From positions 4,310 to 68,309 of the forward strand of contig CAWEYU010000007.1 of the NCBI GenBank assembly GCA_963813405.1: DNA of 64,000 bases, written 5' to 3'. The translations under genes were made by a program, and so were the position numbers. This stretch comes from an uncultured Bacteroidales bacterium. GTDB lineage: Bacteria; Bacteroidota; Bacteroidia; Bacteroidales; VadinHA17. The notes under the pieces were generated by a model that was not told the origin of the DNA, did no database searches, and worked only from the letters and a program-made list of their open reading frames with translations. Shown piece by piece: positions 1 through 64,000 of the stretch (position 1 is the stretch's first letter; each line of letters starts with the position of its first letter).

Positions 1-1415
1 TGTTTTCTGGGTACAGGGCCAATTTCTTTCCATTCCTTCTGAAGTTTGATAAGTGCATCAGATGTGGCTTTCCAGTCAGTACTTTCCTGAAGTGCTTCTG
101 CCTGATTGCATAGTTCTGTCTTTGCCTGGAGATTTGTCTGCTGAACCTCTTTATTATCAGCATAAAATGCTCTTTTCTTTTCAAAGAAAGCATCGCATGC
201 ATCACGGAAACGTTGATAAACCTTCGCATTTTGTTTTTTAGGAGCAAAACCGAGAGTTCTCCACATTTTCTGAAGATCAACAACAACATCAGCTTTGGCA
301 TCAAAATCCTTGAAGTTTTTTAGTTCAAGGAGGTTGATCTCTTCAACTTTTTCACATAAAGCGATTTTTGCATCAAGGTTTTTACGCTGATCATCCTTCT
401 GTTTTTCAAAATACTCGTGATGCCTTCTGTTAATTTTTGAGGTCGCCTCTTTGAATCTCTCCCATATCTCATTTTTCGACTCCTGTGGAACGGGTCCGAT
501 TTCCCTCCACTGGTTATGATATTCCTGAAGCAGCCTGAATGCATTAATAGGATTTGGTTCAAGAATAAGCTCCTCGGCTTTCTCACAAAGCCTGACTTTA
601 GATTCAAGGTTCTTTCGGAGGTCGAGATCTCTTAACTCTTTATTAATTTTTATATAATCGTAAAAAATCTCAACACTAAGGTGATAGTTTTCCCAGAGAT
701 CTTTTAACGAGCTCTGTGGAACAACCCCGGTTGTATGCCAGTCATTCTGAAGTGCTCTGAATTCGTGGAAAGTTTTATTGATAGATTCCTCCCTGTTAAC
801 AAGATCCCTGATCTTATCAATTATTTCATTTTTCCTTTTGAGATTCTGATACTTCTCCGCTTCCTGAATTTTGGAATAGTCTGTCTTTTTTTCCCTGTAT
901 TTATCCAGCAATTCTTTAACACGATGATCCAGGGGATCGACATAAATCTTAAATTCTTCAATTTTCCCGCCACTTTCAAGAAACTTACTTTTCCTTTCCT
1001 CAGCTTCAGCCCGCAGTTTTTTGTAAAACAGGCTTTTAATTCTGTCTACATCTTCTCTTATTTCAGCCGGTGGCCTGTTATCAATAATTAATGCAAGCGT
1101 CTCTGCCAGTTCAATCTTTGAATAGCCGGAATAATCAACTTGTGGTAATTCTATCTCCTCGGGTATATGATTTTCCGTTGGTGCAGAGGGAACTGGTTGT
1201 TGTTCTGCAATAAGTTCATTTTCTGCAACTTCATTAACCTTTTTTACTACTTTTTCCCTTTTTCGAACCTTTTTAGGAGCATCTTCTTTAAGAGGTAACT
1301 CCGCAGGTTGTTCAGCCGGAAGTTCAGTTTTTATTTCATCCGTATGTTCGTCAGCACTTTCTTTTGCTACGAATTGTTCGTCTTGAACAGAGGCTTTCGG
1401 ATTTTTCTTTGTCAT
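1..1415 (-). CDS. DUF349 domain-containing protein, partial (C-terminus lies beyond window start)
   Basis: Own minus-strand translation: ATG at 1415-1413, and the frame stays open to position 1. It is absent from the ORF track because there is no stop in the window. Repeated helical units with W(R/K)xxG(P/F)(V/A)P motifs (NQWREIGPVPQESKNEIWERF; QKMWRTLGFAPKK; QKEWKEIGPVPR) are typical of DUF349. Confidence 0.7.
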   Translation of the reverse strand, partial: MTKKNPKASVQDEQFVAKESADEHTDEIKTELPAEQPAELPLKEDAPKKVRKREKVVKKVNEVAENELIAEQQPVPSAPTENHIPEEIELPQVDYSGYSKIELAETLALIIDNRPPAEIREDVDRIKSLFYKKLRAEAEERKSKFLESGGKIEEFKIYVDPLDHRVKELLDKYREKKTDYSKIQEAEKYQNLKRKNEIIDKIRDLVNREESINKTFHEFRALQNDWHTTGVVPQSSLKDLWENYHLSVEIFYDYIKINKELRDLDLRKNLESKVRLCEKAEELILEPNPINAFRLLQEYHNQWREIGPVPQESKNEIWERFKEATSKINRRHHEYFEKQKDDQRKNLDAKIALCEKVEEINLLELKNFKDFDAKADVVVDLQKMWRTLGFAPKKQNAKVYQRFRDACDAFFEKKRAFYADNKEVQQTNLQAKTELCNQAEALQESTDWKATSDALIKLQKEWKEIGPVPRK

Positions 1416-1549
1416 ATTCAATCCAATTATAGTACAGCGTATTATCTGCAATCTGCAGCATATTTATCCGTATAAATTTCAGAGTACGAAAATATTGAAA
1501 ATATTTATTAATACTCACAGTTTAACAAGAAATAAATGAGATTATGATT

Positions 1550-1625
1550 AAGTCGGAAGTCAGAAGTCGTAAGTCGGCAGTCAAAAAACATCAAAAATTT
1601 CCGGCTTCGGACTTCTGACTTCTGC
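1550..1625. repeat. Heptamer-periodic (AAGTCNG)n inverted repeat forming a ~22-bp hairpin
   Basis: Left arm aagtcggaagtcagaagtcgtaagtcgg (1550-1577). Right arm ccggcttcggacttctgacttc (1601-1622). 1556-1568 pairs perfectly with 1610-1622 and pairing continues with 2-3 mismatches. Loop is 23 nt and A-rich. Confidence 0.8.
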
Positions 1626-1665
1626 TACAATTGTTACAGGTAAGATTTTAATTAATATCTTTACG

Positions 1666-1869
1666 GTGAAGTTCAATGAAAAACTATACCAGATGAAAGA
1701 TAATCTACAAATTATCCTGTTTGTTGTTCTCTTTGGTTTTGTGGGATTCCGGATTTATCAAAAATACTTTAAAAAAGATGATGGAAAATCCGGTGCTGTT
1801 AAAAAACCTGCCTCATCATTCGGATCATCCTCAAAGGATGATGATTATGAACCCTACTCAAAGAAATAG
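1666..1869 (+). CDS. Hypothetical small membrane protein (start uncertain, GTG at 1666 or ATG at 1693)
   Basis: ORF track. One hydrophobic helix (IILFVVLFGFVGFRIY) followed by a Lys/Ser/Asp-rich tail. No recognisable family. Confidence 0.35.
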   Translation: MKFNEKLYQMKDNLQIILFVVLFGFVGFRIYQKYFKKDDGKSGAVKKPASSFGSSSKDDDYEPYSKK

Positions 1870-1876
1870 AATTCTT

Positions 1877-3169
1877 TTATTTTTTGTTTTTTGTAATAAG
1901 GTACCTTAAGGGGTCTATTATTTTAAACAGCAGCCTCCTGTTCTCAGTGATTATTTCTGCTGTGCCCTGCATATTCTGAGTAAAATCGAGTGGTCTTTTA
2001 TACAGAGTAGTCAATCCCTCAGGCAATTCAATTTCGATTACATATGAATCCACTGAAGGGACAAGCGATATTGTTTTTATTTTGCCACGTATCATCCCAT
2101 ACTCAAGGTACGGGTAACCGCTTAGTTTGATATTAACATCCTGATTCAGCTTTACTTTTCCGGAGCGTTGCATTTTCAGATAGACCCTTCCAATAAAACT
2201 ACCAGGATTAAATGGTACTATTGTAAGAACTGGTTCATCCAGCTTGACCGATTGATTCTCTCTCCAATATTTTGTGAATGTAACTTTTCCCGCGATCGGG
2301 GAAATGAGTAAATAGGTAATTTCCCACATTTTGATCTGGGCTTTTAAATTTCGGAATGATTCCTCAAGAGCTGAGGAGAGTCTCTCAATACCTTCGGAGC
2401 GTTGTAGTAAATATTCTTTTAGTTGCTGCTGACGTCCTGTTTGTTCAATACTTTTCAGGGAAAGCTGAAGTCGGATATTCTGAAGATCCAGCTGCTGTCT
2501 GATAAGGGCCTGCCTTGACTTGTCATACTCGCTCGAGGGAATAGTTTTGTCCGCTTTATAGAGGTCGGAATCACGCCTGAACCGTCTCTTATCGATCTCA
2601 AGGTTTTCGGAATACAGCTTTTCACTTTCACGCAGGCGGTTTATATATGCGTTAGTTCCAATGATTTCATTATTAACAGATTGAATCCTATTGCTGTAAA
2701 TATCATTTGTCAGAAAATTATTGTATTCGGAAAGAGCTTTTCTGAATGAACTGTAATACACCTGGAGTTCACCAAGTTCGGCGAGTTCAGGGACAAAATT
2801 ACCATGCAGTGACAACAGATGTGAAGTTGTATCTGCAAAGAGTTTAAGAGTTTCTATCTCTTTATAGGAAGCAGCCGTTTCCATAACAGCCAGCACCTGA
2901 TCCTTCTCAACCTTACTTTCATTTGAGATTTTGAATTGCTTTATTGATCCATTTATTCTGGAAACGAGTGTCACAGGCGGGTTTTCTGTAGTTATTTCCA
3001 CTGTGGACGGAATAAGATCGGGATACTTTATAAACCAGGCAAAAAGTATAAATAATACAAAAACAATTAAAATAGTGAATGAGCCCCAGCGAACAATTCT
3101 TCCTGGCGGATTTCCCATTATCTCCTCGACAGGATCTGAATATTTTATTTCAGGTCTTCTGATATCCAT
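1877..3169 (-). CDS. HlyD-family secretion adaptor (membrane fusion protein) of a peptide exporter
   Basis: N-terminal TM (FTILIVFVLFILFAWFI), a long coiled-coil middle and a beta-barrel-like C-terminus. Lies 8 bp downstream of the C39 ABC transporter on the same strand. Confidence 0.85.
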   Translation of the reverse strand: MDIRRPEIKYSDPVEEIMGNPPGRIVRWGSFTILIVFVLFILFAWFIKYPDLIPSTVEITTENPPVTLVSRINGSIKQFKISNESKVEKDQVLAVMETAASYKEIETLKLFADTTSHLLSLHGNFVPELAELGELQVYYSSFRKALSEYNNFLTNDIYSNRIQSVNNEIIGTNAYINRLRESEKLYSENLEIDKRRFRRDSDLYKADKTIPSSEYDKSRQALIRQQLDLQNIRLQLSLKSIEQTGRQQQLKEYLLQRSEGIERLSSALEESFRNLKAQIKMWEITYLLISPIAGKVTFTKYWRENQSVKLDEPVLTIVPFNPGSFIGRVYLKMQRSGKVKLNQDVNIKLSGYPYLEYGMIRGKIKTISLVPSVDSYVIEIELPEGLTTLYKRPLDFTQNMQGTAEIITENRRLLFKIIDPLRYLITKNKK

Positions 3170-3177
3170 TCTTTTAT

Positions 3178-5364
3178 TCAGTTTCCAAGTTCAAGTTGGT
3201 TTCTAACAAGATTATAGTAGACTCCTTTTTTTGCAATAAGTGCATCGTGTGTACCAGTTTCAGCTATCCTTCCGGATTCAAGAACGACAATTTTATCAGC
3301 ATCTCTCACAGTGCTGAGCCTATGGGCAACAATTATTGCAGTCTTGCCGGTATAAAAATCTATCAGGTTTTCTGCTATTACCTTTTCATTATTAGCATCC
3401 AGAGAATTTGTTGCTTCATCGAAAATAATAATATCAGGATTTTTGTAAACAACTCTGGCTATCAGAAGTCTTTGTTTCTGTCCTTCGCTCAGACCATGGC
3501 CATTTACACCTATCTTGGTATTGTAACCCAAAGGTAGTGATTCAATAAATCCTCTTACATTTGCAATATCTACAGCCGACAAGAGTCGCTCTTCATCTAT
3601 AGATTCTGAACCAGTTGCAATATTGGCAGCTATTGTATCTTCAAACAGATAGCCATCCTGCATCACTGCACCTACCTTCTCCCTCCATAGCCTCAGGCTA
3701 AGATTTTGCAGATGGGTATCTCCTATTAATATATGCCCGGCTACGGGCTGGTAAAATCCGAGTATCATTTTCAAAAGTGTCGTTTTGCCGCTTCCGCTCA
3801 TTCCAACAATTGCTGTTACTTTGTTTCCTTCTATTACCAGGTCGATATCTTTTAATACAAATGGTGAACGGGGTCCTTCATACTGATAAGAGAGATTATT
3901 AATATAAATGTCCCTTTTTTCAGGCATCTTTTTTACTTTCATTGCTGAATCTGATTCTTCATCCTCCATCAAATGAATTTCTGAAAGCCGGTTCAGGCTG
4001 AATCTTGCATCCTGAGACATCCGGAAGAATGCAATAACCTGACTTACAGGAACATTTAATTGTCCGATAATAAACTGAACAGCCAGCATCATACCAAGAG
4101 TCATCTCGTTGTCGAGGACAGCTTTTGCAGAAGCAATAGTAACCAGAACATTGGTGACCTCATTTATGAATGTAGCTCCTGCGGATTGATACTGCATAAT
4201 AGTAAGTCCCTTGACTCTGAGTCTGAACAGTGATGCCTGAAGATTCTCCCACTCCCATCGTTTATTCAGTTCACTTTGAGTAAGCTTTATCTCCTGCATT
4301 CCGTTCACCATCTGAATGAGTTTGCTGTTTGTTATGGACATTTGTTTGAACCTCTGATGGTCGAGTTGCCCTCTCGACTTCATAAAGAGCGATACCCAGA
4401 CTATATAAAGTATTGATCCGATAATGAAAACGGCAAGGATCTTCAGGCTATAGATTGCCAGAACAATCCCAAAAACAACGAGGTTAAAGAATGAAAACAG
4501 GATGCTCAGAGAAGCTGAGGTCAGAAATTCTTCGATTCTGTTATTGTCATCGATACGCTGAAGAATATCTCCTGTAAGTTTAGTGTCAAAGAATGCAATG
4601 GGAAGTGCCATAAGTTTTTGAAGAAATCCTGACACGATAGCCACATTAACTCTGGTTCCAATATGCAACAGAAGCCATCCTCTAATAAATTCGACTGCCA
4701 ATCTTCCCAAAACCAGAGCCAGCTGAGCGAACAGGATCAGATAGATAAAACCGATATCACTGTTATTGAGCCCTATGTCTATTATAGACTGTGTAAGAAA
4801 GGGTATTATCAGTTGAATCACGCTGCCAAGAAGAAGACCAAGAAGGAGTTGAAGAAGGTACTTCTTATATAAGCGGAAGTATTTCCAAAGGAATCTGAAT
4901 CCTGAATCCCTGTTGACTTCATCTTTATTTTCATAAAAAGCTGGAGTAGGTTCCATAATCAGTACGAGTCCTACCGGCTTACCATCTACAACTGTTCCTG
5001 CCCAATTTTTCATAAACTCTTCCTTGCTGTAACTTGTAAGGCCAAAAGCAGGATCGGCTGCAAATACTTTGTCTTTGGTAATCTTATGTACAACAACAAA
5101 ATGCCTTTGTCGCCAGTGAACAATACAAGGAAGAGGTACATTTTCCTCAAGCTTTTCAAATGGTATTTTGACGCCAATGGTCCGAAATCCAAGTGAATCA
5201 GCAGCTTCACTTAACCCGAGAAACGAGACACCTTCTTTTGTAATATAACATCTTTTGCGCAAGGTCTCAAGGGAAAAGTTTCTTTTGTAAAATCCGGCAA
5301 CCATCTTCAGACATGACGGTCCGCAATCCATTGCATCAGGTTGTTTTACAAACGGGAAGGACAT
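3178..5364 (-). CDS. Peptidase-C39-domain ABC transporter (PCAT; double-glycine leader peptide exporter)
   Basis: N-terminal C39 motif QPDAMDCGPSCLKMVAGFY with downstream HFVVVH..DP. Six-TM ABC core. Walker A GMSGSGKTT, signature LSEGQKQRL, Walker B IIIFDEATNSLD. The ORF track starts at TTG 5379; ATG at 5364 (MSFPFVKQ) is more likely. Confidence 0.9.
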   Translation of the reverse strand: MSFPFVKQPDAMDCGPSCLKMVAGFYKRNFSLETLRKRCYITKEGVSFLGLSEAADSLGFRTIGVKIPFEKLEENVPLPCIVHWRQRHFVVVHKITKDKVFAADPAFGLTSYSKEEFMKNWAGTVVDGKPVGLVLIMEPTPAFYENKDEVNRDSGFRFLWKYFRLYKKYLLQLLLGLLLGSVIQLIIPFLTQSIIDIGLNNSDIGFIYLILFAQLALVLGRLAVEFIRGWLLLHIGTRVNVAIVSGFLQKLMALPIAFFDTKLTGDILQRIDDNNRIEEFLTSASLSILFSFFNLVVFGIVLAIYSLKILAVFIIGSILYIVWVSLFMKSRGQLDHQRFKQMSITNSKLIQMVNGMQEIKLTQSELNKRWEWENLQASLFRLRVKGLTIMQYQSAGATFINEVTNVLVTIASAKAVLDNEMTLGMMLAVQFIIGQLNVPVSQVIAFFRMSQDARFSLNRLSEIHLMEDEESDSAMKVKKMPEKRDIYINNLSYQYEGPRSPFVLKDIDLVIEGNKVTAIVGMSGSGKTTLLKMILGFYQPVAGHILIGDTHLQNLSLRLWREKVGAVMQDGYLFEDTIAANIATGSESIDEERLLSAVDIANVRGFIESLPLGYNTKIGVNGHGLSEGQKQRLLIARVVYKNPDIIIFDEATNSLDANNEKVIAENLIDFYTGKTAIIVAHRLSTVRDADKIVVLESGRIAETGTHDALIAKKGVYYNLVRNQLELGN

Positions 5365-5488
5365 TTTAAGTACTTGCAAATAGAATTAAACAGTAAGTAA
5401 AGATATTTATATTTTGATAATAGGGAAACCACTCTTCATTAAAATCAGCGCTATAAAAGAAAATGAGCACTTTTACTCATGGAAATAC

Positions 5489-5496
5489 TATATTTG
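5489..5496 (+). promoter_or_regulatory. Candidate Bacteroidota -7 promoter box (TATATTTG) for the sigma factor gene
   Basis: Exact match to the TAnnTTTG consensus, 29 nt upstream of the TTG at 5525. It lies inside the ORF-track N-terminal extension, which argues for the shorter CDS. Confidence 0.35.
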
Positions 5497-5524
5497 TCTG
5501 TACATACCGGTTAAGAATCAGGGG

Positions 5525-6091
5525 TTGTTCAAAAAACTTACAGATAAGAGCATTGTTGAGGGAATTCGTCTTCAGGACGATAAAGTTCTCAACTATTTGT
5601 ATGATCATTATTTTCAAACGGTCAAACACCATGTATTACAGAATAGCGGATCGGATGATGACGTATCGGATCTGTTCCAGGATACAATTATTACTTTATA
5701 TCAGCAGATTACTGAAAATAACTTTAATCTTACGTCTGACCTCAAAGGATATTTTTTCGGGATAGCGCGAAATATCTGGAGTTCGAGGTTAAGGCAAAAA
5801 ATGAAGCTTTCAGGTTTAAATGTGGATATTGCGGAAGAGGACGATCCAACCGGGTCGCCTGATGCAGACCTTGAAAAAATTCTCAGCAGGGCATTTCAAA
5901 AGCTTAAACCTGACTCCCAGACTGTATTAACACTCTTTTATGAGGGTCTTTCATATGAAGAAATTGCTGTCAGGATGAATTTAAAAAACGAAACATATGC
6001 AAGGCGGAAAAAATATCTGAGCAAAGAAGCTTTAATTGAATTGATCAAGAAAGATCCTGATTATGAGGAATATCGGCGTTTCCTGAAATAG
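5525..6091 (+). CDS. RNA polymerase sigma-70 family factor (ECF-like, ~188 aa)
   Basis: Region 2-like DDVSDLFQDTIITLYQQI and FFGIARNIW. Region 4 HTH LSYEEIAVRMNLKNETYARRKKYLSKEAL. The track ORF begins at TTG 5414; I prefer TTG 5525 (MFKKLTDKSIVEGIRLQDDK) on length and the promoter box. Confidence 0.8.
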   Translation: MFKKLTDKSIVEGIRLQDDKVLNYLYDHYFQTVKHHVLQNSGSDDDVSDLFQDTIITLYQQITENNFNLTSDLKGYFFGIARNIWSSRLRQKMKLSGLNVDIAEEDDPTGSPDADLEKILSRAFQKLKPDSQTVLTLFYEGLSYEEIAVRMNLKNETYARRKKYLSKEALIELIKKDPDYEEYRRFLK

Positions 6092-9000
6092 ATAAAACCG
6101 CCAGGTATCAAAATTAAGAGGATCACGATGACTAAAAACTTTGTCATCATGCTATAATAAACCGGAGAATCATCACCATATATGACAAGAGTGGACCAGA
6201 AGTAAGGAAAGGATCTAACTGTTCCTGAATTCCTGAGATAGTCGATCCGGGCTTTTCGTAAAGCTTCACTTTTTGAATATCCGTTTTTCAGGTACCGATA
6301 GAAAGACTTTACAATATCGGTTCCTGATTTATCGTCGACTTCCCATAAAGACATAACTACTGATTTGCTTCCGGAGTAGATAAATCCCCTTGCAAGACTA
6401 AGTATCCCTTCTCCCCTTCTCAGATTTCCGACACCAGTATTGCAGGAACTGAGAACAACCATTTTTGCTTTAAGGGAGATGCCATATATTTCAAAGGCGC
6501 TCATACTATTGAGTGAACTGTTACTGTTTAAACCTGAAAAAAATAACCTTGACATGATTGGATTCTGGATATCGATGTATGTATGCATGGCGAGATGAAT
6601 AATATCAAAACTGCCAGCCATTTTTTTATAGTTCGAGTCAGTAGCAGACGAGTCTGTAAATAGGGTTCCACGAGTTATTTCTGAAACATATTCTGCTTCT
6701 TCCCTTGCTGCAGGTAAAGCTTTAAGGATTCTGTTGCTGGCCTGCCTTTCAATTGGAATAGAGTCAAGATCGATCGGTGAATTGTATGAAGGTGAAAACA
6801 CAATTGCACTATTTCTCATAGATTGATTTACTTTTCTATTTTCAGCAAGCAAAGTGGCAGAATATGCATAAGATATGTTGTAATCATTAGTCAGGTAAGG
6901 CAAGGTACTGTAGATAAGGTCGTTATTATTTGTCTCGCCTGTAAGAAAAGTTTCAAATGGCAGATATGAAAGTATATAATCCGGAGAAATGATCAGGTTA
7001 TTCGAAATAAGATACTTTTTTACCGGTTCGATCAGACGGGAATAAAGCTTATAGCCGTAAACCTGATACATTTTGAATTCGCTAAAAGATTTTTCATCGA
7101 GGTCAGGAGATGTCAGGATTTTCCTGAAACCTGCTACTATTTCATTGAATGATGTATCAATTCTCTGTATTATCACCTGGTTGTATTTCCTGTTTGAAAT
7201 AAAAGTGTATAAAAGGGAATCTGATACTATATAACTCAGATAATTTTTATTTCTTCCAATAATCCCAGGTAAGTCATTCATGCCTACCACATTGGAATTA
7301 AATTTTATTGAGTAATAGTCCGGATAGTTCTTTTCAAAAACTCTGATAAGCGAATCTCTGCGCTCAACTGAAGTCCTGATCTGATCTTTCAGAAGACGTA
7401 TTTTTAAGCTATCCGGACTATCCTGGTTTTCTTCCTCAGCAAGTGTGGAACTGAAAGATCCGATGTTCCATTGAAGATCTTTCTCCATGTCTGCAAGTGA
7501 TGCAGGAATGAAATTCTGCATTGCCCTCATTTCTCGTGTTGATGCAAGAAGATTTGCTACCTTACTTTTTTCAGAGTATTTAAATGCTTTCTCAAGATAT
7601 TGTTTATCATTGGTTTTACTGTAGCATTCATTTAAACACATAATTGCATCCATGTATGAATTCCTGTATTTATCTCCCAGCAGAAGTCTGCTTCCCTCCT
7701 CCCCGATGCTTAATCTTATCTTCTCAAGTATTTCAATTATCAATTCAGAGGTTTGTGCAGCTGCTTGTAGAACTTTAATATCACTGGTCTTCCTGTATTC
7801 ACTCCACAAAATCCTGTACTTTGTGACTAGTATTTTTAAGGATCTTCCGTCAGCTTTTAAAGAATCAGGATTCTTGTACGGATAGTCGCTTTCTTTAAGT
7901 ACTTTCCGGGGAAAGAGAAGTGTCTGAATTGAGTCAAGCGCAATACGGTTTTGCCCATTCTGATAAAGTGAAAGTGTGTATCCGAGGATAATATTATCCC
8001 TGTTTTCCTTATCCCATGGATGAGTGTTCAGGTAACTGAAACAATCAAGGTAGATCTTTTTTGCCAGGCTTTCATTAATTCTATATTCCCGCAAATAATC
8101 AGCATAACAGCTTAATGTTTTATAATAATAATGTGGTTCTTTTACCTGAGAAGGTCGTACCTTTTTCAGATAATCTGAAAGAAGCAATTCCCCTTTGTGT
8201 TCAAGAGAATCATTTCCAAGAATAATTGCATAGTTATTTATAATGGTAAAACCCTCTTTTGTGAATTTTCTGCTTAACAGTTTCACTCCTTTTTCATAAT
8301 AAGAATAGGATTTATCCTTTAAACCGAGGAAATGATAAACAGTCCCGAGGTTGTTAAGCACAACAACATAATCGTTATCTTTATTTATTATATTATCATA
8401 ACAAGATTCAGCTTTTTCAAGATAGCTTCTGGCCTGTTCATAATCTGCAAGCCATGTGTAGGCAACTCCCTTAGTTAAATATAAAGCTGCTTTATCTTTT
8501 GCATCAACGGAATCGGGATATTGTTGTGTAATCCTGAGTGCCTGGTCTGCCCACTCCAGTGCTTTTTCATAGTTCCTTATATTTATGTTAATTACTGAAA
8601 GTAATCTGTATCCGGAAATCAGACTGACACTATTATTGCCATAAAAACGTTTGGTATTTTCCAGTGAGGCCCCACCATATCGGAAAGATTGTTCATAGTC
8701 TCCTATTTCAGAGTATCCAAGGCTCAGATTATATAAAGCCCGTGAATAAATGGAATTTGAAACATCCCCCGATAAATTGAATATACTAACTGCTTTTTTC
8801 AGATTTTGAAAAGCCAGATTATAATCTTTGCATTTCAGGTAATATATCCCAATTAAATAATATCCATCGGCCATATCGATAGTCTCTTCTTTGATCCTGT
8901 TTTTAAGATAAGACTCGACACTATCAACAATTTCATGGGCCTCTTTCAACCGATCATCGGATAAAAGTTTACGAAGCCTTGTTCTTGCACTTTTAATTTC

Positions 9001-9186
9001 CTGGCTTTCCGGATAGGCGTTTCCCTGAAAGACAATTTTCGTTTTGGGATACACTTTCCCCATTGAGGGCAATTCAGAATATGCTTTATGGTTAAAAGAG
9101 ATTAATGTACTGAATATCAGATATAATAATAACTTATTTATTCTGAATCGAACTTTCGATAGTCTATTAGCACCTTTTAGCTTCAT
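6061..9186 (-). CDS. TPR-repeat CHAT-domain protein (caspase-like protease fold) with N-terminal signal/anchor and C-terminal TM helix
   Basis: N-terminal hydrophobic segment LLLYLIFSTLISF. Multiple TPR-like repeats span about 300 aa. C-terminal CHAT with His (IIHLAMHTY) and Cys (VVLSSCNTG) dyad. Terminal TM FLVIVILLILIPGGFIYF followed by RKRRY. ATG at 9186 preferred over TTG at 9198. Confidence 0.85.
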   Translation of the reverse strand: MKLKGANRLSKVRFRINKLLLYLIFSTLISFNHKAYSELPSMGKVYPKTKIVFQGNAYPESQEIKSARTRLRKLLSDDRLKEAHEIVDSVESYLKNRIKEETIDMADGYYLIGIYYLKCKDYNLAFQNLKKAVSIFNLSGDVSNSIYSRALYNLSLGYSEIGDYEQSFRYGGASLENTKRFYGNNSVSLISGYRLLSVININIRNYEKALEWADQALRITQQYPDSVDAKDKAALYLTKGVAYTWLADYEQARSYLEKAESCYDNIINKDNDYVVVLNNLGTVYHFLGLKDKSYSYYEKGVKLLSRKFTKEGFTIINNYAIILGNDSLEHKGELLLSDYLKKVRPSQVKEPHYYYKTLSCYADYLREYRINESLAKKIYLDCFSYLNTHPWDKENRDNIILGYTLSLYQNGQNRIALDSIQTLLFPRKVLKESDYPYKNPDSLKADGRSLKILVTKYRILWSEYRKTSDIKVLQAAAQTSELIIEILEKIRLSIGEEGSRLLLGDKYRNSYMDAIMCLNECYSKTNDKQYLEKAFKYSEKSKVANLLASTREMRAMQNFIPASLADMEKDLQWNIGSFSSTLAEEENQDSPDSLKIRLLKDQIRTSVERRDSLIRVFEKNYPDYYSIKFNSNVVGMNDLPGIIGRNKNYLSYIVSDSLLYTFISNRKYNQVIIQRIDTSFNEIVAGFRKILTSPDLDEKSFSEFKMYQVYGYKLYSRLIEPVKKYLISNNLIISPDYILSYLPFETFLTGETNNNDLIYSTLPYLTNDYNISYAYSATLLAENRKVNQSMRNSAIVFSPSYNSPIDLDSIPIERQASNRILKALPAAREEAEYVSEITRGTLFTDSSATDSNYKKMAGSFDIIHLAMHTYIDIQNPIMSRLFFSGLNSNSSLNSMSAFEIYGISLKAKMVVLSSCNTGVGNLRRGEGILSLARGFIYSGSKSVVMSLWEVDDKSGTDIVKSFYRYLKNGYSKSEALRKARIDYLRNSGTVRSFPYFWSTLVIYGDDSPVYYSMMTKFLVIVILLILIPGGFIYFRKRRYSS

Positions 9187-9203
9187 TTTCCTATCCAAAA
9201 TGG

Positions 9204-9211
9204 CAAAAGTA
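9204..9211 (-). promoter_or_regulatory. Candidate -7 box (TACTTTTG on minus strand) for the CHAT gene
   Basis: Plus-strand caaaagta is the reverse complement of TAnnTTTG. It lies 18 nt upstream of the ATG at 9186. Confidence 0.3.
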
Positions 9212-9397
9212 GTTAATTATACTTGAAATCTACAACCTTACAACTCAATCTATTTAATTATATCTATTTGTATTTCTGCAAGTTAAAAAATATTTTTATT
9301 TTTTTTCATTTTTTTGTGTCACAAATAAGGTGATTTTGACATGTGTATATGAAACAAAGAATTACCCTGAATTATTAACAATTTAAAAACTAAGATT

Positions 9398-9529
9398 ATG
9401 AAAACCCTGAATTTTGACCTTTTCGAAAATTTCCAGTTAACACTTGAAGAAATGATTTATGTTCGTGGTGGTGGTGCAAACGAAGGCGATCCTACACCAA
9501 TAGTTCCGCTTCCTCCAATTAAAGTCTGA
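9398..9529 (+). CDS. Double-glycine (GG) leader peptide precursor, 43 aa
   Basis: Own translation: MKTLNFDLFENFQLTLEEMIYVRGGGANEGDPTPIVPLPPIKV, ATG 9398, TGA 9527-9529. The leader pattern L..EEM..V.GG resembles CFB-group GG-type leaders (TIGR04149-like, from memory). A cognate C39 exporter lies at 3178-5364. Below the ORF-track length cutoff. Confidence 0.6.
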   Translation: MKTLNFDLFENFQLTLEEMIYVRGGGANEGDPTPIVPLPPIKV

Positions 9530-9813
9530 TTTTTCATTTTCATCGGAGAAGATAACTCCGGTGGGATTCTAAATATGTTCTTTCAGCTGTAATAAGGCTG
9601 AATAATTTAAGGTGCTTGTTTTCCAGAATTGGATCACTGGTTATGCGGTGAGAAATTCGGGAGTGCAAAGAGTGTAACCTGATATACTTTTCAAAGTGTC
9701 AGCATACTTGTCTGGATAGACAGAATGCTGGATCTTCGGGAGAATAAAATGTTACACGCTGATAAATGTTAACCTGCTATGGTATAAGTGAATGTATAAT
9801 AATAATTAGTGCT

Positions 9814-10554
9814 ATGAAAACAATTGATTTTTCGTATTTCGTGGAAAGGTATAATGCTGGTGAGATGGATCAGAATGAAAGAGTCTGGTTCAAAAAAGAA
9901 CTCGAAGGCAATCTATCGCTGCAAAAAGAAGTGCTCCTGAGAAAGAAGACTGATTTCATTCTTGGAAGACAGGATATAGTCTCTTTAAGGAATAAGCTGG
10001 CATCGCTTGAAAAGGCCAGGAGTGTTGAAAAGCTGGAAAAAGGAAAACTTAAATCACCCAGGATCAGATATGCTGCAATATTCACTGGTTTAGTGGTTAT
10101 TGGGAGTTTGATGTTTCTGTCATTCAGAACGGAGAGTCCCACAAAGCTCTTTAACAAATATTATCAGGTATATGATAATCCAGGAACATCAAGATCCGCT
10201 GAAGCAGCTGAAGTAGCTAGCTATAATGAAGCCCTCAAATATTTTAATACAAAACAGTACAGTAAGGCCCTTGAAGGATTCAAGTCTTGTCTGGATAAGG
10301 GCGGATCACCGCAGTTAGAGTTCCTGAGCGGTATATCAAACATGGAAATCAACCGGTATGGTGATGCGGAAGTATCTTTCGATAACGTACTCGGTCAAAA
10401 GATCAATCCGTATACAGTTGACGCAAATTGGTATCTTGCTTTGTGCTATTTAGCAACAGCCGATAAAGTAAAGGCCGAGGAACAACTTCATAACATCATT
10501 AAATCAGAGAGTATATATAAAAACAAGGCAAGAAAAATTCTTCGCCATATGTAA
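9814..10554 (+). CDS. Single-pass membrane TPR protein, anti-sigma-factor-like
   Basis: ATG 9814 (MKTIDFSYFVERYNAGEMDQNERVWFKKELE) resembles anti-sigma N-termini of the type 'YL.GEL...E...FE..L'. TM helix AAIFTGLVVIGSLMFLSF. Extracytoplasmic TPR-like C-terminus (YNEALKYFNTKQYSKALEGF...WYLALCYL). Confidence 0.55.
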   Translation: MKTIDFSYFVERYNAGEMDQNERVWFKKELEGNLSLQKEVLLRKKTDFILGRQDIVSLRNKLASLEKARSVEKLEKGKLKSPRIRYAAIFTGLVVIGSLMFLSFRTESPTKLFNKYYQVYDNPGTSRSAEAAEVASYNEALKYFNTKQYSKALEGFKSCLDKGGSPQLEFLSGISNMEINRYGDAEVSFDNVLGQKINPYTVDANWYLALCYLATADKVKAEEQLHNIIKSESIYKNKARKILRHM

Positions 10555-10580
10555 TCTATTGATAAACAGGCTTACCATTA

Positions 10581-11414
10581 ATGAGCGCAACTGGTTTAAA
10601 TATCGACAATAATAAAATTTCTCTGCCACTCAATAACATTTGTGAGGAAGAGACTAAAAAAAACATCCTTAATATGATCAATTGTCCGACATTATTGACA
10701 GGTATGTCACACGAAATGAGAACTCACATGAACTCCATTGTTGCTTTCTCGTTTCTTATGAATAATAGCGGATTTAATGAAAGTGAAAAGGAACAATTCA
10801 GCAATCATATTCTTAGTTCATGTGAGCAGTTAATGCATCTTTTTGACAATTTTCTCGATTCTGCGATAATTGATCAGGGTAATTCAATATCTGATTCGAG
10901 AAGATGTAAGATAAGCACCATTCTTGATGATCTTCTCTCTGAGTTCAGGGTAATATTAAAGAGGGAAGAACATAAAGATATTGTTCTAATTCTTGAGAAT
11001 CAGCTATCTGACCAGGCTGAATTATTCATTGACTCTGAAAGGACAACGCGGGTAATTCGTAGTTTGTTTCAAAATGCGTTGTACAATACTAAATCAGGTT
11101 CCATCAAAATTGGCTACTATTTCAGGGATAGTAATCTTATTTTCTATGTGCTTGATTCAGGTCAGGGTTATTTGAAATGCAAAGAATTTCTTCAGACTGA
11201 TAATCTAAACGATTCTCTCAGGAAACATAATGATACCTGTTCTGCATTAAACCTCACTCTTGCCAGAAAACTTGTTCTGCTTATGGAAGGCAAAGTCTGG
11301 GTCGAGCGTAACGGACCAGCGGGAACAGGAATGTATTTTTCTGTACCAGTCAGGGAAGTAAACAGTTCAAATACTATCCAAACAAATTTTTTAAATTCCA
11401 AAATAGCAATCTGA
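10581..11414 (+). CDS. Histidine kinase core (HisKA + HATPase_c) without TM or sensor domain
   Basis: H-box MSHEMRTHMNSI, N-box FQNALYNT, G1 LDSGQG, G2 GTGMYF. Only about 40 aa precede the H-box. Confidence 0.75.
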   Translation: MSATGLNIDNNKISLPLNNICEEETKKNILNMINCPTLLTGMSHEMRTHMNSIVAFSFLMNNSGFNESEKEQFSNHILSSCEQLMHLFDNFLDSAIIDQGNSISDSRRCKISTILDDLLSEFRVILKREEHKDIVLILENQLSDQAELFIDSERTTRVIRSLFQNALYNTKSGSIKIGYYFRDSNLIFYVLDSGQGYLKCKEFLQTDNLNDSLRKHNDTCSALNLTLARKLVLLMEGKVWVERNGPAGTGMYFSVPVREVNSSNTIQTNFLNSKIAI

Positions 11415-11467
11415 CCGGATCATATTGAAAGTCAGGAAAATTAGTCTGCAATAATGCTTTATCGTGA

Positions 11468-11500
11468 TAAAAGAGACCTCTGGCGAAGTCTCTTTTATTT
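11468..11500. terminator. Hairpin between convergent genes (bidirectional terminator candidate)
   Basis: taaaagagac (11468-11477), 10-nt loop, gtctctttta (11488-11497), flanked by A/T runs. Overlaps the stop codon of the OmpA-family gene. Confidence 0.5.
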
Positions 11501-13426
11501 TGGTTTACCCCCAGTTACTTTTATCTCTGTCCTTCGGTTAAGCTTTCTTCCTCCAAAAGTGATGTTGTCACCTATCGGTGAAGTAGCCCCGTAACCTGCA
11601 TATTTTAACCTTCCTGCAAGTATTCCCTTTCCAACCAGGTAATCCAACACCGATTTGGCGCGCTTTTCAGAAAGTTCAAGATTATATGCTTTGGTCCCGA
11701 TCGAATCAGTATATCCTCCAATTTCAACAGTAATGTTTTTATTATCAGAAAGGAGTTTAGCCAACCTGTTAAGTTCTGAATATGATTCCTTCTTTATTGT
11801 CCATGAGTCGAATTCATAAAATACATTTGAGAGCGTCAGTTTTTCTCCTACTCTTATCGGACTAAGGTTTATTCGCTTAATATAGGGTTCTGTTGCTGAA
11901 TGAATTCCTTCGAACATAAAATTGTCTGAATAAAAGAGATATCCATCTTTGCTTACATTCAAACCATAGTTATTATCAGGCGGTAAGCACAGAAGGAAAG
12001 TGCCTGAGAAATCTGTAAGACCGGAGACTAAAATATGACCGGTCTTCAGGTTAACAAGTTCAAAACTGGCTGTAAGCAGTCTCCCGGTTCCCTGTTCGTA
12101 AACAGTTCCTTTAAAATAGGACACTGATTCAGGCCTGACAGATTCATAAACCGTGAAAGAATAAATATCTTTCCCCCTTATCTCATCGCGCTTGGATGAG
12201 AAATATCCATTTTGTCCACTGGCATCTATTATTAATCCCATTTCATCGTTAAAGGTATTTATAGGATACCCAAGATCTTTGGGCTCGGTCCAAGTTGTAT
12301 CATCATTCATTTTTGAAAAATAGATATCAAATCCACCCATTCCGACCCTTCCATTGGATGAAAAATATAATGTTTTCCCATCAAAATGGATAAAGGGAGA
12401 CATTTCATCTTCAGTTGTATTGATGGTTTTCCCCAGATTTACAGGTGATTTCCATGTCCCGTCATCACGAAGAATTGAATACCATAAATCCATACCTCCC
12501 AATCCACCGGGTCTGTTGCTGGTAAAAAACAGCATCCTGCCATTTGCGCTAATTGAGGGTTGAGATTCCCATGCCCTGGTATTGACAGGCGGACCTATAT
12601 TAACAGGTAATATCCAGTTTTTCCCGTCGAATGAAGAATAATATATATCGCATTTCCCCTGTCCATCGGGTCTTTCACAGGCAGTAAAGTACATCGACCG
12701 GCCATCTGAAGAAAGAGTCTGTGCCCCTTCATTCTGAGGCGTATTAAGTGGATAGCCCGCATTACGTGCCTTGCTCCATTGACCATTATATAAATGGCTG
12801 ATATAAAAATCTTCCTGCGTTTTTGGGTTCGGCCGTCCCGCCGATACTTGCCTTGTAAACATGAAAATCTGTCCATCAACTGTAATTGAAGGCCAGTATT
12901 CGTCATCGGCTGTGTTTATCGAATCGCCAAGATTTACCGGACTGAATGGAACGGGATTTTTTATACTTCCAATTGCAAATTTGCAGTCTTCCAGACTTTT
13001 TAATGCACTCAATTTGTTTTTTTCTGAGATCCCGGGTTGCACCAGATAAATATTATAATCACTAAGAGCATCAGAATACCTGCCACACATCATTTCAGCA
13101 TTGGCCAATGGGAAAAAAACGGGTTTATAGTACAAGGAATCTATTCTTACAGCTTTTTTATAAAAATCGGCAGATTCGGAGAATCTTCTTTGTTTAGTCA
13201 TCATTTCACCGAGAACCATGTAAGCTTCATAGAATTTATCATCGATTCTGATCGCTTCTTTAAGGTATTTTTCAGCATTTATCAGATCTAAAAACTCATA
13301 AGTTTGTTTACCATCATTATATGCCTTAAGAGCCCTGTTTGAAATTGTATGAAGGTTTTGTGCATTTCCATCACAGTAGAAATAAAATAGAAAATAAAAG
13401 AATAATATGAAACCTCTATTTGACAT
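11495..13426 (-). CDS. OmpA-family protein with N-terminal TPR, PD40 (TolB-like beta-propeller) repeats and C-terminal OmpA domain
   Basis: Signal peptide. PD40-like units (DEYWPSITVDGQIFMFT; ESQPSISANGRMLFFTSNR; EMSPFIHFDGKTLYFSSN). OmpA motif GYTDSIGTKAYNLELSEKRAKSV...NRRTEIKV. Confidence 0.85.
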   Translation of the reverse strand: MSNRGFILFFYFLFYFYCDGNAQNLHTISNRALKAYNDGKQTYEFLDLINAEKYLKEAIRIDDKFYEAYMVLGEMMTKQRRFSESADFYKKAVRIDSLYYKPVFFPLANAEMMCGRYSDALSDYNIYLVQPGISEKNKLSALKSLEDCKFAIGSIKNPVPFSPVNLGDSINTADDEYWPSITVDGQIFMFTRQVSAGRPNPKTQEDFYISHLYNGQWSKARNAGYPLNTPQNEGAQTLSSDGRSMYFTACERPDGQGKCDIYYSSFDGKNWILPVNIGPPVNTRAWESQPSISANGRMLFFTSNRPGGLGGMDLWYSILRDDGTWKSPVNLGKTINTTEDEMSPFIHFDGKTLYFSSNGRVGMGGFDIYFSKMNDDTTWTEPKDLGYPINTFNDEMGLIIDASGQNGYFSSKRDEIRGKDIYSFTVYESVRPESVSYFKGTVYEQGTGRLLTASFELVNLKTGHILVSGLTDFSGTFLLCLPPDNNYGLNVSKDGYLFYSDNFMFEGIHSATEPYIKRINLSPIRVGEKLTLSNVFYEFDSWTIKKESYSELNRLAKLLSDNKNITVEIGGYTDSIGTKAYNLELSEKRAKSVLDYLVGKGILAGRLKYAGYGATSPIGDNITFGGRKLNRRTEIKVTGGKPK

Positions 13427-13429
13427 CCT

Positions 13430-14059
13430 CTATGGAATATGCATGAATTTATGAACCTGCAGTGATATATTCCAGTATGTGCACCTTTTCACATATTCAA
13501 CAATTTCAGGTATAATCTGTCCAAACCTGCTCCATTCCGGCTGCAAAAAAAGTTTGCACCGGTCAGAAACAAGTTCTCTGTATTTTTCTGCCCAGCTAAA
13601 ATCTGCTTTATCCTCAATAATTATTTTAAGTTCATCTGCCAGATTACACATCTCAGACAAAGGCGGTATATTTCTTTTTGGAGAAAGACAGATCCAATCC
13701 CAGTTGCCACTAAGAGGATAAGTACCGGAAGTTTCAAGATATGTACTTATTGCCCTCTTTTTTAACGAATTGCATAACAGATCAAGGTTCCACATCAGTG
13801 GCTCTCCACCAGTTACAACTACAGAATCTGCGCCAGAACCGATGGCATTTGCCACAATTTTATCTGTTTTAACAGGCGGGTGAAGATCAGGATTCCAGGA
13901 GTATCTTGAATCGCACCAGCTGCAACCCACATCGCAGCCTCCCAATCTGATAAAATAAGCAGCTTTACCAGTATTAAACCCTTCTCCCTGAATCGAATAA
14001 AACTCCTCAACCAGTGGCAATGACCGGCCTGTTTTATCGTATTTTTCTCTATTATTCAA
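13430..14059 (-). CDS. queE: 7-carboxy-7-deazaguanine synthase (radical SAM)
   Basis: FYSIQGEGFNTGKAAYFIRLGGCDVGCSWCDS is the QueE cluster-binding motif. About 209 aa. TTG start as given in the track. Confidence 0.85.
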   Translation of the reverse strand: MNNREKYDKTGRSLPLVEEFYSIQGEGFNTGKAAYFIRLGGCDVGCSWCDSRYSWNPDLHPPVKTDKIVANAIGSGADSVVVTGGEPLMWNLDLLCNSLKKRAISTYLETSGTYPLSGNWDWICLSPKRNIPPLSEMCNLADELKIIIEDKADFSWAEKYRELVSDRCKLFLQPEWSRFGQIIPEIVEYVKRCTYWNISLQVHKFMHIP

Positions 14060-14071
14060 ATCAGATTCTGA

Positions 14072-15838
14072 TTATCTATTAATACCAAACAGCAAAACGG
14101 AATCACGGGGAATTGCTTTTCTGACCCAATCTTCAGGAATCACTTTCCAGTTTTTATTTGGAGAAGGACCTATAATTCTTCTCTTCTCGATAGCTTTAAT
14201 AATGTAATATCGCAAATCTTTATCTGTGGATGAGATCAATCTGGATCTAAGCTCCTGACTGCTCAAACCCACACCTTCGGTAAGGTGTCCTCCACCACCA
14301 CTTCCCCTGTAAGAATTTACAGCTACCCTGTAGATCTTTTCTTTTTCAAAGCGTCTTTTATCTGAAAATGAAGAAATACTGATTCTTTCTCCCTCCGGTT
14401 TACTAACGTCAACAGTGTAATTTATGCCTGCTGCTGAATCAAAATTGTATGACTGATTCCTCAACCTTGCTCTCCCGTCATTTAGCACCGGTTTCCCATT
14501 TTTATCAAGCCGGTATTTCATAAGAAAGTCGTTAGCATTTTTCATTGTATTATACCATCCGGCATAAGAATATTCCAGATATTTAAGCACTTCACTTCCT
14601 GACATTTTTATTGTGTAAAGCATATTTTCGTAACGGTACAGTTTAAACATATCTCCAACCGTAACCGGACCTTTTGAAATACTGACATCAAATGAAAGCG
14701 GAGCGGCAAAGGAAATATCTGCACCGGTAATTTCGAGCTGAATGGAATGGATCATATCCACAAAACCGGAAGGTCCGAAATACGAATTCCTCGATGAAAT
14801 AGCAGCAGTTGATTCACCTATCACTTTGTCAACATAACTCCTGATAACACTATCCTGGGATGAAAAACGGAATATGAATTTCGTATCGGGCTTATAATCT
14901 TTGAGCTTAACTATAGATCCTTTAATTATTTTAACCGGTTTACCCTTGATTTTTTTAGCAGGAAAAATAATGTCAGCTTCAGCAATTTCTTCAGCCCTGC
15001 TTCCGCCGTCCAGGATCAGAACAGAATCTCCTTCAGAATTCACTATTTTTTCACTAACAGTATTATGATCGTGACCGTTAAATATCACGTCAAATCCCGG
15101 GACAGAATAAGCAACGGCAGCAGAACCATTTTCATTAAGTGTGTCTATTGATTCCCTGCGAGATGACCTGTTCCATCCTGAATGAAAAAGGCCAACAATT
15201 AAATCAGGTTTCTGAAGAAGGATTTCAGGCATCCATTTTTTTGCAGTCGTTAACATATCCCGGAACTCCATTCCTGAATATAATTCCGGAGGGAGCGACG
15301 TTGGAATTGCAGGTGTAACCAGTCCAAGAACTGCAATCTTCAGACCCTTCTTATTAATAATGGTATACGGTTTAAAATAGGGTTGACCGGTTTTAATATC
15401 TACCGCATTAGCTGCAAGCATCGGGAAATTGTAAAGTTTTCTCAGTCTGTCATAAACTGAATGTCCTGCCTCAATATCATGATTTCCAACTGTCCCGGCT
15501 TCATAACCCATATAATTCATCACCAGTGCATTAAAATGGGGTGAAACAGTATCTATAAAATTATAGTAATACTCCTGTGGCTGGCCTTGCAGATTATCGC
15601 CGTTATCAAGCAATAACAGATTTGTGCCCTTTTCCCGAAGTAAAGAGATGTAGGTTGAGGCACTGGCAAGCGATGCATCGAGTGGCTGCTTTTCTACAAA
15701 ATCAAAGGGGAGTATCACCCCATGCACATCAGTTGTCTCCAGAATGCTTATTCTCTTTGGTTTGCAGCCTGAAGAGAAGATCAGCGAGACAAGAACCAAG
15801 AGCAGAAGGTGTTTAATTGTCAGGAAATCAGGTCTCAT
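14072..15838 (-). CDS. Bifunctional metallophosphatase/5'-nucleotidase family lipoprotein
   Basis: Lipobox LIFSSGC. Metallophosphoesterase motifs TDVHG, GDNLQG, GNHDIE, GHDHN. C-terminal 5'-nucleotidase-like domain. Confidence 0.8.
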   Translation of the reverse strand: MRPDFLTIKHLLLLVLVSLIFSSGCKPKRISILETTDVHGVILPFDFVEKQPLDASLASASTYISLLREKGTNLLLLDNGDNLQGQPQEYYYNFIDTVSPHFNALVMNYMGYEAGTVGNHDIEAGHSVYDRLRKLYNFPMLAANAVDIKTGQPYFKPYTIINKKGLKIAVLGLVTPAIPTSLPPELYSGMEFRDMLTTAKKWMPEILLQKPDLIVGLFHSGWNRSSRRESIDTLNENGSAAVAYSVPGFDVIFNGHDHNTVSEKIVNSEGDSVLILDGGSRAEEIAEADIIFPAKKIKGKPVKIIKGSIVKLKDYKPDTKFIFRFSSQDSVIRSYVDKVIGESTAAISSRNSYFGPSGFVDMIHSIQLEITGADISFAAPLSFDVSISKGPVTVGDMFKLYRYENMLYTIKMSGSEVLKYLEYSYAGWYNTMKNANDFLMKYRLDKNGKPVLNDGRARLRNQSYNFDSAAGINYTVDVSKPEGERISISSFSDKRRFEKEKIYRVAVNSYRGSGGGGHLTEGVGLSSQELRSRLISSTDKDLRYYIIKAIEKRRIIGPSPNKNWKVIPEDWVRKAIPRDSVLLFGINR

Positions 15839-15899
15839 TTGATATTCAATTTAAAGAGTGTAAAAATAGCGATAATGATTGTTCATTGGTAGATTCAAA

Positions 15900-18731
15900 T
15901 CAATCTTTTATAAGTTCGTAACCGTCTTTCTTTCCTTTTTCAATTTGCGAAATACCATTTTTCATCCAGTAAGGCATCGGAGCTCCTTTGAGGTAATGAT
16001 CAAAGAATTGCATCTTTCTTATTGATATATCTTTTCTGTTTGGTCGTTTAACAAGATTATGTGCTTCGTCATTATAAGAAAGAAGCCAGGCTGGTTTATC
16101 AAGTCTGCGTAATGCTGATATAAACTCTATACCCTGGTACCATGGTACAGCTCCGTCGGCATCATTATGCATCAGCAAAAGCGGAGTATTAATTTTCGGG
16201 ACCCAGAAAATTGGGGAGTTTTCAATATACTGCAAAGGTTTATCCCATATTGTTCCTCCTATCCGGCTCTGGGTATGCTCATACTGGAACATCCTTGACA
16301 TGCCGCTTTCCCATCTTATCCCTCCATATGCACTGATCATGTTACTAACAGCTGCCCCTGCATAGGCGCAGGCAAAGAGATCTGTCCGGGTGACAAGATA
16401 AGCGATCTGGTACCCTCCCCAGCTTTGTCCATCGAGACCAAGTCTTTCCCTGTCTATAAAACTGTATCTGTCTAAGAGAGCATATGTACCGCTTACAACT
16501 GAATTATAGCAGCTTTGTCCCGGATAACCAATAACATATGGAATGTCGGGAACAAAAACCAGGTAACCGTTGCTTACGGCAAAAGTCCTGTTTATAATTG
16601 AAGCACTCGGTGCCGGAGGATTATAATTATATAATCCATCAGAACTTCGCTCATAGAAATAGACAATCATAGGATATTTCCTGGAGGGGTCAAAATTTTC
16701 AGGTTTATATAGCAGACCCTGTAACTTTTGTTTGTCAAATGACATCCATTCGACAAGTTCAACTGTACCCCAGTTATATTTACTTTGCTGCGGATTTGTA
16801 ATTGAGAGCTTTTTTGCATTACGGAAGGCCATATCACTTATATATAATTCCGGTGACTCTTCAAACGTGCCTTTTTGCCAGATAAGATTTTCAGCCTTTT
16901 TTGCTTTTGTCAATCCCCTGCCATAAGCCGATTTTCCCATTACAAGCAACGAAGGTGCAGATGACGTTCCGGCTTTAAGGGTATAAAATCCTGCCTCCTT
17001 GTTATCGTTATTAAATGCTGAGAGAAACATTAATTCTTTCTTACCAATGAAATCTGCTTCACGGTCAAGTTTCTGATACTGGAAGGTCACATTGCTTTTT
17101 CTGCCAACACTGTTTGTAATATTAACCGGATTTTCTTCACCCGTCAGGTCTGTCAACCAGATATCATACCGGTCTCTTAAAAGAATATGTTTCTCATCAT
17201 CCATCCATCCTTCAATTCCATAGGGAGCAGGATCGCTTGGGGTATCTGTCAGTTCATCATAGAGTGGAACCTTTATAGCTGAAGTAATTAGCTTCTTTAT
17301 CCCTGTTGCTATATTCAAAGAAACCCATACTCTCTCTTTTGTATCCCAGTAAGCCAGGTATTTACCTGAGGGTGAGAGACTTGCTCTTGAATCAAGCTTC
17401 TCCAGTACTTTTGTTTTAGTCCCGGTTTCAACATTTACTATATAATAGTCTGAAGGGTTGCCCCCTTCCCATGAGGATTCCTTCTGATATTTCAGATCTG
17501 AAGATCCCAAAGCTATATCATTATTTCCTTTCTGAATTGTCCTGACAGCTGGAAGATCTTTATTTGCAAGCTGGAACATTACTCCCCTGTCGACATGGTA
17601 CACGGCAAGGTAGCTTCGTTTTAACTCCTGTTCAAGTTGCTTTTTCTGCATAGGCTGTAGCGCCTGGTCATCCCATGACCATATATCAAGCTTATACTTT
17701 TCTTCTGCCAGCAGAGTATCTTCAGGTTCTTTTACTGGTTTATCAGCTGTTCCGAAATATAAACGGGTCCCATTGTCGGAGAATGATATTACACCATTTT
17801 CGCTGACAGAAAAACCTGAAGGCATGGATGCGTTTGAAGCATCAACCACTTTATTTGCTTTGTCTAATCCTTTTGCCAGATACAGATCGTAGATTTTTGT
17901 TTTGGAAGTATCCTGCGAGAAAATAAAAGAAACTCTGTCGCCAGCACTGCTTGCACTAAGTTTTTTTACTGATCCTTTCCCTTCAAACACAAGAACTGAT
18001 GTCTCTTTTTGTGTATCAAATACATTTACCTTGAAATTATCGATTTTCGAAGTATCTGAGAAGACCTGAAGGTAGCTGATTGTTTTTCCATATTTTGAAA
18101 CAACAAATTCTGTAACATCGTTATACCTGTACTCCTTATTAATTACAGGATTAATAATTACCAGTTCGGTACCTTTTGGTTCCGGAGGCTTTTTCGTTCC
18201 GGGTGAGGGTGATTTTGAAACAGTCGAGCTGTCTGCCGGAGATCTGACATCTTTTCTGACATTAGTTTTTTTCTCAAGAAGATAAGCCATCCACATTGAG
18301 CCTGATTCAGGAACTGAAAAAGACTTAACCCTCTTAATAATGCTTTGAATATTGTTCCCATCAAGCAATAGAATTCCCATGTTATTCTTAGGCATAAGAT
18401 CCTCTTTTACTTTGTCCTTCTTTGCCTTTCGTGTTTCAGCATAGGTCGGTTTAACCTGGTAAACAATGTATCTTGCGTCAGGAGAAAGAGTTGCTCGTGT
18501 TGCACAAAAAACCGAGTCTTTTTGTCCTGTTGAAATATTGCATATATATAACCAGCCATCTCCCTGCTGGGGGTTTATTTCATATATTACCCACTTCCCG
18601 TTATCGGAAATGTAAGGTGAACTGAGGGATTTCCACCCATCGTACACATTTTGATCAAGCGTGACTTTCTGAGCCCACACCATGGCAGGCATCAAAATCA
18701 GAATGATAGAAAGCAATCGGGTCTTAGTCAT
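15900..18731 (-). CDS. S9-family serine peptidase (prolyl oligopeptidase/DPP-like) with N-terminal beta-propeller
   Basis: Signal peptide. Catalytic GQSWGGY (Ser), HNDADGAVP (Asp), NDEAHNL (His). Confidence 0.85.
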   Translation of the reverse strand: MTKTRLLSIILILMPAMVWAQKVTLDQNVYDGWKSLSSPYISDNGKWVIYEINPQQGDGWLYICNISTGQKDSVFCATRATLSPDARYIVYQVKPTYAETRKAKKDKVKEDLMPKNNMGILLLDGNNIQSIIKRVKSFSVPESGSMWMAYLLEKKTNVRKDVRSPADSSTVSKSPSPGTKKPPEPKGTELVIINPVINKEYRYNDVTEFVVSKYGKTISYLQVFSDTSKIDNFKVNVFDTQKETSVLVFEGKGSVKKLSASSAGDRVSFIFSQDTSKTKIYDLYLAKGLDKANKVVDASNASMPSGFSVSENGVISFSDNGTRLYFGTADKPVKEPEDTLLAEEKYKLDIWSWDDQALQPMQKKQLEQELKRSYLAVYHVDRGVMFQLANKDLPAVRTIQKGNNDIALGSSDLKYQKESSWEGGNPSDYYIVNVETGTKTKVLEKLDSRASLSPSGKYLAYWDTKERVWVSLNIATGIKKLITSAIKVPLYDELTDTPSDPAPYGIEGWMDDEKHILLRDRYDIWLTDLTGEENPVNITNSVGRKSNVTFQYQKLDREADFIGKKELMFLSAFNNDNKEAGFYTLKAGTSSAPSLLVMGKSAYGRGLTKAKKAENLIWQKGTFEESPELYISDMAFRNAKKLSITNPQQSKYNWGTVELVEWMSFDKQKLQGLLYKPENFDPSRKYPMIVYFYERSSDGLYNYNPPAPSASIINRTFAVSNGYLVFVPDIPYVIGYPGQSCYNSVVSGTYALLDRYSFIDRERLGLDGQSWGGYQIAYLVTRTDLFACAYAGAAVSNMISAYGGIRWESGMSRMFQYEHTQSRIGGTIWDKPLQYIENSPIFWVPKINTPLLLMHNDADGAVPWYQGIEFISALRRLDKPAWLLSYNDEAHNLVKRPNRKDISIRKMQFFDHYLKGAPMPYWMKNGISQIEKGKKDGYELIKD

Positions 18732-18828
18732 ATGATTTTCTTTAGATTTTGCCGGTTAAACTTATAAAAGATTATCCATTATTAATCATTATTGAAACAT
18801 GTTATAAATCAATTAAGAGGTTTAACAA

Positions 18829-18836
18829 TATATTTG
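18829..18836 (+). promoter_or_regulatory. Candidate -7 box TATATTTG upstream of the DUF1343 gene
   Basis: Exact TAnnTTTG match ending 17 nt before ATG 18854. Confidence 0.35.
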
Positions 18837-18853
18837 TATTTTAAACTACTGCG

Positions 18854-20032
18854 ATGGTAATAACGGGTTTGGAAATAATTCTTGATAAATTTCCAAAGGA
18901 ACTAAAAGGAAAGCGGATAGGAATATTGTGTCATGCTGCAAGCGTGACAAGAGATTATTCGCATATACTCGACATATTCTCTTCTAAATCTGAATGCAAA
19001 CTAACAGCGATTTTCGGACCGCAGCATGGACTTTTTGGTCAGACTCAGGACAATATGATTGAATGGTCAGGAGACATTCATCCTTTTTATAATGTGCCCG
19101 TTTTCAGTCTCTATGGTGAACACCGCAAGCCAACAGCTGATATGCTGGATCACATTGATGTCCTGCTTGCAGATCTTCAGGATGTCGGAGCACGATTGTA
19201 TACCTACGTCTGGACAATAAAGCAATGTATGGAAGCCTGTTCTGAGGCCGGGATTCCTGTCTGGATTCTCGACCGCCCAAATCCGATTGCAGCTATCGAT
19301 TTTGACGGTCCGGTCCTGAAAGAAAAATATTTCACTTTTGTCGGTGGTGCTTCCATTCCATTATGCCATCGTATGACCATTGGAGAAATGGCGATTTGGA
19401 TAAAAGAAAAACACGTAAAGAATTCCGATCTTACGGTAATCAATATGAGGGATTGGAACAGATCGATGATGTTTAACCACACCAGCCTTCCATGGGTGAT
19501 TCCCTCACCAAATATGCCGACTCTGAACACTGCAATAGTCTATCCGGGGACTGTATTAATTGAAACCTTAAATCTTTCTGAGGGAAGAGGTACTACGCTG
19601 CCATTTGAGCTGTTCGGCGCTCCCTTTATAAACACATCAGCCTTAAAAAAGAATTTAAACAGTAGAAAAATTAAGGGTTGTACTTTCCGGATCCATAATT
19701 TTATACCAACGTTTAATAAGTTCAGTAACATATTATGCAATGGACTACAGATTCATGTGACTGACATTGCCTTATTCAGGCCTGTTTTAACAGCTTTGGA
19801 GATATTAGATGCAATTATTGAGACTTCATCTGCTGGAGATTTGAAATTTAATGACCCACCTTATGAGTATGAATTCAAACTGATGCCTTTTGACATTCTT
19901 TCAGGTGATTCCCTTATGAGACAAACTCTTGTGAACCGTGGATCAGTTGAATCTGAAAAAGAGAGGTGGGCAGCGGAGATAGAGGAATTTACAAAAGAGT
20001 TCACCCAACTTGCAATGTACCCTGATAAATAA
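18854..20032 (+). CDS. DUF1343 family protein (exo-beta-N-acetylmuramidase NamZ-like)
   Basis: IGILCHAASV..., GPQHG, LADLQDVGARLYTYVWT and PSPNMPT motifs are characteristic of DUF1343. Confidence 0.8.
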   Translation: MVITGLEIILDKFPKELKGKRIGILCHAASVTRDYSHILDIFSSKSECKLTAIFGPQHGLFGQTQDNMIEWSGDIHPFYNVPVFSLYGEHRKPTADMLDHIDVLLADLQDVGARLYTYVWTIKQCMEACSEAGIPVWILDRPNPIAAIDFDGPVLKEKYFTFVGGASIPLCHRMTIGEMAIWIKEKHVKNSDLTVINMRDWNRSMMFNHTSLPWVIPSPNMPTLNTAIVYPGTVLIETLNLSEGRGTTLPFELFGAPFINTSALKKNLNSRKIKGCTFRIHNFIPTFNKFSNILCNGLQIHVTDIALFRPVLTALEILDAIIETSSAGDLKFNDPPYEYEFKLMPFDILSGDSLMRQTLVNRGSVESEKERWAAEIEEFTKEFTQLAMYPDK

Positions 20033-20038
20033 TTTGTG

Positions 20039-20066
20039 GTGCAAGTTGCAGGTTGCACGTTGCAGG
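20039..20066. repeat. (KTGCANG)x4 heptamer array / hairpin between convergent genes
   Basis: gtgcaag ttgcagg ttgcacg ttgcagg. GTGCAA 20039-20044 pairs with TTGCAC 20053-20058. Starts 7 nt after the NamZ-like stop. Confidence 0.75.
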
Positions 20067-20070
20067 GTTC

Positions 20071-20454
20071 TCATTCAAATAGCCCATCATCTCTTAGCAA
20101 GAGAAGAATTGCAGATTGCGGAACCACAATATACTTTTCTTTATTGAATTCAATTTCGATAGCGCTATTCTGCATATAGACAGCCTGATCGCCCTCTTTA
20201 GGCTGAAGAGGAACATATTTGGGTTCATCTGAACGATTCTTCCACGGCTCATCAGTGTCGTTTACCGATGGTATTGGATATCCAGGTCCGACTTTGAGTA
20301 CGTATCCTATTGACACTTTTTCATTCTCTGACACTCCGGGAGGCAGGAAAAGACCGCTTTTGGTCTTGGCTTGCGGCACCTTTGGTTTAATAAGAATCCG
20401 GTCTCCGACCACTATTAGTTTATGAAGATCTTTCTCATCCAGATTTACACTCAT
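20071..20454 (-). CDS. GroES-family (Cpn10-like) protein, stand-alone
   Basis: DRILIKPKVPQAKTKSGLFLPPG...GYVLKVGPG matches the Cpn10 fold signature. An extra insert is present and no groEL is adjacent. ATG at 20454. Confidence 0.7.
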   Translation of the reverse strand: MSVNLDEKDLHKLIVVGDRILIKPKVPQAKTKSGLFLPPGVSENEKVSIGYVLKVGPGYPIPSVNDTDEPWKNRSDEPKYVPLQPKEGDQAVYMQNSAIEIEFNKEKYIVVPQSAILLLLRDDGLFE

Positions 20455-20649
20455 AATCAATTCAATTATTAAACAAAAATATTATTTTATATACATATAT
20501 TGTATTGCATTAATTTAATAATTGTTAATATGCAATTTTCTTGTAATTATCGATTGATATCTGATTAACTTAAGTTGCTAGTTTTAAAATTTATTATAAT
20601 TTGGACAATGACAATTTCTTCCCTTCAATATTTCTTAACCCATCCCCAA

Positions 20650-20733
20650 CCCTTCCCTTAAGCATAAGGGAAGGGAGATCTAATTAATAATCATTGGTTT
20701 ACACCCCCTTCCCTTAACCTTAAGGGAAGGGGG
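20650..20733. repeat. Two direct copies of a CCCTTCCCTTAAG...CTTAAGGGAAGGG hairpin
   Basis: H1 is cccttccctta/agca/taagggaaggg (20650-20675). H2 is cccccttcccttaa/cc/ttaagggaaggggg (20704-20733). Flanking cccatcccc and ggggatgggg are also complementary. Confidence 0.85.
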
Positions 20734-20823
20734 ATGGGGAGATGGGTTCAGAAGATATCTAAGGAGAATGCAATTTATTTGAACTAAAATATTTAATTGC
20801 AACTTGAGTTAATTAATTGCTTT

Positions 20824-21438
20824 ATGAAAACTGATGATACATACAAAACCATAAAATCTGTATCGCAGGGTATTTATAAAGAAAAAGGAAGCCGGTTCAT
20901 TGGATTTGCAATACCTGTTTCATCGAAAGAAGATATAAAAGTGCTGCTGGAGGATTACCGGAAAAAATATCATGATGCCCGGCATCATTGCTATGCATAT
21001 CTCTTAGGATTTGAAAGAAACATCTGGAGAGCCAATGATGACGGCGAACCTTCAGGAACTGCAGGCAAGCCTATTCTGGGGCAGATAAATTCTTTTGGAC
21101 TTACAAATACCCTTATAGTTGTAATCAGGTACTTCGGTGGGACTCTTCTGGGTACGAATGGCTTAATAAATGCCTATAAAACAGCTGCTTATGAATCAAT
21201 CAGTAATGCTGAAATAATCGAGTGTACCCTAAAAGATTATTACAAAATTGATTTCCCCTATACTTCCATGAACAAGGTTATGAAGATTCTGAAAGATGAA
21301 AACATAGGTCAGACAGACCAGGTTTATGACCTGGATTGCAGCATTAAAATCAGTTTCAGGATTTCAGCAAAAGGAAAGATTATTAAAAAACTCTCTGGAA
21401 TCGAAGATTTAAAGCTCACTTTTCTGGAAACACGGTAA
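20824..21438 (+). CDS. YigZ/IMPACT family protein (UPF0029)
   Basis: KGSRFIGFAIPV, ARHHCYAY and NDDGEPSGTAGKPILGQI motifs. ATG 20824. Confidence 0.85.
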   Translation: MKTDDTYKTIKSVSQGIYKEKGSRFIGFAIPVSSKEDIKVLLEDYRKKYHDARHHCYAYLLGFERNIWRANDDGEPSGTAGKPILGQINSFGLTNTLIVVIRYFGGTLLGTNGLINAYKTAAYESISNAEIIECTLKDYYKIDFPYTSMNKVMKILKDENIGQTDQVYDLDCSIKISFRISAKGKIIKKLSGIEDLKLTFLETR

Positions 21439-21544
21439 ATCAGGTTCAAAAGTTTTTAATAATTATCAACATCATTGGATCTGTAGGCCAATTCTGATTA
21501 CTTTTGAATAAAGGTTAATCGTATCGGGTTAATACACTAAATTA

Positions 21545-22453
21545 ATGAAAAACAGGAGTTTAGTATCAATTGATGATTTTTCAACTGAAGATATTCTGAA
21601 GATTCTTAAGCTTGCTAAAGAGTTTGAGAATGAGCCAACACAAAAGCTGCTCGAAGGGAAGGTAATTGCGACACTTTTTTTTGAACCATCAACAAGAACA
21701 AGACTCAGTTTTGAAAGTGCAATAAACAGGCTGGGTGGGAAAATAGTTGGTTTTAGCGATTCATCAAGCACCAGCGTATCTAAAGGAGAAACCCTTAATG
21801 ATACAATCAGAATGGTTAACAGCTACTGTGATCTGATTGTGATGCGGCACCCTATTGAAGGGAGTGCCAGGTATGCAAGTGAAATAGCTACTGTTCCTGT
21901 AATAAATGCAGGTGATGGTGCAAACCAGCATCCGTCACAAACACTTCTCGACCTCTATTCAATAAATAAAACTCAGGGCAGACTCGAAAATCTCAACATT
22001 TTCCTGGTGGGTGATCTGAAATATGGACGGACAGTCCATTCATTAATGATGGCAATGTCAAGATGGAATGCTACATTTAATTTTATTTCTCCGGAAGAAC
22101 TTAAAATGCCTGAGGAATATAAAATATATCTCGACAATGCAGGGCTAAAATATTATGAACATACTGATTTTACAGATATCATTGCTAAAGCTGATATAAT
22201 TTATATGACTCGTGTTCAAAAGGAACGTTTTTCAGATCCTATCGAATATGAAAAGGTTAAGAATGTTTACGTTCTGCGTAATTCGATGTTGAAATACACA
22301 AAGCCAAATATGCGGATATTACACCCTCTGCCAAGGGTAAACGAGATTCACATTGATGTTGATAGTAATCCAAAGGCTTATTATTTTGAGCAGGCACTGA
22401 ACGGTGTATATACCCGGCAGGCAATTTTATGTTCACTTTTAGGAATCAGATAG
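21545..22453 (+). CDS. pyrB: Aspartate carbamoyltransferase catalytic subunit
   Basis: [30 protein letters not shown]. Followed by pyrI. Confidence 0.95.
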
Positions 22454-22466
22454 AAAGGGTGGAATC

Positions 22467-22925
22467 ATGAAGGAACCGAAACAATTAAGCGTAAGTGCCA
22501 TACAGAACGGGACTGTCATAGACCATGTTCCTGCAGACACTTTATTCAAAGTTATTCAGATTCTAGGGCTGGACCGCATTGAGAACCAGATCACATTTGG
22601 TACTAATCTTGAAAGCAAGAAACTAGGCAGAAAAGCAATAATAAAAATCTCAGGAATATTCTTTGAAGACGCGGATATAAACAGAATAGCGTTAGTTGCT
22701 CCTGAAGCAAAACTAAATATTATCAAGGATTATGAGGTGGTAGAAAAACGTGTTGTGGAAGTTCCTGATAATATTACAGGAATTGCAAAATGTATGAATC
22801 CAAAGTGTATAACAAATTTTGAGGCTGTTACAACGAAATTTAAAGTCGTCTCTAAAAAGCATGTGGCACTAAAATGCCACTATTGCGAAAAGATAACAAC
22901 TCAGGATAATCTGCAGATAATATAG
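22467..22925 (+). CDS. pyrI: Aspartate carbamoyltransferase regulatory subunit
   Basis: IQNGTVIDH N-terminal motif. C-terminal zinc site CMNPKCITN...CHYCEK. Confidence 0.9.
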   Translation: MKEPKQLSVSAIQNGTVIDHVPADTLFKVIQILGLDRIENQITFGTNLESKKLGRKAIIKISGIFFEDADINRIALVAPEAKLNIIKDYEVVEKRVVEVPDNITGIAKCMNPKCITNFEAVTTKFKVVSKKHVALKCHYCEKITTQDNLQII

Positions 22926-22929
22926 ATAT

Positions 22930-23394
22930 TTATCTTAATCGGTCGTAGGACTTTACCAGTCGATCATCTCTGTTGATCCCGATATAGGCAAGGATAACGG
23001 CTACAAGAATAAGGACCGGAAAGACCATTTTAACACCCGGTATCAGAGCTGCATCATAGTTCTTCACCAGAATATAAGAATAAAATATAACCAGAATAAC
23101 CAGGCATAGCGACAGGCTTGTCAAAATCAGGCTTAATACTCGTTGTGTCCTTCTCGATTTGTACAGAAAGATAGTTATTAAGGAGAGAAGCATAATAATA
23201 ACAATAATTGCTGCCAGAGGGATTGAATTTCTGATTATCTCATTTCCGGAGTCCACGTGTTTATAAATTCCCGAAAATCCGACAAAAAATTTCTGCCCTG
23301 ATTTGTCTGCAAAATTTATTATGCTCCCTTTAATTAGTAACCCCGAGAAGGCGGCAGAAAGAAGCAGCCACATAGATTGTATACGCTGGATCAT
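22930..23394 (-). CDS. DUF4293 family membrane protein
   Basis: MIQRIQSMWLLLSA N-terminus and four TM segments, typical of the Bacteroidota DUF4293 family. Confidence 0.7.
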   Translation of the reverse strand: MIQRIQSMWLLLSAAFSGLLIKGSIINFADKSGQKFFVGFSGIYKHVDSGNEIIRNSIPLAAIIVIIMLLSLITIFLYKSRRTQRVLSLILTSLSLCLVILVIFYSYILVKNYDAALIPGVKMVFPVLILVAVILAYIGINRDDRLVKSYDRLR

Positions 23395-23632
23395 CGAAAT
23401 CAGATTTTGATACGAGCCAAAAATACTTCCTTTTCTTTAAATATAGATTACAGTGGGTATGCAAAAGCGAAACAGCTGGTTAATTAACTTTTTTTAACTA
23501 CTTGTTCCTCTTTCGTATTCTCAGTGATAACCCCAAGTTATATTCCTGATTATCTGATAGTAAAAGTCAATTTCACAATATTGAGCAAGTTTTGGAGGAA
23601 TTTCCCGGAGGCTGGAAAATTATTAATTTTCC

Positions 23633-23640
23633 TACATTTG
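23633..23640 (+). promoter_or_regulatory. Candidate -7 box TACATTTG upstream of the RND efflux operon
   Basis: TAnnTTTG match 110 nt upstream of ATG 23750. Confidence 0.3.
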
Positions 23641-23749
23641 TAAACTTAAAAAGAAATATGACCTTAATTGCTTTGAACAGCATGAATAGTTTAGTCAATC
23701 TGACCGGAGTCAAAAGAAAATATATTCTATTTCATTTATTACTTTCACT

Positions 23750-24853
23750 ATGAAGAATAAGGCACGATTGATAATAACCATCCTGATAATTTTACTGCTT
23801 TCTGGTGTGATTTTTTATCCAAAATTTAAGCCGCTGCTTGTCAAAAGTGTTAAAGGTTCCCGTAATGCGTCGGGCTTTGTCAGACAGGGCCAGCAAAAGT
23901 TGAATGCTGTAGGTTATGTTATTGTACCGACTCATATGAGTGAACTTATAAAACAAACTGGTCTTGTCAGACCTGATGAAGAGGTAGATTTATCATTTGA
24001 AACATCAGGGAAAATTGTAAAAATTAATTTTGCAGAAGGGGCCCATGTAAAGAAAGGAGATCTTCTCGCAAAAATTAATGATCTTCCGCTGCAGGCACAA
24101 CTCCAAAAACTTCAGGTCCAATTAAAAATGGCAGAAGCTAAAGAGTTCAGGCAAAGAAGTCTTCTCAATAAAGATGCAATAAGCCAGGAAAGCTACGATC
24201 AGATGTTAACTGATGTACAGTCGATAGAAGCTGATATTAATCTTATAAAGGCACGGATTAATGAAACTGAGCTCAGGGCTCCATTCGACGGGATTCTGGG
24301 TTTAAGATACCTTAGTGAGGGAAGCTACACAACATCTGCTACCAAGATAGTAAGGTTGTTGAAGATGGACCCTCTTAAGATAGAGTTCTCAGTTTCAGAA
24401 AAGTATTCTTCAGAAATCAGGATAGGATATCCTATTAGATTTATAGTCGATGATAAAACATATAATGCTACTGTTTATGCCATTGACCCAAAGATTGACA
24501 TTGATACAAAAGTGATAAACCTTCGTGCCCTTTATCCTAATAAAAATGAAGAGATTAAACCTGGAGGTTATACATCAGTAGAACTTGAATTGTCAAAAAT
24601 AGATAATGCTGTTTCAATTCCTACTGAAGCTGTTATTGCTGAAATGGATGGCGAAAAAGTCTACATCTATAAGCGGGGAAAAGCACAATCTGTAAAGATA
24701 AATATAGGTCTTCGGACAGAATCAAATATTCAGGTGACTGACGGGCTAAAATTCGGGGATACATTATTAATTACCGGTATCATGCAGTTAAGACAAAATC
24801 TTCCGGTAGTTCTCGACACTTTAATTGCCAATAAAAATCCGGAGTCAAAATGA
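23750..24853 (+). CDS. Efflux RND transporter periplasmic adaptor subunit
   Basis: N-terminal TM, lipoyl/hairpin/beta-barrel pattern (GDLLAKIND...APFDGILG). ATGA overlap with the permease gene. Confidence 0.9.
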   Translation: MKNKARLIITILIILLLSGVIFYPKFKPLLVKSVKGSRNASGFVRQGQQKLNAVGYVIVPTHMSELIKQTGLVRPDEEVDLSFETSGKIVKINFAEGAHVKKGDLLAKINDLPLQAQLQKLQVQLKMAEAKEFRQRSLLNKDAISQESYDQMLTDVQSIEADINLIKARINETELRAPFDGILGLRYLSEGSYTTSATKIVRLLKMDPLKIEFSVSEKYSSEIRIGYPIRFIVDDKTYNATVYAIDPKIDIDTKVINLRALYPNKNEEIKPGGYTSVELELSKIDNAVSIPTEAVIAEMDGEKVYIYKRGKAQSVKINIGLRTESNIQVTDGLKFGDTLLITGIMQLRQNLPVVLDTLIANKNPESK

Positions 24854-27800
24854 GTCTTGCATCAGTAAGTATAAACAGACCGGTCTTAGCAACAGTATTT
24901 GCTATTGTAATTCTTCTTTTTGGAGTTGTTGGAGTGACATTCTTAGGGATCCGTGAATTTCCGAGTGTTGATCCACCAATTATTTCTGTCAGAACCGAAT
25001 ACCCAGGCGCAAATTCCGATGTAATTGAAACCCAGATAACCGAACCTCTTGAACAATCAATAAACGGGATTCAGGGTATCCGTTCTTTGACCAGTGTAAG
25101 TCGTCAGGGAGGAAGTGAGATTACAGTCGAATTTCAGCTTTCTGTAGATATGGAGACTGCAGCAAATGATACAAGAGACAAAGTCTCTCAGGCAATGAGA
25201 ATGCTGCCTCGGGATTGTGATCCTCCTGTAGTCGCCAAAGCTGATGCGGATGCAAGTCCAATACTTCAACTTACAATTGAAAGCGATAAAAGATCTCTGC
25301 TTGAACTTTCAGAGATCGCAGAACTGACATTTAAAGAGCAATTACAGACTATTTCAGGAGTTAGTGCAGTAAGTATATTCGGACAGAAACGATATGCAAT
25401 GAGGCTTTGGCTGGATCCTGTTAAACTTGCAGGATACCAGATGACCCCCCTCGATGTCAGGAATGCAATTGCCCGCGAAAATGTCGAACTCCCATCAGGA
25501 AGTATTGAAGGTAATACCACACAGCTTACAATAAGGACCCTTGGGCTAATGTCCACTCCCAAAGAGTTCGACGACTTGATCCTGAAACAAAACGGAAACC
25601 AGATAGTACGTTTTAAAGATATTGGAAGAGCTGAACTGGGACCTGAAGATATAAGAGGAATCCTTAAAAGAGATGGAGTCCCGATGGTAAGTGATGTGAT
25701 TATACCTCAGCCAGGTTCGAACCAGATAGATATTGTGGATGAAGTTTATAAGAGGCTTGAATATATTAAGAAAGATTTGCCGGATGACGTTAAAGTCAAA
25801 ATCGCATTCGATAATACTCAATACATCAGAAAGTCAATAAAAGAAGTAAAGGATACTATTTATATTGCATTCGCACTTGTTGTGATTATTATCTACTTCT
25901 TTTTAAGAAGCTGGCGGGCAACTCTCATTCCTATACTGGTAATACCGGTCTCACTTATCGGAGCATTCTTTATTATGTACCTTGCCGGCTATTCCATAAA
26001 TGTACTTACACTTCTGGCAATTGTCCTTGCAATCGGAATTGTAGTGGATGATGCAATTGTCGTGATGGAAAACATATATGTAAAAGTAGAGAACGGATCG
26101 CCTCCTCTTCAGGCAGGACTCGAGGGATCCAAGGAAATCTATTTTGCCATAATTGCAACAACAATTACCCTGATTGCTGTTTTCTTTCCGATAGTTTTTC
26201 TTCAGGGAATAACAGGAAGATTGTTCCGTGAGTTTGCCATAGTAATGGCAGGAGCTATTGGTATATCTGCATTTCTTGCATTATCTCTTACGCCTATGGT
26301 TTCAACAAAGATGCTTCGGCGTGAAACAACACATAGCTGGTTCTACAGGAAAACCGATAAATTCTTTAACAGGCTTAACGAAGGTTACCGGAGAATGCTT
26401 GAAACTTTTCTGAACCATAGAAATGTTACTTTTCTGATTCTTATAGCGGCATTTGCTCTGATATTTCTTTTATGGAAATCTATTCCCGCTGAAATGGCTC
26501 CATTGGAAGACAGATCCCAGGTCACAATCAACACTACTTCCCAGGAAGGAGCAACATACGAATTTAACCTTGATTATATTGACGATATCGCCAAAACTAT
26601 AAATGACCTGGTTCCTGAACGTACCGGCGTGATTTCTATGATCAGAGGTGGTGGCGGAAATGCCCGGGTTACTCTTGTAAGTCCAAAAGAGAGAAATCGT
26701 TCGCAGCAGGAGATTGCCGATCAGCTTGGCACTGTACTCAGGAAAAAGACTAAAGCAAGGGCTATGGTTATGCAACAATCAACTTTTGGAGGCAGACGCG
26801 CAGGTATGCCAATTCAATACGTACTTCAGGCAACTACAATCGACAAACTAAGAAAAATTCTTCCGGCTTACATGGCAAAAGTCATGGATGATCCCATGTT
26901 CCAGATGGCTGATGTGAATCTGAAATTCACGAAACCGGAACTAAGAATTCATATTGACAGGGACAAAGCAAACGCGTTAGGAGTATCTACCCAGAATATC
27001 GGTCAGACTCTTCAGCTGGCCCTGAGTGGTCAGCGTTTCGGATACTTTTTTATGAATGGAAAGCAATATCAGATATTGGGCGATCTTAAAAGAGGTGATA
27101 GAAATAAACCTCTTGATCTTAAATCTTTGTACGTAAGAAATACTTCCGGAGATATGATCCAGTTCGATAATCTGGTAACTTTAACTGAGGAGACCGCCCC
27201 TCCGCAATTAAGCCGGTATAACAGATTTGTTTCAGCTACAATTTCCGCCGGTCTCGCACCAGGCAGGACAATTAGCCAGGGACTTGATGAAATGGATAAA
27301 ATTTCTAAAGAAACTCTCGATGACTCCTTCAGAACTGCTCTGGCAGGTGACTCGAAAGATTTTAAGGAGAGTTCCTCCAGCCTCATGTTTGCATTTATCC
27401 TTGCACTTATTCTCATTTTCCTTGTACTGGCTGCCCAGTTTGAAAGTTTTAAAGATCCGTTCATTGTTATGATGACTGTACCACTCGCCCTCACGGGAGC
27501 GCTCTTATTTATGTGGTATTTTAACATTACAATGAATATCTTCAGTCAAATTGGCATAATCATGCTTATTGGGCTGGTTACTAAAAACGGGATTTTAATT
27601 GTAGAATTTGCGAATCAGAGAAAGCATGCAGGAATGGCTAAAATGGATGCTATCAAATATGCTGCTGCATCGAGGTTCAGACCAATTTTGATGACAAGCC
27701 TTGCAACAATCCTGGGTATAATGCCACTTGCCCTGGGATTGGGTGAAGGCGCTCAAAGCCGCATTTCGATGGGTATAGCTGTTGTAGGCGGGATGTTCTT

Positions 27801-27885
27801 TTCTACATTTCTTACTCTTTTTGTCGTTCCGGCTATCTATTCTTTCATTTCCAGTGAAACTAAACCGAAAGCTGATGAAGCTTAG
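24850..27885 (+). CDS. Efflux RND transporter permease (AcrB/HAE1 family)
   Basis: 1011 aa, 12-TM architecture. SINRPVLATV N-terminus and VVDDAIVVMENI motif. Confidence 0.95.
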   Translation: MSLASVSINRPVLATVFAIVILLFGVVGVTFLGIREFPSVDPPIISVRTEYPGANSDVIETQITEPLEQSINGIQGIRSLTSVSRQGGSEITVEFQLSVDMETAANDTRDKVSQAMRMLPRDCDPPVVAKADADASPILQLTIESDKRSLLELSEIAELTFKEQLQTISGVSAVSIFGQKRYAMRLWLDPVKLAGYQMTPLDVRNAIARENVELPSGSIEGNTTQLTIRTLGLMSTPKEFDDLILKQNGNQIVRFKDIGRAELGPEDIRGILKRDGVPMVSDVIIPQPGSNQIDIVDEVYKRLEYIKKDLPDDVKVKIAFDNTQYIRKSIKEVKDTIYIAFALVVIIIYFFLRSWRATLIPILVIPVSLIGAFFIMYLAGYSINVLTLLAIVLAIGIVVDDAIVVMENIYVKVENGSPPLQAGLEGSKEIYFAIIATTITLIAVFFPIVFLQGITGRLFREFAIVMAGAIGISAFLALSLTPMVSTKMLRRETTHSWFYRKTDKFFNRLNEGYRRMLETFLNHRNVTFLILIAAFALIFLLWKSIPAEMAPLEDRSQVTINTTSQEGATYEFNLDYIDDIAKTINDLVPERTGVISMIRGGGGNARVTLVSPKERNRSQQEIADQLGTVLRKKTKARAMVMQQSTFGGRRAGMPIQYVLQATTIDKLRKILPAYMAKVMDDPMFQMADVNLKFTKPELRIHIDRDKANALGVSTQNIGQTLQLALSGQRFGYFFMNGKQYQILGDLKRGDRNKPLDLKSLYVRNTSGDMIQFDNLVTLTEETAPPQLSRYNRFVSATISAGLAPGRTISQGLDEMDKISKETLDDSFRTALAGDSKDFKESSSSLMFAFILALILIFLVLAAQFESFKDPFIVMMTVPLALTGALLFMWYFNITMNIFSQIGIIMLIGLVTKNGILIVEFANQRKHAGMAKMDAIKYAAASRFRPILMTSLATILGIMPLALGLGEGAQSRISMGIAVVGGMFFSTFLTLFVVPAIYSFISSETKPKADEA

Positions 27886-29191
27886 ATATATATGCTTGTT
27901 TCTGTTATTGTCCCTTTTTAAACAAGGTGGTTCTCAGGTGGTCTACTCTCTTAAGGATTGCATAGGAATAGGGCTTCAAAGAAATTATTCTATACTTATT
28001 GCCCGAAATAATGAAATTATCTCAAAGAATAATTACACAATTGGAAATGCCGGTTATCTTCCGTCACTTGGTCTGACAGGCAGGTACAATGGATCCGTTA
28101 CAAATACGACCCAGAATTTCGATACCACAGGACCATATATTACCAACGGTACACAGTCAAATTCCGGCAATGCAAATATATCTCTCGGCTGGACAATTTT
28201 TGACGGGTTCAGCGTTCAGACTACATACAAAAAACTGAATGAGCTGAAACTGCTTGGTGAGCTCAATACCCGTCAGACAATTGAGAATTATATTTCGACC
28301 TTGCTGGCTGTTTATTATGGATATATTCAGCAGGTTCAGCTTGTTAATAACGAAAAATATGCAGTTACACTTTCAAAAGAGCGATTGAGAATAGATGAAG
28401 AGAGGTATTTACTTGGTTCCAATTCTAAACTGCAGGTTCTTCAATCCAGAGTATACTTTAATGCAGACAGCTCTAGTCTTTCACGTCAGATTGAGGTGCT
28501 TAGGGCAACTCAGATAAGGCTGAATGAGCTAATGGCAGTGGAAGACATGGGCGCTCAGTTCTTATTGAAGGATACATCAATAATGGTAAAACCGGATCTC
28601 ATTTATGAAAAGCTTTTTGAAGAAACACTTAAATCAAACACCGGTTTACTGATTGCTTCAAAAAACAAAACTGTCTCAAACTACGATTATAAACTGGCTG
28701 TTTCTGCTACTTATCCATACCTCGATTTTTCGGCTGGTTACAACTATACACTCAGCACTCTTTCAACAAGTTTGTATAAAAACCAGTTGACTAACGGACC
28801 AAATTATGGTTTGATATTGGGTGTTAACATATTTAACGGATTTAACACCAGAAGGCAAATTGCAAATTCTGCTATCAATAAAAAATCCACTGAGCTAAAA
28901 TACCTGGAAACAGAACAGGGTGTGAAGGCAGACCTCATAACTATTTACAATGCATATAGCAACAATTTGAGGCTTATAACCCTGCAGGAACAGAATTTTG
29001 AAACTGCGACAGAGAATCTTTCGATAGCGATGGAAAAATACAAACTCGGTAATCTTTCCGGACTAGACCTTCGTGATGTTCAGAAAAGCCTTCTGGATGC
29101 CAAAGAGAGTCTTCTTTCAGTGCAGTATCAGGCTAAACTTGCTGAAATATCCTTATTGCAGATCGCAGGACGGATAATGGAATATTACTAG
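27875..29191 (+). CDS. TolC-family outer membrane efflux protein
   Basis: ATG 27875 (MKLRYICLFLLLSL signal). Duplicated TolC-like helical/beta repeats. Overlaps the permease stop by 11 nt. Confidence 0.85.
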   Translation: MKLRYICLFLLLSLFKQGGSQVVYSLKDCIGIGLQRNYSILIARNNEIISKNNYTIGNAGYLPSLGLTGRYNGSVTNTTQNFDTTGPYITNGTQSNSGNANISLGWTIFDGFSVQTTYKKLNELKLLGELNTRQTIENYISTLLAVYYGYIQQVQLVNNEKYAVTLSKERLRIDEERYLLGSNSKLQVLQSRVYFNADSSSLSRQIEVLRATQIRLNELMAVEDMGAQFLLKDTSIMVKPDLIYEKLFEETLKSNTGLLIASKNKTVSNYDYKLAVSATYPYLDFSAGYNYTLSTLSTSLYKNQLTNGPNYGLILGVNIFNGFNTRRQIANSAINKKSTELKYLETEQGVKADLITIYNAYSNNLRLITLQEQNFETATENLSIAMEKYKLGNLSGLDLRDVQKSLLDAKESLLSVQYQAKLAEISLLQIAGRIMEYY

Positions 29192-29238
29192 GTGCAGGGT
29201 GCAGGGTGCGGTGCAGGGTGCAAGGTGCTGGGTACTGG
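29191..29238. repeat. (GGTGCAG)-type degenerate heptamer array, ~7 units
   Basis: ggtgcag ggtgcag ggtgcg gtgcag ggtgcaa ggtgctg ggtactg, starting at the TolC stop codon. Same KTGCANG family as 20039-20066. Confidence 0.8.
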
Positions 29239-29246
29239 GAGTAAAT

Positions 29247-29262
29247 CCCCCCTTGAGGGGGG
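29247..29262. repeat. CCCCCC/TTGA/GGGGGG hairpin
   Basis: Perfect 6-bp G:C stem followed by caggagggtgt. Resembles the C-run/G-run hairpins at 43311, 45332 and 46643. Confidence 0.7.
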
Positions 29263-29339
29263 CAGGAGGGTGTAATAATGAACTACTAAAAGCCTTTTTC
29301 GCAAAGAATTGAAAATTTGACCATATTGATACGAGCCTG

Positions 29340-30200
29340 ATGAAGAAAACTGAATTAATTACAAATGCTGACGGCAGTATTTTCCATTTAAACCTGAAAC
29401 CAGGGGATATATCTGATAAGATTGTAATCGTTGGCGATCCGGGAAGGGTTGAAATGCTTTCTGCCATGCTTCATGATATCAGGGTAAGAAAGGAAAACCG
29501 CGAATTCAGAACCGTTACCGGTATGTTTGACCATAGTGAAATAACTATAATCTCATCAGGGATAGGAACAGATAATATCGATATAGTCCTTAATGAACTC
29601 GATGCCCTTGTGAACATTGATCTTGACAGCGGAGCAGTAAAAGATGATCTTGCTTCACTCACAATTGTCAGGATCGGTACATCCGGAGCACTCAGAAGGG
29701 ATATCCCGGCCGGATCGTGCCTGATGACTGAGACTGCAATCGGATTTGACGGTTTGCTTCATTTTTATGAAGGTTATGACTGGCTTCTTGATACAGGATT
29801 ATCCGACTCTCTGGTCGAGCACCTGGAATGGCCTGATGCCCTCTCCTATCCCTATGCAATTAATGCGAATAAAGAACTTCTGGAGTTTTTCAGCGTTGAA
29901 GGATTTATAAAAGGAATTACCATTTCTGCTCCCGGTTTTTATGCACCCCAGGGAAGAAGGTTGCGACTTGAAACATTTGATAATGAGATAAATGATAAGC
30001 TTGCAAGTTTCCAGTACAGAGGGAGGACAATTAGCAACTACGAAATGGAAAGTTCTGCCATTTATGGCCTCTCCGGTCTGCTGGGACATAAGGCCCTTAC
30101 AATCTGTGCAATTATTGGGAACAGAGTAACAGGAGAATTTGTATCTGATTATAAACCAATTATTTATGATATAGCTGAGAAGGTCTTCAGAAATATTTAA
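29340..30200 (+). CDS. Nucleoside phosphorylase (PNP_UDP_1 family, uridine phosphorylase-like)
   Basis: VGDPGRVEML, IGTSGAL, YEMESSAIYG motifs. Confidence 0.75.
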   Translation: MKKTELITNADGSIFHLNLKPGDISDKIVIVGDPGRVEMLSAMLHDIRVRKENREFRTVTGMFDHSEITIISSGIGTDNIDIVLNELDALVNIDLDSGAVKDDLASLTIVRIGTSGALRRDIPAGSCLMTETAIGFDGLLHFYEGYDWLLDTGLSDSLVEHLEWPDALSYPYAINANKELLEFFSVEGFIKGITISAPGFYAPQGRRLRLETFDNEINDKLASFQYRGRTISNYEMESSAIYGLSGLLGHKALTICAIIGNRVTGEFVSDYKPIIYDIAEKVFRNI

Positions 30201-30265
30201 GAAATTACATTCCCGGATATGCCAAATTTGGATATTTTTGCATATCGAACCTAAAAATCTAATAT

Positions 30266-31252
30266 ATGTCAGAAATTACTCAGGACAATAAGCATAATAA
30301 TGATGAAATTGATCTCCTGGACCTTTTCAGAAGAATGGGCAAAACAATAAGTCGTTGGGCAAAAGCAATCTCGCGTGCATTTCTGATTTCTGTGATTTTT
30401 CTGCTGAGAAGATGGTTACCTCTTGCAATAAGTTTAATAGCTGCAATTGGTGTTTCATATTTATTTAAAACGACATCCGAATCGTCTTATACCTCAGACA
30501 TGGTAGCCCGTAACAATGCCGTCACCAATGCTGATATGATCGCATATATAAACAGACTTCACACTTATTGCCGTGAGAATAATAAATCTGCATTGGCAAC
30601 TTCACTTTCGATTAATCCTGAAACAACGAAAAATATTTTAGATATCAGTGCTTACTGGATTATTGACAAAGGACGGGATGGAATACCAGATGAAGTTGAC
30701 TACTCGGATAATCATAATGTGTATGACACAATAAATATCCGAATGCAGGATCGGTTTGATGTCAGGGTTAAAATAAAAGCTCCCCAGGAACTTACGTTAT
30801 TGCAGAATAGCATTATATCTTTTGTAAAAAAAGACCCTTTGTTTCAGCAGAAAAACGAAGTAAGAAAAAGGCTTAACCAGGATATGCTGACACGCCTTGG
30901 CTATGATATCTCGCAACTTGACTCTCTTCAGAAAATCAAATTACAACAGGAAACAAAGAGCAGGCTTGCCCAATCATCAGGACAGATTATATTCATGCAG
31001 GATCAGAAAACCCAGTTAGTATATACCGACATATATCAACTATATGCAAAGAAACAAAATCTTGAATCTGAAATAGATTTGTACCCTGAGATTGTAACAG
31101 TGCTGAGTGATTTTAATTTGCCTGCAAAGCCTGATAACGGAACACTGTTTTACGGAAAGTATATTATCCCGGTCTTCCTGGGATTAACCCTTCTCGTTTT
31201 GATCATTCTGGCAAACAGGAAGAAGCTTATTGAAGTATACAACAAATATTAA
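30266..31252 (+). CDS. Membrane protein with Wzz/chain-length-determinant-like topology
   Basis: DEIDLLDLFRRM followed by a TM, a coiled-coil-rich periplasmic region and a C-terminal TM (IIPVFLGLTLLVLIILA). Sits at the edge of the glycan locus. Family assignment is tentative. Confidence 0.4.
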   Translation: MSEITQDNKHNNDEIDLLDLFRRMGKTISRWAKAISRAFLISVIFLLRRWLPLAISLIAAIGVSYLFKTTSESSYTSDMVARNNAVTNADMIAYINRLHTYCRENNKSALATSLSINPETTKNILDISAYWIIDKGRDGIPDEVDYSDNHNVYDTINIRMQDRFDVRVKIKAPQELTLLQNSIISFVKKDPLFQQKNEVRKRLNQDMLTRLGYDISQLDSLQKIKLQQETKSRLAQSSGQIIFMQDQKTQLVYTDIYQLYAKKQNLESEIDLYPEIVTVLSDFNLPAKPDNGTLFYGKYIIPVFLGLTLLVLIILANRKKLIEVYNKY

Positions 31253-31280
31253 AAAAAGGGAGCTGTTCGCTCCCTTTTTA
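31253..31280. terminator. Bidirectional rho-independent terminator
   Basis: aaaaaGGGAGCtgttcGCTCCCttttt between convergent genes. Confidence 0.7.
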
Positions 31281-31303
31281 ATTCAATAAATATCCACTAT
31301 TCC

Positions 31304-32611
31304 TCAGTCTGGAAGAGTTTTCGAATTTGGAATGCTAAGATTTCCTGAGTCCACATAAATTAAAAGGAAGGAGAAAAGGGCAAAAAACGATACACCGGCC
31401 AGTCTGTTTAAAATTGATTCGAACATAAAAAATATCAGCATCATCAGAATAAAAATCCCGTAGAGTAAATTCCTCTTTCTAATTGCCAGATAAGCCATCA
31501 TTCCCAGAATTGAGATAAAAATTAAAAATCCAATTAGTCCGGAAGCTAATAATACTTCCAAAAACTGGTTATGTGCATTTAGATTATCATAATATCCGTT
31601 TACATAGCCTGAATCCTTGAATTCTTTCTTTAACCTCTCACTTGAATCACCGATTCCTACTCCCAAAAGCATATTATTCCTGATGACCATTACAGCTGAT
31701 TTCCAGATTGGTATACGGAAATCCATAGAAACTTTTTGTACTAAAGTGCTATTTTGCGGATCGTTAAAAAAGAATCGGACCCTCTGGTTGGTAAGGAAAA
31801 TATAAGAAGAAACTGATAATATTATAACCATTATTCCTATGGTCAGGAAATTGAGACGCTTTTTTCCGAGCTTAATAATAAGGTACAAAGGCAATGTAAC
31901 TAAGGCTGCCAGGTAGGCTGCCCTCGAAGAAAGGAAATATATCGAACCTAATAGAAAAATGCTGGAAATAAGCCACAATATACGTTGACTCTTCCTCACC
32001 TCTTTATTGTCGAACGAATCAAATGCCACAAACATTGATAAAACAATGTACATTCCAACATATGATGGATGCTGAAATAGCGTAAAACTATCTCCAAGAA
32101 AATAATTTGTCCATTCATAATCAGGCTCATGTGGATTAAAGATCAGATTCCCGTCTTGAATTGTAATTGATCTGGAAAATGCATAAACAAAGCAAACTAT
32201 CAAATATAATATTGTTGCGAGAGTGAATATCTTAAGAAGCAACTTTATATTTTTCTTTATCTGGTTTCCCGGTGAATATAATATAATGGGAAAAACTAAT
32301 AAGGATAAACTCCTGAACAATATCAGAGTCCCATTTTGTATATCTTTTGAGTATGTTAATCCCGCCATGATCCAGATGTAATAGAGGAAAAAGCCAAATG
32401 TTAAAAACAATATATCCCTTCCAATTTCGGGAAATTTGTACCCGCTGCAAAAAAATTCAACTATCCTGCATAATCCCCAGGCCATAAGAAAGGGCGGAAG
32501 ATACCTTACCTGAATTGGTATTATTACCAGGGATAAAACAGCAAACATGTAAGAAAAATAGCCTTCCTGCCAAAGCCCCCTGTCAAAAACTCTCTTCAAA
32601 GCATTAAGCAT
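31304..32611 (-). CDS. O-antigen ligase/polymerase (Wzy_C-like) family membrane protein
   Basis: 10 or more TM helices. Periplasmic loop containing AHNQFLEVLLASGLIGF, a Wzy_C-type motif. Confidence 0.7.
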   Translation of the reverse strand: MLNALKRVFDRGLWQEGYFSYMFAVLSLVIIPIQVRYLPPFLMAWGLCRIVEFFCSGYKFPEIGRDILFLTFGFFLYYIWIMAGLTYSKDIQNGTLILFRSLSLLVFPIILYSPGNQIKKNIKLLLKIFTLATILYLIVCFVYAFSRSITIQDGNLIFNPHEPDYEWTNYFLGDSFTLFQHPSYVGMYIVLSMFVAFDSFDNKEVRKSQRILWLISSIFLLGSIYFLSSRAAYLAALVTLPLYLIIKLGKKRLNFLTIGIMVIILSVSSYIFLTNQRVRFFFNDPQNSTLVQKVSMDFRIPIWKSAVMVIRNNMLLGVGIGDSSERLKKEFKDSGYVNGYYDNLNAHNQFLEVLLASGLIGFLIFISILGMMAYLAIRKRNLLYGIFILMMLIFFMFESILNRLAGVSFFALFSFLLIYVDSGNLSIPNSKTLPD

Positions 32612-32683
32612 AAGTAAAAACTCTTAAAAGAATTGAAAACAAAAATCCCGATTAGTGTGTATTGACTTATTAAAATTTTCAAA

Positions 32684-33049
32684 TCATTTATACTCTGTAA
32701 AAATATAATCATTCTCATCAAAAGTTTCTGATGCCAGGACCATCAGAATAGCATTATCGGAAAATTCGTACATCTTATGCCAGTCAGATGGATTTAGTAT
32801 TACACAAACAGAGGGTCTGTTCAGATGAAATTCCTGTTGAGTATTATCGTCATCACTGAAAATTTTACATTCTCCCTGTAAACATACTGCTGCCTGCACT
32901 GTTTTATGATGCCGATGGCCGCCTCTTACCGAGTTATCAACTCCATAAATATAAAACACCCTTTTTATATCAAAAGGAAGAACATTCTCAATCACAGTAA
33001 GATTTCCTCGTTCGTCCGTATGAGTTTCAAGATCAATTATATGTGCCAT
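32684..33049 (-). CDS. Sugar 3,4-ketoisomerase (FdtA/QdtA, WxcM-like cupin)
   Basis: DERGNLTVIE, RVFYIYGV and RGGHRHHK motifs. Confidence 0.8.
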   Translation of the reverse strand: MAHIIDLETHTDERGNLTVIENVLPFDIKRVFYIYGVDNSVRGGHRHHKTVQAAVCLQGECKIFSDDDNTQQEFHLNRPSVCVILNPSDWHKMYEFSDNAILMVLASETFDENDYIFTEYK

Positions 33050-33051
33050 TA

Positions 33052-34032
33052 TTAATTGATATTCAATATATTATAACCAAATATTTTTTTAAATCCGACC
33101 TTTAACAGATTCTTAAAATTATCGGCTTTCATTTCTGTAATACCACTCTTGTATCCGGGGAAAGTCTCTTTCAGCATTTTTTCAATTTCTGAAACTTTCT
33201 CAAGATATGGTAAATAAACAAGCTTCTTTAGTTTTGGCTGTATATAATACCATCCGATATCTACCTGACCATTTTTAAGAAATTTCACATACTGAAAATG
33301 GTAAAAAACTACATCAAATGTATTCTGATTATTTTTCAGGGTACCCCCAATTGAATTCTGTTCTTTCCGGAATTTGTATCGCGTTATGTTCCAGGGTGCA
33401 ACTCCTCCACCCTGATGCAGAAGTATATGAATATTCGAATATCTGACAGGCCAATCATCAAGATATTTCTGATCACCGAACTTTCCATCTTCATGCCTTG
33501 AAAAGCACCAGTCAATACACTGTCTTCTCCATTTGTCGAGAACTTCCAGGCTATCTTTTTCCCTGGTAAATGTAATGAACTGAACACAGAATCTGCCACT
33601 GCGTTTCTCTTCATATAACTGTGGAAGCCATGAATACCGATGCTCGGTTATCAGAACAGATTTTTTATTATCATTCATTTCATCAACCAGTACTGCAGGA
33701 TCGGAATAGAATATCAGATCTGCATCAATGTAGGTGCAATGTGACAAAGAATATTTTCTTATCAGATACGAAATTGTTGAAGGAGTGCATGTCCAGCAGT
33801 ACTCAGCCCTGGTCCTCTCCTTTTTCACCTTTCGTAATTCATCAGTCTCAAAATCGTCAAGCGGTATAACAGTTACATAATTTAATCCAAGACTAACCAG
33901 TATCTCTTTTGTCAGATCATCGAAAGCAAAAATGTACAAATGGAAATCCTTCGCATTTGCCTTAAGCGATTCATACATAGCCAGTCCCCTGCTTAAATAA
34001 AATGAATCAAATAATGTACAATAATATTGCAT
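33052..34032 (-). CDS. Putative glycosyltransferase (GT-A/GT8-like nucleotide-diphospho-sugar transferase fold)
   Basis: YYCTLFDSFYL N-terminus and a DxD-like YIDADLIFYSDP. Context in the glycan locus. Confidence 0.5.
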   Translation of the reverse strand: MQYYCTLFDSFYLSRGLAMYESLKANAKDFHLYIFAFDDLTKEILVSLGLNYVTVIPLDDFETDELRKVKKERTRAEYCWTCTPSTISYLIRKYSLSHCTYIDADLIFYSDPAVLVDEMNDNKKSVLITEHRYSWLPQLYEEKRSGRFCVQFITFTREKDSLEVLDKWRRQCIDWCFSRHEDGKFGDQKYLDDWPVRYSNIHILLHQGGGVAPWNITRYKFRKEQNSIGGTLKNNQNTFDVVFYHFQYVKFLKNGQVDIGWYYIQPKLKKLVYLPYLEKVSEIEKMLKETFPGYKSGITEMKADNFKNLLKVGFKKIFGYNILNIN

Positions 34033-34068
34033 TCAGACTTCAAATAACCTTAATAATTGCCTAGCTTT

Positions 34069-35739
34069 TCAATTGGCAGACACTTGTTTAAAACCGCTTT
34101 GCAAATCCTTTCCTCTCAAAACTACATCTTTAAGAGGAAATGGCACACACGGGATTTCAACATTGAAACACCCACCTTCAGGGACAGGAACGCGATATTC
34201 GAAATTTGAGTGAAAGTTATTTGTAGCGACAGTTCCAAAAGGGGCAGAAATAATCCACAGTTTTGGATTTTTTATTGTTTCAACCGGAAAATTGACTCTC
34301 CTGTAAATAATCAAAAATAAGAAACATAGTAAACCAATCTTTATATATCGGAGCAAAAATTGTTGACTTGAATACTCAATAAGCATTATCAGATATGAAA
34401 TTGTCAGAGAAAACCCGGCAAAAATAAAGCCATATGCAAATCTTGGATCAGGGGCCATCAAAAACCAGAAAGCAATATTTAAATAAACAAAAGCCTGGAT
34501 TTTTGCAAGGTAGAAATCCCTTCTGATAAGCATTACAATAAATGTTATTATCGAAAAGCTGTTGCCTATCACCATCAATTTATTATTGAAGTTCAAACCT
34601 CTGAACCATGGTAAAATCCACTCCTGAATTTGCATCTTTGCTACCTCCGTATACGGTAAAGCAGATAATCTTGCAAATCCTTCAATTTCCGATTTCATTG
34701 CTAAAACATTTTCATGCGGTATTTTCCAATCGACACTAAAAATGTCAATCCCCGGAAGAGGATAAAATAAATAACCGGATAAAAAGTAGTTCCTTATCAG
34801 AAATGGAGTGAAGACCATGATGAAAATAACAAAAGTTATCAGGCTCCTCCTCAAAAAGTCTTTTTCCAGAAAAAATAATAATGATATAAATACAAGTATC
34901 GAGCTAAGCTTATACCCAATGCAACTGAAGACTACAAGATTCAAAAGTATTAGTTGAGAATATTTATAATCCCTCACCTTCCCTGCTTTCTCAAATATAA
35001 AATTGAATATATACAATATCAGAATCGTACATATTATATCAGGTGAAGGTGAATTCAGATCAGGTATCAGTATAAATATTCCAATCAAAAAGATCAAACA
35101 ATAAAAAACCGTTCTCCAGGCAGTCCCCAATTTGATTTCACGGCTGATCAACAGGAATAATTTAATACCAAACACTATAAAACAGATCCCATTAATTGGA
35201 AAGATCAAAATATCTTTTATCTGGATCGTAAACAGGGCCGATATTACAAAAAACATTGAATTGAATGCTAACCTTCCATGAATATTTCCCAGACCTGGTA
35301 CAACAGAATATTTTCTTATCCATTGAATTGTCTGAGCGTGATATGATTCCGTGTCACCCAAAGTTATCTTTTGAACAACAGCTGTCAATATAAAAAAGAT
35401 TAAGAAGCATAATATCAGTAATTCTGCCCAGCTGAATAATGAAACAGACTTAAATATTTCCTTAAAACCTGTTATCAGCTCCCGGTAGCTTACAAGAAAT
35501 AAAACCAAAGTAAGCAGAGTTACAGAGAACAATACTTTGTTATCGATAGGAATTACAATTGAAAGAATACCTGCAACAACCGATAATGTCAGAAACCCTA
35601 AGAAAAAGAAATGGTCGACACCGAAATTATTATCAACATCACGATTTTTTGTAATCCGATCGATGGTTTTAACAACTGAGAATCCAATCACGTAAAAGAT
35701 GAAGAAAATATACAGCCAGATAAAAAGGATCAGAATCAT
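34069..35739 (-). CDS. Polytopic membrane protein (candidate GT-C-like glycosyltransferase or polymerase)
   Basis: More than 12 predicted TM helices and no soluble-domain motifs I recognise. Immediately downstream of a small GT2. Confidence 0.4.
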   Translation of the reverse strand: MILILFIWLYIFFIFYVIGFSVVKTIDRITKNRDVDNNFGVDHFFFLGFLTLSVVAGILSIVIPIDNKVLFSVTLLTLVLFLVSYRELITGFKEIFKSVSLFSWAELLILCFLIFFILTAVVQKITLGDTESYHAQTIQWIRKYSVVPGLGNIHGRLAFNSMFFVISALFTIQIKDILIFPINGICFIVFGIKLFLLISREIKLGTAWRTVFYCLIFLIGIFILIPDLNSPSPDIICTILILYIFNFIFEKAGKVRDYKYSQLILLNLVVFSCIGYKLSSILVFISLLFFLEKDFLRRSLITFVIFIMVFTPFLIRNYFLSGYLFYPLPGIDIFSVDWKIPHENVLAMKSEIEGFARLSALPYTEVAKMQIQEWILPWFRGLNFNNKLMVIGNSFSIITFIVMLIRRDFYLAKIQAFVYLNIAFWFLMAPDPRFAYGFIFAGFSLTISYLIMLIEYSSQQFLLRYIKIGLLCFLFLIIYRRVNFPVETIKNPKLWIISAPFGTVATNNFHSNFEYRVPVPEGGCFNVEIPCVPFPLKDVVLRGKDLQSGFKQVSAN

Positions 35740-35742
35740 GAT

Positions 35743-36465
35743 TTAAGCTCTGAACAATCCATATTTAAAAATGCAATAAATAGCTCTGAATCCGTCCTTC
35801 CAGCCGATTTTCTTCCCGTCATCATAATCTCTGCCGAAATATGAGATTCCAACCTCATAAATTCTTATTTTGGGTATTCTTGAAATCTTTATTGTCACTT
35901 CAGGTTCAAAGCCGAATCGCTTTTCGTTTAACTTAACGGATTGAATTATTTTAGTATTGAAGAGCTTATAGCAGGTCTCCATATCCGTAAGATTAAGATT
36001 CGAAAACATATTTGTTAAAAATGTCAGGAACTTATTACCCACAGTATGCCAGAAAAACAATATCCTATGGGGATTACTTCCGATGAAACGAGATCCATAT
36101 ACTACATCTGCAAAACCTGCAATAACTGGTCTGAGTAATTCATTGTACTCATTTGGATCGTACTCATTATCTGCATCCTGAACTATAAGGTACTCACCAT
36201 TGGCCAGAGATATTCCTGTATGTAAAGCGGCACCTTTACCTTTATTTTCCTCATGCTGACAATAAATTATGCTCAGTTCAGGATTGGCGGTGACAAATTT
36301 TTGAATTTCATAGTTTGTATTATCCGTTGAGCAATCATTTATAATTATTATCTCTTTTCTTATATTACCTGTAAGTTCAACATCTTTGATTTTATTCAAA
36401 ATCAGTGATATTGTTGCTCCTTCATTAAAGACAGGAATAATTATGGAAAGTATGGTTACTGACAC
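35743..36465 (-). CDS. Glycosyltransferase family 2 (polyprenyl-phosphate sugar synthase-like)
   Basis: IIIPVFNEG, INDCSTDNT, VQDADNEYDP. GTG start. Confidence 0.85.
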   Translation of the reverse strand: MSVTILSIIIPVFNEGATISLILNKIKDVELTGNIRKEIIIINDCSTDNTNYEIQKFVTANPELSIIYCQHEENKGKGAALHTGISLANGEYLIVQDADNEYDPNEYNELLRPVIAGFADVVYGSRFIGSNPHRILFFWHTVGNKFLTFLTNMFSNLNLTDMETCYKLFNTKIIQSVKLNEKRFGFEPEVTIKISRIPKIRIYEVGISYFGRDYDDGKKIGWKDGFRAIYCIFKYGLFRA

Positions 36466-36498
36466 AGCAAATATGATATTTTCAGACTTGAGCTCAAT

Positions 36499-38007
36499 TT
36501 ATTTATTTGCTTTTAATAAAGCATAACTTGATTTACCGATATCGATACCGGCGTAGTTTTGCTGGTCAAGATCGGTTTCTTTAAAGAATTTGTCAATAGC
36601 TTTTTTATCAAGGAAAATCAGCAACCCTGGTTTTGAATTCATATTGTAATTCTGCTTTCCATTGAAATAGGATTTCCAGCCCTCTACATAACCCTGGTCT
36701 GCCACATCATTTCCTTCCTTGCCAAGAGCAAAACCAAAAAGGTCTATATTATTTTCATAATGTAAATAGGTCTTCAATGAAACTGACTTCTCATAGTGTT
36801 CTACAGGGTCTGCAATAGCCATCACCTGAGAGCCTGCCATAAAATTGACAGATATTGCAGATAATAATTCATTGGTTTCTTTTCCATCCCTGGAGAAGGC
36901 CACTGCCTCATTTAAAGATCTGATGCCATATGGTAAAAATGATAATAAAACCATTACTAATGCCAGTTTCTTAAACCATCCGGGGTTATCTTCAATGTTC
37001 CTGATACAGGTTACTATAAAAAACCCAAGTCCAAAAGAAGATGGTAAAAGATATCGCTCCTCTAACCCTGTCTTGGAATAAAGAATAATATTGGGTATTA
37101 AAATCAGACCGAAAAATGCGAATGAAAGAAAATTGAGTTTTATAATCCTTGTTTTAATTAATATTCCGATAATAAACAACAACAGGATGACAATCAGTAA
37201 ATTCAAATATGTCTTTATAAAGTGAAACGTAGTCACCATTATATTACCGAAAATATCGGAGAACTTTGAGTCCAGCCCTGCATAGCTGGTCCCGACTTTA
37301 TACCTGATTACATATATTTCAATGAAAAGTACAATTAGTGGAAATATTAGAAGAAAATTCCTGAATATCGATTCTTTAATGGAGAACCACTTGTTTTCTT
37401 TTTCATACCAGATCTTAAAAAAAATCATTGCGGGAATAATAATAAGGAAACTCTCTTTCGTTAGTGATGAAAGTATCAGGAAAAATATAAAAAGAAGGTT
37501 ATTAAGCTGATAATTTCCTTTTTTAAAAGATATTGCCATAAAATAGAATGATAAACCAAGAAAAACCATTCCAAGGCTTTCCCCAGGACCCAGTCGCCAC
37601 CAGATTGATGCCTGAGGACCAATAAAGGTTATAATCAATAATGCGATTGATTCTCCGAAACTAAACTTCAAATGCCTCATACCAAAATAGAACAGTGCAA
37701 GGGCGAAACAGCATAGAAAACCATTATATAACGACCATTTTACGAAATCAGAGCCAAAGAGCTTAGTTTCACAAACCCTGTGGATGTAATAGAGAGGTCT
37801 GAACCTGGTATTATTATTTAAGTCTTCTTTTACCCAATTCTTTGAAACATTGATCAGCGATGATGATTTCAAATCGTTTTTCATTCTGATAACTTCATGA
37901 TCATCAACAAAATGAAAACCTGAAGTTATTGTACCTGAGAAAAATAGAAAAAGAAAAACCACAACAAAAATGGTTAAAACTACTATTGGGTTACTCCTTT
38001 CTTTCAT
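36499..38007 (-). CDS. Polytopic membrane protein, GT-C (ArnT/PMT-like) candidate
   Basis: First loop FHFVDDHEV...RFRPLYY resembles the acidic first-loop motif of GT-C enzymes. About 11 TM helices plus a C-terminal soluble domain. Confidence 0.45.
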   Translation of the reverse strand: MKERSNPIVVLTIFVVVFLFLFFSGTITSGFHFVDDHEVIRMKNDLKSSSLINVSKNWVKEDLNNNTRFRPLYYIHRVCETKLFGSDFVKWSLYNGFLCCFALALFYFGMRHLKFSFGESIALLIITFIGPQASIWWRLGPGESLGMVFLGLSFYFMAISFKKGNYQLNNLLFIFFLILSSLTKESFLIIIPAMIFFKIWYEKENKWFSIKESIFRNFLLIFPLIVLFIEIYVIRYKVGTSYAGLDSKFSDIFGNIMVTTFHFIKTYLNLLIVILLLFIIGILIKTRIIKLNFLSFAFFGLILIPNIILYSKTGLEERYLLPSSFGLGFFIVTCIRNIEDNPGWFKKLALVMVLLSFLPYGIRSLNEAVAFSRDGKETNELLSAISVNFMAGSQVMAIADPVEHYEKSVSLKTYLHYENNIDLFGFALGKEGNDVADQGYVEGWKSYFNGKQNYNMNSKPGLLIFLDKKAIDKFFKETDLDQQNYAGIDIGKSSYALLKANK

Positions 38008-38048
38008 TTGAACCTGTAAGTATTTTTGTGGTACGATTATAAAAATAA

Positions 38049-38999
38049 TTATTCTGTTATTTCGGAATCAATGCTATTCTCTTTTATGATATAATGAGGA
38101 CGTTTTTTTGATTCCATGAAGATCTTTCCAATGTACTCACCAAGTATACCTATCATTATTAATTGAATTCCTCCAATAAAAGTTACCATAAAAAAAACTG
38201 ATGTCCAACCTTCAATGGAATCGCTGGTAAAGAATTTGATATATAATGCATATATGCCGTAAATCAGCGACAAGAAGGCAATTGAAACTCCAATTAATGT
38301 AGAAATGCGCAGTGGTTTTACACTAAAACCGGTCACACCTGAAACAGCCAGTGCAAACATTTTTTTACCTGAGTATTTTGTTGAGCCCCAGGCTCTGGCA
38401 TCAGGGATATATTCAATCCCAATCTGTTTGAATCCAAGCCATTTTATCATCCCCCGGAAGAAGATTGACTGTTCACTTAGTTTATTCAATTCAAATGCAG
38501 CATTTTTATCAAGCAACCTGAAATCTGCCTCTCCTTTCTCAAAACTTATGTCAGAAATGGCATTCATTAATTTGTAAAATAGCCGTCCGGTAACCTTTTT
38601 AAAGTATGGAATTCTCTGTACATCTTTTCTTATAGTATAGACTATATCATAACCATCCATCCATTTTTGTATAAGTTCAGGAATAAGTTCCGGAGGGTGC
38701 TGCAGATCTGCATCTAACGAAATAATACAATCACCTGTTGCATGAAGTGTTCCTGCCCTTAATGCATTCTGGTGTCCGAAGTTTCGTGAAAAGGATAAAT
38801 AATTTATTTTCGGAAATTCAATATGCTTTCTTCTGAGAATTGCCAATGTATCATCATCGCTGCCATCATCAATGAAAATAATTTCATAATCGTGGTAAAG
38901 CACCAGCACTTTCATTAACCTTCCGACCAGTTGTGAAATACACCCTTCTTCATTATATACCGGGACAATGACTGAAACCTTAAAGTTCCCGTTTCTCAT
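38049..38999 (-). CDS. Glycosyltransferase family 2, GtrB/ArnC-like (polyprenyl-phosphate glycosyltransferase)
   Basis: VIVPVYNEE, IDDGSDDDT, LDADLQHPPE and two C-terminal TM helices. Confidence 0.85.
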   Translation of the reverse strand: MRNGNFKVSVIVPVYNEEGCISQLVGRLMKVLVLYHDYEIIFIDDGSDDDTLAILRRKHIEFPKINYLSFSRNFGHQNALRAGTLHATGDCIISLDADLQHPPELIPELIQKWMDGYDIVYTIRKDVQRIPYFKKVTGRLFYKLMNAISDISFEKGEADFRLLDKNAAFELNKLSEQSIFFRGMIKWLGFKQIGIEYIPDARAWGSTKYSGKKMFALAVSGVTGFSVKPLRISTLIGVSIAFLSLIYGIYALYIKFFTSDSIEGWTSVFFMVTFIGGIQLIMIGILGEYIGKIFMESKKRPHYIIKENSIDSEITE

Positions 39000-39030
39000 G
39001 ATTCTATCAGTTTAAACTTTATTTGATCAA

Positions 39031-39846
39031 TTATTCCTGTAAAACCTTTACATCATATTTTTGAAACAGGAAGCCTTTGAATTCTGACCTGATATTTGCC
39101 TTATCGAGAGCATCAAATTCAAATACTTTTTTATATGATCCGGATAGCCGTGACACAAAATCAGATTCATTAAAAAACCAGCAGGGATAACTGGCTTTAT
39201 AAATCTGTGGATTTACTTTTTGAATTGTTATCCGGTCTTTGCCTCGAATAAAGGGTGTTCTGTCTATTAACAGGAATCTAATGTCTTCAGATTTTATTCT
39301 TTCCAACATTTCTAATGGCTTCTCAAGATATTGCAGGACGCTTGATAATAGAACGATATTGATATTAAATGAATTCAGGCACTCTTCAATAGTATTAAAG
39401 AAATGCAGTTTTTCATCTTCAAAGCTCTCCAAGCCTGTTTTTACAAACTCAGGTTGCTCTACAATACACCAGTTAACTTCAGGGATAGCATCAAGGAACA
39501 TTTTATTCTGGTAATATGTCGAACCCAAAGACCCGCCATAGTCAAGAATATTCAATTTCCCGTTGGATTGAGCAGCCACCCACATCAGGGCTGATAATAG
39601 CGGAAATGAATATTCCACTTCATTAAAAAGCACTGAATCTCTTTCATAACCGGCAGTTCCATCTTTTACCTTTAACATGGAAGCTTTTACGTTATCTAAA
39701 ATATTCCGGGTGTCATACCCTGTGCATTTTTTCCCGGCTTCATCCCATGAAGTATAATTGCCATGCCAGCCATAGATAATACCGCTGGCAAACCTTATAA
39801 ATCTTTCAGGCAAAATAATTTTGGCGGTCTTCTTTAAGTTTTCCAA
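39031..39846 (-). CDS. Methyltransferase, TIGR04325 (LIC12133-like) family
   Basis: YGWHGNYTSWDEA N-terminal signature and SAM-binding LDYGGSLG. TTG start, uncertain. Confidence 0.7.
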   Translation of the reverse strand: MENLKKTAKIILPERFIRFASGIIYGWHGNYTSWDEAGKKCTGYDTRNILDNVKASMLKVKDGTAGYERDSVLFNEVEYSFPLLSALMWVAAQSNGKLNILDYGGSLGSTYYQNKMFLDAIPEVNWCIVEQPEFVKTGLESFEDEKLHFFNTIEECLNSFNINIVLLSSVLQYLEKPLEMLERIKSEDIRFLLIDRTPFIRGKDRITIQKVNPQIYKASYPCWFFNESDFVSRLSGSYKKVFEFDALDKANIRSEFKGFLFQKYDVKVLQE

Positions 39847-39852
39847 AATTTA

Positions 39853-41067
39853 TTACTGCTTTTTCCTTAAATTGTTTTCGATAATTTCAATTATCTGCCG
39901 GCATCTGTCATCAACCTTGTGGAAATTTAAAGTTCGTTTCTGCCCTGCTTCAGCAATTGTTTTCCTTTCCTCAGAGTTTTCCAGAAGCCATTTTACCTTT
40001 TTACCACAATCGTCAGCATTATCGTAAGTTACAATTTCTTTTTCAGTATCAAAAAGATCCGTTAAATTAGATTTATTATCAGTCAGAAGGCAACTGCCGA
40101 CTCCGGTAGCTTCAAAAAGTCTCATATTGCCGGCATAGTTACCGGCCACTTCGCCATGTATATTCAGCACTATCCCCGACCTGGCCAGCAATTGATACAT
40201 TTCCAACCCAAATACAGGACCTTGATTTGCATTCAGTAGCAGAGGATTATAATTATGCACAGGTGTTTTCAAAGACTCAAAAACCGGAGAAATTTTTTTT
40301 ACTTTCTCCAATTTCAATTTTGACAACACCTTACCTGTAAAATAGATAATTTTCTTAGCTTCAATTTTGTATCGCGTTTCAAGATTGAGGAATAAAGATA
40401 AAGGGACTTTTTCTGTTAATAAAGTTTCTATCAATTCAATCCGTTGACTGTGTACGCCATCACCCTGAAACAGCGATCCGGTAAAAACAAGACCGTTTTC
40501 CTGTTCTGAATAGCCAGTACTGATCCTCACTAATAATTCAGTGTCAAAACCATGATAAACCAGGTACGATGGAATACCATTAAACTCCAGGTCATTTTTC
40601 AGCCCGGGAGTGCATGTTATTACAAAGTCCGCCGATCTGAGTTTATTTAGTATTTCTGAATTATAAGGACTGCAGTGGTATGCAATTATTAACCTGATAC
40701 TTTTAAAATCGGTTCTAAATTTTTCAAGAAGGTTTTTATCAACAAAACGTAAATCTTCAATCCAGAGAACTTCCGGTCTGAAATGTTTCACCTGATCATA
40801 TATAACCTTCTGTTTTGATCCGCCCTTTAATCCATTTTGCTTTCTCCATTTATCCTGCAGAAAGCTATCATTATCCACAATGCATTTTACTTCAACACCG
40901 AGTCTTTTAAATGTTCTCGTATATGAGGCAACAAATTCAGTGGAATCCATCAATAAGGTATTATAATGGGTATTGTAATCAACATCCTCTAATTCAGCGT
41001 TTTGTTTATAAAATGATTCCAGATAGCCTGGATACATTGAACTAATGATCAGCAATTTAAAGCTCAT
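39853..41067 (-). CDS. Glycosyltransferase, CgeB/DUF3880-like (GT1-type C-terminal domain)
   Basis: C-terminal MRLFEATGVGSCLLTD...EIVTYDN pattern. Confidence 0.6.
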   Translation of the reverse strand: MSFKLLIISSMYPGYLESFYKQNAELEDVDYNTHYNTLLMDSTEFVASYTRTFKRLGVEVKCIVDNDSFLQDKWRKQNGLKGGSKQKVIYDQVKHFRPEVLWIEDLRFVDKNLLEKFRTDFKSIRLIIAYHCSPYNSEILNKLRSADFVITCTPGLKNDLEFNGIPSYLVYHGFDTELLVRISTGYSEQENGLVFTGSLFQGDGVHSQRIELIETLLTEKVPLSLFLNLETRYKIEAKKIIYFTGKVLSKLKLEKVKKISPVFESLKTPVHNYNPLLLNANQGPVFGLEMYQLLARSGIVLNIHGEVAGNYAGNMRLFEATGVGSCLLTDNKSNLTDLFDTEKEIVTYDNADDCGKKVKWLLENSEERKTIAEAGQKRTLNFHKVDDRCRQIIEIIENNLRKKQ

Positions 41068-41255
41068 TGACGGGATAATTTTTCAAGGAAAAGAAGAGGG
41101 TGTCTCAAAAGTTTGTTTTACCCCCCAACCTAAGGATTAGGAATCTGGGAAATAGGGAGGGATTTTAGTCGAAAACTGAATATAAAGTTCAGAAATTAAG
41201 TCTGTTACATGAGGGTGTCTCAAAAGGGCACCCTTTTTTAATTATTTAGAATTAT

Positions 41256-41289
41256 GTTCATTTCTTTTGCTCCTCCAAAAGAAATGAAC
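41256..41289. repeat. 13-bp perfect hairpin GTTCATTTCTTTT/gctcctcc/AAAAGAAATGAAC
   Basis: Read directly. Paralogous to 41682-41715. Confidence 0.85.
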
Positions 41290-41303
41290 CAAAGAAAAGG
41301 AGG

Positions 41304-41391
41304 CCGGAAATGATAACTTTGCCCTTCCACTGCGCCCGCTACACAAGCCTTTCCGCTCTACGCTCCAGGGCAAAGTTCGCGCCATTTCCGG
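41304..41391. repeat. Long interrupted hairpin (9+10 bp stems, 43-nt loop)
   Basis: ccggaaatg (41304-12) pairs with catttccgg (41383-91). aactttgccc (41315-24) pairs with gggcaaagtt (41368-77). Confidence 0.8.
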
Positions 41392-41469
41392 TTTGCCTAC
41401 GCACTCATAATTAAACACTTTAATTGTCCTAAATAGATATATTATTGGATTTCAAATGGCCTTAGAAGA

Positions 41470-41654
41470 TTTTGGGTTAAAGCAACTGTTCTGAGGCTTG
41501 CTGCGAGGGCCTTTAGTAAGCATAACTGTTTGAGGGGGCCGAGCGTTAAAAAATTGCCCTGTGGGCAATTTTAGCGAAGGAGCCAGCTTGTAGGGCTGGC
41601 CGAAGGCTGACGAGTTGTAATGCGTGGGCAAGCCTCAGAACAGTTGCCCCAAAA
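41470..41654. repeat. Nested inverted-repeat element (candidate MITE or structured RNA) with a 20-bp perfect outer stem
   Basis: gcaactgttctgaggcttgc (41482-41501) pairs with gcaagcctcagaacagttgc (41628-41647), extended by ttttggg/cccaaaa. Inner hairpins are aaaattgccc/tgt/gggcaatttt (41550-41572) and gccagc/ttgtagg/gctggc (41582-41600). Confidence 0.8.
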
Positions 41655-41681
41655 GCTTCTGAAGCCTTGATTTTTCTTTAG

Positions 41682-41715
41682 GTTCCTTTCTTTTCATCAA
41701 GGAAAAGAAAGGAAC
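41682..41715. repeat. 13-bp perfect hairpin GTTCCTTTCTTTT/catcaagg/AAAAGAAAGGAAC
   Basis: Same stem as 41256-41289 except for one compensatory base-pair change (A:T to C:G). Confidence 0.85.
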
Positions 41716-41921
41716 ATATTCTTTGGAAGAGCATACGAAAGTAAGAATAAGTAGTGAAAATCAACCACCCCGGTCGGGAGAGTAAATATTGTATATATCA
41801 GATAATCAATCGCTCCCGACCACCCCTCCTTCAAAAGGAGGGGAAATTGTTAATTATAATCTCTTATTCCCAACTCTTAAGTTGACAGCAATGGGATTGG
41901 GGGGTTAAGTCCCCCTTGTGG

Positions 41922-41941
41922 ATCCCGAAAGCTTTCGGGAT
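41922..41941. repeat. 20-nt perfect palindrome ATCCCGAAAGCTTTCGGGAT just 3' of the flippase gene
   Basis: Read directly. Related to ATCCCGCTTGCGGGAT at 43322-43337. Confidence 0.85.
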
Positions 41942-41950
41942 AGGGGTAAA

Positions 41951-43267
41951 TCATAAAAAATGGGCTTTTGAGACAGCCTCTTTAAGAGATCGTTCATATT
42001 TTGCTATAACGAATCCTATAGTTCCTGCCAGCAGAAGGTAACATACCACTTCGATAAAAACATAAACCTTTAAGAAATCGGTAAAAATCAGATTTTTGAA
42101 GAAAAGTAAAGAGCTAATGGCTAAGAAATAAAAAAATTGCCAGATACTATAGATTTTTATTTTTTGCATTGAGATAAAAACAGATGAAAATGAAGAGACA
42201 AAGAAATTCAGAACAAACGACCAGACCATAATTTTTGAAATCTCTCCCGAGAAACTATAATCATTGCCAAATACTATCTTATATATTCCTGTCCCGAATA
42301 ATAAAATGATCAGCAATTCCGCGAAACATATGGCTGTGACAACAAAAAAAACAGGTTTTAGCTCTTTTACAAAACTTTCCCGCTGTTGATATTTCTCGGC
42401 AACGCGCTGCAAAAGCACATTCGATATTGCAGTTGCAATAAAAACAAGTGGAAGTGAGAGCAATAGTTTTGAAGCATCATAATAGGCCGTATATACTGTT
42501 GAAAAAAACTTATTAATAAAGAGTGTAGGTAAGAAAAAGCTGCATGTACTCATCAAAGCAGGTATCAGATTGAATTTGGGGAAATCCGAATACTTTCTTA
42601 ATACGTACTTTAGTTTGACAGTGCTTATATATCGGAAGCTGAATCCATGCTTAAATCCCTGAGTTGTTGTAACAGCTGCGTTTGCCGATTGGCCTATGAT
42701 ATCGCTGTATATCAAACCCTTCGGATTCTTAATTAATGCAAAAAGTATCTGAAATATACCCTCGGTTCCTCTCCTTACAAATTTGTTTGATGATACCGAA
42801 AAATATTTTTTCTTCCTGATCAACCAATAGTTGAAGCACTGATATGTATTATACAAAACTACACTCAGGGGAATAAAGTATAAAATTGAAATTGGCAGTC
42901 CTGATGGAATATTCAGAAAAACAATGATCCTCTTTCCAAAGAATAGAATTACTATCAGAAGAATAAGATTGATAATGAAATTAGATAACAGAGCCAGGAA
43001 AAGAACATTAGCCGACTCTTTATCCTTTGAGGGCAGCACTATGGCATCATCATATCTTAATGAAGCGATAATGGCTATAATTGCAACGATACTCAGATAC
43101 ACCGAATAGGTACCATAGATCTCCGTTGAAATCAGACGTCTTAACAGGGGTTGAAGTAGAATAGAGATCAGCTGTGCTAAAACAGTTCCTGTAATAAGGA
43201 CTGTGGCGCTTCTGAGTAGTTCAGATCTGACAAAGTGGTTGGTAAACAGCCTGAAATCTATTTTCAT
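41951..43267 (-). CDS. Oligosaccharide flippase (Wzx, MOP superfamily)
   Basis: 438 aa, about 12 TM helices. N-terminal pattern RSATVLITGTVLAQLISILLQPLLRR is typical of Wzx. Confidence 0.8.
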   Translation of the reverse strand: MKIDFRLFTNHFVRSELLRSATVLITGTVLAQLISILLQPLLRRLISTEIYGTYSVYLSIVAIIAIIASLRYDDAIVLPSKDKESANVLFLALLSNFIINLILLIVILFFGKRIIVFLNIPSGLPISILYFIPLSVVLYNTYQCFNYWLIRKKKYFSVSSNKFVRRGTEGIFQILFALIKNPKGLIYSDIIGQSANAAVTTTQGFKHGFSFRYISTVKLKYVLRKYSDFPKFNLIPALMSTCSFFLPTLFINKFFSTVYTAYYDASKLLLSLPLVFIATAISNVLLQRVAEKYQQRESFVKELKPVFFVVTAICFAELLIILLFGTGIYKIVFGNDYSFSGEISKIMVWSFVLNFFVSSFSSVFISMQKIKIYSIWQFFYFLAISSLLFFKNLIFTDFLKVYVFIEVVCYLLLAGTIGFVIAKYERSLKEAVSKAHFL

Positions 43268-43310
43268 CGACGAGAATACTGAATGATTGAAAGATCTTAA
43301 GTTTTCTTAT

Positions 43311-43363
43311 TCCCCCTTTGAATCCCGCTTGCGGGATCGACGAAGTCAACGGGGCCAGGGGGA
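43311..43363. repeat. Nested hairpin: TCCCCCT...AGGGGGA enclosing ATCCCGCTTGCGGGAT
   Basis: Outer arms 43311-17 and 43357-63. Inner palindrome 43322-43337. The right arm encodes the last residues (SPWPR) of the GT4 protein. Confidence 0.75.
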
Positions 43364-44362
43364 TGTCTTCTTAAACGGCACTTTTCTATCCACTGCCCTG
43401 GTAATCAAATAAAAAAGAATCATAGTTAAAGCAAATATAGGTATCTGCAAAATCTTAAATTCCCGATAAAGAATTACCAGTAGAATAATAGCCAGGTTCA
43501 GGCAAAGTAAAAAAATATTCACCTGTTCATGTGAATACCCTGATTGTACCAGTCGCTGATAGACATGCTTACGATGGGCCTCACTTAACTTTTCGTGATT
43601 CCTCCATCTTCTTAATAATGTCAGAGTAGCATCAAACCAGAAGGGAGAAGAAAGCATTATCCAGTTAAGAATTGAAAACTCGAAAGTATTATGATAGTAA
43701 ATCCCTATTACGACAAGGATAAAGCCAAGCTGTGTGCTTCCGACATCACCCATGAATATCCTGGCTTTGGGCCAGTTCCAGTACAGAAAACCCAGAACAG
43801 ATGAAATTAATAGTATGTTTACCAGGTTCCACGACATTATGAATAAAACGGAAGATATTGCCATTCCTTCAACTGAAGCAAAGCCATCGACTCCATCCAT
43901 AAAATTGAACAGATTAATAAACCATACCATTCCTATAATTGTAAGAGGATAGACAATATAATTATAGTTAAAATGGATCTCAGGTAATACCAGTGGACGA
44001 AGACCATTTAAAAAGTAAAAGGCTGCAAGAGCTGTCAGGAAATGTATTATCAACCGAATTGCAGGTCTTAATCCTCTTATATCATCAATAAGACTGACAG
44101 CAGCCAATAGCACTCCACATAGCAAAGCATAAAATAAGGTTTTCTCAACAACTCCAAGAAAGAACAGAACAGTAATTCCAATATACCATGATAATACGAT
44201 TGCCAATCCACCCCCTTTGGGCGTAGGGATATCATGAAGACTTCTGTCATTTGGGATAACCATCATTTTCTTTCTGACAGCATATTGCCTTATAAAAAAT
44301 GTCAGGACAAATGAGAGAAAACCCATAAGGATGATTGTGCATATTGCTAAAATGAAAATCAT
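43346..44362 (-). CDS. Glycosyltransferase family 4 (MraY/WecA-like polyprenyl-phosphate HexNAc-1-phosphate transferase)
   Basis: LIDDIRGL, NLFNFMDGVDG, FMGDVGS motifs and about 10 TM helices. Confidence 0.9.
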   Translation of the reverse strand: MIFILAICTIILMGFLSFVLTFFIRQYAVRKKMMVIPNDRSLHDIPTPKGGGLAIVLSWYIGITVLFFLGVVEKTLFYALLCGVLLAAVSLIDDIRGLRPAIRLIIHFLTALAAFYFLNGLRPLVLPEIHFNYNYIVYPLTIIGMVWFINLFNFMDGVDGFASVEGMAISSVLFIMSWNLVNILLISSVLGFLYWNWPKARIFMGDVGSTQLGFILVVIGIYYHNTFEFSILNWIMLSSPFWFDATLTLLRRWRNHEKLSEAHRKHVYQRLVQSGYSHEQVNIFLLCLNLAIILLVILYREFKILQIPIFALTMILFYLITRAVDRKVPFKKTSPWPR

Positions 44363-44409
44363 TCCGTCAAAATAGAATTGAAATAAACATTTAAATGAAA
44401 AACAATTGC

Positions 44410-45301
44410 TTATAGTTTGTCATTATGAACTTTACTTTTCAGGTAATATGAAATTGTCTTTTGTAATCCTTCACTTGTTGAGAAAGCGGGCTTAAAATTC
44501 AGCAGTTTCCTGGTTTTGGAGTTATCGAGGTAAAAGGAGTTGTACAAACGGTCAAAAACAGGAGGCATCAAAGCAATACCTGTCCTGACCAAAATGTCAG
44601 GTAACCTGATCAGAGTTATTCTTTTTATGAAGATATGTTGACAAAAGAATTACCAGATCATTTGTGGACAGACCCTCATCATCCATGGCAATAAATATTC
44701 CTGAAGCTTTGATTTCAATAATTCTGTCAATGAAACCAACCAGGTTTTCTACATAAGTATAGTGCCTGTTATTTCCCACTTTCTTAAAAGGCAGTATTGG
44801 AAATCTCTCTATCAGTTTTATTAATTTCAAAATGTTTGCGGTAACACCTGGACCATAAACAATTGGTGTTCTGATTATTGAGACAGTAAAATTCGGATCT
44901 TCAAGCTTTTTCAGACCCAATTCAGCCTCGTATTTACTCAACCCGTAAGAATCTTCGGGAAAGCATGGTGAATCCTCGTTCCAAAGGTCGATTCCCGGAT
45001 TAAATTTACCATAGACTTTCATGGTACTCAGAAAGATAAACTGTCTGACACCTGCTGCTTTTGCCTGTTTAGCTACATTTATGGACAGATCTCTGTTGAC
45101 TGAAAAATATTCTGCATCATGATTTTTTTTCGATCTGTGTACTATTGCTGCCAAATGAAGAATTATGTCATATTTGCTGAAATCTATATCTTCGGGATTG
45201 AGTTCTATAAGAGACACCTCCTCCACTTCAGCAAATTTTGAAAATCTCATAAAATTTTTTCCGATGAAGCTATTGGCACCGGTGATCAGGATTTTGGGCA
45301 T
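44410..45301 (-). pseudogene. NAD-dependent epimerase/dehydratase, interrupted by a +1 frameshift near 44615-44630
   Basis: N-terminal ORF (ILITGANSFIGKN...YGLSKYEAE) stops at 44597. The shifted frame reads ITLIRLPDILVRTGIALMPPVFDRLYNSFYLDNSKTRKLLNFKP, which is the expected C-terminus. The junction is at the A-rich cataaaaagaataac. Confidence 0.8.
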
Positions 45302-45331
45302 TAGATAAATCAAAGTTTTGGATCCTAAAAT

Positions 45332-45347
45332 CCCCTCCTGGGAGGGG
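45332..45347. repeat. CCCCTCC/tg/GGAGGGG hairpin
   Basis: Read directly. A homologous ~40-bp element lies at 46636-46675. Confidence 0.75.
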
Positions 45348-45391
45348 TTAGGGGTGGGTTTCTATATAAATAAAAAAAAGAAAGAGATTCA

Positions 45392-45472
45392 TTACTTTCT
45401 CTTTTTGGATCTATTCCCCATAAATTCAAACATTTTAATGAAGTATTTTGAATATATATTTAAGAAGATTTT
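45392..45472 (-). pseudogene. Relic of a GT2 C-terminus (26 codons plus stop) directly after the aminotransferase stop
   Basis: Minus-strand translation KIFLNIYSKYFIKMFEFMGNRSKKRK* aligns with YLNIYSKYFVKIFEFFGNRS at the C-terminus of the GT2 at 46616-47572. The DNA at 45407-45470 matches 46685-46745. Confidence 0.7.
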
Positions 45473-46555
45473 CTAAAAGTCATTTAATATCCCTGTTATT
45501 GATTGTATGTCCTGATTGGTATGAAATGAAGATATTGGCAGGCTAAGAGTCGTTCTATGGATCTCTTCAGATATTGGCAATTGCAACATATTGTAATGAG
45601 GAAGAGCTTTCTGTTTATGAGGTGGCACGGGATAATGTATTTCTGTCTTAACCCCATTCGAATTAAGATACTCTTTTAATTTGTCACGTTTATTATGTCG
45701 AATGTTAAAGATATGATAAACATCGATACAGTCCGGATGAACAACTGGAAGAACAAATTCAGTTTTAATGCCACTCAGGTAAATTTTTGCAAGATCTCTT
45801 TTTTGATTATTAATCTTGTCAAGATATTTAAGCTTAACTCTTAAGAAAGCCGCTTGTATCTCATCGAGGCGTGAATTCAAGCCTGGTGTCTCATTGTAAT
45901 ATTTCCTGGCAGATCCATAGTTTCTCAACAAACGAGCTTTATGGAAATACTCATCGTTGTTAGTCAGTATAGCTCCACCATCACCCAAACAACCGAGGTT
46001 CTTTGTAGGATAAAAACTAAAAGCGGACATATCCCCGAAAGTACCAACCTTTTTCCCTTTATATTCAGCTCCGTGCGCTTGTGCACAATCCTCGATAAGA
46101 AAGAGGTTTTTCCTCCTGCATAGATCCATAATGGGGTCCATGTCACATGGTTTTCCATAAAGATGGACTATCATTACTGCTTTTGTTTTTGGGGTTATAG
46201 AATTTTCGATACGGTTTGGATCAATATTATAGGTACTTAGATCTGGCTCAACAAGAACTGGAATGTGTCCGCTGTTTATTATTGATAAGATAGTTGCTAT
46301 ATAGGTATTTGATGGGACTATAATCTCCGATTTTTGAGGAATACCGAGAGTCAGCAGGGAAATTGTTAAGGCATCCAGGCCAGAGGCCACACCAACACAA
46401 TATTTTACGCTGTTATACCTGGCAAATTCTATCTCAAATTCTTCCACATTGGGCCCAAGGATAAACCACCCTGAATCAAGGACTTTACTAAATGCTCTCT
46501 TAAATTCAGCAAAATAGGGCTTATTAACCTTATTTAAATTTTCATATTCAATCAT
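45473..46555 (-). CDS. DegT/DnrJ/EryC1/StrS family sugar aminotransferase (PLP-dependent)
   Basis: ATG 46555 ([14 protein letters not shown]). [19 protein letters not shown] motifs. Confidence 0.9.
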
Positions 46556-46615
46556 ATCTTTCAAATATATAATCTTCTTGATCAAATTTCTCAGAAGACA
46601 AGAAAAAATTTGGCA

Positions 46616-47572
46616 TCAGAAGATAAGATCTATTATAAAATTCCCCTCCTGGTGGGGATCAGGGGGGATGTTTGATCTTCTAATGGATCTATTCCCAAAA
46701 AATTCAAAAATTTTGACAAAGTATTTTGAATAAATATTCAGATAATTGGTCTTTATTCCATTTTCTTTGCATGCCCTGGCAATTTCCCTGTTCAGGGTGA
46801 AATTACTAAGAATTGATTTATTGCTTACTCCGCCTGTTCTCATAGAGACGAATGGCATCTCCAGGTATTTGTAACTAATTTGATGAATTAGAAAAAACCT
46901 TAACAACAGTTCATAATCCGCAGCAATTTCATAATCTGTTTTATAGTATCCCAGTTTCTCAAATAATTTTCTTTTAACATAAAATGTAGGATGTGCAGGC
47001 ATAAATCCAAATTTAAATTTATTGGGATTAAAATATTTCGAGGAGTAATACCTCACAATCTTTGAGGGCTTCATGGAATCAAAAAACTCTACATCTCCAT
47101 AAACAGCATCTATATGATTTTTCTGAAATGCACTTGCAACAGTTTTGATTACATCACTATCATAAAAAAAATCGTCGGAATTCAGTATTCCGACAATGTC
47201 GCCTGTTGATAATAGAATGCCTTTGTTAATAGCGTCAATTTCCTCAGCCTGAAATGCTTGTACAACTTTTGAAATCACATCATTATCATAAAAAAAATCA
47301 TCGGCATTCAGAATTCCGATGATATCCCCGGTAGCAAGTTTTATGCCTTTGTTAATTGCATCATAAATTCCTTTATCCGGTTCGGAAATGAACTTTGAAA
47401 TCCGGGAGCCGTAAGATTTTATTAGTTCAACTGTACCATCGGTTGAGGAGCCATCGACGATTATATACTCGATATTGGAATATGATTGAGATAAAACAGA
47501 TTTTACAGTATCAGAAATAGTTCCTAAACTATTAAATGAGACTGTTACAATAGATACTTTTAGGTTTCCCAT
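46616..47572 (-). CDS. Glycosyltransferase family 2 with an internal 42-aa tandem duplication
   Basis: VSIVTVSFN, IIVDGSSTDGT, then two copies of DAINKGI.L.TGDI.GILN.DDFFYD.DVI. The C-terminal 20 aa run through a GC-rich hairpin element. Confidence 0.85.
   Translation of the reverse strand: MGNLKVSIVTVSFNSLGTISDTVKSVLSQSYSNIEYIIVDGSSTDGTVELIKSYGSRISKFISEPDKGIYDAINKGIKLATGDIIGILNADDFFYDNDVISKVVQAFQAEEIDAINKGILLSTGDIVGILNSDDFFYDSDVIKTVASAFQKNHIDAVYGDVEFFDSMKPSKIVRYYSSKYFNPNKFKFGFMPAHPTFYVKRKLFEKLGYYKTDYEIAADYELLLRFFLIHQISYKYLEMPFVSMRTGGVSNKSILSNFTLNREIARACKENGIKTNYLNIYSKYFVKIFEFFGNRSIRRSNIPPDPHQEGNFIIDLIF
47111..47362 (-). repeat. In-frame tandem duplication (2 x 126 nt) inside the GT2 gene
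   Basis: aa 71-112 (DAINKGIKLATGDIIGILNADDFFYDNDVISKVVQAFQAEEI) versus aa 113-154 (DAINKGILLSTGDIVGILNSDDFFYDSDVIKTVASAFQKNHI). Confidence 0.9.
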
Positions 47573-47600
47573 TTAATATTTAATATTTAATATTTAAATT
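47573..47600. repeat. (TTAATAT)x3-4 tandem repeat abutting the GT2 start codon
   Basis: Three perfect 7-mers at 47573-47593, then degenerate ttaaatt. Confidence 0.8.
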
Positions 47601-47623
47601 TAATTCCTTGAACTTAAGGTAAT

Positions 47624-47703
47624 CCATTCTTCCATTCTTCCATTCTTCCATTCTTCCATTCTTCCATTCTTCCATTCTTCCATTCTTCCATTCTTCTATT
47701 CTT
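47624..47703. repeat. Octanucleotide microsatellite (CCATTCTT)x9 plus one imperfect unit
   Basis: Counted directly. Lies between the stop of 47707-49884 (3 nt away) and the GT2 start (51 nt away). Reads (AAGAATGG)n on the coding strand. Confidence 0.95.
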
Positions 47704-47706
47704 TCA

Positions 47707-49884
47707 TCACTCCACTCCCTCATTTTTCCTTAGACCTGATTTTAGTAGAGCCTTTTCTTCTTTTATGTGGATAGAATGAATGAAGAAGGGGAGAATTGAA
47801 AAAAATCCAAATATTGGTGGATCAAACGGGCTACCGCCACTAAAAAATGTAAAGAAGAAAGTTATGAGAAAGAAAATGAATAAGAGTGGGTATTCTTTAA
47901 TATACCTGATATAATAATAGAACACTTTAAATAGGAAAAATAAATAAATAACCAACCCTACTATGCCTGAATACAGCAGAATTGATAGAAATGGATTATG
48001 AGGATAATCTATTCTGGTTTTAGTTCCAAAAAAATAGTATCCATACCAGTTTAAGAAAGAGAATCCGCCACCAAATATTTTTTGAGGCCAACTATATTCT
48101 TTATTAAATATTTCAAATGAAAATTTCCACCGGGCTATCCTGTCTTCCCCAAAATCATCCAATGACTTTTTAACAAACAGATTACTTTTGTATGGGTGAT
48201 AAATAGTATCTTCTGAAACAATTTTTCGAATCCAGTTCCTGAGTGGATCAGTATCAGCAGAATTGTTAATTTGACTAAAAAGTTCACTGATTGATAGTTT
48301 AAGAAAACTTGCTTTGTATATATTCTTTACAACTAGTGATTCATAGTTCATTTTTAGCTTTGAATCGTTATATTTTATTCCCTTTATAAATATTTTTTTG
48401 TAATTGTTACTTTGTATCAAGGAATTGGATATGTTGCTGCCATTTGATACTATATTAAATTCTGGAAATGCAAAAATCACATAACCTTTAAGATTAGAGA
48501 AGTCTTCCACTCCACCTTTATTCATATATAAATATATTATAATATCTCCTTGAGAACAGCTTATTGGTAGTATAAGTTTCTGCCAGCATCCTTTATTCTT
48601 TAAATCATAAAACTTATCAGGATTGCCTGTTAATGAGCCCTCTGCACGGATAGCTACGGCATCACCATCGAAATTATCAGTAACATAACAATAAACTGAA
48701 GCTAAAAGAGAATCACCTTTTTTTACACTCTCTCGTTTAAGCGACAAGAAATAATATGAATGTGAAGGAGATGCAAAACCTAAACAACTTTTATCAAATA
48801 AGTAACCTTTAGATCCAGCCGGGACAATTTCTACGTTTTTGCCAGATAAACTTTTGACAATTTTGTAGTTTCCGGTACCACTCCAGACTTCTGGGTCTTT
48901 AGGATCAAATACTGGTTTCCAAATCTTGGAATACAAAATCTCTTCATTAAGGTCTTTATCAAGAAAATGAAAATAACGAAAAAATGTTTCGGTTATTAAA
49001 TTTTTAGTATAAGGAATATTATTTACCCCTATACTTTCCAAAACACTATTTTTAAAATAAACTGAAGTGTTAAGAATCAGAAAAATAAGTAGAATTACAA
49101 GAATAGAAAAAGATAACAAGTAATATTTAGATATCTTACTTAACTGTTTGACTCTTAAATTATTACTAAACAAACTCCATAACTGAATTGCCAGAATCAT
49201 AATGAATAGTAAGAGGAATAAGAATACTCCTCTCTTTGATCCTGAAATCAAAAAACTGATAGAAAAAATTATTAATAAGATATTATATATTAATATTTTA
49301 AGTCTCGATATTTTCTGAGAAAAAGTATATAAAATACCTATTAATCCAAAGAATACCGGTATCAGAACGAAATTACTATCAACTACTGCCCTGTCCTTAT
49401 TAACATACAGGTCATTAAATGCTTGAGAATAAGATGATAAATAAAAATAAGAATAAATTCTTTGAACTGAAATTAAAAAAGCGAATAGTACAGCAAGATT
49501 CAAAAAAGATTGATAAAAAAGTATGCAGTCTTTTGATTCATGAATAAAAAGCTTAAGAACTAATATTATTGATAACAGAATAATAATATTTACAATATCC
49601 TTGACAATCATTAAATAAATTTTATTGGAAAAAAAACAAGCTAATGTCAGGTATAAAAAAAGAACTAAAACAACGGGCAAGATATTTTTTAAATCTTTTA
49701 ATCCTGAGAAGATTCTATCTCTATACATTACTAAGATGTATATTGTTATAAGAATATATATTATCAGGAAAGGATATTTAAAAAATGGAACCGCAGTATG
49801 CGTCAGATATAAACTTAGCCATAAAGTGACTGAAAAAAGTTCACCATTCTTTCTATTATAAGAGTTTAAAATCATATTTCTCAT
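47707..49884 (-). CDS. Large Wzy/O-antigen-ligase-like membrane protein with a ~220-aa extracytoplasmic insert
   Basis: About 9 N-terminal TM helices. A central soluble region (aa ~300-520) looks beta-rich. The C-terminal motif YPHNPFLSILLYSGIVGLVIY is Wzy_C-like. Extremely AT-rich gene. Confidence 0.5.
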   Translation of the reverse strand: MRNMILNSYNRKNGELFSVTLWLSLYLTHTAVPFFKYPFLIIYILITIYILVMYRDRIFSGLKDLKNILPVVLVLFLYLTLACFFSNKIYLMIVKDIVNIIILLSIILVLKLFIHESKDCILFYQSFLNLAVLFAFLISVQRIYSYFYLSSYSQAFNDLYVNKDRAVVDSNFVLIPVFFGLIGILYTFSQKISRLKILIYNILLIIFSISFLISGSKRGVFLFLLLFIMILAIQLWSLFSNNLRVKQLSKISKYYLLSFSILVILLIFLILNTSVYFKNSVLESIGVNNIPYTKNLITETFFRYFHFLDKDLNEEILYSKIWKPVFDPKDPEVWSGTGNYKIVKSLSGKNVEIVPAGSKGYLFDKSCLGFASPSHSYYFLSLKRESVKKGDSLLASVYCYVTDNFDGDAVAIRAEGSLTGNPDKFYDLKNKGCWQKLILPISCSQGDIIIYLYMNKGGVEDFSNLKGYVIFAFPEFNIVSNGSNISNSLIQSNNYKKIFIKGIKYNDSKLKMNYESLVVKNIYKASFLKLSISELFSQINNSADTDPLRNWIRKIVSEDTIYHPYKSNLFVKKSLDDFGEDRIARWKFSFEIFNKEYSWPQKIFGGGFSFLNWYGYYFFGTKTRIDYPHNPFLSILLYSGIVGLVIYLFFLFKVFYYYIRYIKEYPLLFIFFLITFFFTFFSGGSPFDPPIFGFFSILPFFIHSIHIKEEKALLKSGLRKNEGVE

Positions 49885-49887
49885 CTA

Positions 49888-50481
49888 TTAATTTTTTATA
49901 ATAGCCTTAATAGTTAGAAATAAAATTTGAAAATAGTTTTTTATACTCTGATTATTAATATATAACATATTTAACCTGATCTTTTCCGGCATTATTACCT
50001 CCACATATGTTCGTTCGGGATTTTCTGATCTCGCGAGTATTCCATTTTCATTACGGAATTCAATTGAAGCGTAATCGGTAATGCCAGGTCTCACGCTTAA
50101 TATAACTCTCTGTTCTTCATTATACAAATCAACATATTTTCTAATCTCAGGCCTTGGTCCCACGAGACTCATATTGCCTATTAATACATTGATTAATTGG
50201 GGCAATTCATCAATCTTGAATTTTCTAAGGTAGTAACCAACTTTAGTAACTCTATGATCTCTTAATCCTACTGTTAATGATCCAACTATATCAGAGTACG
50301 GAGCCATTGTTCGGAATTTCAGTAATTTGAATCCCTGATTATTTTTACCGACTCTGGTTTGAATATAAAATACTCCACCATTGCTATCATAAATTATTAG
50401 GATAGAGACTATTAAAAAAATAGGGAACAGAAATACCAATCCAAGTAATGAAAATAAAACATCAAAAAATCTAATTAGCAT
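49888..50481 (-). CDS. Small monotopic phosphoglycosyl transferase (bacterial sugar transferase, PglC/WbaP C-terminal type)
   Basis: LKFRTM, DELPQLINVLIGNMSLVGPRP, PGITD motifs. Confidence 0.9.
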   Translation of the reverse strand: MLIRFFDVLFSLLGLVFLFPIFLIVSILIIYDSNGGVFYIQTRVGKNNQGFKLLKFRTMAPYSDIVGSLTVGLRDHRVTKVGYYLRKFKIDELPQLINVLIGNMSLVGPRPEIRKYVDLYNEEQRVILSVRPGITDYASIEFRNENGILARSENPERTYVEVIMPEKIRLNMLYINNQSIKNYFQILFLTIKAIIKN

Positions 50482-50489
50482 AAAAGGGA

Positions 50490-51701
50490 CTAAATTACCT
50501 CAAGCACCGACTGAATAACTGCCTCAATAACTGACTTTATCTGATCTCTATTTAAATCATAGAAAACAGGTAAAGAAATTTCTCGGGAATAACTATCAAA
50601 AGCTACCGGATAATCTTTCATTTTATAACCTAGTTTTTTATAAAGAGTCAGCATCGGTAAGGGCTGAAAATGCACATTAACAGAAACATCTCTATCAAAT
50701 ATTTTCTGAATTATTTCATCTCTTTGATTCTCTGTAATTCCGATAACTCGTAACAGATATGCATGATAAGAGGATACTTTATCTTTTGTTTCATAAACAG
50801 GAGTTTGTGCCCAGGAAAAACATTTAAATGCTTGTGTATAAGTTTCAAATATTTCTCTTCGTTTGACTAAGGTGTCGCTATCGTAGCGCCTCAGTTCTAT
50901 CAGTCCAATTGCAGATAAAATATCAGTCATATTTGCTTTATAGCCTGCTTCAGGTACATCATAACGCCAATTCCCTTTCTGTAATTTCATTAGAGCATCC
51001 TTATTTTGCCCATGTAATGAATACATACATAAGTATTTATATATTTTATTATTATTAAATGGCATGGGTAAATTCATGCATATTGCACCGCCTTCTGCAG
51101 TAGTTAGATTTTTTACTGCATGAAATGAAAATACTGTAACATCTGAAGTACTTCCTACCTTTCTACCCTTATAAATTGCTCCGAATGAATGAGCTGCATC
51201 AAGTAATATTAGGATTCTGCTTAACTTCTTTTGTATTTCATTATCAGCTCTAAAGAGCCTTTTGATTTTTGCACTTTTTACCAGATCAATTATTTCATCA
51301 ATATCAACGGGAAATCCTCCCAAATCGACTGGTAAAATTACTTTGGTTTTTTCAGTAATGGCATTTCCAATTGCTTTTAAAGAAATATTGAAATCAGTGG
51401 AGTTTACGTCAACAAAAATGGGAGTTGCTCCGCAATGAATTACAACATTTGCAGTTGCACAATATGTATAAACAGGTACAATAACTTCATCACCGTCCTT
51501 GACTCCAAACCATCGAAGAACAAGTTCCAACCCTGATGTTGCAGAATTTACTGCTAGAGTTTCCTTACAACCGCAATAGGCAGTTATTTCTTTCTCAAAA
51601 CGTTTTGTACGTGGTCCTGTAGTAATCCAACCTGATTTTAAGGTTTCGACTACTTCATCAATTATTTTTTGATCTATACGGGGAGGAGAGAATGGTATCA
51701 T
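50490..51701 (-). CDS. DegT/DnrJ/EryC1/StrS family aminotransferase (PglE-like)
   Basis: ATG 51701 (MIPFSPPRI). LDAAHSFGA, SFHAVKNLT (PLP Lys). Confidence 0.9.
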   Translation of the reverse strand: MIPFSPPRIDQKIIDEVVETLKSGWITTGPRTKRFEKEITAYCGCKETLAVNSATSGLELVLRWFGVKDGDEVIVPVYTYCATANVVIHCGATPIFVDVNSTDFNISLKAIGNAITEKTKVILPVDLGGFPVDIDEIIDLVKSAKIKRLFRADNEIQKKLSRILILLDAAHSFGAIYKGRKVGSTSDVTVFSFHAVKNLTTAEGGAICMNLPMPFNNNKIYKYLCMYSLHGQNKDALMKLQKGNWRYDVPEAGYKANMTDILSAIGLIELRRYDSDTLVKRREIFETYTQAFKCFSWAQTPVYETKDKVSSYHAYLLRVIGITENQRDEIIQKIFDRDVSVNVHFQPLPMLTLYKKLGYKMKDYPVAFDSYSREISLPVFYDLNRDQIKSVIEAVIQSVLEVI

Positions 51702-51792
51702 ATTCAAAAGTTCTTTAGTTTAAAGTTTTAATTGGATAATTTAATTCATCATTGATCAGCCTCTCAGGTTATTGACCTGAGTAATAAAATAG

Positions 51793-52461
51793 CTATTTAT
51801 AAATAACTGAAATCATATGTGTTCTAAAAAATGGAAAGAGAAAGTTAACTATTCCATAAAAACGGCCCACTCTTCTGGCTATTGGAGGAGCCAGAGTAAC
51901 ATTAACAAAATCAACCTTATAGTTTTTAAACAGAATCCTGATCTCTTTTCTTGAGATCTTTTTTACATCCTTATTAGCCGGATTGTTGTATTTAAAATCA
52001 TAAAACAGGATGATTCCATTCTTTTTTGTCATAGAGATCATTTTGGCAGCAAGGTCCTTCCTGAAATCGGAATCCAGGATTGAGGTAAAAACCAATGACT
52101 GAAACACAATATCAAAATCGTTCTCGAATTCCAAATCTAAAGCATTTCCAATATTTATATTTTTTGAATTCCCTGTTTTTTCTTTTAGTAGAACACCTCG
52201 TTCGGGTAACAATTCGTTACCAAAAATATTTTCTAATTTAAAACCCAAACGATGGAAAAAAAGCAGATTATCACCAATTCCTGCTCCAACTTCCAGAATT
52301 TTTAGATTTGTTAAATCGGAGCCAAATATATTGAATATTAATCGTTTATACTGAAGCTCTCTTTCGAATAAAGTGTATGCGGTTGCATAGAAATATTGTT
52401 TTTCGTACAAGGCTTTTCGCCGTTCATAACGAGCTTTTATCTCCTCAATTTCACTTATCAT
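51793..52461 (-). CDS. Class I SAM-dependent methyltransferase
   Basis: ILEVGAGIGDN motif I. Overlaps the upstream GT2 stop by 4 nt. Confidence 0.8.
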   Translation of the reverse strand: MISEIEEIKARYERRKALYEKQYFYATAYTLFERELQYKRLIFNIFGSDLTNLKILEVGAGIGDNLLFFHRLGFKLENIFGNELLPERGVLLKEKTGNSKNINIGNALDLEFENDFDIVFQSLVFTSILDSDFRKDLAAKMISMTKKNGIILFYDFKYNNPANKDVKKISRKEIRILFKNYKVDFVNVTLAPPIARRVGRFYGIVNFLFPFFRTHMISVIYK

Positions 52462-53474
52462 CTTGATAAAGAAGTATGTTTAGAATTAGGTTTTTTATTA
52501 AATATTAAGAAATCAATGATACTATTAAGGTAACCTGTTCCATAACTGAAATGCAGAATGAAAAATGTATACATGATTTTGGAGATTAAAGAAAATCTTC
52601 TGGTCTTTTTCACTGAAATAAATAATCCAGTAAAAAAATAGAATAAAATGATACTCAAATAAAATAGAAAGAAATATTTGATTATTATGCTTGCGATCAG
52701 TCCCAATATTAAAAATAAGATAAAGAATAAGGGTACTACCTGACGAAAGGTTGTTATAGTTTTATGTTTCCTATTCACAAATACCTTCCAGTATCCATAT
52801 TGATAGTATTGTTTAAATAGATCCTTAAATTTGGTACGGACAAAGTATTTAATAGTTGTCTTAGATGTTATAAATATTTCATAACCATGTTTCCTTACTC
52901 TGTAATTCAGCTCATCATCCTGATTTCTCACTAAATTCTCATCAAAATACCCGATTTGATCAAAAATTTTCCGTCTGTAGAAAGGAATGCCTACGGTGTC
53001 GACGAAAACATCTGATTGAGTTCTGAACGAAGGACCGACTCCAAAAGTGGTTGATGTTGCATAAGCGATCATTTCGCTTTTAATAGAATCAAAAACAAGG
53101 TCCCCAACACTTCCGACACAGCCAATCTGGCTGTTATTTTCCAGAATATTAAGACATGTGGAAATATAATTTTTTGAAAGTATGTGTCTTGAGCCAACAA
53201 TGAGAATGTATTCTCCTCTTGAAGCCTTAATGCCTAGATTAAAAGAAACCGGTGTAATCATCCGTTCATTTGAGATAATTTTAATCTCAGATTCAGGGTG
53301 ATTCTTTTGAACCTCTTCGATTTGCTGGAGTGAATTGTCTGTGCTTAATCCATCAATAATTATAACCTCAAAATTTTCTTTTCCGTAATCATTTTCCAGA
53401 ATTGCTTCTATACACATTTTAATATAGTTTTCCTCATTACGGCAAGGAACTATCACTGATACTAATGACTTCAT
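52458..53474 (-). CDS. Glycosyltransferase family 2 with C-terminal TM segments
   Basis: VSVIVPCRNEE, IIIDGLSTDNS, NQDDELNYR. ATG 53474. Confidence 0.8.
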   Translation of the reverse strand: MKSLVSVIVPCRNEENYIKMCIEAILENDYGKENFEVIIIDGLSTDNSLQQIEEVQKNHPESEIKIISNERMITPVSFNLGIKASRGEYILIVGSRHILSKNYISTCLNILENNSQIGCVGSVGDLVFDSIKSEMIAYATSTTFGVGPSFRTQSDVFVDTVGIPFYRRKIFDQIGYFDENLVRNQDDELNYRVRKHGYEIFITSKTTIKYFVRTKFKDLFKQYYQYGYWKVFVNRKHKTITTFRQVVPLFFILFLILGLIASIIIKYFFLFYLSIILFYFFTGLFISVKKTRRFSLISKIMYTFFILHFSYGTGYLNSIIDFLIFNKKPNSKHTSLSR

Positions 53475-53489
53475 TTGCAACAGTGGATT

Positions 53490-54389
53490 CTATTCAATTA
53501 CACTGGCAGGATTCCCAAAAACTTTTTTTCCTTTTTTTACCTTTCTGACAACTACGGAGCCGATCCCAATAAAAGCAGAATCTTCGATAATTATTCCGTT
53601 TATAATATTTACACCCGAGCTGATATAACAGTCTTTCCCGATTATTGAACTGCCGCCGATGTTTGTTTTTCCGATTATTATTGTATTCTCTCCTACTTCA
53701 ATATTATGAGCAACATAACAAAAATCATCAATTTTGACTCCATTACCGATTACAGTATTTCCCAAGCTTCCTCTGTCAATGCTGACATGGGCGCCTATCT
53801 CAACATTATTGCCGATTATTACGCCGCCGATTTGTGGAAACCTCTCCAATATTCCATTCTCATTCTTTTCGAAACTAAAACCCTCTTTCCCAACAACACA
53901 ATGAGGTTTTATTTTAACATTGTCACCGATATCAACATTGTCTTCGATTTTACAAAACGACTCAATCATTGTATTTTTGCCAATTGTTGATTTTCCTACA
54001 ATGCTATATGGACCAATATGGCAACCCTCTCCAATCTTTGCTGCGCTGTCGATTATTGCAGTAGAATGAATATATGGCAACGATTCCGAATCTTTAATAT
54101 AAAAATGTGTAATAAGTCTGCTGAATATAAGTTTGGGATTTTCGACCAGAACAATACACTTACTTGGATAATGCTTTTCAGGAATAAATCCTTTTGGTGC
54201 AATTATTAACGACGCATTTGTTTTTTCCAAAATATTGGAATTATTCTTAAATTTTTGTTTTATCCATGATATGCTGTTTGCATCCGCATCCTGAAGCGAT
54301 TTGAAACTCATAAATACAATATCGGTTTTCTCTCCGATTATTTCAAAGTCACCGATGAAATCCAAAATTTCGTTAATAGATATTTTCAT
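53490..54389 (-). CDS. LpxD-like left-handed beta-helix N-acyltransferase
   Basis: An LpxD-type N-terminal domain followed by many hexapeptide repeats (IGEGCHIGPYSIVG..., IGDNVKI..., IGNNVEIGAHVSI...). Confidence 0.75.
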   Translation of the reverse strand: MKISINEILDFIGDFEIIGEKTDIVFMSFKSLQDADANSISWIKQKFKNNSNILEKTNASLIIAPKGFIPEKHYPSKCIVLVENPKLIFSRLITHFYIKDSESLPYIHSTAIIDSAAKIGEGCHIGPYSIVGKSTIGKNTMIESFCKIEDNVDIGDNVKIKPHCVVGKEGFSFEKNENGILERFPQIGGVIIGNNVEIGAHVSIDRGSLGNTVIGNGVKIDDFCYVAHNIEVGENTIIIGKTNIGGSSIIGKDCYISSGVNIINGIIIEDSAFIGIGSVVVRKVKKGKKVFGNPASVIE

Positions 54390-54481
54390 ATTCGAATGTA
54401 TAAAAGGTTAACTTGGATCAGTATTCAAATAAACATCATTAATAAATAATTGAAAAAAGCTGAATATGTTGATTTACGCTT

Positions 54482-55219
54482 TTATCTGGCTGAGTATCCC
54501 CCATCAATGATCAGATTTGTACCTGTTATCCATCTTGCGGCGTTTGACAATAAAAACATTATTGCATTCGCTATATCCTCAGGTTCGCCAAAACCAAGGG
54601 GATGTTTCGCTTCAGCCATTTCAATGTCTGTTTGAAGTTTTATAAAATCCAGCATCGGCGTTTTTACAAAACCGGGTGAAATAGAATTAACCCTGATATT
54701 GATCGGAGCCAGCTCTAGAGCCATAGTTTTCGTTACAGCAGCCAATGCTGCTTTCGTACCTGTATATAGTGCATTTGTCTGTGTGCTTACCAGACTCATT
54801 ATTGATGAAAGAAAAATTATCGATCCCCCTGCAGTTATCTTGTTTTTTTTCAGTAACTGGCTATTAAGAAGAACAGGTGCCTCGTAGTTATTTTTGTCAA
54901 GTTCGATCAGCTGATCTTCCCTAATGAATTTGAATGGCACTAATTTGATTATACCTGCGCTATTAACAACACCATTAAATTTCCTGGGAAATGAGACTAT
55001 TTTCTCTCTAACATCCGGGTTTGTGATATCCCCATGCAGGATATTAAGAATATCCGATCTGATCTCATTAGATAAAATATTCAGTTTTTCGCAGTCCTTA
55101 TCGACTGCCAATACCGCGTTTGAGGAGTTCATAAGGAGTCTAACAACTTCCTTTCCAATACCCGAAGCAGCTCCTGTTACCAGGTAATTACCATTGGTCA
55201 CTTCAAAATCATCTATCAT
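54482..55219 (-). CDS. SDR-family oxidoreductase (FabG-like ketoreductase)
   Basis: VTGAASGIGKEV, YTGTKAAL, RWITGTNLIIDGGYSA. ATG 55219. Confidence 0.85.
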   Translation of the reverse strand: MIDDFEVTNGNYLVTGAASGIGKEVVRLLMNSSNAVLAVDKDCEKLNILSNEIRSDILNILHGDITNPDVREKIVSFPRKFNGVVNSAGIIKLVPFKFIREDQLIELDKNNYEAPVLLNSQLLKKNKITAGGSIIFLSSIMSLVSTQTNALYTGTKAALAAVTKTMALELAPINIRVNSISPGFVKTPMLDFIKLQTDIEMAEAKHPLGFGEPEDIANAIMFLLSNAARWITGTNLIIDGGYSAR

Positions 55220-55625
55220 TTTCCGGAATTTCAACTACCTCAATAAGTCCATAACTTTTTTTATATGCAAAAATAATGCAATGGTCGTCAATGCCATTTG
55301 AATTTTCAGGCTTATTAAGAATTATGAATTTTTCTTTCTTCAAACTGGCAATTGCAGCATTAATGTCATTAACGGAATAACAAAAATGATACGGACCAGG
55401 ACCGCATTTCTTAAGAATATTATCAACAGGAGAATTTATTCCGGCGCTGGAAATCAATTCAATCTGAGGGTGTCCGCTTTTGTTTATAAAACAAACCCTT
55501 ACCTTCTGGAAAGGAACAGTAATCTCCTCTCCGCACGTATATCCAAGCTTAATAAAAAATAATTTAGTATCATCCAGATTATCAGTTGCAAAACCAATAT
55601 GATGAAATTTAAACAGTTCTAACAT
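55209..55625 (-). CDS. VOC/glyoxalase-family protein (methylmalonyl-CoA-epimerase-like)
   Basis: FHHIGFATDNLDD N-terminus and ~138 aa size. Assignment made by pattern only. Confidence 0.6.
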   Translation of the reverse strand: MLELFKFHHIGFATDNLDDTKLFFIKLGYTCGEEITVPFQKVRVCFINKSGHPQIELISSAGINSPVDNILKKCGPGPYHFCYSVNDINAAIASLKKEKFIILNKPENSNGIDDHCIIFAYKKSYGLIEVVEIPENDR

Positions 55626-55633
55626 AAATCGTA

Positions 55634-56680
55634 TTATTTTTCTATCAATGGCAATAATCTTGTAGAAGAAAGATCCAACATAGCCGATCCCCAGGAAAGT
55701 CCTGCCCCGAATCCTGATATAATTACACTTTTCCTGATCCTTTGAGTTGTTTCTGTAATAATGGTAAGTGGAATAGATGCTGAACTTGTATTACCAAATC
55801 TGTCAATAGAATAAGGCACCTTTTTTATATCGAATTTAAGCCTTTTAATAAAGTAATCGGTCATAAATTTATTAGCCTGATGGAATACGATCAAATCCAA
55901 CTCGCTCAAATCTTTCCCGGCAAAGGAGAGAAGATTTTTAATATCCTTAGGAACACTCATAATGGCAAAATTAAAAACTTCCATCCCATCCATATATAAC
56001 TGGTTAGGAGACCTGAAATTTCCATCTTCAACTTCAACCTCCGCAAGGTTTTCCGGGGTAGTTCTGGTCCGTGCTCCACCTGCATCTATTTTCAGCACAT
56101 TTACACCTGATCCGTCTGAATTAAGTGAAAAAAATGAGTCGCCAAAATCTCCTTTTTCAACCAGAGTCGCAGTACCTGCATCACCATAGAGTGGGGCATT
56201 AGCTTTATCCTTCAACGAGATAAGTTTCGAAAATGTTTCCCCATCCAGAAGGAGCACCCTCTTTATCCCTTCCTGAGATGCATAAGCATATGCAGTTGAT
56301 AAAGCATAAATATATCCTGAACATGATAGATTTATATCGAATGAAGCTGTAGTCTTTGGTAATCTCAACCGGTGCTGAAGACTTGGTGCCGTTGCGGGGA
56401 TTTTATAATCACCATCCTGGGTCATAAATATTAAAATATCGATAGAATCCCGGGGAATATTTAATGAGTCCAATAGTTCATTTGCTGCAGCATAACACAA
56501 ATCTGAAGCGCATACACCTGCAGGAGTTATTCTTTTTTCCCTGATCCCGATTGTATTAATCAGATTTTCCAATTCATCTTTTGGGATCAGATAAGATAGC
56601 TCCGAATTATAATGAATATCTTTAGGAACACATGCTGCTAATGAAGTGATCCCAATGTTATTAAATTTTATTAAAGCCAT
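55634..56680 (-). CDS. 3-oxoacyl-ACP synthase III (FabH-like KAS III)
   Basis: Cys-His-Asn triad contexts LSCSGYIYAL, FHQANKFM, GNTSSASIP. Confidence 0.85.
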   Translation of the reverse strand: MALIKFNNIGITSLAACVPKDIHYNSELSYLIPKDELENLINTIGIREKRITPAGVCASDLCYAAANELLDSLNIPRDSIDILIFMTQDGDYKIPATAPSLQHRLRLPKTTASFDINLSCSGYIYALSTAYAYASQEGIKRVLLLDGETFSKLISLKDKANAPLYGDAGTATLVEKGDFGDSFFSLNSDGSGVNVLKIDAGGARTRTTPENLAEVEVEDGNFRSPNQLYMDGMEVFNFAIMSVPKDIKNLLSFAGKDLSELDLIVFHQANKFMTDYFIKRLKFDIKKVPYSIDRFGNTSSASIPLTIITETTQRIRKSVIISGFGAGLSWGSAMLDLSSTRLLPLIEK

Positions 56681-56722
56681 AAGTTTACTATTTTTTCAAA
56701 GATACAGTGCTTTCCTGGGTTT

Positions 56723-57321
56723 CTAAAACAAATGATTCCCCATGACCAGGGAATACTGTATGTCACCGGGCATTATTTCATAAATATGCAAGATGCTTTG
56801 CCTGAGTTCTTCCCTGTTTCCATCAGGCTGTGTGACTTTTGATTTTATTCCCTTTAATAATGTATCTCCTGTAAACATTATTTTTTCAAGTGCACACATA
56901 TGCTGCACCTGGAATGACCAGGAGAATGATAAAACGAGATAAGATTGTCATTCCATCTGATGAAATGATCCTCAATATCTTCTATACAAATATCAGCTTG
57001 CGGTGCGACAATCGGCCCTAAGTCGGCAAAGTAGGACAAATTTTTAATTGGATCTTGAATTTTTTCAGAACACAATCTTGATGAGACAATCTTCGCATTC
57101 AAGCTTTTAACTAGAGGACCCACACCAGAAATGTGATCAAAGTGGCTGTGCGTCAGTATAATATAATCAAGATCTATTTTTGCTTTGCCAATGAATTCCA
57201 GAATATTGCCAATATTTCTGCTTCCCGGGTCTACAACAAAAGATTTACGGCTTAATTGATCCTGAACTATATAGCAATTAGAATTATTTATATCATTAAT
57301 TAACCGATTAACTTTTATCAT
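56723..57321 (-). pseudogene. MBL-fold metallo-hydrolase, interrupted by a frameshift near 56895-56912
   Basis: N-terminal ORF has THSHFDHISG and ends ...SPGHSRCSICVHLKK*. The overlapping ORF in another frame continues HMCALEKIMFTGDTLLKG, the expected '...C.L.E..LFTGDTL' continuation. Confidence 0.75.
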
Positions 57322-58927
57322 TATTTATCAGCAAGCTTATCCCTATAGAATTTTTCCAGTTCCTTTCTGAGAATCTTTTTTGTCGGACCTTTTGGTATTT
57401 CCTTCAATCCGGGGAGCTCATTTATGAAAAAGACTTTTGAAGGGATTTTAAAAACTGCAATTTTATCCTCACAGAATTTCCTGATCTCTTCACTAGTAAT
57501 TGACATATTCTCTTTTCCCTCGATAAATATAGCTACATCCTGACCCCATATAGGATGATCAATACCAATTGCAGCACAATCTTTAACCGCAGGATGCATA
57601 TAAACTACATTTTCGATCTCACGTGGATAGAGGTTCTCTCCTCCTTTTATTATTAGATCATCTTTCCGTCCGCTGATATAATAAAATCCATCGCTATCTC
57701 TATGGCCAAAATCGCCACTATGAAACCATCCTCCCCTGAAAGCAATTTTGTCTCTTTCTGGCAGATTACAATATTCAAGAAATACATTAAATCCTCTGAT
57801 GCAAATCTCACCTACTGAATCATCAGGTAATATATTTCCATCATCATCCATAATTGCCATTTCATTTACAGGTAATTCTTTACCAATTGAACCAATCTTG
57901 CGTCAGAAGTTATTAAAGGATTAAAACATGAAAAAGATGTTGTTTCAGTAAGTCCGTAACCTTCAAAAACAGGTACATTGTATATCTGTTCAAATTGAAG
58001 TTGAACACTTTGTGGTAATAAGGCGCCGCCACAGATGATTCCCTGCATATGATGATCCGTTCTCTTCCGTTTGAAAGAAGGAGGACGATAAATCGTAGGT
58101 ATAACGCTGCTCCAGTTAGCTTTGTATTTGTTAACAAGATCCCAGAAAGCAATCAGGCTTACATTTCCTTTGATCATAATAGTGCTTCCCCCACCCCACA
58201 ATGGGGCAAGAAACGTAACAATTTGTCCATTATTATGAAAAAGAGGTAGTATGCATAAAGTTCTCGTGTCGCTATTGAAAGCAAACCATTCAGCAATTGC
58301 CTGGGCATCTGCAAGCAGATTTGCATGTGTAAGAGTCACTCCTTTGGGATTTCCGCTTGTCCCTGATGTATATATTATAACCGACTTATCATCAAGATCA
58401 ATATTATCATCCTTTATGATCTCACAAGGTTTGTCATCTATTGTTTGGTACAGATTAAAATATTTTGGATCAGCTTTGCCTTCACTAAAAATAATTATTT
58501 CCCTTATACCGGGAATTTCGGGAAGTATCTCTTCGACTTTTATGATATATCTCTCGTCAGTAAAAAGGATTTTGCTTTTACTGTCATTAACAATATAGGA
58601 GATCTCCCTAGGTACAAGGTTGTAATTTATCGGGCATACAATTATTCCTGAAGAGAGTGCTGCAAAATACAATACCAGGAAATCAGCTGAATTTGGAAGA
58701 ATAAGGTTTATAGAATCTCCCTTTCTTAGTCCTGTTTCCTTAAGATAATTCCTGACTTTAATTACTCTGTTAACAAACTGTCTATAAGTATAAACTTCAT
58801 GTTCGGATTTCTGCAGACTTAAAACGAACTCTTTATCCGGGTTTGCTAAATATTTATCAAATAATAATGAATAGACAGAAGAATATTTAAATATGAGATC
58901 TCTGTCAATTTTCTGATAATCCTTCAT
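57321..58927 (-). pseudogene. AMP-dependent (adenylate-forming) acyl ligase, interrupted by a frameshift near 57895-57905
   Basis: N-terminal ORF has YTSGTSGNPKGV and GYGLTETT. After ...NPLITSD the shifted frame reads KIGSIGKELPVNEMAIMDDDGN, continuing into GWFHSGDFG...GRKDDLIIKGGENLYPREIE. The stop shares one nucleotide with the MBL ATG. Confidence 0.8.
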
Positions 58928-58932
58928 CACTG

Positions 58933-59160
58933 TTAAAATTTCTTTAATACTGAATCAATCTTCTTAATACTCGTCATTGTAATGATATCTTCAAACTCAA
59001 ATTCCAGTCCCAGCTCTTCTTCGAGTTCAGCTATTAGTTGTACCTGTTTTAAGGAGTCCCATTCTGCAATATTGTTCATCTCCATATCATCAGTTACAGA
59101 ACTGACCCCTATTACCTTTTTAAATATTTTTTCAAAATCTTCTTTATACTTGTTTGTCAT
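58933..59160 (-). CDS. Acyl carrier protein
   Basis: 75 aa and acidic. Phosphopantetheine-site context EWDSLKQVQLI. Confidence 0.8.
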   Translation of the reverse strand: MTNKYKEDFEKIFKKVIGVSSVTDDMEMNNIAEWDSLKQVQLIAELEEELGLEFEFEDIITMTSIKKIDSVLKKF

Positions 59161-59171
59161 AACCTGAAAAT

Positions 59172-60092
59172 TTATAAATTATTAATTATGTTTTTTGCAG
59201 CATATTCTGCCATCTCTTTTCTACACTCAACTGTGGCAGTACCAATGTGAGGTGTTAAAAGAACATTATCAAACGTAAGAATTTCGTTCCTGATAGGTAT
59301 CGGTTCAGGTGCGAATACATCCAATGCTGCTCCGGCAATTCCTTTTTGTTTTAATGTTTCCAGCAAATCGGAAGACTTTACAACACCCCCTCTTGCCATA
59401 TTTACGAGTATGGCTTCTTTTCGCATCAATCGAAACTTTCTCATATCAAAAAAATCCTTTGTATCCTCAGTTAATGGCAAATGCAGGGAAATAACATCCG
59501 ATTTTGTTAATAATTCGTCAATTCCGGTATATACAGAAATATTATCTGATATGTTTTCAACCGGATCGTAGAAGAGAATATCCATCCCAAAGCCGCTAAG
59601 CCTTTTTGCGACTGCTTTTCCAATATTTCCGTATCCGACAATACCCCAAACAAGTGAGCTGAAATTTCTTCCGACAAAAATCTCTGGATCCCAGGCTTTC
59701 CAAAGTCCTTCTCTTACAAACATGTCAGCCTCTTTAACTTTTCTAAGCAATGCAAAAGCTAATGAAACGGTTAGATCTGCTGTTGGTCCTGTAACTACAC
59801 CAGGGGTATTGAACACTTTTATTCCGAATTCATCAGCAGATACAACATCAATATTATCCAAACCGACGGCCATATTTGAAATAATTTTCAGGCGTTTTTT
59901 TGATCTTAATATCAGCGATCTGTCGACCTTTTCTGAAACACAGGTAAGGATGGCATCGAACTTATCAATATTATCAGTCAGATATTTTGGATCAAGTGGT
60001 TCATTAATATCGAATGAAGTTACCTCTAAACACGCCTTTTCAAGCAGTATTTTAGCTGAAGGGTTGATTTTACGTGTAATTAGGATCCTCAT
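59172..60092 (-). CDS. D-isomer-specific 2-hydroxyacid dehydrogenase (NAD-binding)
   Basis: GIVGYGNIGKAVAKRL Rossmann motif, NMARGGVV, LTPHIGTAT. Confidence 0.85.
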   Translation of the reverse strand: MRILITRKINPSAKILLEKACLEVTSFDINEPLDPKYLTDNIDKFDAILTCVSEKVDRSLILRSKKRLKIISNMAVGLDNIDVVSADEFGIKVFNTPGVVTGPTADLTVSLAFALLRKVKEADMFVREGLWKAWDPEIFVGRNFSSLVWGIVGYGNIGKAVAKRLSGFGMDILFYDPVENISDNISVYTGIDELLTKSDVISLHLPLTEDTKDFFDMRKFRLMRKEAILVNMARGGVVKSSDLLETLKQKGIAGAALDVFAPEPIPIRNEILTFDNVLLTPHIGTATVECRKEMAEYAAKNIINNL

Positions 60093-61330
60093 TTTTTCAA
60101 GAATTTTCCAACTTTCATAAGACCCTCTTCTATAAGGTGGTGTTCATAAACCAAAGGGCCGTATGATAATCTTACCGATTTTGCGACTGTCTTGCCAAAT
60201 CCCCAGCCAGGTACAAACAGGACACCAGTACCCTTTAATACATCTTCTACGAATGTTGCACTGTTCTTATTAACGTTTATGCAGGTATATAATCCCCCAT
60301 CAGGCTCAAGGCAAGGCAATCCCATGTATTTTTTAATTGCATTAATTGTTACTTCTGCAGTTTCCCGATACAGAGCTCTTATTTCATTAACATAGCTGAC
60401 AAGGGAATTATCATCTACAACGCTGTTAATGTATTCTGTAAGGGCCATTTGATGAAGTCTGTCGGGTGAAAGAATTGTAGAGTTCTGAAGAGATTCGAAA
60501 GCATCAATCACATATTTCGGTGCCTCAATCCATCCAAGACGTCTTCCAAGACCTCTGCACCATTTTGAGTTAGAACGAATTGAGATAAAATTCTCATCCT
60601 GGCCAAGCGAGAAATATTCAGGATATTCTCCAAAATAAATCTCTTTATACGCAAAATCCATTACAATAACTCCTCCGTACTCCTTTACGGCATCATGAGC
60701 TGCTTTAATAAAGTCGTCTGAGAGTATCTTGGATGTTGGATTATCCGGAGAAATCAGCATGACAACTTTTGGTCTGTTTTTCAGAAGATATGCTTTGAAA
60801 TTTACAATTGTATCTTTTTTGTTTGCGATGTATTCAAAATTCTTTTCATCTATTACAGGAAATCTCAGTACATGAGATCCTGTAGATACTTTAATTTGTA
60901 ACGGATAATTGCAATAAGAAGGATCAAGCATGCAAATCTGATCACCCGCGTCAAGTAAGACGCTGAGTAGTAAACTTGTAAGATGTGATGAACTCTGACC
61001 AATAACAATATTATCAGATGTGAGGCTCGTTGTGCCATAAATAGTATTTTCAAACTTTACCAAAGCATCTTTTGTACTTTTTTCTCCATTCGTAGGAGAA
61101 TATCCCCCGCTATGATGAAATTTTATTTCATCATCAACAATCCCCTTGTAAGCTTCAGCCAGTTTTTTTGGAGACCTATGGTTTACCCAACCACCTCCAA
61201 AAGAGATAAGTTTATCAGGGTCTATTCCGTATTTTCTAAGATTTGCCGGGTCAGCAAAATTCATTATTTCTCTTACCGGAGATACTTTCCTGAAAAGATC
61301 AGTAGCTATTTGAGAAATTTTAACATCCAT
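60089..61330 (-). CDS. Class I/II PLP-dependent aminotransferase
   Basis: ISPDNPT, MDFAY, RSNSKWCRGLGRRLGW (Lys in SNSK). 4-nt overlap with the downstream dehydrogenase. Confidence 0.8.
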   Translation of the reverse strand: MDVKISQIATDLFRKVSPVREIMNFADPANLRKYGIDPDKLISFGGGWVNHRSPKKLAEAYKGIVDDEIKFHHSGGYSPTNGEKSTKDALVKFENTIYGTTSLTSDNIVIGQSSSHLTSLLLSVLLDAGDQICMLDPSYCNYPLQIKVSTGSHVLRFPVIDEKNFEYIANKKDTIVNFKAYLLKNRPKVVMLISPDNPTSKILSDDFIKAAHDAVKEYGGVIVMDFAYKEIYFGEYPEYFSLGQDENFISIRSNSKWCRGLGRRLGWIEAPKYVIDAFESLQNSTILSPDRLHQMALTEYINSVVDDNSLVSYVNEIRALYRETAEVTINAIKKYMGLPCLEPDGGLYTCINVNKNSATFVEDVLKGTGVLFVPGWGFGKTVAKSVRLSYGPLVYEHHLIEEGLMKVGKFLKK

Positions 61331-61347
61331 AATAATAAAATTTAGTT

Positions 61348-62109
61348 TTAGTGGGCACTATAACCACCATCAACAAAAAAATTAATTCCTGTAATCCATC
61401 GGCTTGCATCAGAAAGTAAAAATATGCACGCATTGGCTATGTCGGTGGGCTTTCCCAGTCCAAGCGGATGCATTTTCAATATTGAATTTCTAGATTCTTC
61501 TGAAATAGTAAGGAAAAGTTGCTTAGACATCTCAGTTTCAATAACTCCGGGCAATATACAATTTATCCTGATCTTTTTTGCAGCCAGTTCCAATGCCATG
61601 GCTTTTCCGGCAGATAGCAGAGCACCTTTACTGCTGCAATATGCTACATTGCCTATATCACCCAAAGCACCCATTACTGAAGAAATTAAGATATAACTTG
61701 CTCCCCCGTCAGAGAGATATTTAATCTTCGACAGTATTCTCACTATTTCAAAACTGGCAATTGCATTAACAGCTATTACTTTTTCATAATTTTCGGCTTT
61801 CAGAATTTTTAATGGCCTGCTCATTTCTATTCCTGCCGAATGGATAAAACCATTTATCGGACCAGTTTTTTCAACAGATTCTTTAATAATAGGCTCTAAT
61901 TTTTCATATTCTGTGATATCCTGTGCGTAGAAAATATGACCTGTCCCTTCCAATTGATTTAACGTGTCCTGAAGTTTATCCGGCTCCAATCCGATTAAAA
62001 TTAGACGGGCTCCCATTTTAGAACAACTTATCGCACATTGGCGGCCAATACCAGAAGAAGCACCAGTAATCAGAACTACTTTATCTTTTAAATTGAATAA
62101 TTCATCCAT
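61348..62109 (-). CDS. SDR-family oxidoreductase (FabG-like)
   Basis: ITGASSGIGRQC, YCSSKGAL, RWITGINFFVDGGYSA. Confidence 0.85.
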   Translation of the reverse strand: MDELFNLKDKVVLITGASSGIGRQCAISCSKMGARLILIGLEPDKLQDTLNQLEGTGHIFYAQDITEYEKLEPIIKESVEKTGPINGFIHSAGIEMSRPLKILKAENYEKVIAVNAIASFEIVRILSKIKYLSDGGASYILISSVMGALGDIGNVAYCSSKGALLSAGKAMALELAAKKIRINCILPGVIETEMSKQLFLTISEESRNSILKMHPLGLGKPTDIANACIFLLSDASRWITGINFFVDGGYSAH

Positions 62110-62111
62110 TT

Positions 62112-62333
62112 TTATTTATGTTTTTGGAGATAATCATACAATTCATTTACTGTCAGTATCTTTTCAAAATCTACCCGTGGTATTGTCAGTCCGTACTCTT
62201 CGTGAATCATAGCGCTAAGTCCTAAAAGTGTTAGAGAATCCCAACCTTCATAATCCCGGAAAACATCATCCATTTTAATCTCATCTCTGTTTTTCTCAAA
62301 AACTTCTTCTATTACGCTGTAAAACCTTTCCAT
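62112..62333 (-). CDS. Acyl carrier protein (second copy)
   Basis: About 73 aa. GWDSLTLLGLSAMI Ser-site context. ATG 62333 preferred over TTG 62342. Confidence 0.75.
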   Translation of the reverse strand: MERFYSVIEEVFEKNRDEIKMDDVFRDYEGWDSLTLLGLSAMIHEEYGLTIPRVDFEKILTVNELYDYLQKHK

Positions 62334-62390
62334 AAAAACCAATATTTAAAACATTAAAAATTCAAGTATAAGAATTATTTGTTTAATATC

Positions 62391-63029
62391 TTAGTTAATA
62401 ATCCAACGAATAACCTCGAATGATTCAGCATAATCAGCTCCAATTTGTACACCCCGTGCCTTAGCCAGCGAAAAAATAAACTCTTCCGACATATAATCTC
62501 TTATTCCTTGCGATTTGTATTCTTTAAGTGCATCGGCTTTCTTCTGAATATGCTTTTTCGTCAATGACACAAATGACGTTGTATTAAATTTTAAATTGTT
62601 CCATATTAATTCATACCCAAGAATTGTCTTAGTCTTAAATGCTCTGAGTCCCTCGTTTGCAACGGTTGAATGATCCTGATGTATATCGTTAAAACAAGGC
62701 ATCAGAATCAAATCAGGATTAATATCTTTCCTGATCTGTACTAGGTCGTCCAATATTTCCTGCCTGACAAAATTAAGTTTTCGCACCTGATAATCAAAAA
62801 CAATAAGATTTTCATTTCGCACACCCAGTTTTTCAGTTGCTCTTCGTACTTCGGTTTTTAAGACATCTTTTGGCCAACCTTCAGGTACAGATTCTTCCGC
62901 AGTCGAGAAAGCAGCATAGTATACAATAGCTCCGGTTTCGACAAAATAATTAATTGTACCACCAGCACCCAGCTCGCCGTCATCAGTATGAGGAGCTAAA
63001 ACCAGTATTCTTTTTTGTTTAGTAACCAT
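62391..63029 (-). CDS. PIG-L/LmbE-family de-N-acetylase
   Basis: ILVLAPHTDDGELGAGGT and NDIHQDH metal-binding motifs. Confidence 0.85.
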   Translation of the reverse strand: MVTKQKRILVLAPHTDDGELGAGGTINYFVETGAIVYYAAFSTAEESVPEGWPKDVLKTEVRRATEKLGVRNENLIVFDYQVRKLNFVRQEILDDLVQIRKDINPDLILMPCFNDIHQDHSTVANEGLRAFKTKTILGYELIWNNLKFNTTSFVSLTKKHIQKKADALKEYKSQGIRDYMSEEFIFSLAKARGVQIGADYAESFEVIRWIIN

Positions 63030-63212
63030 ATATTTTATATTTATTGATAATAGCTGGAAATTTTAATTTATTGAGGTATTTAATTCATACATCTGAATTT
63101 ATTATTCAAATAACTTCAAAATAGACAAAATGTCACACTAGAAAATAAATTTTAAACAAAATGCAGGAAAAAATTAATATTCAAAACGATACAAATTGCA
63201 TGTTATCTAATA

Positions 63213-64000
63213 CTATAATTTTTGATAAAAATCCCGGTAGTTTTTAATAGCTGAAAAATTGTTTTGATAAAATAATAAGGATGTTTCTCGTAATTTTTTG
63301 TTATTCATACAATAGACAACCGCTTCGGAGAATTCATTTTGGCTAAAATTCAAAGGAAACAGGATGCCTGTTTCCTTTGTCACAATTTCTTTGTTTCCGC
63401 CGGTATCTGTGGCAATTAGGGGTACGCCAGCACTTATGGCCATCATTAAAGTAACCGGCAACCCTTCAGATAAACTAAAATTTATGAAAGCATCAAATTC
63501 GTTTTCTTCCAGTAATTCAACAATTTCAGATATCATTTTAACTCCCGGTAGACTAACAGTCAGATTATGTAATGTACTCCTAGTTGCAATGTCATTTAAC
63601 TGTGTCATCTCACTACCGTTTCCAATATGTACCCAGCTAACTTTCAGATTAGGATTCTTTTCACAGAATTGTTTGATAGAAGTATAAATAAGACTTACTC
63701 TTTTAACAGGTATCACATTAGAGCATGAAATAAGTGATAAATCCACAGTCTTATTCTTTTTTTCAGAGAATTTAAGCGGGAGAACTCCCAATCTGCCGAG
63801 TTCAATTTTTGATGAAAAATCGGGATACTTTTCAGTGAGAAATTTAACACCGTCAATAGAACCTGAAAAAACCTTTTCAAGACACTCCAGCATTTTCTCA
63901 CGATATGGCATAAATATTCCAACTTCTTCAGCGTATAAATCGTATCTATGAGCCCTGGAATAAAATTTGCAGGTTTTAAAATGACTGTTCTTTTCTTTGG
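63213..64000 (-). CDS. Glycosyltransferase family 1 (GT-B, GT4-type), partial; N-terminus beyond the window end
   Basis: C-terminal half with SLSEGLPVTLMMAISAGVPLIATDTGGNKEIV (E-x7-E-like region). The frame stays open upstream of the track ATG (63911) to position 64000 (...KFYSRAHRYDLYAEEVGIFMPYR). Confidence 0.75.
   Translation of the reverse strand, partial: KEKNSHFKTCKFYSRAHRYDLYAEEVGIFMPYREKMLECLEKVFSGSIDGVKFLTEKYPDFSSKIELGRLGVLPLKFSEKKNKTVDLSLISCSNVIPVKRVSLIYTSIKQFCEKNPNLKVSWVHIGNGSEMTQLNDIATRSTLHNLTVSLPGVKMISEIVELLEENEFDAFINFSLSEGLPVTLMMAISAGVPLIATDTGGNKEIVTKETGILFPLNFSQNEFSEAVVYCMNNKKLRETSLLFYQNNFSAIKNYRDFYQKL

Follow-up and report, generated by a model that had tools for sequence, protein, structure and literature searches.

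A hairpin-dense gap in a Bacteroidales glycan operon as a probable stack of nested non-autonomous mobile elements

The window, a 64,000-nucleotide stretch of DNA from an uncultured Bacteroidales bacterium, contains a glycan operon on the minus strand, in which an 883-bp spacer (41068–41950) separates a CgeB-like glycosyltransferase (GT) gene (39853–41067, minus strand) from the Wzx gene (41951–43267, minus strand). A preliminary description of this DNA had placed Wzx upstream and the CgeB-like GT downstream, which was correct, the latter being a Glyco_trans_1_2 GT, and had called the spacer hairpin-dense, GC-enriched and devoid of a credible ORF. The ORF list, the GC profile and the folding of shuffled sequences all bore this out. 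No ORF of 60 aa or longer was present in the spacer, only unconserved ones of 43–59 aa, and the GC content over 41200–41700 was 0.41–0.50, versus about 0.30–0.40 for the flanking genes. The fold of the whole spacer reached −295.6 kcal/mol (z −9.9) on the minus strand and −323.6 kcal/mol (z −9.6) on the plus strand, and none of the 20 dinucleotide shuffles used as controls was as stable on either strand.

The spacer had also been thought to contain, of necessity, a terminator for the upstream genes and a promoter for the downstream ones, and this found no support. The sigma-70/terminator scan detected no strong consensus intrinsic terminator on the coding (minus) strand of the spacer, where the single terminator-like site was weak (6-bp stem at 41776–41762), and the two promoter-like matches on that strand corresponded to the chance rate. 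In the motif scan, the Bacteroidetes −7 motif TAnnTTTG was absent from the coding strand of the spacer and matched once on the plus strand. The cmscan search against Rfam 15 that had been proposed was run with E-values up to 10, and only chance-level matches to the spacer were obtained, with no family assigned; the top match scored 23 bits, where the gathering score is 60, and the lowest E-value was 0.07.

The composition of the spacer was revealed by blastn against its own genome, which gave 125 matches. Between about 41089 and 41983 no base was single-copy, and about 97% of the spacer was dispersed-repeat DNA, present in 5 to about 85 copies in the 3.5-Mb genome. The features are as follows (TIR, terminal inverted repeat).

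41068–41093, minus strand: native unique DNA, the sole remnant upstream of the GT start codon (single-copy in blastn against the own genome)
41094–41130, no strand assigned: left arm of the outermost element, E0, with an IS1182-type TIR AAGAGGGTGTCTCAAAAG at 41094–41111 (94% pairing with 41965–41982)
41126–41893, plus strand: 768-bp transposase-less IS4-type cassette (MIC/MITE-like) in the C-rich core of E0 (colinear with C6:110658–111467)
41126–41210, plus strand: R1, left-end module of the cassette family (about 20 copies, 81–96% identity)
41211–41252, plus strand: IS1182-type left-end hairpin with T-run (GAGGGTGTCTCAAAAGGGCACCC TTTTTT), dyad 41212–41240 (identical to the left end of IS-B)
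41253–41298, plus strand: R2 terminal hairpin 1, dyad 41256–41289 (inverted and direct repeat with 41673–41718)
41304–41391, plus strand: R2a, covarying stem-loop, dyad 41304–41391 (homologous to the 5' leader of the IS1182-family element IS-B)
41458–41666, plus strand: R2b, long hairpin, dyad 41470–41654 (alone in other species)
41542–41597, plus strand: R3, 56-bp mini-hairpin in the R2b apical loop (duplicated GGCCG flanks at 41537–41541 and 41598–41602)
41679–41718, plus strand: R2 terminal hairpin 2, loop ATCAAG, dyad 41682–41715 (repeat and terminator scans)
41738–41893, plus strand: R4, module at the right end of the cassette (copy number 50 to about 85)
41894–41983, no strand assigned: right arm of E0, with palindrome 41922–41941 and TIR 41965–41982 (92% identity to the arm at C14:354180–354256)
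41951–41983, minus strand: last 10 codons of Wzx (KEAVSKAHFL) and stop codon, encoded by E0 (tail alignment; E0 boundary at 41982/41983)

All eight dyads listed in the preliminary description were found, and each maps to the ends or the cargo of an element.

The same junction was compared in relatives. The order GT4–Wzx–GT is kept in seven congeneric genomes, in which the distance from the Wzx stop to the GT start is −4 to 68 bp, and the spacer is therefore foreign to the design of the glycan locus. Directly abutting sub-clusters in relatives had been named in advance as one part of what would speak against a special role of the spacer, and on this comparative side Wzx and GT do abut in all seven. 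The orthologous junction of these congeners thus lacks the conserved equivalent that an insulator or a terminator–promoter region would be expected to have.

The outermost layer, E0, also provides the end of the Wzx gene. The alignment of the Wzx tail with the seven congeners ends at a conserved YExSL(K/R) motif, and the codons beyond the boundary listed above belong to E0. Intact E0 copies occur elsewhere in the genome at C14:354179–354352 (174 bp) and C14:455303–455441 (139 bp). E0 and IS-B, an IS1182-family element of the same genome, each have the sequence AAGAGG(N2)GTCTCA at their two ends; the IS-B transposase is 514 aa long and scored 451 bits with NF033551, for which the cut-off is 270. 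From these equal TIRs, E0 appears to be a MITE derived from an IS1182-family element. Other IS1182 copies were ruled out as parents, as their ends differ. No clear target duplication was seen around the copies of E0 or IS-B.

Inside E0 lies the IS4-type cassette. Its intact twin, C6:110658–111467, is 810 bp long and bounded by CATAGCC...GGCTATG. The window cassette is colinear with this twin and carries the right TIR CTTAAGTTGACAGCAATG at 41876–41893, but it lacks the left terminal 9 bp, CATAGCCGT, which precede R1 in other copies, and its target duplication is unreadable for this reason. R4 contains the hairpins 41772–41821 and 41823–41843 (CCCCTCC...GGAGGGG), and inverted R4 pairs flank DUF559 genes in other copies. 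IS-D, of the IS1380 family, was excluded as the parent; it is itself inserted in the loop of a CCCCTCC hairpin.

The cassette belongs to a family with 70 TIR ends and 30 strict TIR pairs of 147–1140 bp in this genome. Target duplications of 9–11 bp, at C/G-rich targets, were found in 13 of the 30 pairs. The cargo was a DUF559 gene in 18 pairs, an IS200-like Y1 gene in three and R2 in one, and the remaining eight had no recognised ORF. The TIR fits the end signature of the IS231 subgroup, CAT-------AA--TAA---, for which direct repeats of about 10 bp are described (PMC2266710). It is present in 40 of 73 congeners, patchily and with bursts in a few. Two congener elements, L155 of 1595 bp and L153 of 1615 bp, are autonomous; both have the same TIR as the cassette and an IS4 transposase with the YREK motif, and both transposases scored above the NF033592 cut-off. 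In L155 the TIR is a perfect one of 19 bp, CATAGACGTCAACCTAAGG, and the transposase, 407 aa long, shows Y(2)R(3)E(6)K. The cassette thus has its TIRs in common with autonomous IS4-family ISs, which places it in this family. Such partners were found only in congeners. The 92%-complete assembly of the present genome gave no match to the IS4-family transposase model NF033592, and none of its 12 PF01609 matches was an IS4-type element with the cassette ends. Since no IS4-family transposase was found in this assembly, the present-day mobility of the cassette is unproven; the cassette would have been mobilised in trans by a transposase outside the current assembly.

The cargo of the window cassette is the composite R2. 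It is preceded by the IS1182-type hairpin at 41211–41252, which scored as terminator-like on the plus strand only, and standalone R2 copies in congeners begin with terminal hairpin 1. R2a is 83.5% identical to the leader of IS-B in this genome and lies directly 5' of IS-B-type transposases in three congeners. Among 22 R2a sequences, 96.4% of the cells were paired, with double changes in 20 of 33 pairs, and the covariation score was 0.478, against 0.107 at most in slid controls. R2b has perfect 20-nt arms (41482–41501 and 41628–41647) and a hypervariable tip; in 27 sequences, 97.6% of the cells were paired and 23 of 50 pairs showed double changes. The long hairpin is strand-specific, with 71 G-U cells against four A-C cells on the plus strand. 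R3 was absent from the R2b loop of C6:110658–111467 and four other R2 copies, which have the empty site GGCCG-T-AGGCC, and filled this site in six copies; R3 copies of 85–96% identity are spread over the genus. A hairpin nearly identical to terminal hairpin 2, TTACTTTCTTTTG-CTTGAT-CAAAAGAAAGTAA (the same loop on the other strand), adjoins R2 or R4 in other copies and was the insertion site of IS-A three times, each with a 6-bp duplication. IS-A (569 aa, distantly IS1182-like) was thus rejected as the parent, having its own TIRs and 6-bp duplication within a hairpin loop beside R2 or R4; it is a later guest.

Neither R2a nor R2b had a conserved open frame or third-position/codon periodicity. 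Their folds are supported by covariation, which speaks against a reading of the whole insert as mere debris, since selection for structure acts on parts of it. One possibility, which we regard as rather unlikely, is that R2a and R2b are functional single-stranded structures (RNA or ssDNA) carried as cargo, with hairpins that direct later insertions or regulate transposition.

Taken together, the spacer is very probably a lineage-specific stack of nested non-autonomous mobile elements rather than a module that regulates the glycan operon. Of the options named in the preliminary description, a graveyard of small palindromic elements was the right one, in that the dispersed-repeat DNA, about 97% of the spacer, is arranged as nested MITE and cassette insertions. 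The layers piled at this one intra-operon site number at least four and come from two IS families, IS1182 and IS4. We infer the following order of events. E0, as an IS1182-type MITE, would have entered the 3' end of wzx, replacing the last codons and supplying a new stop. A transposase-less IS4-family (IS231-like) cassette of about 0.8 kb would then have entered the C-rich core of E0, presumably already loaded with the composite cargo R2, made of R2a and R2b with R3 in the apical loop of R2b. The hairpins of the spacer represent terminal and subterminal structures and cargo of the inserted elements. Loops of hairpins and their C/G-rich arms recur in this genome as landing sites for the next element, and this repeated targeting would explain the stacking. 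The genes downstream of the insert may still be expressed by read-through.

It is conceivable that the spacer, or R2a and R2b within it, encodes a functional structured RNA through which the glycan operon is processed, insulated or regulated in antisense. The very strong folding of the spacer, the compensatory covariation of both modules, which is well above that of slid and shuffled controls, and the excess of G-U over A-C in R2b, which points to a single folded strand, are in line with such a role. However, the same modules recur at 10–20 unrelated places in the genome and, in other species, lie between genes that are unrelated, and they are missing from the orthologous junction of the seven congeners. 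In addition, R2b prefers the strand that runs antisense to the operon, R2a forms the leader of a transposase gene of the IS1182 type, and Rfam gave no match. We therefore consider this role very improbable. The suggestion of one or more structured RNAs in the preliminary description holds in so far as both folds covary, but both belong to mobile elements.

The inner arrangement could alternatively be an artefact in which repeat copies were collapsed or chimerically joined during assembly, as the metagenome-derived assembly consists of 16 contigs at 92% completeness and has repeat copies at contig ends, e.g. C8:1–433. Against this, both flanks are syntenic with the seven congeners, which indicates a non-random join, and the two E0 arms are correctly placed, one on each side. 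An intact copy elsewhere, independent of this one, is colinear with the interior, which also has private substitutions, with 94–97% identity to the nearest copies. An artefact is thus given hardly any weight. Bacteroidales glycan loci use invertible promoters, and the 94%-complementary inverted repeats of 18 bp (41094–41111/41965–41982) bracket the whole spacer; nevertheless, the idea that they bound a phase-variation switch whose inversion controls the genes downstream can practically be dismissed. These repeats are the TIRs of a MITE family, which has intact copies of 139 and 174 bp elsewhere, and those of an IS1182 element as well. No Bacteroidetes-type promoter was found on the coding strand, the single −7 match on the opposite strand is not kept in other R2a copies, and the site is internal to the operon, not at its head.

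Read as a stack of mobile elements, the spacer has consequences for annotation: a long structured gap in a polysaccharide operon should be checked for repeats and against relatives before it is taken for a regulatory element. A glycan operon can be split, and the C-terminus of its flippase rewritten, by mobile elements that so far leave the downstream ORFs intact, and it is plausible that surface glycan expression comes to vary through such operon-splitting insertions. The insertions repeatedly hit hairpin loops and C/G-rich sites beside or within hairpins, and two covarying non-coding modules, R2a and R2b, were brought to light as candidates for RNA or ssDNA structures.

The window cassette has its family and its terminal repeats in common with the DUF559 cassettes of the same genome; the window copy carries the non-coding R2 module instead of the DUF559 gene. 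Among known systems, the mobile insertion cassettes MIC231/IS231 of the Bacillus cereus group (Chen et al. 1999; De Palmenaer et al. 2004; both as cited in PMC2266710) are likewise transposase-less cassettes with IS4-family ends and unrelated passenger DNA, and they resemble the present family in the CAT..AA..TAA end signature, the target duplications of about 10 bp and the target-site preference. The present family differs in its passenger DNA, which is, depending on the copy, a DUF559 nuclease gene, a Y1 gene of the IS200-like type or a non-coding module with structure. Its cognate transposase was not found in this genome, and it resides in a genus of Bacteroidales, while reports of the IS231 subgroup come almost only from B. 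cereus s.l. The locus adds a Bacteroidales case to these modular cassettes, previously thought to be nearly confined to that group.

REP/BIME mosaics with RAYT transposases (PMC3733652) are also built of small palindromic modules, and this genome has tandem hairpin arrays (C13:6480–6700) and IS200-like Y1 genes. However, the modules here are larger, and the target duplications and long TIRs indicate DDE transposition. The REP/RAYT reading was ruled out, since the Y1 genes at C14:32200–33279 and their relatives have other hairpins on their flanks (GTCAACCCC..GGGGTTG) and themselves sit as cargo in IS4-type cassettes. Bacterial MITEs, including nested ones as in Porphyromonas gingivalis (PMC4596501, PMC5771137), are similarly short, non-coding, TIR-bounded, multi-copy and mostly intergenic, with long hairpins and an origin from resident ISs. 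The present stack differs from them in the depth and the mixed family origin of its layers at a single intra-operon site, and in the rewritten 3' end that one of these layers has given to a gene.

In the window, 883 bp separate the gene for a CgeB-like glycosyltransferase (GT) from that for a Wzx-type flippase. The preliminary description of this spacer as a GC-enriched gap lacking a credible ORF was borne out, as its ORFs were of 43-59 aa only and the GC content at 41200-41700 was 0.41-0.50, against ~0.30-0.40 in the adjoining genes. All eight of the dyad symmetries listed earlier were also found. The predicted folding energies were -295.6 kcal/mol for the minus strand (z = -9.9) and -323.6 kcal/mol for the plus strand (z = -9.6), both relative to dinucleotide shuffles. 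The genes and the nested elements are as follows.

39853-41067, minus strand, CgeB-like glycosyltransferase (Pfam Glyco_trans_1_2)
41094-41130 and 41894-41983, E0, the outermost MITE, with ends AAGAGGGTGTCTCAAAAG and CTTTTGAGACAGCCTCTT
41126-41893, cassette inside E0; the 810-bp element at C6:110658-111467 is an intact, colinear counterpart
41253-41718, R2, cargo of the cassette, with similar A/T-rich hairpins at both ends
41304-41391, R2a, module of R2
41458-41666, R2b, long hairpin of R2, plus-strand fold preferred, found alone in many species
41542-41597, R3, 56-bp hairpin element in the hypervariable apical loop of R2b, with GGCCG duplicated on both sides
41951-43267, minus strand, Wzx-type flippase (Polysacc_synt families)

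The spacer gave 125 matches in the organism's own 3.5-Mb, 16-contig genome. In a finer blastn search of this genome, every base from ~41089 to 41983 was multi-copy (5 to ~85 copies), and the unique DNA of the spacer was limited to 41068-41093. No other repeat block in the 64-kb window comes near it in size; 20557-20819 and 29188-29273 are two more multi-copy blocks, for which the genome gave up to 81 and 70 matches, respectively. Of 18 sampled congeners, 17 had matches to parts of the spacer, and outside the genus there were hardly any. The gene order GT4 (WecA-like)-Wzx-CgeB-like GT is kept in seven congeneric genomes, whose proteins are 47-72% identical to those of the window. The preliminary description expected the spacer to hold the terminator of one glycan sub-cluster and the promoter of the next. 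This view was not supported, because the sub-clusters abut in these seven relatives, with only -4, 18, 43, 43, 50, 52 and 68 bp between the stop codon of Wzx and the start codon of the GT.

Intact E0 copies of 174 bp (C14:354179-354352) and 139 bp (C14:455303-455441) were detected. The E0 termini also bound IS-B, a 514-aa element assigned to the IS1182 family (NF033551, 451 bits; cut-off, 270), and from these identical termini E0 is an IS1182-type MITE. At C9:99240 and C5:80114, too, its C-rich core is broken by members of the cassette family described below. The Wzx tails of relatives stop a few residues past the conserved YExSL(K/R) motif, and in the window the final ten Wzx codons (KEAVSKAHFL) and the Wzx stop codon fall within E0. 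Elsewhere in the genome, an IS-B copy has inserted just past the 3' end of a tRNA-like sequence (C4:53520-53590), and a C-rich repeat of ~60 bp is directly duplicated on the flanks of a 509-aa IS1182-family element (C9:95130-97140).

The intact 810-bp element is bounded by CATAGCCTTCAACTTAAG...CTTAAGTTGACGGCTATG. In the window cassette the right terminus is present (41876-41893), and the left-most 9 bp are gone, at a point where the cassette and E0 share a CAACC microhomology. The genome has 70 cassette termini and 30 strict TIR pairs of 147-1140 bp, with 9-11-bp target duplications in 13 of these pairs, e.g., GGTCACGCCC, CCTTTGAAGG and CCCCCTGCCC. Of the 30 pairs, 18 enclosed a gene for a DUF559 Vsr-like nuclease, three an IS200-like Y1 gene and one R2, and eight had no recognised ORF. 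The cassette terminus matches CAT-------AA--TAA---, and the direct repeats are of ~10 bp; such ends characterize the IS231 subgroup of the IS4 family (PMC2266710, Table 1), the subgroup from which modular elements with passengers and the MIC231 cassettes are known (PMC2266710). No IS4 transposase was found in this genome's assembly. Autonomous partners with the same termini were present in congeners, i.e., one IS of 1595 bp, of which there are three identical copies, with a 19-bp perfect TIR and a 407-aa transposase containing the Y(2)R(3)E(6)K motif, and another of 1615 bp. The distribution of the terminus is patchy: it was present in 40 of 73 congeners, a few of which show bursts. Among the ~32 DUF559 loci in the genome, many of them decayed, C11:139099-141126 is a tandem of four DUF559 (PF04480) matches with ~573-bp spacing. 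IS200-like Y1 (HUH) transposase genes are carried by IS4-type TIR cassettes at C14:32200-33279, C14:49508-50589 and C3:229458-230597. Each gene has its own pair of flanking hairpins, GTCAACCCC..GGGGTTG, and the arrangement is that of a RAYT-like unit inside a cassette of the DDE type.

Standalone intergenic R2 copies of 410-460 bp, with 70-80% identity, occur in other species. R2a and the upstream hairpin (41211-41252) are 83.5% identical to the left end/5' leader of IS-B in the same genome, and R2a immediately precedes IS-B-type transposase genes in three congeners. In 22 R2a sequences, 96.4% of cells were paired, with compensatory double changes in 20 of 33 pairs and a covariation score of 0.478, against 0.107 or less for slid controls (0/500 shuffles). 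In 27 R2b sequences, 97.6% of cells were paired, with double changes in 23 of 50 pairs. On the window plus strand, G-U cells numbered 71 and A-C cells 4, and therefore the selected R2b fold is that of the operon's antisense strand. Neither R2a nor R2b had a conserved reading frame, codon periodicity or an Rfam match. A tandem array of ~67-bp units of A/T-rich TTTCTTTTC..GAAAAGAAA hairpins, BIME-like in appearance, was seen at C13:6480-6700.

R3 is filled in six R2 copies of the genome, and five have the empty GGCCG-T-AGGCC site; therefore, it arrived ahead of the most recent rounds of copying. R3-like copies from many species throughout the genus share 85-96% identity, far above the conservation of the other modules. 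The R3 stem shows a compensatory change (TTGCCC/GGGCAA versus TAGCCC/GGGCTA).

In this genome, insertions have repeatedly used hairpin loops and C/G-rich sites, the latter often hairpin arms. R3 lies in such a loop, and the IS4-type cassettes duplicated CCC/GGG-rich sites, several in or beside C/G-rich hairpins. IS-A, a distant IS1182/ISNCY-like element (569 aa, TIR GAGTCCACTCTAAAAAG), was inserted three times, in either orientation and each with a 6-bp duplication (C14:16826-18647, C13:7210-9030 and C14:420040-421866), into hairpins of a single type adjoining R2 or R4, the right-end module of the cassette; the site was the six-base CTTGAT/ATCAAG loop each time. An IS1380-family element occupies the loop of a CCCCTCC hairpin at a cassette end. 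From these cases, we infer that the hairpins themselves may draw the next insertion.

On the coding (minus) strand of the spacer, a consensus scan gave a single terminator-like site, which is weak, and no Bacteroidetes-type -7 motif was found. The strong hairpin-plus-T-run sites point in the opposite direction. Downstream, the glycosyltransferase ORFs are undamaged and can be aligned with relatives over their full length. The nearest insert copies are 94-97% identical, and thus the insertion is probably fairly recent. Read-through expression of the downstream genes is plausible.

The closest known systems to the spacer are the MIC231/IS231 mobile insertion cassettes (PMC2266710) and bacterial MITEs, with the Porphyromonas gingivalis MITEs among them (PMC4596501, PMC5771137), and the spacer belongs with this kind of element and is not a new kind of regulatory region.

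Follow-up and report, generated by a model that had tools for sequence, protein, structure and literature searches.

Introduction

The question raised by this locus is whether a long octanucleotide repeat, found between two glycan genes of an uncultured Bacteroidales bacterium, is a slipped-strand phase-variation switch, as a first-pass annotation of the sequence had proposed, or a repeat of another kind. Phase variation in Bacteroidales is known by DNA inversion, and to our knowledge only invertible promoters and shufflons are established as sources of surface variation in Bacteroidota. Bacterial repeats with units of 6–9 nt are poorly studied, and we know of no function for them. The contingency loci of Haemophilus, Neisseria and Campylobacter carry tetranucleotide or homopolymer repeats at LOS, capsule and glycosyltransferase genes, and these classical repeats lie inside a reading frame or between core promoter elements, where they toggle expression ON and OFF (PMC11868660). 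All coordinates below refer to the whole stretch of DNA that was analysed, 64 kb in length, hereafter called the window.

Results and Discussion

The octamer tract and its immediate surroundings

The tandem repeat lies at 47624..47703 and is read here on the minus (coding) strand, where an imperfect unit, AAGAATAG (47696-47703), is followed by nine perfect AAGAATGG units (47624-47695); on the plus strand the same stretch reads as nine perfect copies of CCATTCTT (47624-47695) and then CTATTCTT (47696-47703). TRF reported it at 47623-47707 with a period of 8, 10.6 copies, 96% matches and a score of 156, and it is by far the strongest tandem repeat of the window. A two-unit probe with up to 2 mismatches gave 9 overlapping matches, all of them within the tract and none elsewhere in the window that would indicate a second copy, while 100 dinucleotide-preserving shuffles gave a mean of 0.17 matches and a maximum of 1. 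In a second assembly of the same strain (ENA ERZ25039554, contig_56649, denoted L200) the tract is identical, with 1 imperfect and 9 perfect units, and since this contig is independent, an assembly artefact can be dismissed. L200 and the window are 99.65% identical, with nearly all differences located in the error-rich last 320 nt of L200. Apart from this same strain, exact-protein look-ups for the locus found only a Logan contig, which breaks off at the tract; contig breaks at this position are explained by short k-mers and low coverage. The annotated count of nine perfect units and one imperfect 8-bp unit is therefore borne out by direct reading, by TRF and by the second assembly.

The tract begins 3 nt after the stop of the upstream 725-aa ORF and ends 51 nt before the start of the downstream gene, and on both distances the ORF coordinates agree with the annotation. 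Its sense-strand RNA is free of C (A41 G29 U10 C0). In none of the six frames do the perfect units contain a stop, and each has one ATG, as had been said of the whole array, but the imperfect first unit carries a TAG. Upstream of it, at 47704..47735 (minus strand), direct reading shows degenerate, repeat-derived units (AGGAAAAA TGAGGGAG TGGAGTGA TGAAAGAA...), and the 725-aa ORF has its last 9 codons and its stop within five such units, which reach to ~47735; in a BLAST comparison of the window with the octamer family loci described below, the similarity reaches ~47743. On the other side, the AT-rich spacer of 51 nt (47573..47623, minus strand; TRF and direct reading) contains a heptamer repeat, (TAAATAT)n, at 47571-47604 (period 7, 5.0 copies, 92% in TRF), which abuts the ATG of the downstream gene, as had been noticed before, and supplies TAA stops in all three frames.

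Both flanking genes are co-oriented on the minus strand. The downstream one (46616..47572) encodes a family-2 glycosyltransferase (GT2; Pfam PF00535 Glycos_transf_2, E 1.7e-33), for which the NCBIfam matches are partial only. The upstream 725-aa ORF (47707..49884, with its TGA stop at 47709-47707) has a deviant GC content of ~28% and encodes a membrane protein whose label, Wzy-like, is backed solely by a sub-threshold Wzy_C match (23.6 bits vs. a cutoff of 31.7) and is used here as a putative name; its homologues adjoin GT2 homologues in metagenome contigs. The neighbouring minus-strand genes form a polysaccharide biosynthesis locus, which includes a flippase-like gene, a WecA-like GT4, an epimerase, two DegT-type aminotransferases, two GT2 genes, a methyltransferase, an initiating sugar transferase and acyl-chain enzymes. 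Between these two glycan genes stands a long and pure repeat with a unit that is not a multiple of 3, and like the repeats of contingency loci it is, by its length and purity, capable of slipped-strand mispairing. Elsewhere in the window, the nearest named homologues of an RND pump are proteins of 'Bacteroidales bacterium' MAGs, with ~90% identity. This agrees with a Bacteroidales host, as does the scarcity of SD-like motifs given below.

Reading frames and expression signals

The anatomy of the reading frames does not allow a classical switch. Neither coding sequence includes any part of the tract, every one of the three frames that leave it runs into TAA codons of the downstream spacer, and one TAA is in frame directly before the GT2 ATG, and because of this last codon an N-terminal fusion to GT2 is impossible at any unit number. 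A frameshift ON/OFF switch is thereby ruled out. It had also been suggested that the unit number would alter the spacing of promoter or coupling signals. The Bacteroidota -7 box (TAnnTTTG) is absent from the spacer (47573-47706) and sigma-70-like matches in the tract region occur at the level of shuffles, and a promoter-spacing switch was rejected on these grounds. No terminator-like hairpin was found in the spacer 47573-47706 either, and a terminator role was likewise discarded. An SD-mimic or ribosome-binding array is unlikely here, with SD-like motifs found in only 4 of the 51 genes of the window, whose gene leaders are AT-rich.

Compared with contingency loci, the tract is similar in having a unit that is not a multiple of 3 and in its place beside a glycosyltransferase gene, and it differs in lying outside both coding sequences, in the lack of a detected promoter and in its environmental Bacteroidales host. 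It is located neither within a reading frame nor at detected core promoter elements, the places where contingency repeats toggle expression. The switch proposed in the first-pass annotation therefore survives in part: a long, pure repeat with a unit that is not a multiple of 3 does stand between glycan genes, but no ON/OFF mechanism is visible.

What had been said of a short upstream ORF did hold. A 47-aa ORF (47580..47723, minus strand) opens at an ATG at 47723 and reads through the tract (MREWSDERIEEWKNGRM...), and the distance from its stop to the downstream GT2 ATG takes one of three values (7, 27 or 41 nt) with the unit number mod 3, although, since every unit has its own ATG, all three frames are populated whatever the unit number. 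As for the ORF itself, it is unlikely to be a gene: searching with its peptide of 47 aa gave 67 repeat-peptide matches, none of which had the same termini or was an allele of the locus, and we rejected it as a real gene, regarding it as a translation of the repeat with no homologue sharing its termini.

The simplest reading is that the tract would be transcribed within a polycistronic mRNA. Its RNA is predicted to be unstructured (MFE -7.9 kcal/mol for 171 nt, z = +1.19). With G-quadruplexes enabled in ViennaRNA, none was predicted for the tract, whose unit has only GG tracts with 6-nt loops, and a G-quadruplex reading was dropped on this basis. No Rfam family matches the tract of the window or 18 octamer family loci, and, with the tract RNA being unstructured, a structured RNA or a member of a known RNA family was set aside as well.

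The locus in relatives

In a metagenome scan with GT2, the nearest relatives had at most 64% amino-acid identity, and no allele of the locus was found among them. The adjacency of Wzy-like and GT2 genes is conserved among these relatives (tblastn, metagenome contigs). In three contigs (L125, L126 and L130) the spacer between the two genes measures ~25 nt and has no tract, while in two others (L132 and L133) it measures 70-120 nt, again with no octamer tract, L132 having only a rudimentary AATAATGG-like stretch. As the octamer tract is absent from these orthologous pairs, it is an addition specific to one lineage, and the gene pair functions without it.

The octamer across genomes

Scanning GTDB, with one genome per species, for exact (AAGAATGG)x3 gave more than 119 stretches from at least 66 species-representative genomes, nearly all uncultured. 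Many of the carriers are Poribacteria and many are Bacteroidota, and Verrucomicrobiota, Kiritimatiellae, Planctomycetota, Cyanobacteriota, Chloroflexota and others are also represented. The loci have a GC content of 32-67%, while the unit itself has 37.5%, and some genomes contain at least 9 loci. Most of the family tracts listed have ~3.5-5 perfect units, surrounded by variants of the form TGGAAKNN, and only ~5 of the 122 listed reach 8.6-11 units, so that the tract of the window, with nine perfect units among its 10, far exceeds a typical listed member in length and purity. Its length and purity suggest a recent or continuing expansion, possibly under selection. The listed octamer loci are also rich in tandem repeats with 7-9-bp units, with 39 per 100 kb (~28 when the ascertained tracts are subtracted), in comparison with 6.2 in unselected control contigs and 0.9 in shuffles. 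The pattern of the target octamer had zero matches in viral contigs, which makes these uninformative as a frequency control.

The ORF calls in the family loci are heuristic, and the positional signature was taken from the low-GC subset of the listed loci, where simple ORF calls are reliable. Most of the tracts listed in this subset are intergenic, the downstream gene runs in the direction of the G-rich strand in 24 cases and against it in 8, and for tracts within 60 nt after a stop the sense strand is G-rich in 15 cases and C-rich in 1; the tract starts between -7 and +10 nt from the stop in 9 of 19.

The functions of the neighbours give no sign of a preference. Among the matches listed, 142 flanking ORFs match 246 Pfam families, with no family in more than 3 ORFs and no glycosyltransferase among the leading families, and the listed tracts of at least 6 units adjoin ArgG (argininosuccinate synthase), KsgA, NAD synthase, adenine deaminase, Hsp33, GlgE, ABC transporters and similar genes, mostly housekeeping. 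An association of the octamer family with glycan genes was rejected on this spread of Pfam families and these housekeeping neighbours. Since the same octamer tracts flank unrelated, mostly housekeeping genes, the position of our tract beside a glycan gene is not diagnostic, and a more general caution follows, namely that a repeat beside a glycosyltransferase gene does not by itself make a contingency locus.

Repeat turnover after other stop codons

The window has two further repeats after stop codons, both with the G-rich strand in sense: (GGTGCAG)x6.4 at 29191-29233, whose start coincides with the final base of the TAG stop codon in a TolC-like OEP gene, and (TGCAGGT)x3.9 at 20040-20066, which begins 8 nt after the stop of NamZ. 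Both OEP and NamZ are real, housekeeping genes. The post-OEP site has no repeat in a relative with a 95% identical pump (L203), and in a second species it carries (AAGGTT)x2 in one sample (L204) and (AAGGTT)x3 in five others (L205-L209). A comparable case is found between aconitase and NUDIX genes, where two metagenome contigs (L201 and L202), with flanks that differ at 2 of ~440 positions (>99.5% identical), have GGAAGAAT-type tracts that are one 8-bp unit and 4 substitutions apart. From these variations it follows that the post-stop G-rich repeats of the lineage and of the family are born, lost and resized quickly, and the resized ones (post-OEP and aconitase/NUDIX) are at loci without a link to surface variation.

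Comparison with described repeats

The closest described counterpart is the set of G-rich intergenic repeats with 6-9-nt units in Xanthomonas and Nostoc, the GGGNATC heptamers (GGGAATC / GGGGA(C/T)T) of Rehm et al. 2015 (PMC4692102). In these repeats the G-rich strand is on the coding strand, 0-50 bp from a stop codon or overlapping it; they are preferentially located between aligned ORFs, nearer to the 5' than to the 3' neighbour, and their neighbours belong to all functional classes, for which reason phase variation was judged unlikely by the authors; extensive length variation between relatives and inverted arrangements occur, and the repeats form G4 structures and prefer four units (PMC4692102). 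The octamer tract agrees with them in a unit of more than 6 nt, in strand asymmetry and in lying between aligned ORFs, 3 nt after a stop; the tract and its family are also alike in being nearer to the 5' neighbour, in length variation and in inverted arrangements, and the listed family loci are similarly not tied to a particular gene function. The differences are that the octamer has only GG tracts and no predicted G-quadruplex, and that our tract has 10 units and not four; most of the family tracts listed, though, have ~3.5-4 units. The Bacteroidales host, and the sharing of one octamer by many phyla, also set it apart. Unit type and asymmetry, position and the lack of functional bias are therefore common to both, while G-quadruplex formation and the four-unit preference are not, and as the positional signature matches that of the repeats of Rehm et al., we assign the tract to this class of G-rich post-stop repeats. 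The tract itself is a new instance of the little-studied G-rich repeats with 6-9-nt units beside stop codons.

A second comparison can be made with the TAACTGA heptamers, intergenic direct repeats of Beggiatoaceae, Cyanobacteria and several Bacteroidetes described by MacGregor 2015 (PMC4679880). These are not shared by close relatives in which the neighbouring genes are the same, form long tracts at which contigs break, and are mostly placed immediately upstream of start codons in forward orientation (PMC4679880). Like them and the cyanobacterial STRR heptamers, the octamer is a short intergenic direct repeat common to distant phyla, and, as with TAACTGA, the tract is missing in relatives with the same neighbours and contigs break in it. 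Unlike TAACTGA, it hugs the upstream stop, and the unit sequences are unrelated; the (TAAATAT)n repeat beside the GT2 ATG is closer to the TAACTGA position than the octamer tract is. The octamer as a word appeared in our literature search only in irrelevant papers, and no description of the octamer family across phyla was found there.

Proposed origin of the tract

Taking these observations together, we favour, with somewhat better than even confidence, the explanation that the tract is an expanded, slippage-prone and tolerated member of the class, variable in length (VNTR), and not an ON/OFF switch. According to this explanation, G-rich, C-poor repeats with 7-8-nt units would accumulate in spacers just after stops with the G-rich strand in sense, and the present one would have arisen in the spacer of a conserved, co-oriented Wzy-like to GT2 pair, which is short and repeat-free in relatives. 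It probably grows and shrinks by replication slippage. It would be tolerated, being placed outside both coding sequences, causing no stop codon problem and presumably adding neither a terminator nor a promoter, while the AT-rich initiation region beside the GT2 ATG would stay intact.

Orientation may also be important. The RNA on which Rho loads is long, unstructured, rich in C and poor in G, and in the opposite orientation the repeat, (CCAUUCUU)n, would look like such a loading (rut) site directly behind the stop codon. In the C-free orientation, judging from the biology of Rho, it should not load Rho and should be neutral for downstream expression. To hypothesize, the bias in favour of the G-rich sense strand could exist because the C-rich orientation would invite Rho. 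Slippage at the tract, its co-transcription with the two genes and the avoidance of Rho are all things that we infer from sequence.

A tract that does no more than vary in length would be an ordinary polymorphic repeat and a useful strain marker. If its unit number matters, the effect would be a graded or three-state tuning of GT2 translation, which could be exerted through the length of the spacer or through the place where ribosomes of the upstream ORF terminate, and, if true, it would represent repeat-based, and not inversion-based, surface variation in Bacteroidota. Several observations count against a quiet repeat: the tract is unusually long and pure, a surface-polysaccharide operon is the classic setting of contingency loci, and the cycling of the ORF stop (7/27/41 nt), together with an adjacent duplex partner (see below), could support regulation that depends on unit number.

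Alternative explanations

The main rival, which we regard as possible but on balance unlikely, is that the tract is a slipped-strand modulator of GT2 expression, working by phase variation or as a graded 'rheostat'. By a first route, the unit number would shift the termination of the upstream ORF with respect to the GT2 ATG, with termination-reinitiation coupling, of period 3, in an organism that makes no use of SD sequences. The three positions of the ORF stop speak for this route, as does the AT-rich heptamer repeat with its stops in all frames right at the GT2 ATG, but the ATG in every unit would keep all three frames populated at any unit number. By a second route, the unit number would affect a hairpin formed at long range by the tract with the pyrimidine-rich end of the upstream coding sequence. 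There is a precedent for this in the (ATCTTTC)n repeat of Haemophilus influenzae hmw1A/hmw2A, which acts from the 5' UTR via a hairpin and RNase III, and for which the promoter, the hairpin, RNase III cleavage and an inverse relation of length and expression have been demonstrated, the control being graded (PMC12721329).

The pyrimidine-rich segment in question, at the 3' end of the coding sequence (47768..47803, minus strand), encodes a conserved ILPFFIHSIH motif and is positioned ~65 nt upstream of the octamer tract. Its 33-nt arms are 73-76% complementary to the tract in at least 6 registers, and it is the best predicted RNA duplex partner, with -27.1 kcal/mol and rank 1 of 3233 windows of the two-gene mRNA (mean -7.7, sd 4.7). 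The tract resembles the hmw repeat in being intergenic and presumably transcribed, with a unit of more than 6 nt, upstream of a surface-related gene and near a predicted pairing partner. It is unlike the hmw repeat in that it is placed mid-operon and not in a mapped 5' UTR, and in that its fold is not significant: the whole region folds no better than shuffles (z = -0.52). The order of the arms also speaks against the hairpin, since a C-rich arm followed by the G-rich tract, as in the window, occurs in 0 of the 122 family tracts listed, which have inverted partners downstream in 31 cases and upstream in 0 (background 1.4%).

Beyond the two routes, a modulator is favoured by the nine perfect units, by the glycan operon and by the change of unit number between near-identical strains seen in the family (L201/L202). 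It is opposed by the impossibility of a frame fusion and the spacer without a promoter box, by the same unit count in a second assembly of the same strain, by the orthologous gene pairs that work without a tract, and by the lack of an association of the listed family loci with surface genes.

A broader possibility, which we find doubtful, is that GGAAGAAT-type tracts and hairpins together make up a cross-phylum class acting after stop codons at the RNA level, of which the window copy would be a hypervariable member that tunes GT2. Such a class would have been spread or kept independently of genome GC, with a strict polarity of G-arm then C-arm, and might function in ribosome recapture or re-initiation, in protection from Rho or in mRNA processing after termination. 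Whatever its explanation, an octamer that is found in dozens of distant, mostly uncultured genomes, hugging stop codons and often in hairpins of fixed polarity, is a pattern that deserves attention.

Also improbable, in our estimation, is a sequence-specific cis element, for which GGAAGAAT would have been selected across phyla and which would work independently of the exact unit number, for example, as a multivalent RNA- or DNA-binding platform, a ribosome 'standby' landing pad or an anti-polarity spacer between cistrons. The recurrence of one 37.5%-GC unit in genomes of such different GC content, several times per genome, argues for an element of this kind, and so do the near-identical hairpins, (TGGAAGAA)3-loop-(AACCTTCC)3, at non-homologous loci of different Poribacteria species (L051/L103/L106), and a composite octamer element at two loci of one genome (L093/L119). 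The strict polarity of the arms among the listed tracts, the bias in strand and in proximity to stop codons, and the unstructured, purine-rich RNA can be added to these. Against such an element, no Rfam family matches, the octamer is unmentioned in the relevant literature found by our search, SD-like sequences are too rare here for the role of an SD mimic, relatives have no tracts at the same sites, and the tract of the window has no hairpin partner of the type typical of the dispersed elements.

We consider it very improbable that the tract marks a junction, of recombination or of modules, in the polysaccharide locus, with repeat-mediated swapping of the downstream glycan genes: extra genes are indeed inserted exactly between Wzy-like and GT2 homologues (L122, L123, L131 and L128/129), the upstream gene is of deviant GC, and a role in gene rearrangement has been proposed for intergenic heptamer repeats in Bacteroidetes (PMC4679880), but the window has a single copy of the tract, no rearranged variant was found, and the contig breaks at the tract have the technical explanation given above.

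As a minor observation on the distribution of such repeats, a 9-unit copy of (AAGAAUGG)n is present in Vibrio jasicida, a cultured carrier, according to protein P0020, which was encountered in the peptide search.

Inverted Partners and Dispersed Copies of the Octamer

Among the listed GTDB species-representative loci with at least three units of the octamer (L001–L119), an inverted partner, taken as TTCC at an 8-nt period (background 1.4%), lies within 150 nt downstream of 31 of the 122 (AAGAATGG)n tracts, while an upstream partner was found for none of the 122. Since partners are downstream in 31 cases and upstream in 0, the G-rich arm always stands 5' of the C-rich arm in (AAGAATGG)n hairpins, on either strand.

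An element of about 60 nt, (TGGAAGAA)3TGG-ATGCCYCC-(AACCTTCC)3, is nearly identical in three Poribacteria species (L051, L103 and L106), and the flanks of the L106 copy are unrelated; another, composite element is roughly 100 nt long, joins the octamer tract to ACGCATT heptamers, and is present at two unrelated loci of a single genome (L093 and L119). Both cases suggest dispersed, REP-like elements. In two further Poribacteria loci, each from a different species (L046 and L101), the octamer tract (3.6 units) is perfectly conserved together with its inverted partner, within flanks that are approx. 95% identical, and here the tract appears to be an in-frame insertion within a conserved coding region.

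Length Difference and an Implied Copy in Vibrio

Contigs of one species from two JGI metagenomes carry the octamer tract with aconitase and NUDIX genes on either side (L201, 1501–1725; L202, 1501–1686), and these tracts are one 8-bp unit and four substitutions apart, compared with 2 mismatched positions in about 440 nt of flank. The 47-aa peptide read through the window's octamer tract matched P0020, a 42-aa hypothetical protein of Vibrio jasicida in NCBI (MEEWKNGRMEEWKNGRMEEWKNGR...), whose sequence points to the same kind of tract, with 9 units, in a cultured isolate; this isolate is a possible experimental handle.

Other Repeats and Genes in the Window

On the forward strand, a heptamer repeat, (AAGTCGG/AAGTCAG)x4.7 (1550–1582), is followed after 22 nt by its inverted counterpart, (CTTCTGA)x2.9 (1605–1624), and the two form one hairpin made from tandem repeats (1550–1624); AAGTCAG-type tracts were also found in three of the listed GTDB loci. 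A TolC-like OEP gene (27821–29191) ends in TAG, and the final base of this stop codon is where the G-rich heptamer tract (GGTGCAG)x6.4 (29191–29233, forward strand) starts; a C6/G6 hairpin lies on the 3' side of the tract. At the same site, one relative has no repeat (L203), and a second species has (AAGGTT)x2 in L204 and (AAGGTT)x3 in L205–L209. The unit family of the tract at 29191 is seen again in (TGCAGGT)x3.9 (20040–20066, forward strand), which begins 8 nt past the NamZ stop and fills the spacer of the convergent NamZ and GroES-like genes. In the divergent spacer 5' of the GroES-like gene are two palindromic CCCTTCCCTTAAG...CTTAAGGGAAGGG hairpins (20637–20746, forward strand), bordered by AACCCATCCCC and GGGGATGGGG repeats inverted relative to each other.

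Within 44410–45313 (reverse strand) of the glycan locus, the NAD-dependent epimerase ORF is short, at 238 aa with a TTG start, and is followed in a different frame by a 60-aa ORF (44410–44592); together they may be a frameshifted gene or a pseudogene. Bearing no relation to the octamer tract, a 1045-aa TPR and CHAT-domain protein is encoded at 6061–9198 (reverse strand), and its gene is adjoined by those for a C39-peptidase ABC exporter and an HlyD-like protein (1877–5379).

Follow-up and report, generated by a model that had tools for sequence, protein, structure and literature searches.

A twelve-gene cassette of an uncultured Bacteroidales bacterium, predicted to replace the N-acetyl of a sugar with a short hydroxylated acyl chain

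What would a polysaccharide locus do with two acyl carrier proteins (ACPs), a condensing enzyme and the machinery to process an amino acid? The question is posed by a cassette of twelve genes, all on the minus strand, between positions 53490 and 63029 of a 64,000-nucleotide stretch of DNA (the window) from an uncultured Bacteroidales bacterium. A first-pass annotation listed these genes and predicted that they build an unusual N-acyl group for an amino sugar. The twelve genes indeed lie in the order that it gave, and Pfam and NCBIfam profiles together with motifs uphold all of its family calls. The answer that explains the data best, and which we hold with somewhat better than even confidence, is that the region belongs to a surface-polysaccharide locus of 33 kb, for O-antigen or capsule, and that the cassette most likely swaps a sugar N-acetyl for a short hydroxylated acyl chain derived from an amino acid.

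Gene content and mosaic architecture

The cassette is embedded in a locus of glycosyltransferase, flippase and polymerase genes. Its junctions are tight or overlapping and independent contigs keep the order of its ten interior genes, an arrangement far beyond chance. The genes said to follow it are also present (49888-53480, minus strand, Pfam and NCBIfam matches): a GT2 glycosyltransferase with a C-terminal membrane segment (52458-53480), a methyltransferase (51793-52461), a DegT/PseC-like sugar aminotransferase (50490-51707) and a small PglC-like phosphoglycosyltransferase of the Bac_transf family (49888-50481), the last two being respectively 76% and 67% identical to their counterparts in locus L003. 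The order LpxD-like gene, GT2, methyltransferase is found again in L002 and L103.

At the upstream end is a 212-residue de-N-acetylase of the PIG-L/LmbE family (62391-63029; PF02585, 67.6 bits), with PHTDD and HQDH metal motifs in its translation. At the downstream end is a short LpxD-like hexapeptide N-acyltransferase of 299 residues (53490-54389), which scores 256.7 bits against the subfamily model NF002060 (cut-off 207) but 188.8 against the equivalog model TIGR01853, below the cut-off of 242.5. Its catalytic histidine lines up with the one in E. coli LpxD, and its N-terminal domain with residues 18-156 of A. baumannii LpxD. The protein stops short of the C-terminal helical, ACP-docking domain of LpxD, which counts against ACP-dependent transfer in the manner of that enzyme. 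These two bookends bracket varied donor genes in five independent lineages, among them KAS, ACP and SDR genes in the minimal loci L002 and L003, a thiolase and a 3-hydroxyacyl-CoA dehydrogenase in L103, and a rearranged version of the present block in a JGI contig. Across L002, L003 and L103 the PIG-L protein (81%, 78% and 50% identity) is better conserved than the transferase (61%, 44% and 38%), as would be expected if the sugar were constant and the acyl donor varied. The recurrence of the bookends around different donors lends support to the proposal that de-N-acetylation is followed by N-acylation. On the other side, PIG-L is absent from three contexts of the LpxD-like gene, which counts against the proposal. 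Characterised PIG-L enzymes, moreover, act on GlcNAc glycosides, and LpxD on a UDP-sugar, which makes the stage at which the two enzymes would meet less certain. PIG-L has a formyltransferase gene beside it both in L090 and in the JGI contig, so that the amine exposed by PIG-L may sometimes receive a formyl group instead.

Between the bookends, four genes form what we call the amino-acid module. A class I/II (AspAT-fold) alpha-amino-acid aminotransferase of 413 residues (60089-61330; PF00155, Aminotran_1_2, 117 bits) has the SxSK lysine motif and the C-terminal arginine, both of them invariant in the family alignment. Its stop is overlapped by 4 nt by the start of a D-2-hydroxyacid dehydrogenase (59172-60092; 2-Hacid_dh_C, 188.8 bits), which is closest to glyoxylate/hydroxypyruvate reductases, its best solved relatives being the glyoxylate reductases 6bii, 5aov and 2dbq (215-219 bits). 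Then come ACP2 (58933-59160; PP-binding, 27.7 bits; DSL serine motif), the predicted carrier for the ligase, and an adenylate-forming ligase (57321-58930; AMP-binding and AMP-binding_C; 536 residues when restored as described below), whose best solved relatives are an oxalate-CoA ligase (257 bits) and malonyl-CoA synthetase. Of 15 GTDB loci with an aminotransferase at or above 48.5% identity, 13 have an ACP and a ligase within 6 kb and 12 have a dehydrogenase; near more distant aminotransferases, dehydrogenase, ACP and ligase were found in none of 40 GTDB loci. ACP2 shares 30-43% identity with the ligase-adjacent ACPs of the 13 loci. The module co-occurs across Bacteria and Archaea, and in a Methanosarcinales MAG (L013) the dehydrogenase, PP-binding and AMP-binding domains are fused in a single 935-residue ORF. 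In a Kapaibacterium (L005) a PglD-type transferase gene comes immediately after the four genes of the module. The 13 of 15 and 12 of 15 loci, set against none of 40, together with the fusion in L013, argue that the four proteins cooperate, as the annotation had supposed. We infer the direction, from amino acid to 2-hydroxy acid, from the likeness of the ligase to enzymes that activate substrates other than amino acids and from the gene fusion.

The extension set comprises a KAS III, an ACP and an SDR. ACP1 (62112-62342; PP-binding, 40 bits; DSL serine motif), its putative carrier, is 31% identical to the ACP that adjoins the KAS III of L003. SDR1, a FabG-like ketoreductase (61348-62109; adh_short_C2, 167.6 bits), is the best match to the single SDR of L002 (48%) and of L003 (40%), in which PIG-L, KAS, ACP, SDR and LpxD-like genes make up the minimal locus. 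The FabH-like KAS III (55634-56680; ACP_syn_III and ACP_syn_III_C) has an intact triad in translation, with Cys in LSCSG, His in HQAN and Asn in GNTSSAS, and among solved structures it is closest to the 3-oxoacyl-ACP synthase III entries 4efi and 3gwa. Three further genes make up the rest of the interior. The first encodes a VOC-fold protein resembling methylmalonyl-CoA epimerase and glyoxalase I (55209-55625; Glyoxalase_4, 70.4 bits; 62.9 bits against TIGR03081, under the cut-off), homologues of which lie beside the ligase module in L007, L015-L017, L024, L027 and L036. It is next to SDR2, a second FabG-like reductase (54482-55234; adh_short_C2, 147.7 bits); this adjacency is kept in L090, L091, L092 and L094, and the two genes are always adjacent in related blocks. 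The third is a glyoxalase II-like MBL-fold hydrolase (56688-57321; Lactamase_B; HSHFDH motif; 211 residues when restored). The cassette contains neither a dehydratase nor an enoyl reductase, and no KAS I/II for long chains.

The cassette is thus a mosaic of three parts, bookends, amino-acid module and extension set, and not one conserved unit. The ten interior genes are colinear, at 38-90% identity, in the metagenome contigs L090, L091 and L092, and are rearranged in L094. In L090, L092 and L094 a PglD-type transferase and a DegT gene come after this block in the place of the LpxD-like gene, a substitution which suggests that the acyl block feeds an N-acyltransferase, as had been proposed. The expectation that the cassette would be conserved elsewhere holds for its modules and for the ten-gene interior; the twelve genes are not co-inherited as one unit. 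More generally, each of the proposed functional couplings is backed by comparative genomics rather than by biochemical proof. The annotation calls the cassette ACP-dependent; for the transfer to the sugar this may not hold strictly, since the transferase lacks the C-terminal docking domain and the genes beside its L103 copy are of a CoA-type donor.

Frame interruptions in the ligase and hydrolase genes

Although the families of the ligase and the MBL hydrolase had been named correctly, frameshifts had been overlooked, one in the ligase and two in the hydrolase. In the window the ligase is divided into two ORFs (57866-58930 and 57321-57860) and the hydrolase into three frame pieces, beginning with 56878-57321 and shifting near 56892 and near 56761. 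Compared with a 99.7%-identical contig (L001), the window is missing single bases at 57904, 56892 and 56761. When these three bases are put back, both proteins give full-length Pfam matches, and the restored hydrolase is identical to the L001 product and covers positions 5-183 of the 196 in the profile. A Logan short-read assembly of the same locus encodes an intact ligase of 536 residues, an intact hydrolase of 211 residues and an identical KAS III protein; the hydrolase is also intact in L090.

Taken at face value, three frameshifts within 1.2 kb might mean that the cassette is decaying and that this strain has stopped making the acyl group. We consider this very improbable. Both genes are uninterrupted in independent assemblies of this population, including the short-read assembly with the identical KAS III protein, and the frameshifts are therefore probably errors of (long-read) assembly. 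Two other assemblies in the same accession series, which we judge from their scattered single-base indels to be error-prone long-read assemblies, have frameshifts in different genes. The deletions at 57904 and 56892 sit in short A runs, while the one at 56761 does not. Finally, the ligase has a dN/dS of 0.20 against L107, and values of 0.05-0.33 were obtained for genes compared with a relative of about 90% identity.

A predicted route and its alternatives

The gene content and couplings described above are observations, and the chemistry that we propose to join them is deduced from enzyme families. The aminotransferase would convert a free alpha-amino acid to a 2-oxo acid, which the glyoxylate/hydroxypyruvate-reductase-like dehydrogenase would reduce to a small D-2-hydroxy acid. 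This would be adenylated by the oxalate/malonate-ligase-like enzyme and loaded onto ACP2. KAS III would then extend the hydroxyacyl primer by one C2 unit from malonyl-ACP1, and a FabG-like SDR would reduce the 3-oxo group. With no dehydratase or enoyl reductase present, the chain should stop as a (3R)-3-hydroxyacyl thioester with a further hydroxyl at C4; (3R)-3-hydroxyacyl thioesters are the donor class of LpxD enzymes. KAS III enzymes usually prime from acyl-CoA and not from acyl-ACP, and this counts against priming by acyl-ACP2. The VOC protein, possibly an epimerase at C2 of the thioester, the hydrolase, possibly an editing thioesterase, and SDR2 may tailor or proofread the intermediate. 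PIG-L would take the acetyl group off a GlcNAc-type sugar, the short LpxD-like enzyme would acylate the freed amine, and the adjoining GT2 and methyltransferase would use or modify the product. The sequence from amino acid through 2-oxo acid to D-2-hydroxyacyl-ACP, and on to extension, reduction and transfer, is essentially that of the first-pass annotation, and the couplings between the genes speak in favor of its logic.

The acyl chain might instead be placed on the 4-amine of a 4-amino-4,6-dideoxyhexose that the DegT (PglE/PseC-like) enzyme supplies; PIG-L would then have a separate job, such as providing an amine, free or formylated, at another point of the repeat unit. Just downstream are DegT and a PglC-like initiator, and the ten-gene block followed by a PglD-type transferase and DegT in L090, L092 and L094 is the classic arrangement for 4-N-acylation, which is also the position predicted for the acyl group on Qui2NAc4N in F. 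psychrophilum; the formyltransferase gene that neighbors PIG-L in L090 and the JGI contig would fit as well. We nevertheless regard this as unlikely. Whatever the donor, its genes lie between PIG-L and the LpxD-like gene in the five lineages, the native acceptor of LpxD is a 2-amino group, and there is no PglF-type 4,6-dehydratase gene within the window. Further, the DegT/PglC pair is far better conserved in L003 than is the cassette, as would be expected of an independent unit for the initiating sugar.

More doubtful still is the notion that the cassette makes two separate donors, 3-hydroxybutanoyl-ACP1 from KAS III, ACP1 and SDR, and 2-hydroxyacyl-ACP2 from the aminotransferase, dehydrogenase, ligase and ACP2, destined for different positions or with one esterified onto the other. 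The presence of two ACPs and two SDRs is compatible with this, as is the occurrence of each set alone with its own transferase, KAS/ACP/SDR in L002 and L003 and the amino-acid set in L005. However, the ten genes travel as one colinear block, a single N-acyltransferase accompanies that block in the window, L090, L092 and L094, and priming systems with two ACPs are a known way to build one chain. It is scarcely credible that the LpxD-like gene serves as the housekeeping lpxD of lipid A synthesis, or that the product of the cassette is a lipid or secondary metabolite with no relation to a glycan. The protein does pass NF002060 and its homologues are named LpxD by the sources, but it falls below the equivalog cut-off, lacks the C-terminal domain, belongs to a large family of proteins of about 300 residues from polysaccharide loci and is itself encoded inside such a locus. 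The cassette's lack of long-chain enzymes argues against a lipid product.

Likeness to known acylation systems

The decoration would be an uncharacterised version of a known glycan modification and not a new kind of system. The wfpC-wfpG genes of F. psychrophilum are in an O-antigen locus of another member of the Bacteroidota and combine a dedicated ACP with 3-ketoacyl-ACP synthases, a ketoreductase and an N-acyltransferase of the left-handed beta-helix type; their predicted product is 3,5-dihydroxyhexanoyl, a short polyhydroxy acyl group, carried by the amino sugar Qui2NAc4N (PMC6519341). That pathway is likewise only predicted, and it differs in that its transferase is a PglD homologue acting on the 4-amine, that no aminotransferase, 2-hydroxyacid dehydrogenase, ligase, second ACP, MBL or VOC gene is described, and that a term search of the paper finds no mention of a deacetylase or an LpxD-type transferase (PMC6519341).

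With LpxC and LpxD the cassette shares a two-step logic, in which de-N-acetylation frees a 2-amine that then accepts the acyl group of a (3R)-3-hydroxyacyl thioester, as well as the LpxD N-terminal domain, beta-helix and catalytic histidine. Unlike LpxC, the deacetylase has the PIG-L fold; the transferase has no C-terminal helices for ACP recognition and does not reach the equivalog cut-off, a short chain is expected, and the genes are in a polysaccharide locus. In the rhizobial Nod factor pathway (NodB/NodA with NodF/NodE) and in the teicoplanin deacetylase and acyltransferase, a sugar is deacetylated and re-acylated with a chain from a dedicated ACP and ketosynthase, and the teicoplanin deacetylase is of the PIG-L/LmbE family. 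NodB and NodA are of different folds, however, the acyl chains are long and the acceptors are oligosaccharides or a glycopeptide, so that the resemblance is an analogy of logic only. The RfbK-L-M-N-O proteins of Vibrio cholerae O1, which N-acylate perosamine with tetronate, resemble the cassette in using an ACP and an adenylate-forming ligase to activate a small hydroxy acid for a sugar amine, and differ in their LuxC/LuxE-like and iron alcohol dehydrogenase steps, which the cassette lacks. An arrangement of the Rfb kind, not seen in the window, does occur beside a short LpxD-like gene in L105.

Gene content and reading frames of the cassette

An ORF listing with translation shows that minus-strand genes follow one another without a break from about 31.3 kb to the end of the window, and the cassette occupies positions 53490-63029 of this series. 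Pfam and NCBIfam searches upheld every family call that the first-pass annotation had made there. In order, and all on the minus strand, the genes encode a PIG-L deacetylase (62391-63029), ACP1 (62112-62342), the FabG-like SDR1 (61348-62109), a class I/II aminotransferase (60089-61330), a D-2-hydroxyacid dehydrogenase (59172-60092), ACP2 (58933-59160), an adenylate-forming ligase, an MBL-fold hydrolase lying between the ligase and KAS III, KAS III itself (55634-56680), a VOC protein of the methylmalonyl-CoA epimerase-like kind (55209-55625), SDR2 (54482-55234) and a 299-residue LpxD-like hexapeptide transferase (53490-54389). The LpxD-like gene is followed on the same strand by genes for a GT2, a methyltransferase, a DegT/PseC-like aminotransferase and a small Bac_transf initiator, and farther downstream by those for a 725-residue membrane protein, more glycosyltransferases, a WecA/MraY-type transferase, a Wzx-like flippase, FdtA and a Wzy_C protein. 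With glycosyltransferases, a flippase and a Wzy_C protein downstream of it, the cassette is set in a large surface-polysaccharide locus.

The PIG-L protein matches PF02585 with 67.6 bits, compared with a gathering threshold of 28.2, and its translation contains the metal-binding motifs PHTDD and HQDH. An assignment as BshB was rejected (TIGR04001 score of 64, cut-off 182.5), as was a role in bacillithiol synthesis together with the GT4 that adjoins PIG-L, since the BshB and BshA models both fall far under their cut-offs. KAS III matches both PF08545 and PF08541 and has a complete Cys-His-Asn triad. Its FabH subfamily score of 229.4 is below the cut-off of 249, which makes it a paralogue and not the housekeeping FabH. 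For the GT2 that follows the LpxD-like gene, a role as a maker of undecaprenyl-phosphate-linked sugar (GtrB/ArnC type) is unsupported; the relatives with solved structures are GT2 enzymes of a generic kind.

The earlier inventory was sound as to families and genes but overlooked frameshifts that divide the ligase into two ORFs and the MBL hydrolase into three frame pieces. Alignment with the metagenome contig L001, which is 99.7% identical, shows that one base is missing from the window at each of 57904, 56892 and 56761, and when the three bases are put back, full-length AMP-binding and Lactamase_B matches result. These genes might be true pseudogenes. However, in a short-read assembly that encodes an identical KAS III protein the frames are intact, with a ligase of 536 residues and an MBL hydrolase of 211. 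L001 carries indels of its own in other genes, and in L107, a relative with about 90% amino acid identity and the same gene order, the breaks fall in yet other genes. The dN/dS ratio between the window and L107 ranges from 0.05 to 0.33 for the alignable cassette genes, the MBL hydrolase not being scorable and dS being saturated for the methyltransferase. The intact short-read frames, the differing positions of the breaks and the dN/dS values rule against pseudogenes, and assembly errors probably account for the frameshifts, which have only a slight chance of being real.

Bookends and interior genes

The LpxD-like protein had been proposed to serve the cassette as its N-acyltransferase, and the alternative, that it is the housekeeping LpxD of lipid A synthesis, fails on equivalog score, on domain content and on genomic context at the locus. 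It scores 188.8 bits against TIGR01853, under the equivalog cut-off of 242.5, and 256.7 bits against the broader subfamily model NF002060, for which the cut-off is 207. The C-terminal helical domain that docks ACP is absent, and alignments with LpxD stop at residues 293-318 of chains 341-372 residues in length. At the locus the neighbors of the gene are SDR2 and the GT2, not the lpxD-fabZ-lpxA arrangement. The N-terminal uridine-binding domain scores just below its cut-off (PF04613, 29.6 versus 30.8 bits), and residues 14-157 align with residues 18-156 of Acinetobacter baumannii LpxD (55.9 bits). In the left-handed beta-helix the catalytic His is kept, VAHNIEVG in the window aligning with IAHNVVIG of Escherichia coli LpxD, and so is the motif G(x)EGF(x)F.

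The short protein is a member of a very large family of proteins of about 300 residues. Three more distant members occur without PIG-L. The short gene for one of these (L105, 8001-15716; 39% identical), which is not set in an evident polysaccharide locus, is followed by genes for an ACP, an SDR, an amidohydrolase, an AMP-binding ligase, LuxE and LuxC, an arrangement that resembles the tetronate genes of Vibrio cholerae.

Elsewhere PIG-L and the LpxD-like transferase flank different sets of genes. In two minimal loci (L002 and L003) they enclose KAS III, ACP and SDR. In L103 they enclose a thiolase and a 3-hydroxyacyl-CoA dehydrogenase, evidently a 3-hydroxybutyryl-CoA route, and in a JGI contig they enclose a reshuffled block of the window type with two KAS III genes. 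In L002, L003 and L103 the identity of PIG-L is 81%, 78% and 50%, versus 61%, 44% and 38% for the transferase. The higher conservation of PIG-L is consistent with the notion that the sugar stays constant while the acyl donor changes.

Conversely, the interior genes occur with other partners. The order of the ten genes from ACP1 to SDR2 is kept in the JGI contigs L090 and L091 (70-90% identity) and in L092 (38-64%), and in L094 the block is rearranged and the MBL gene is missing. In these contigs, genes for a PglD-type transferase and a DegT protein follow the block, replacing the LpxD-like gene. The expectation that the cassette would be conserved as a unit was borne out for the ten interior genes, which are colinear elsewhere, but not for the bookends, which flank other donor genes in other loci; the whole is a mosaic. 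Judged from these comparisons, this mosaic make-up is the main evidence for the function of the cassette.

Within the interior block, the aminotransferase, dehydrogenase, ACP2 and ligase genes form a module with a wider distribution. This was surveyed with one genome per GTDB species, in loci with enough flanking DNA, and neighbors were counted within 6 kb. Homologues of ACP2 and the ligase were found near 13 of the 15 loci in which the aminotransferase is at least 48.5% identical, and the dehydrogenase near 12 of the 15; near 40 loci with more distant aminotransferases, none of the three was found. The orthologue group into which the aminotransferase falls is a tight one. Carriers of the module include, besides Bacteroidales, Kapaibacterium, candidate-phyla-radiation bacteria, Ancylomarina, Methanosarcinales and Nanoarchaeota. 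A single ORF of 935 residues in a Methanosarcinales MAG, present in two assemblies, joins the dehydrogenase to a PP-binding domain and the ligase, and in Kapaibacterium a gene for a PglD-type N-acyltransferase comes directly after the four module genes.

Proposed chemistry and its precedents

The chemistry that we propose is inferred throughout from gene content, catalytic motifs and the tendency of these genes to travel or fuse together. The module would convert an amino acid to a 2-oxo acid, reduce this to a small D-2-hydroxy acid and load it as 2-hydroxyacyl-ACP2. This order is favored by the aminotransferase motifs, the relatives of the dehydrogenase and ligase, and the fusion protein. The aminotransferase retains the Lys motif and the carboxylate-binding Arg of alpha-amino-acid transaminases, the nearest relatives of the dehydrogenase are glyoxylate/hydroxypyruvate reductases, and the ligase resembles enzymes that activate oxalate and malonate more closely than it does amino-acid adenylation domains. 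The nearest solved aminotransferase (77 bits) is too distant for the amino or hydroxy acid to be named from active-site residues.

The ACP and SDR of the minimal loci L002 and L003 correspond to ACP1 and SDR1, and this correspondence, together with the full KAS III triad, makes it likely that the chain is extended and reduced once on ACP1. Since the cassette contains no dehydratase, the product would remain a 3-hydroxyacyl thioester, which would account for the use of an LpxD-type transferase. The missing C-terminal helices and the CoA-type donor genes of L103 suggest that the donor may be recognized by way of its phosphopantetheine arm and not through ACP. The VOC protein resembles glyoxalase I and methylmalonyl-CoA epimerase, and the MBL hydrolase resembles glyoxalase II, enzymes whose substrates are alpha-acidic or 2-hydroxyacyl thioesters; with low confidence, we suggest epimerization for the former and editing for the latter. 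Most simply, the acceptor would be the amine exposed by PIG-L, and the main rival is a 4-amino sugar produced by the DegT protein.

The interpretation offered in the first-pass annotation is therefore backed, though not proven, by comparative genomics. Tentatively, and with a probability that we place somewhat short of even, we propose that the module is a pan-prokaryotic glycan-tailoring set that converts an amino acid to a 2-hydroxyacyl group on surface sugars, and that Bacteroidales have spliced it into a plug-and-play PIG-L/short-LpxD socket and joined it to a one-round KAS III extension. If this is true, the combination would yield an N-acyl group of the 3,4-dihydroxyacyl type, which is not known to occur in any described glycan.

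The same logic is used by LpxC and LpxD in lipid A synthesis, by RfbK-O of V. cholerae, by NodB, NodA, NodF and NodE in Nod factor synthesis, and in the deacetylation and acylation of teicoplanin. V. cholerae RfbKLMNO differs in that a LuxC/LuxE-like reductase and an iron alcohol dehydrogenase stand beside the ACP and ligase, whereas the window cassette has no such domains. The likeness is greater to the wfp type of Flavobacterium psychrophilum, whose dedicated ACP, ketosynthase, ketoreductase and beta-helix N-acyltransferase, set in a polysaccharide locus, are all matched by the cassette. This closest described case, wfpC-G, is itself only predicted (PMC6519341), and besides that paper our literature search returned nothing usable on Campylobacter Cj1299-Cj1308 or V. 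cholerae rfbK-O. Nor did the search find a description of the PIG-L/short-LpxD pair, or of a route in which an aminotransferase/2-hydroxyacid dehydrogenase/ACP/ligase module supplies acyl groups for glycans.

How antigenic and how charged bacterial surface glycans are is shaped by unusual N-acyl groups, and for most such groups the biosynthetic genes have yet to be assigned. Specialists already expect a variety of N-acyl groups from such loci; the modules are widespread, uncharacterized and directly testable, and the locus divides the problem into separable parts: a deacetylase/transferase socket that takes differing donor modules, and an amino-acid-to-hydroxyacyl-ACP module common to distant bacteria and archaea, small-genome lineages included. 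Biochemical assignment of one member would make acyl decorations readable across many polysaccharide loci and would provide parts for glycoengineering.

Other features of the window and of related loci

In the Methanosarcinales MAG loci L013 and L022 (14-16 kb) the candidate transferase beside the module is a 2-oxoacid_dh (E2/CAT-like) catalytic domain of 205-209 residues, and in the archaeal version of L006 and L013 a tandem double ACP, a MaoC dehydratase and an ACPS phosphopantetheinyl transferase adjoin it. In L002, two inserted type IX secretion cargo genes (Por_Secre_tail plus Fib_succ_major; 3490-6148) lie just upstream of PIG-L, in the middle of that related polysaccharide locus.

The 725-residue multi-pass membrane protein (47707-49884), encoded after the PglC-like and DegT genes, has a faint Wzy_C match and has relatives with about 38% identity in related loci (L002 16689-20900, two tandem copies; L090 14489-16687). 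It is a candidate polymerase, ligase or periplasmic glycosyltransferase. The gap between its gene and the next GT2 gene is occupied at 47623-47707 by a perfect-looking 8-bp tandem repeat, TCCATTCT (10.6 copies, 96% matches by Tandem Repeats Finder), which adjoins a 7-bp repeat at 47571-47604 and could serve the glycosyltransferase gene downstream as a switch prone to slippage. In the translated GT2 at 46616-47572, a segment of about 40 residues is directly duplicated within the protein, IDAINKGIKLATGDIIGILNADDFFYDNDVI... followed by IDAINKGILLSTGDIVGILNSDDFFYDSDVI..., for which Tandem Repeats Finder gave no report at the DNA level; L001 is strongly divergent there, near its contig end, so that the duplication may be an assembly artefact. 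The 885 bp at 41067-41951, which within the polysaccharide locus separate the Wzx-like flippase gene from a glycosyltransferase-like gene, contain no ORF longer than 59 residues and could represent a decayed gene, a junction of two loci or a regulatory region. An RND pump encoded in the window has about 90% identity to proteins from Bacteroidales MAGs, and the source is an uncultured member of the Bacteroidales. Outside the polysaccharide locus, the window encodes a 1045-residue TPR-CHAT protein (6061-9198) and a complete RND efflux operon (23750-29191) consisting of a membrane fusion protein, an AcrB-like pump and an outer-membrane factor.
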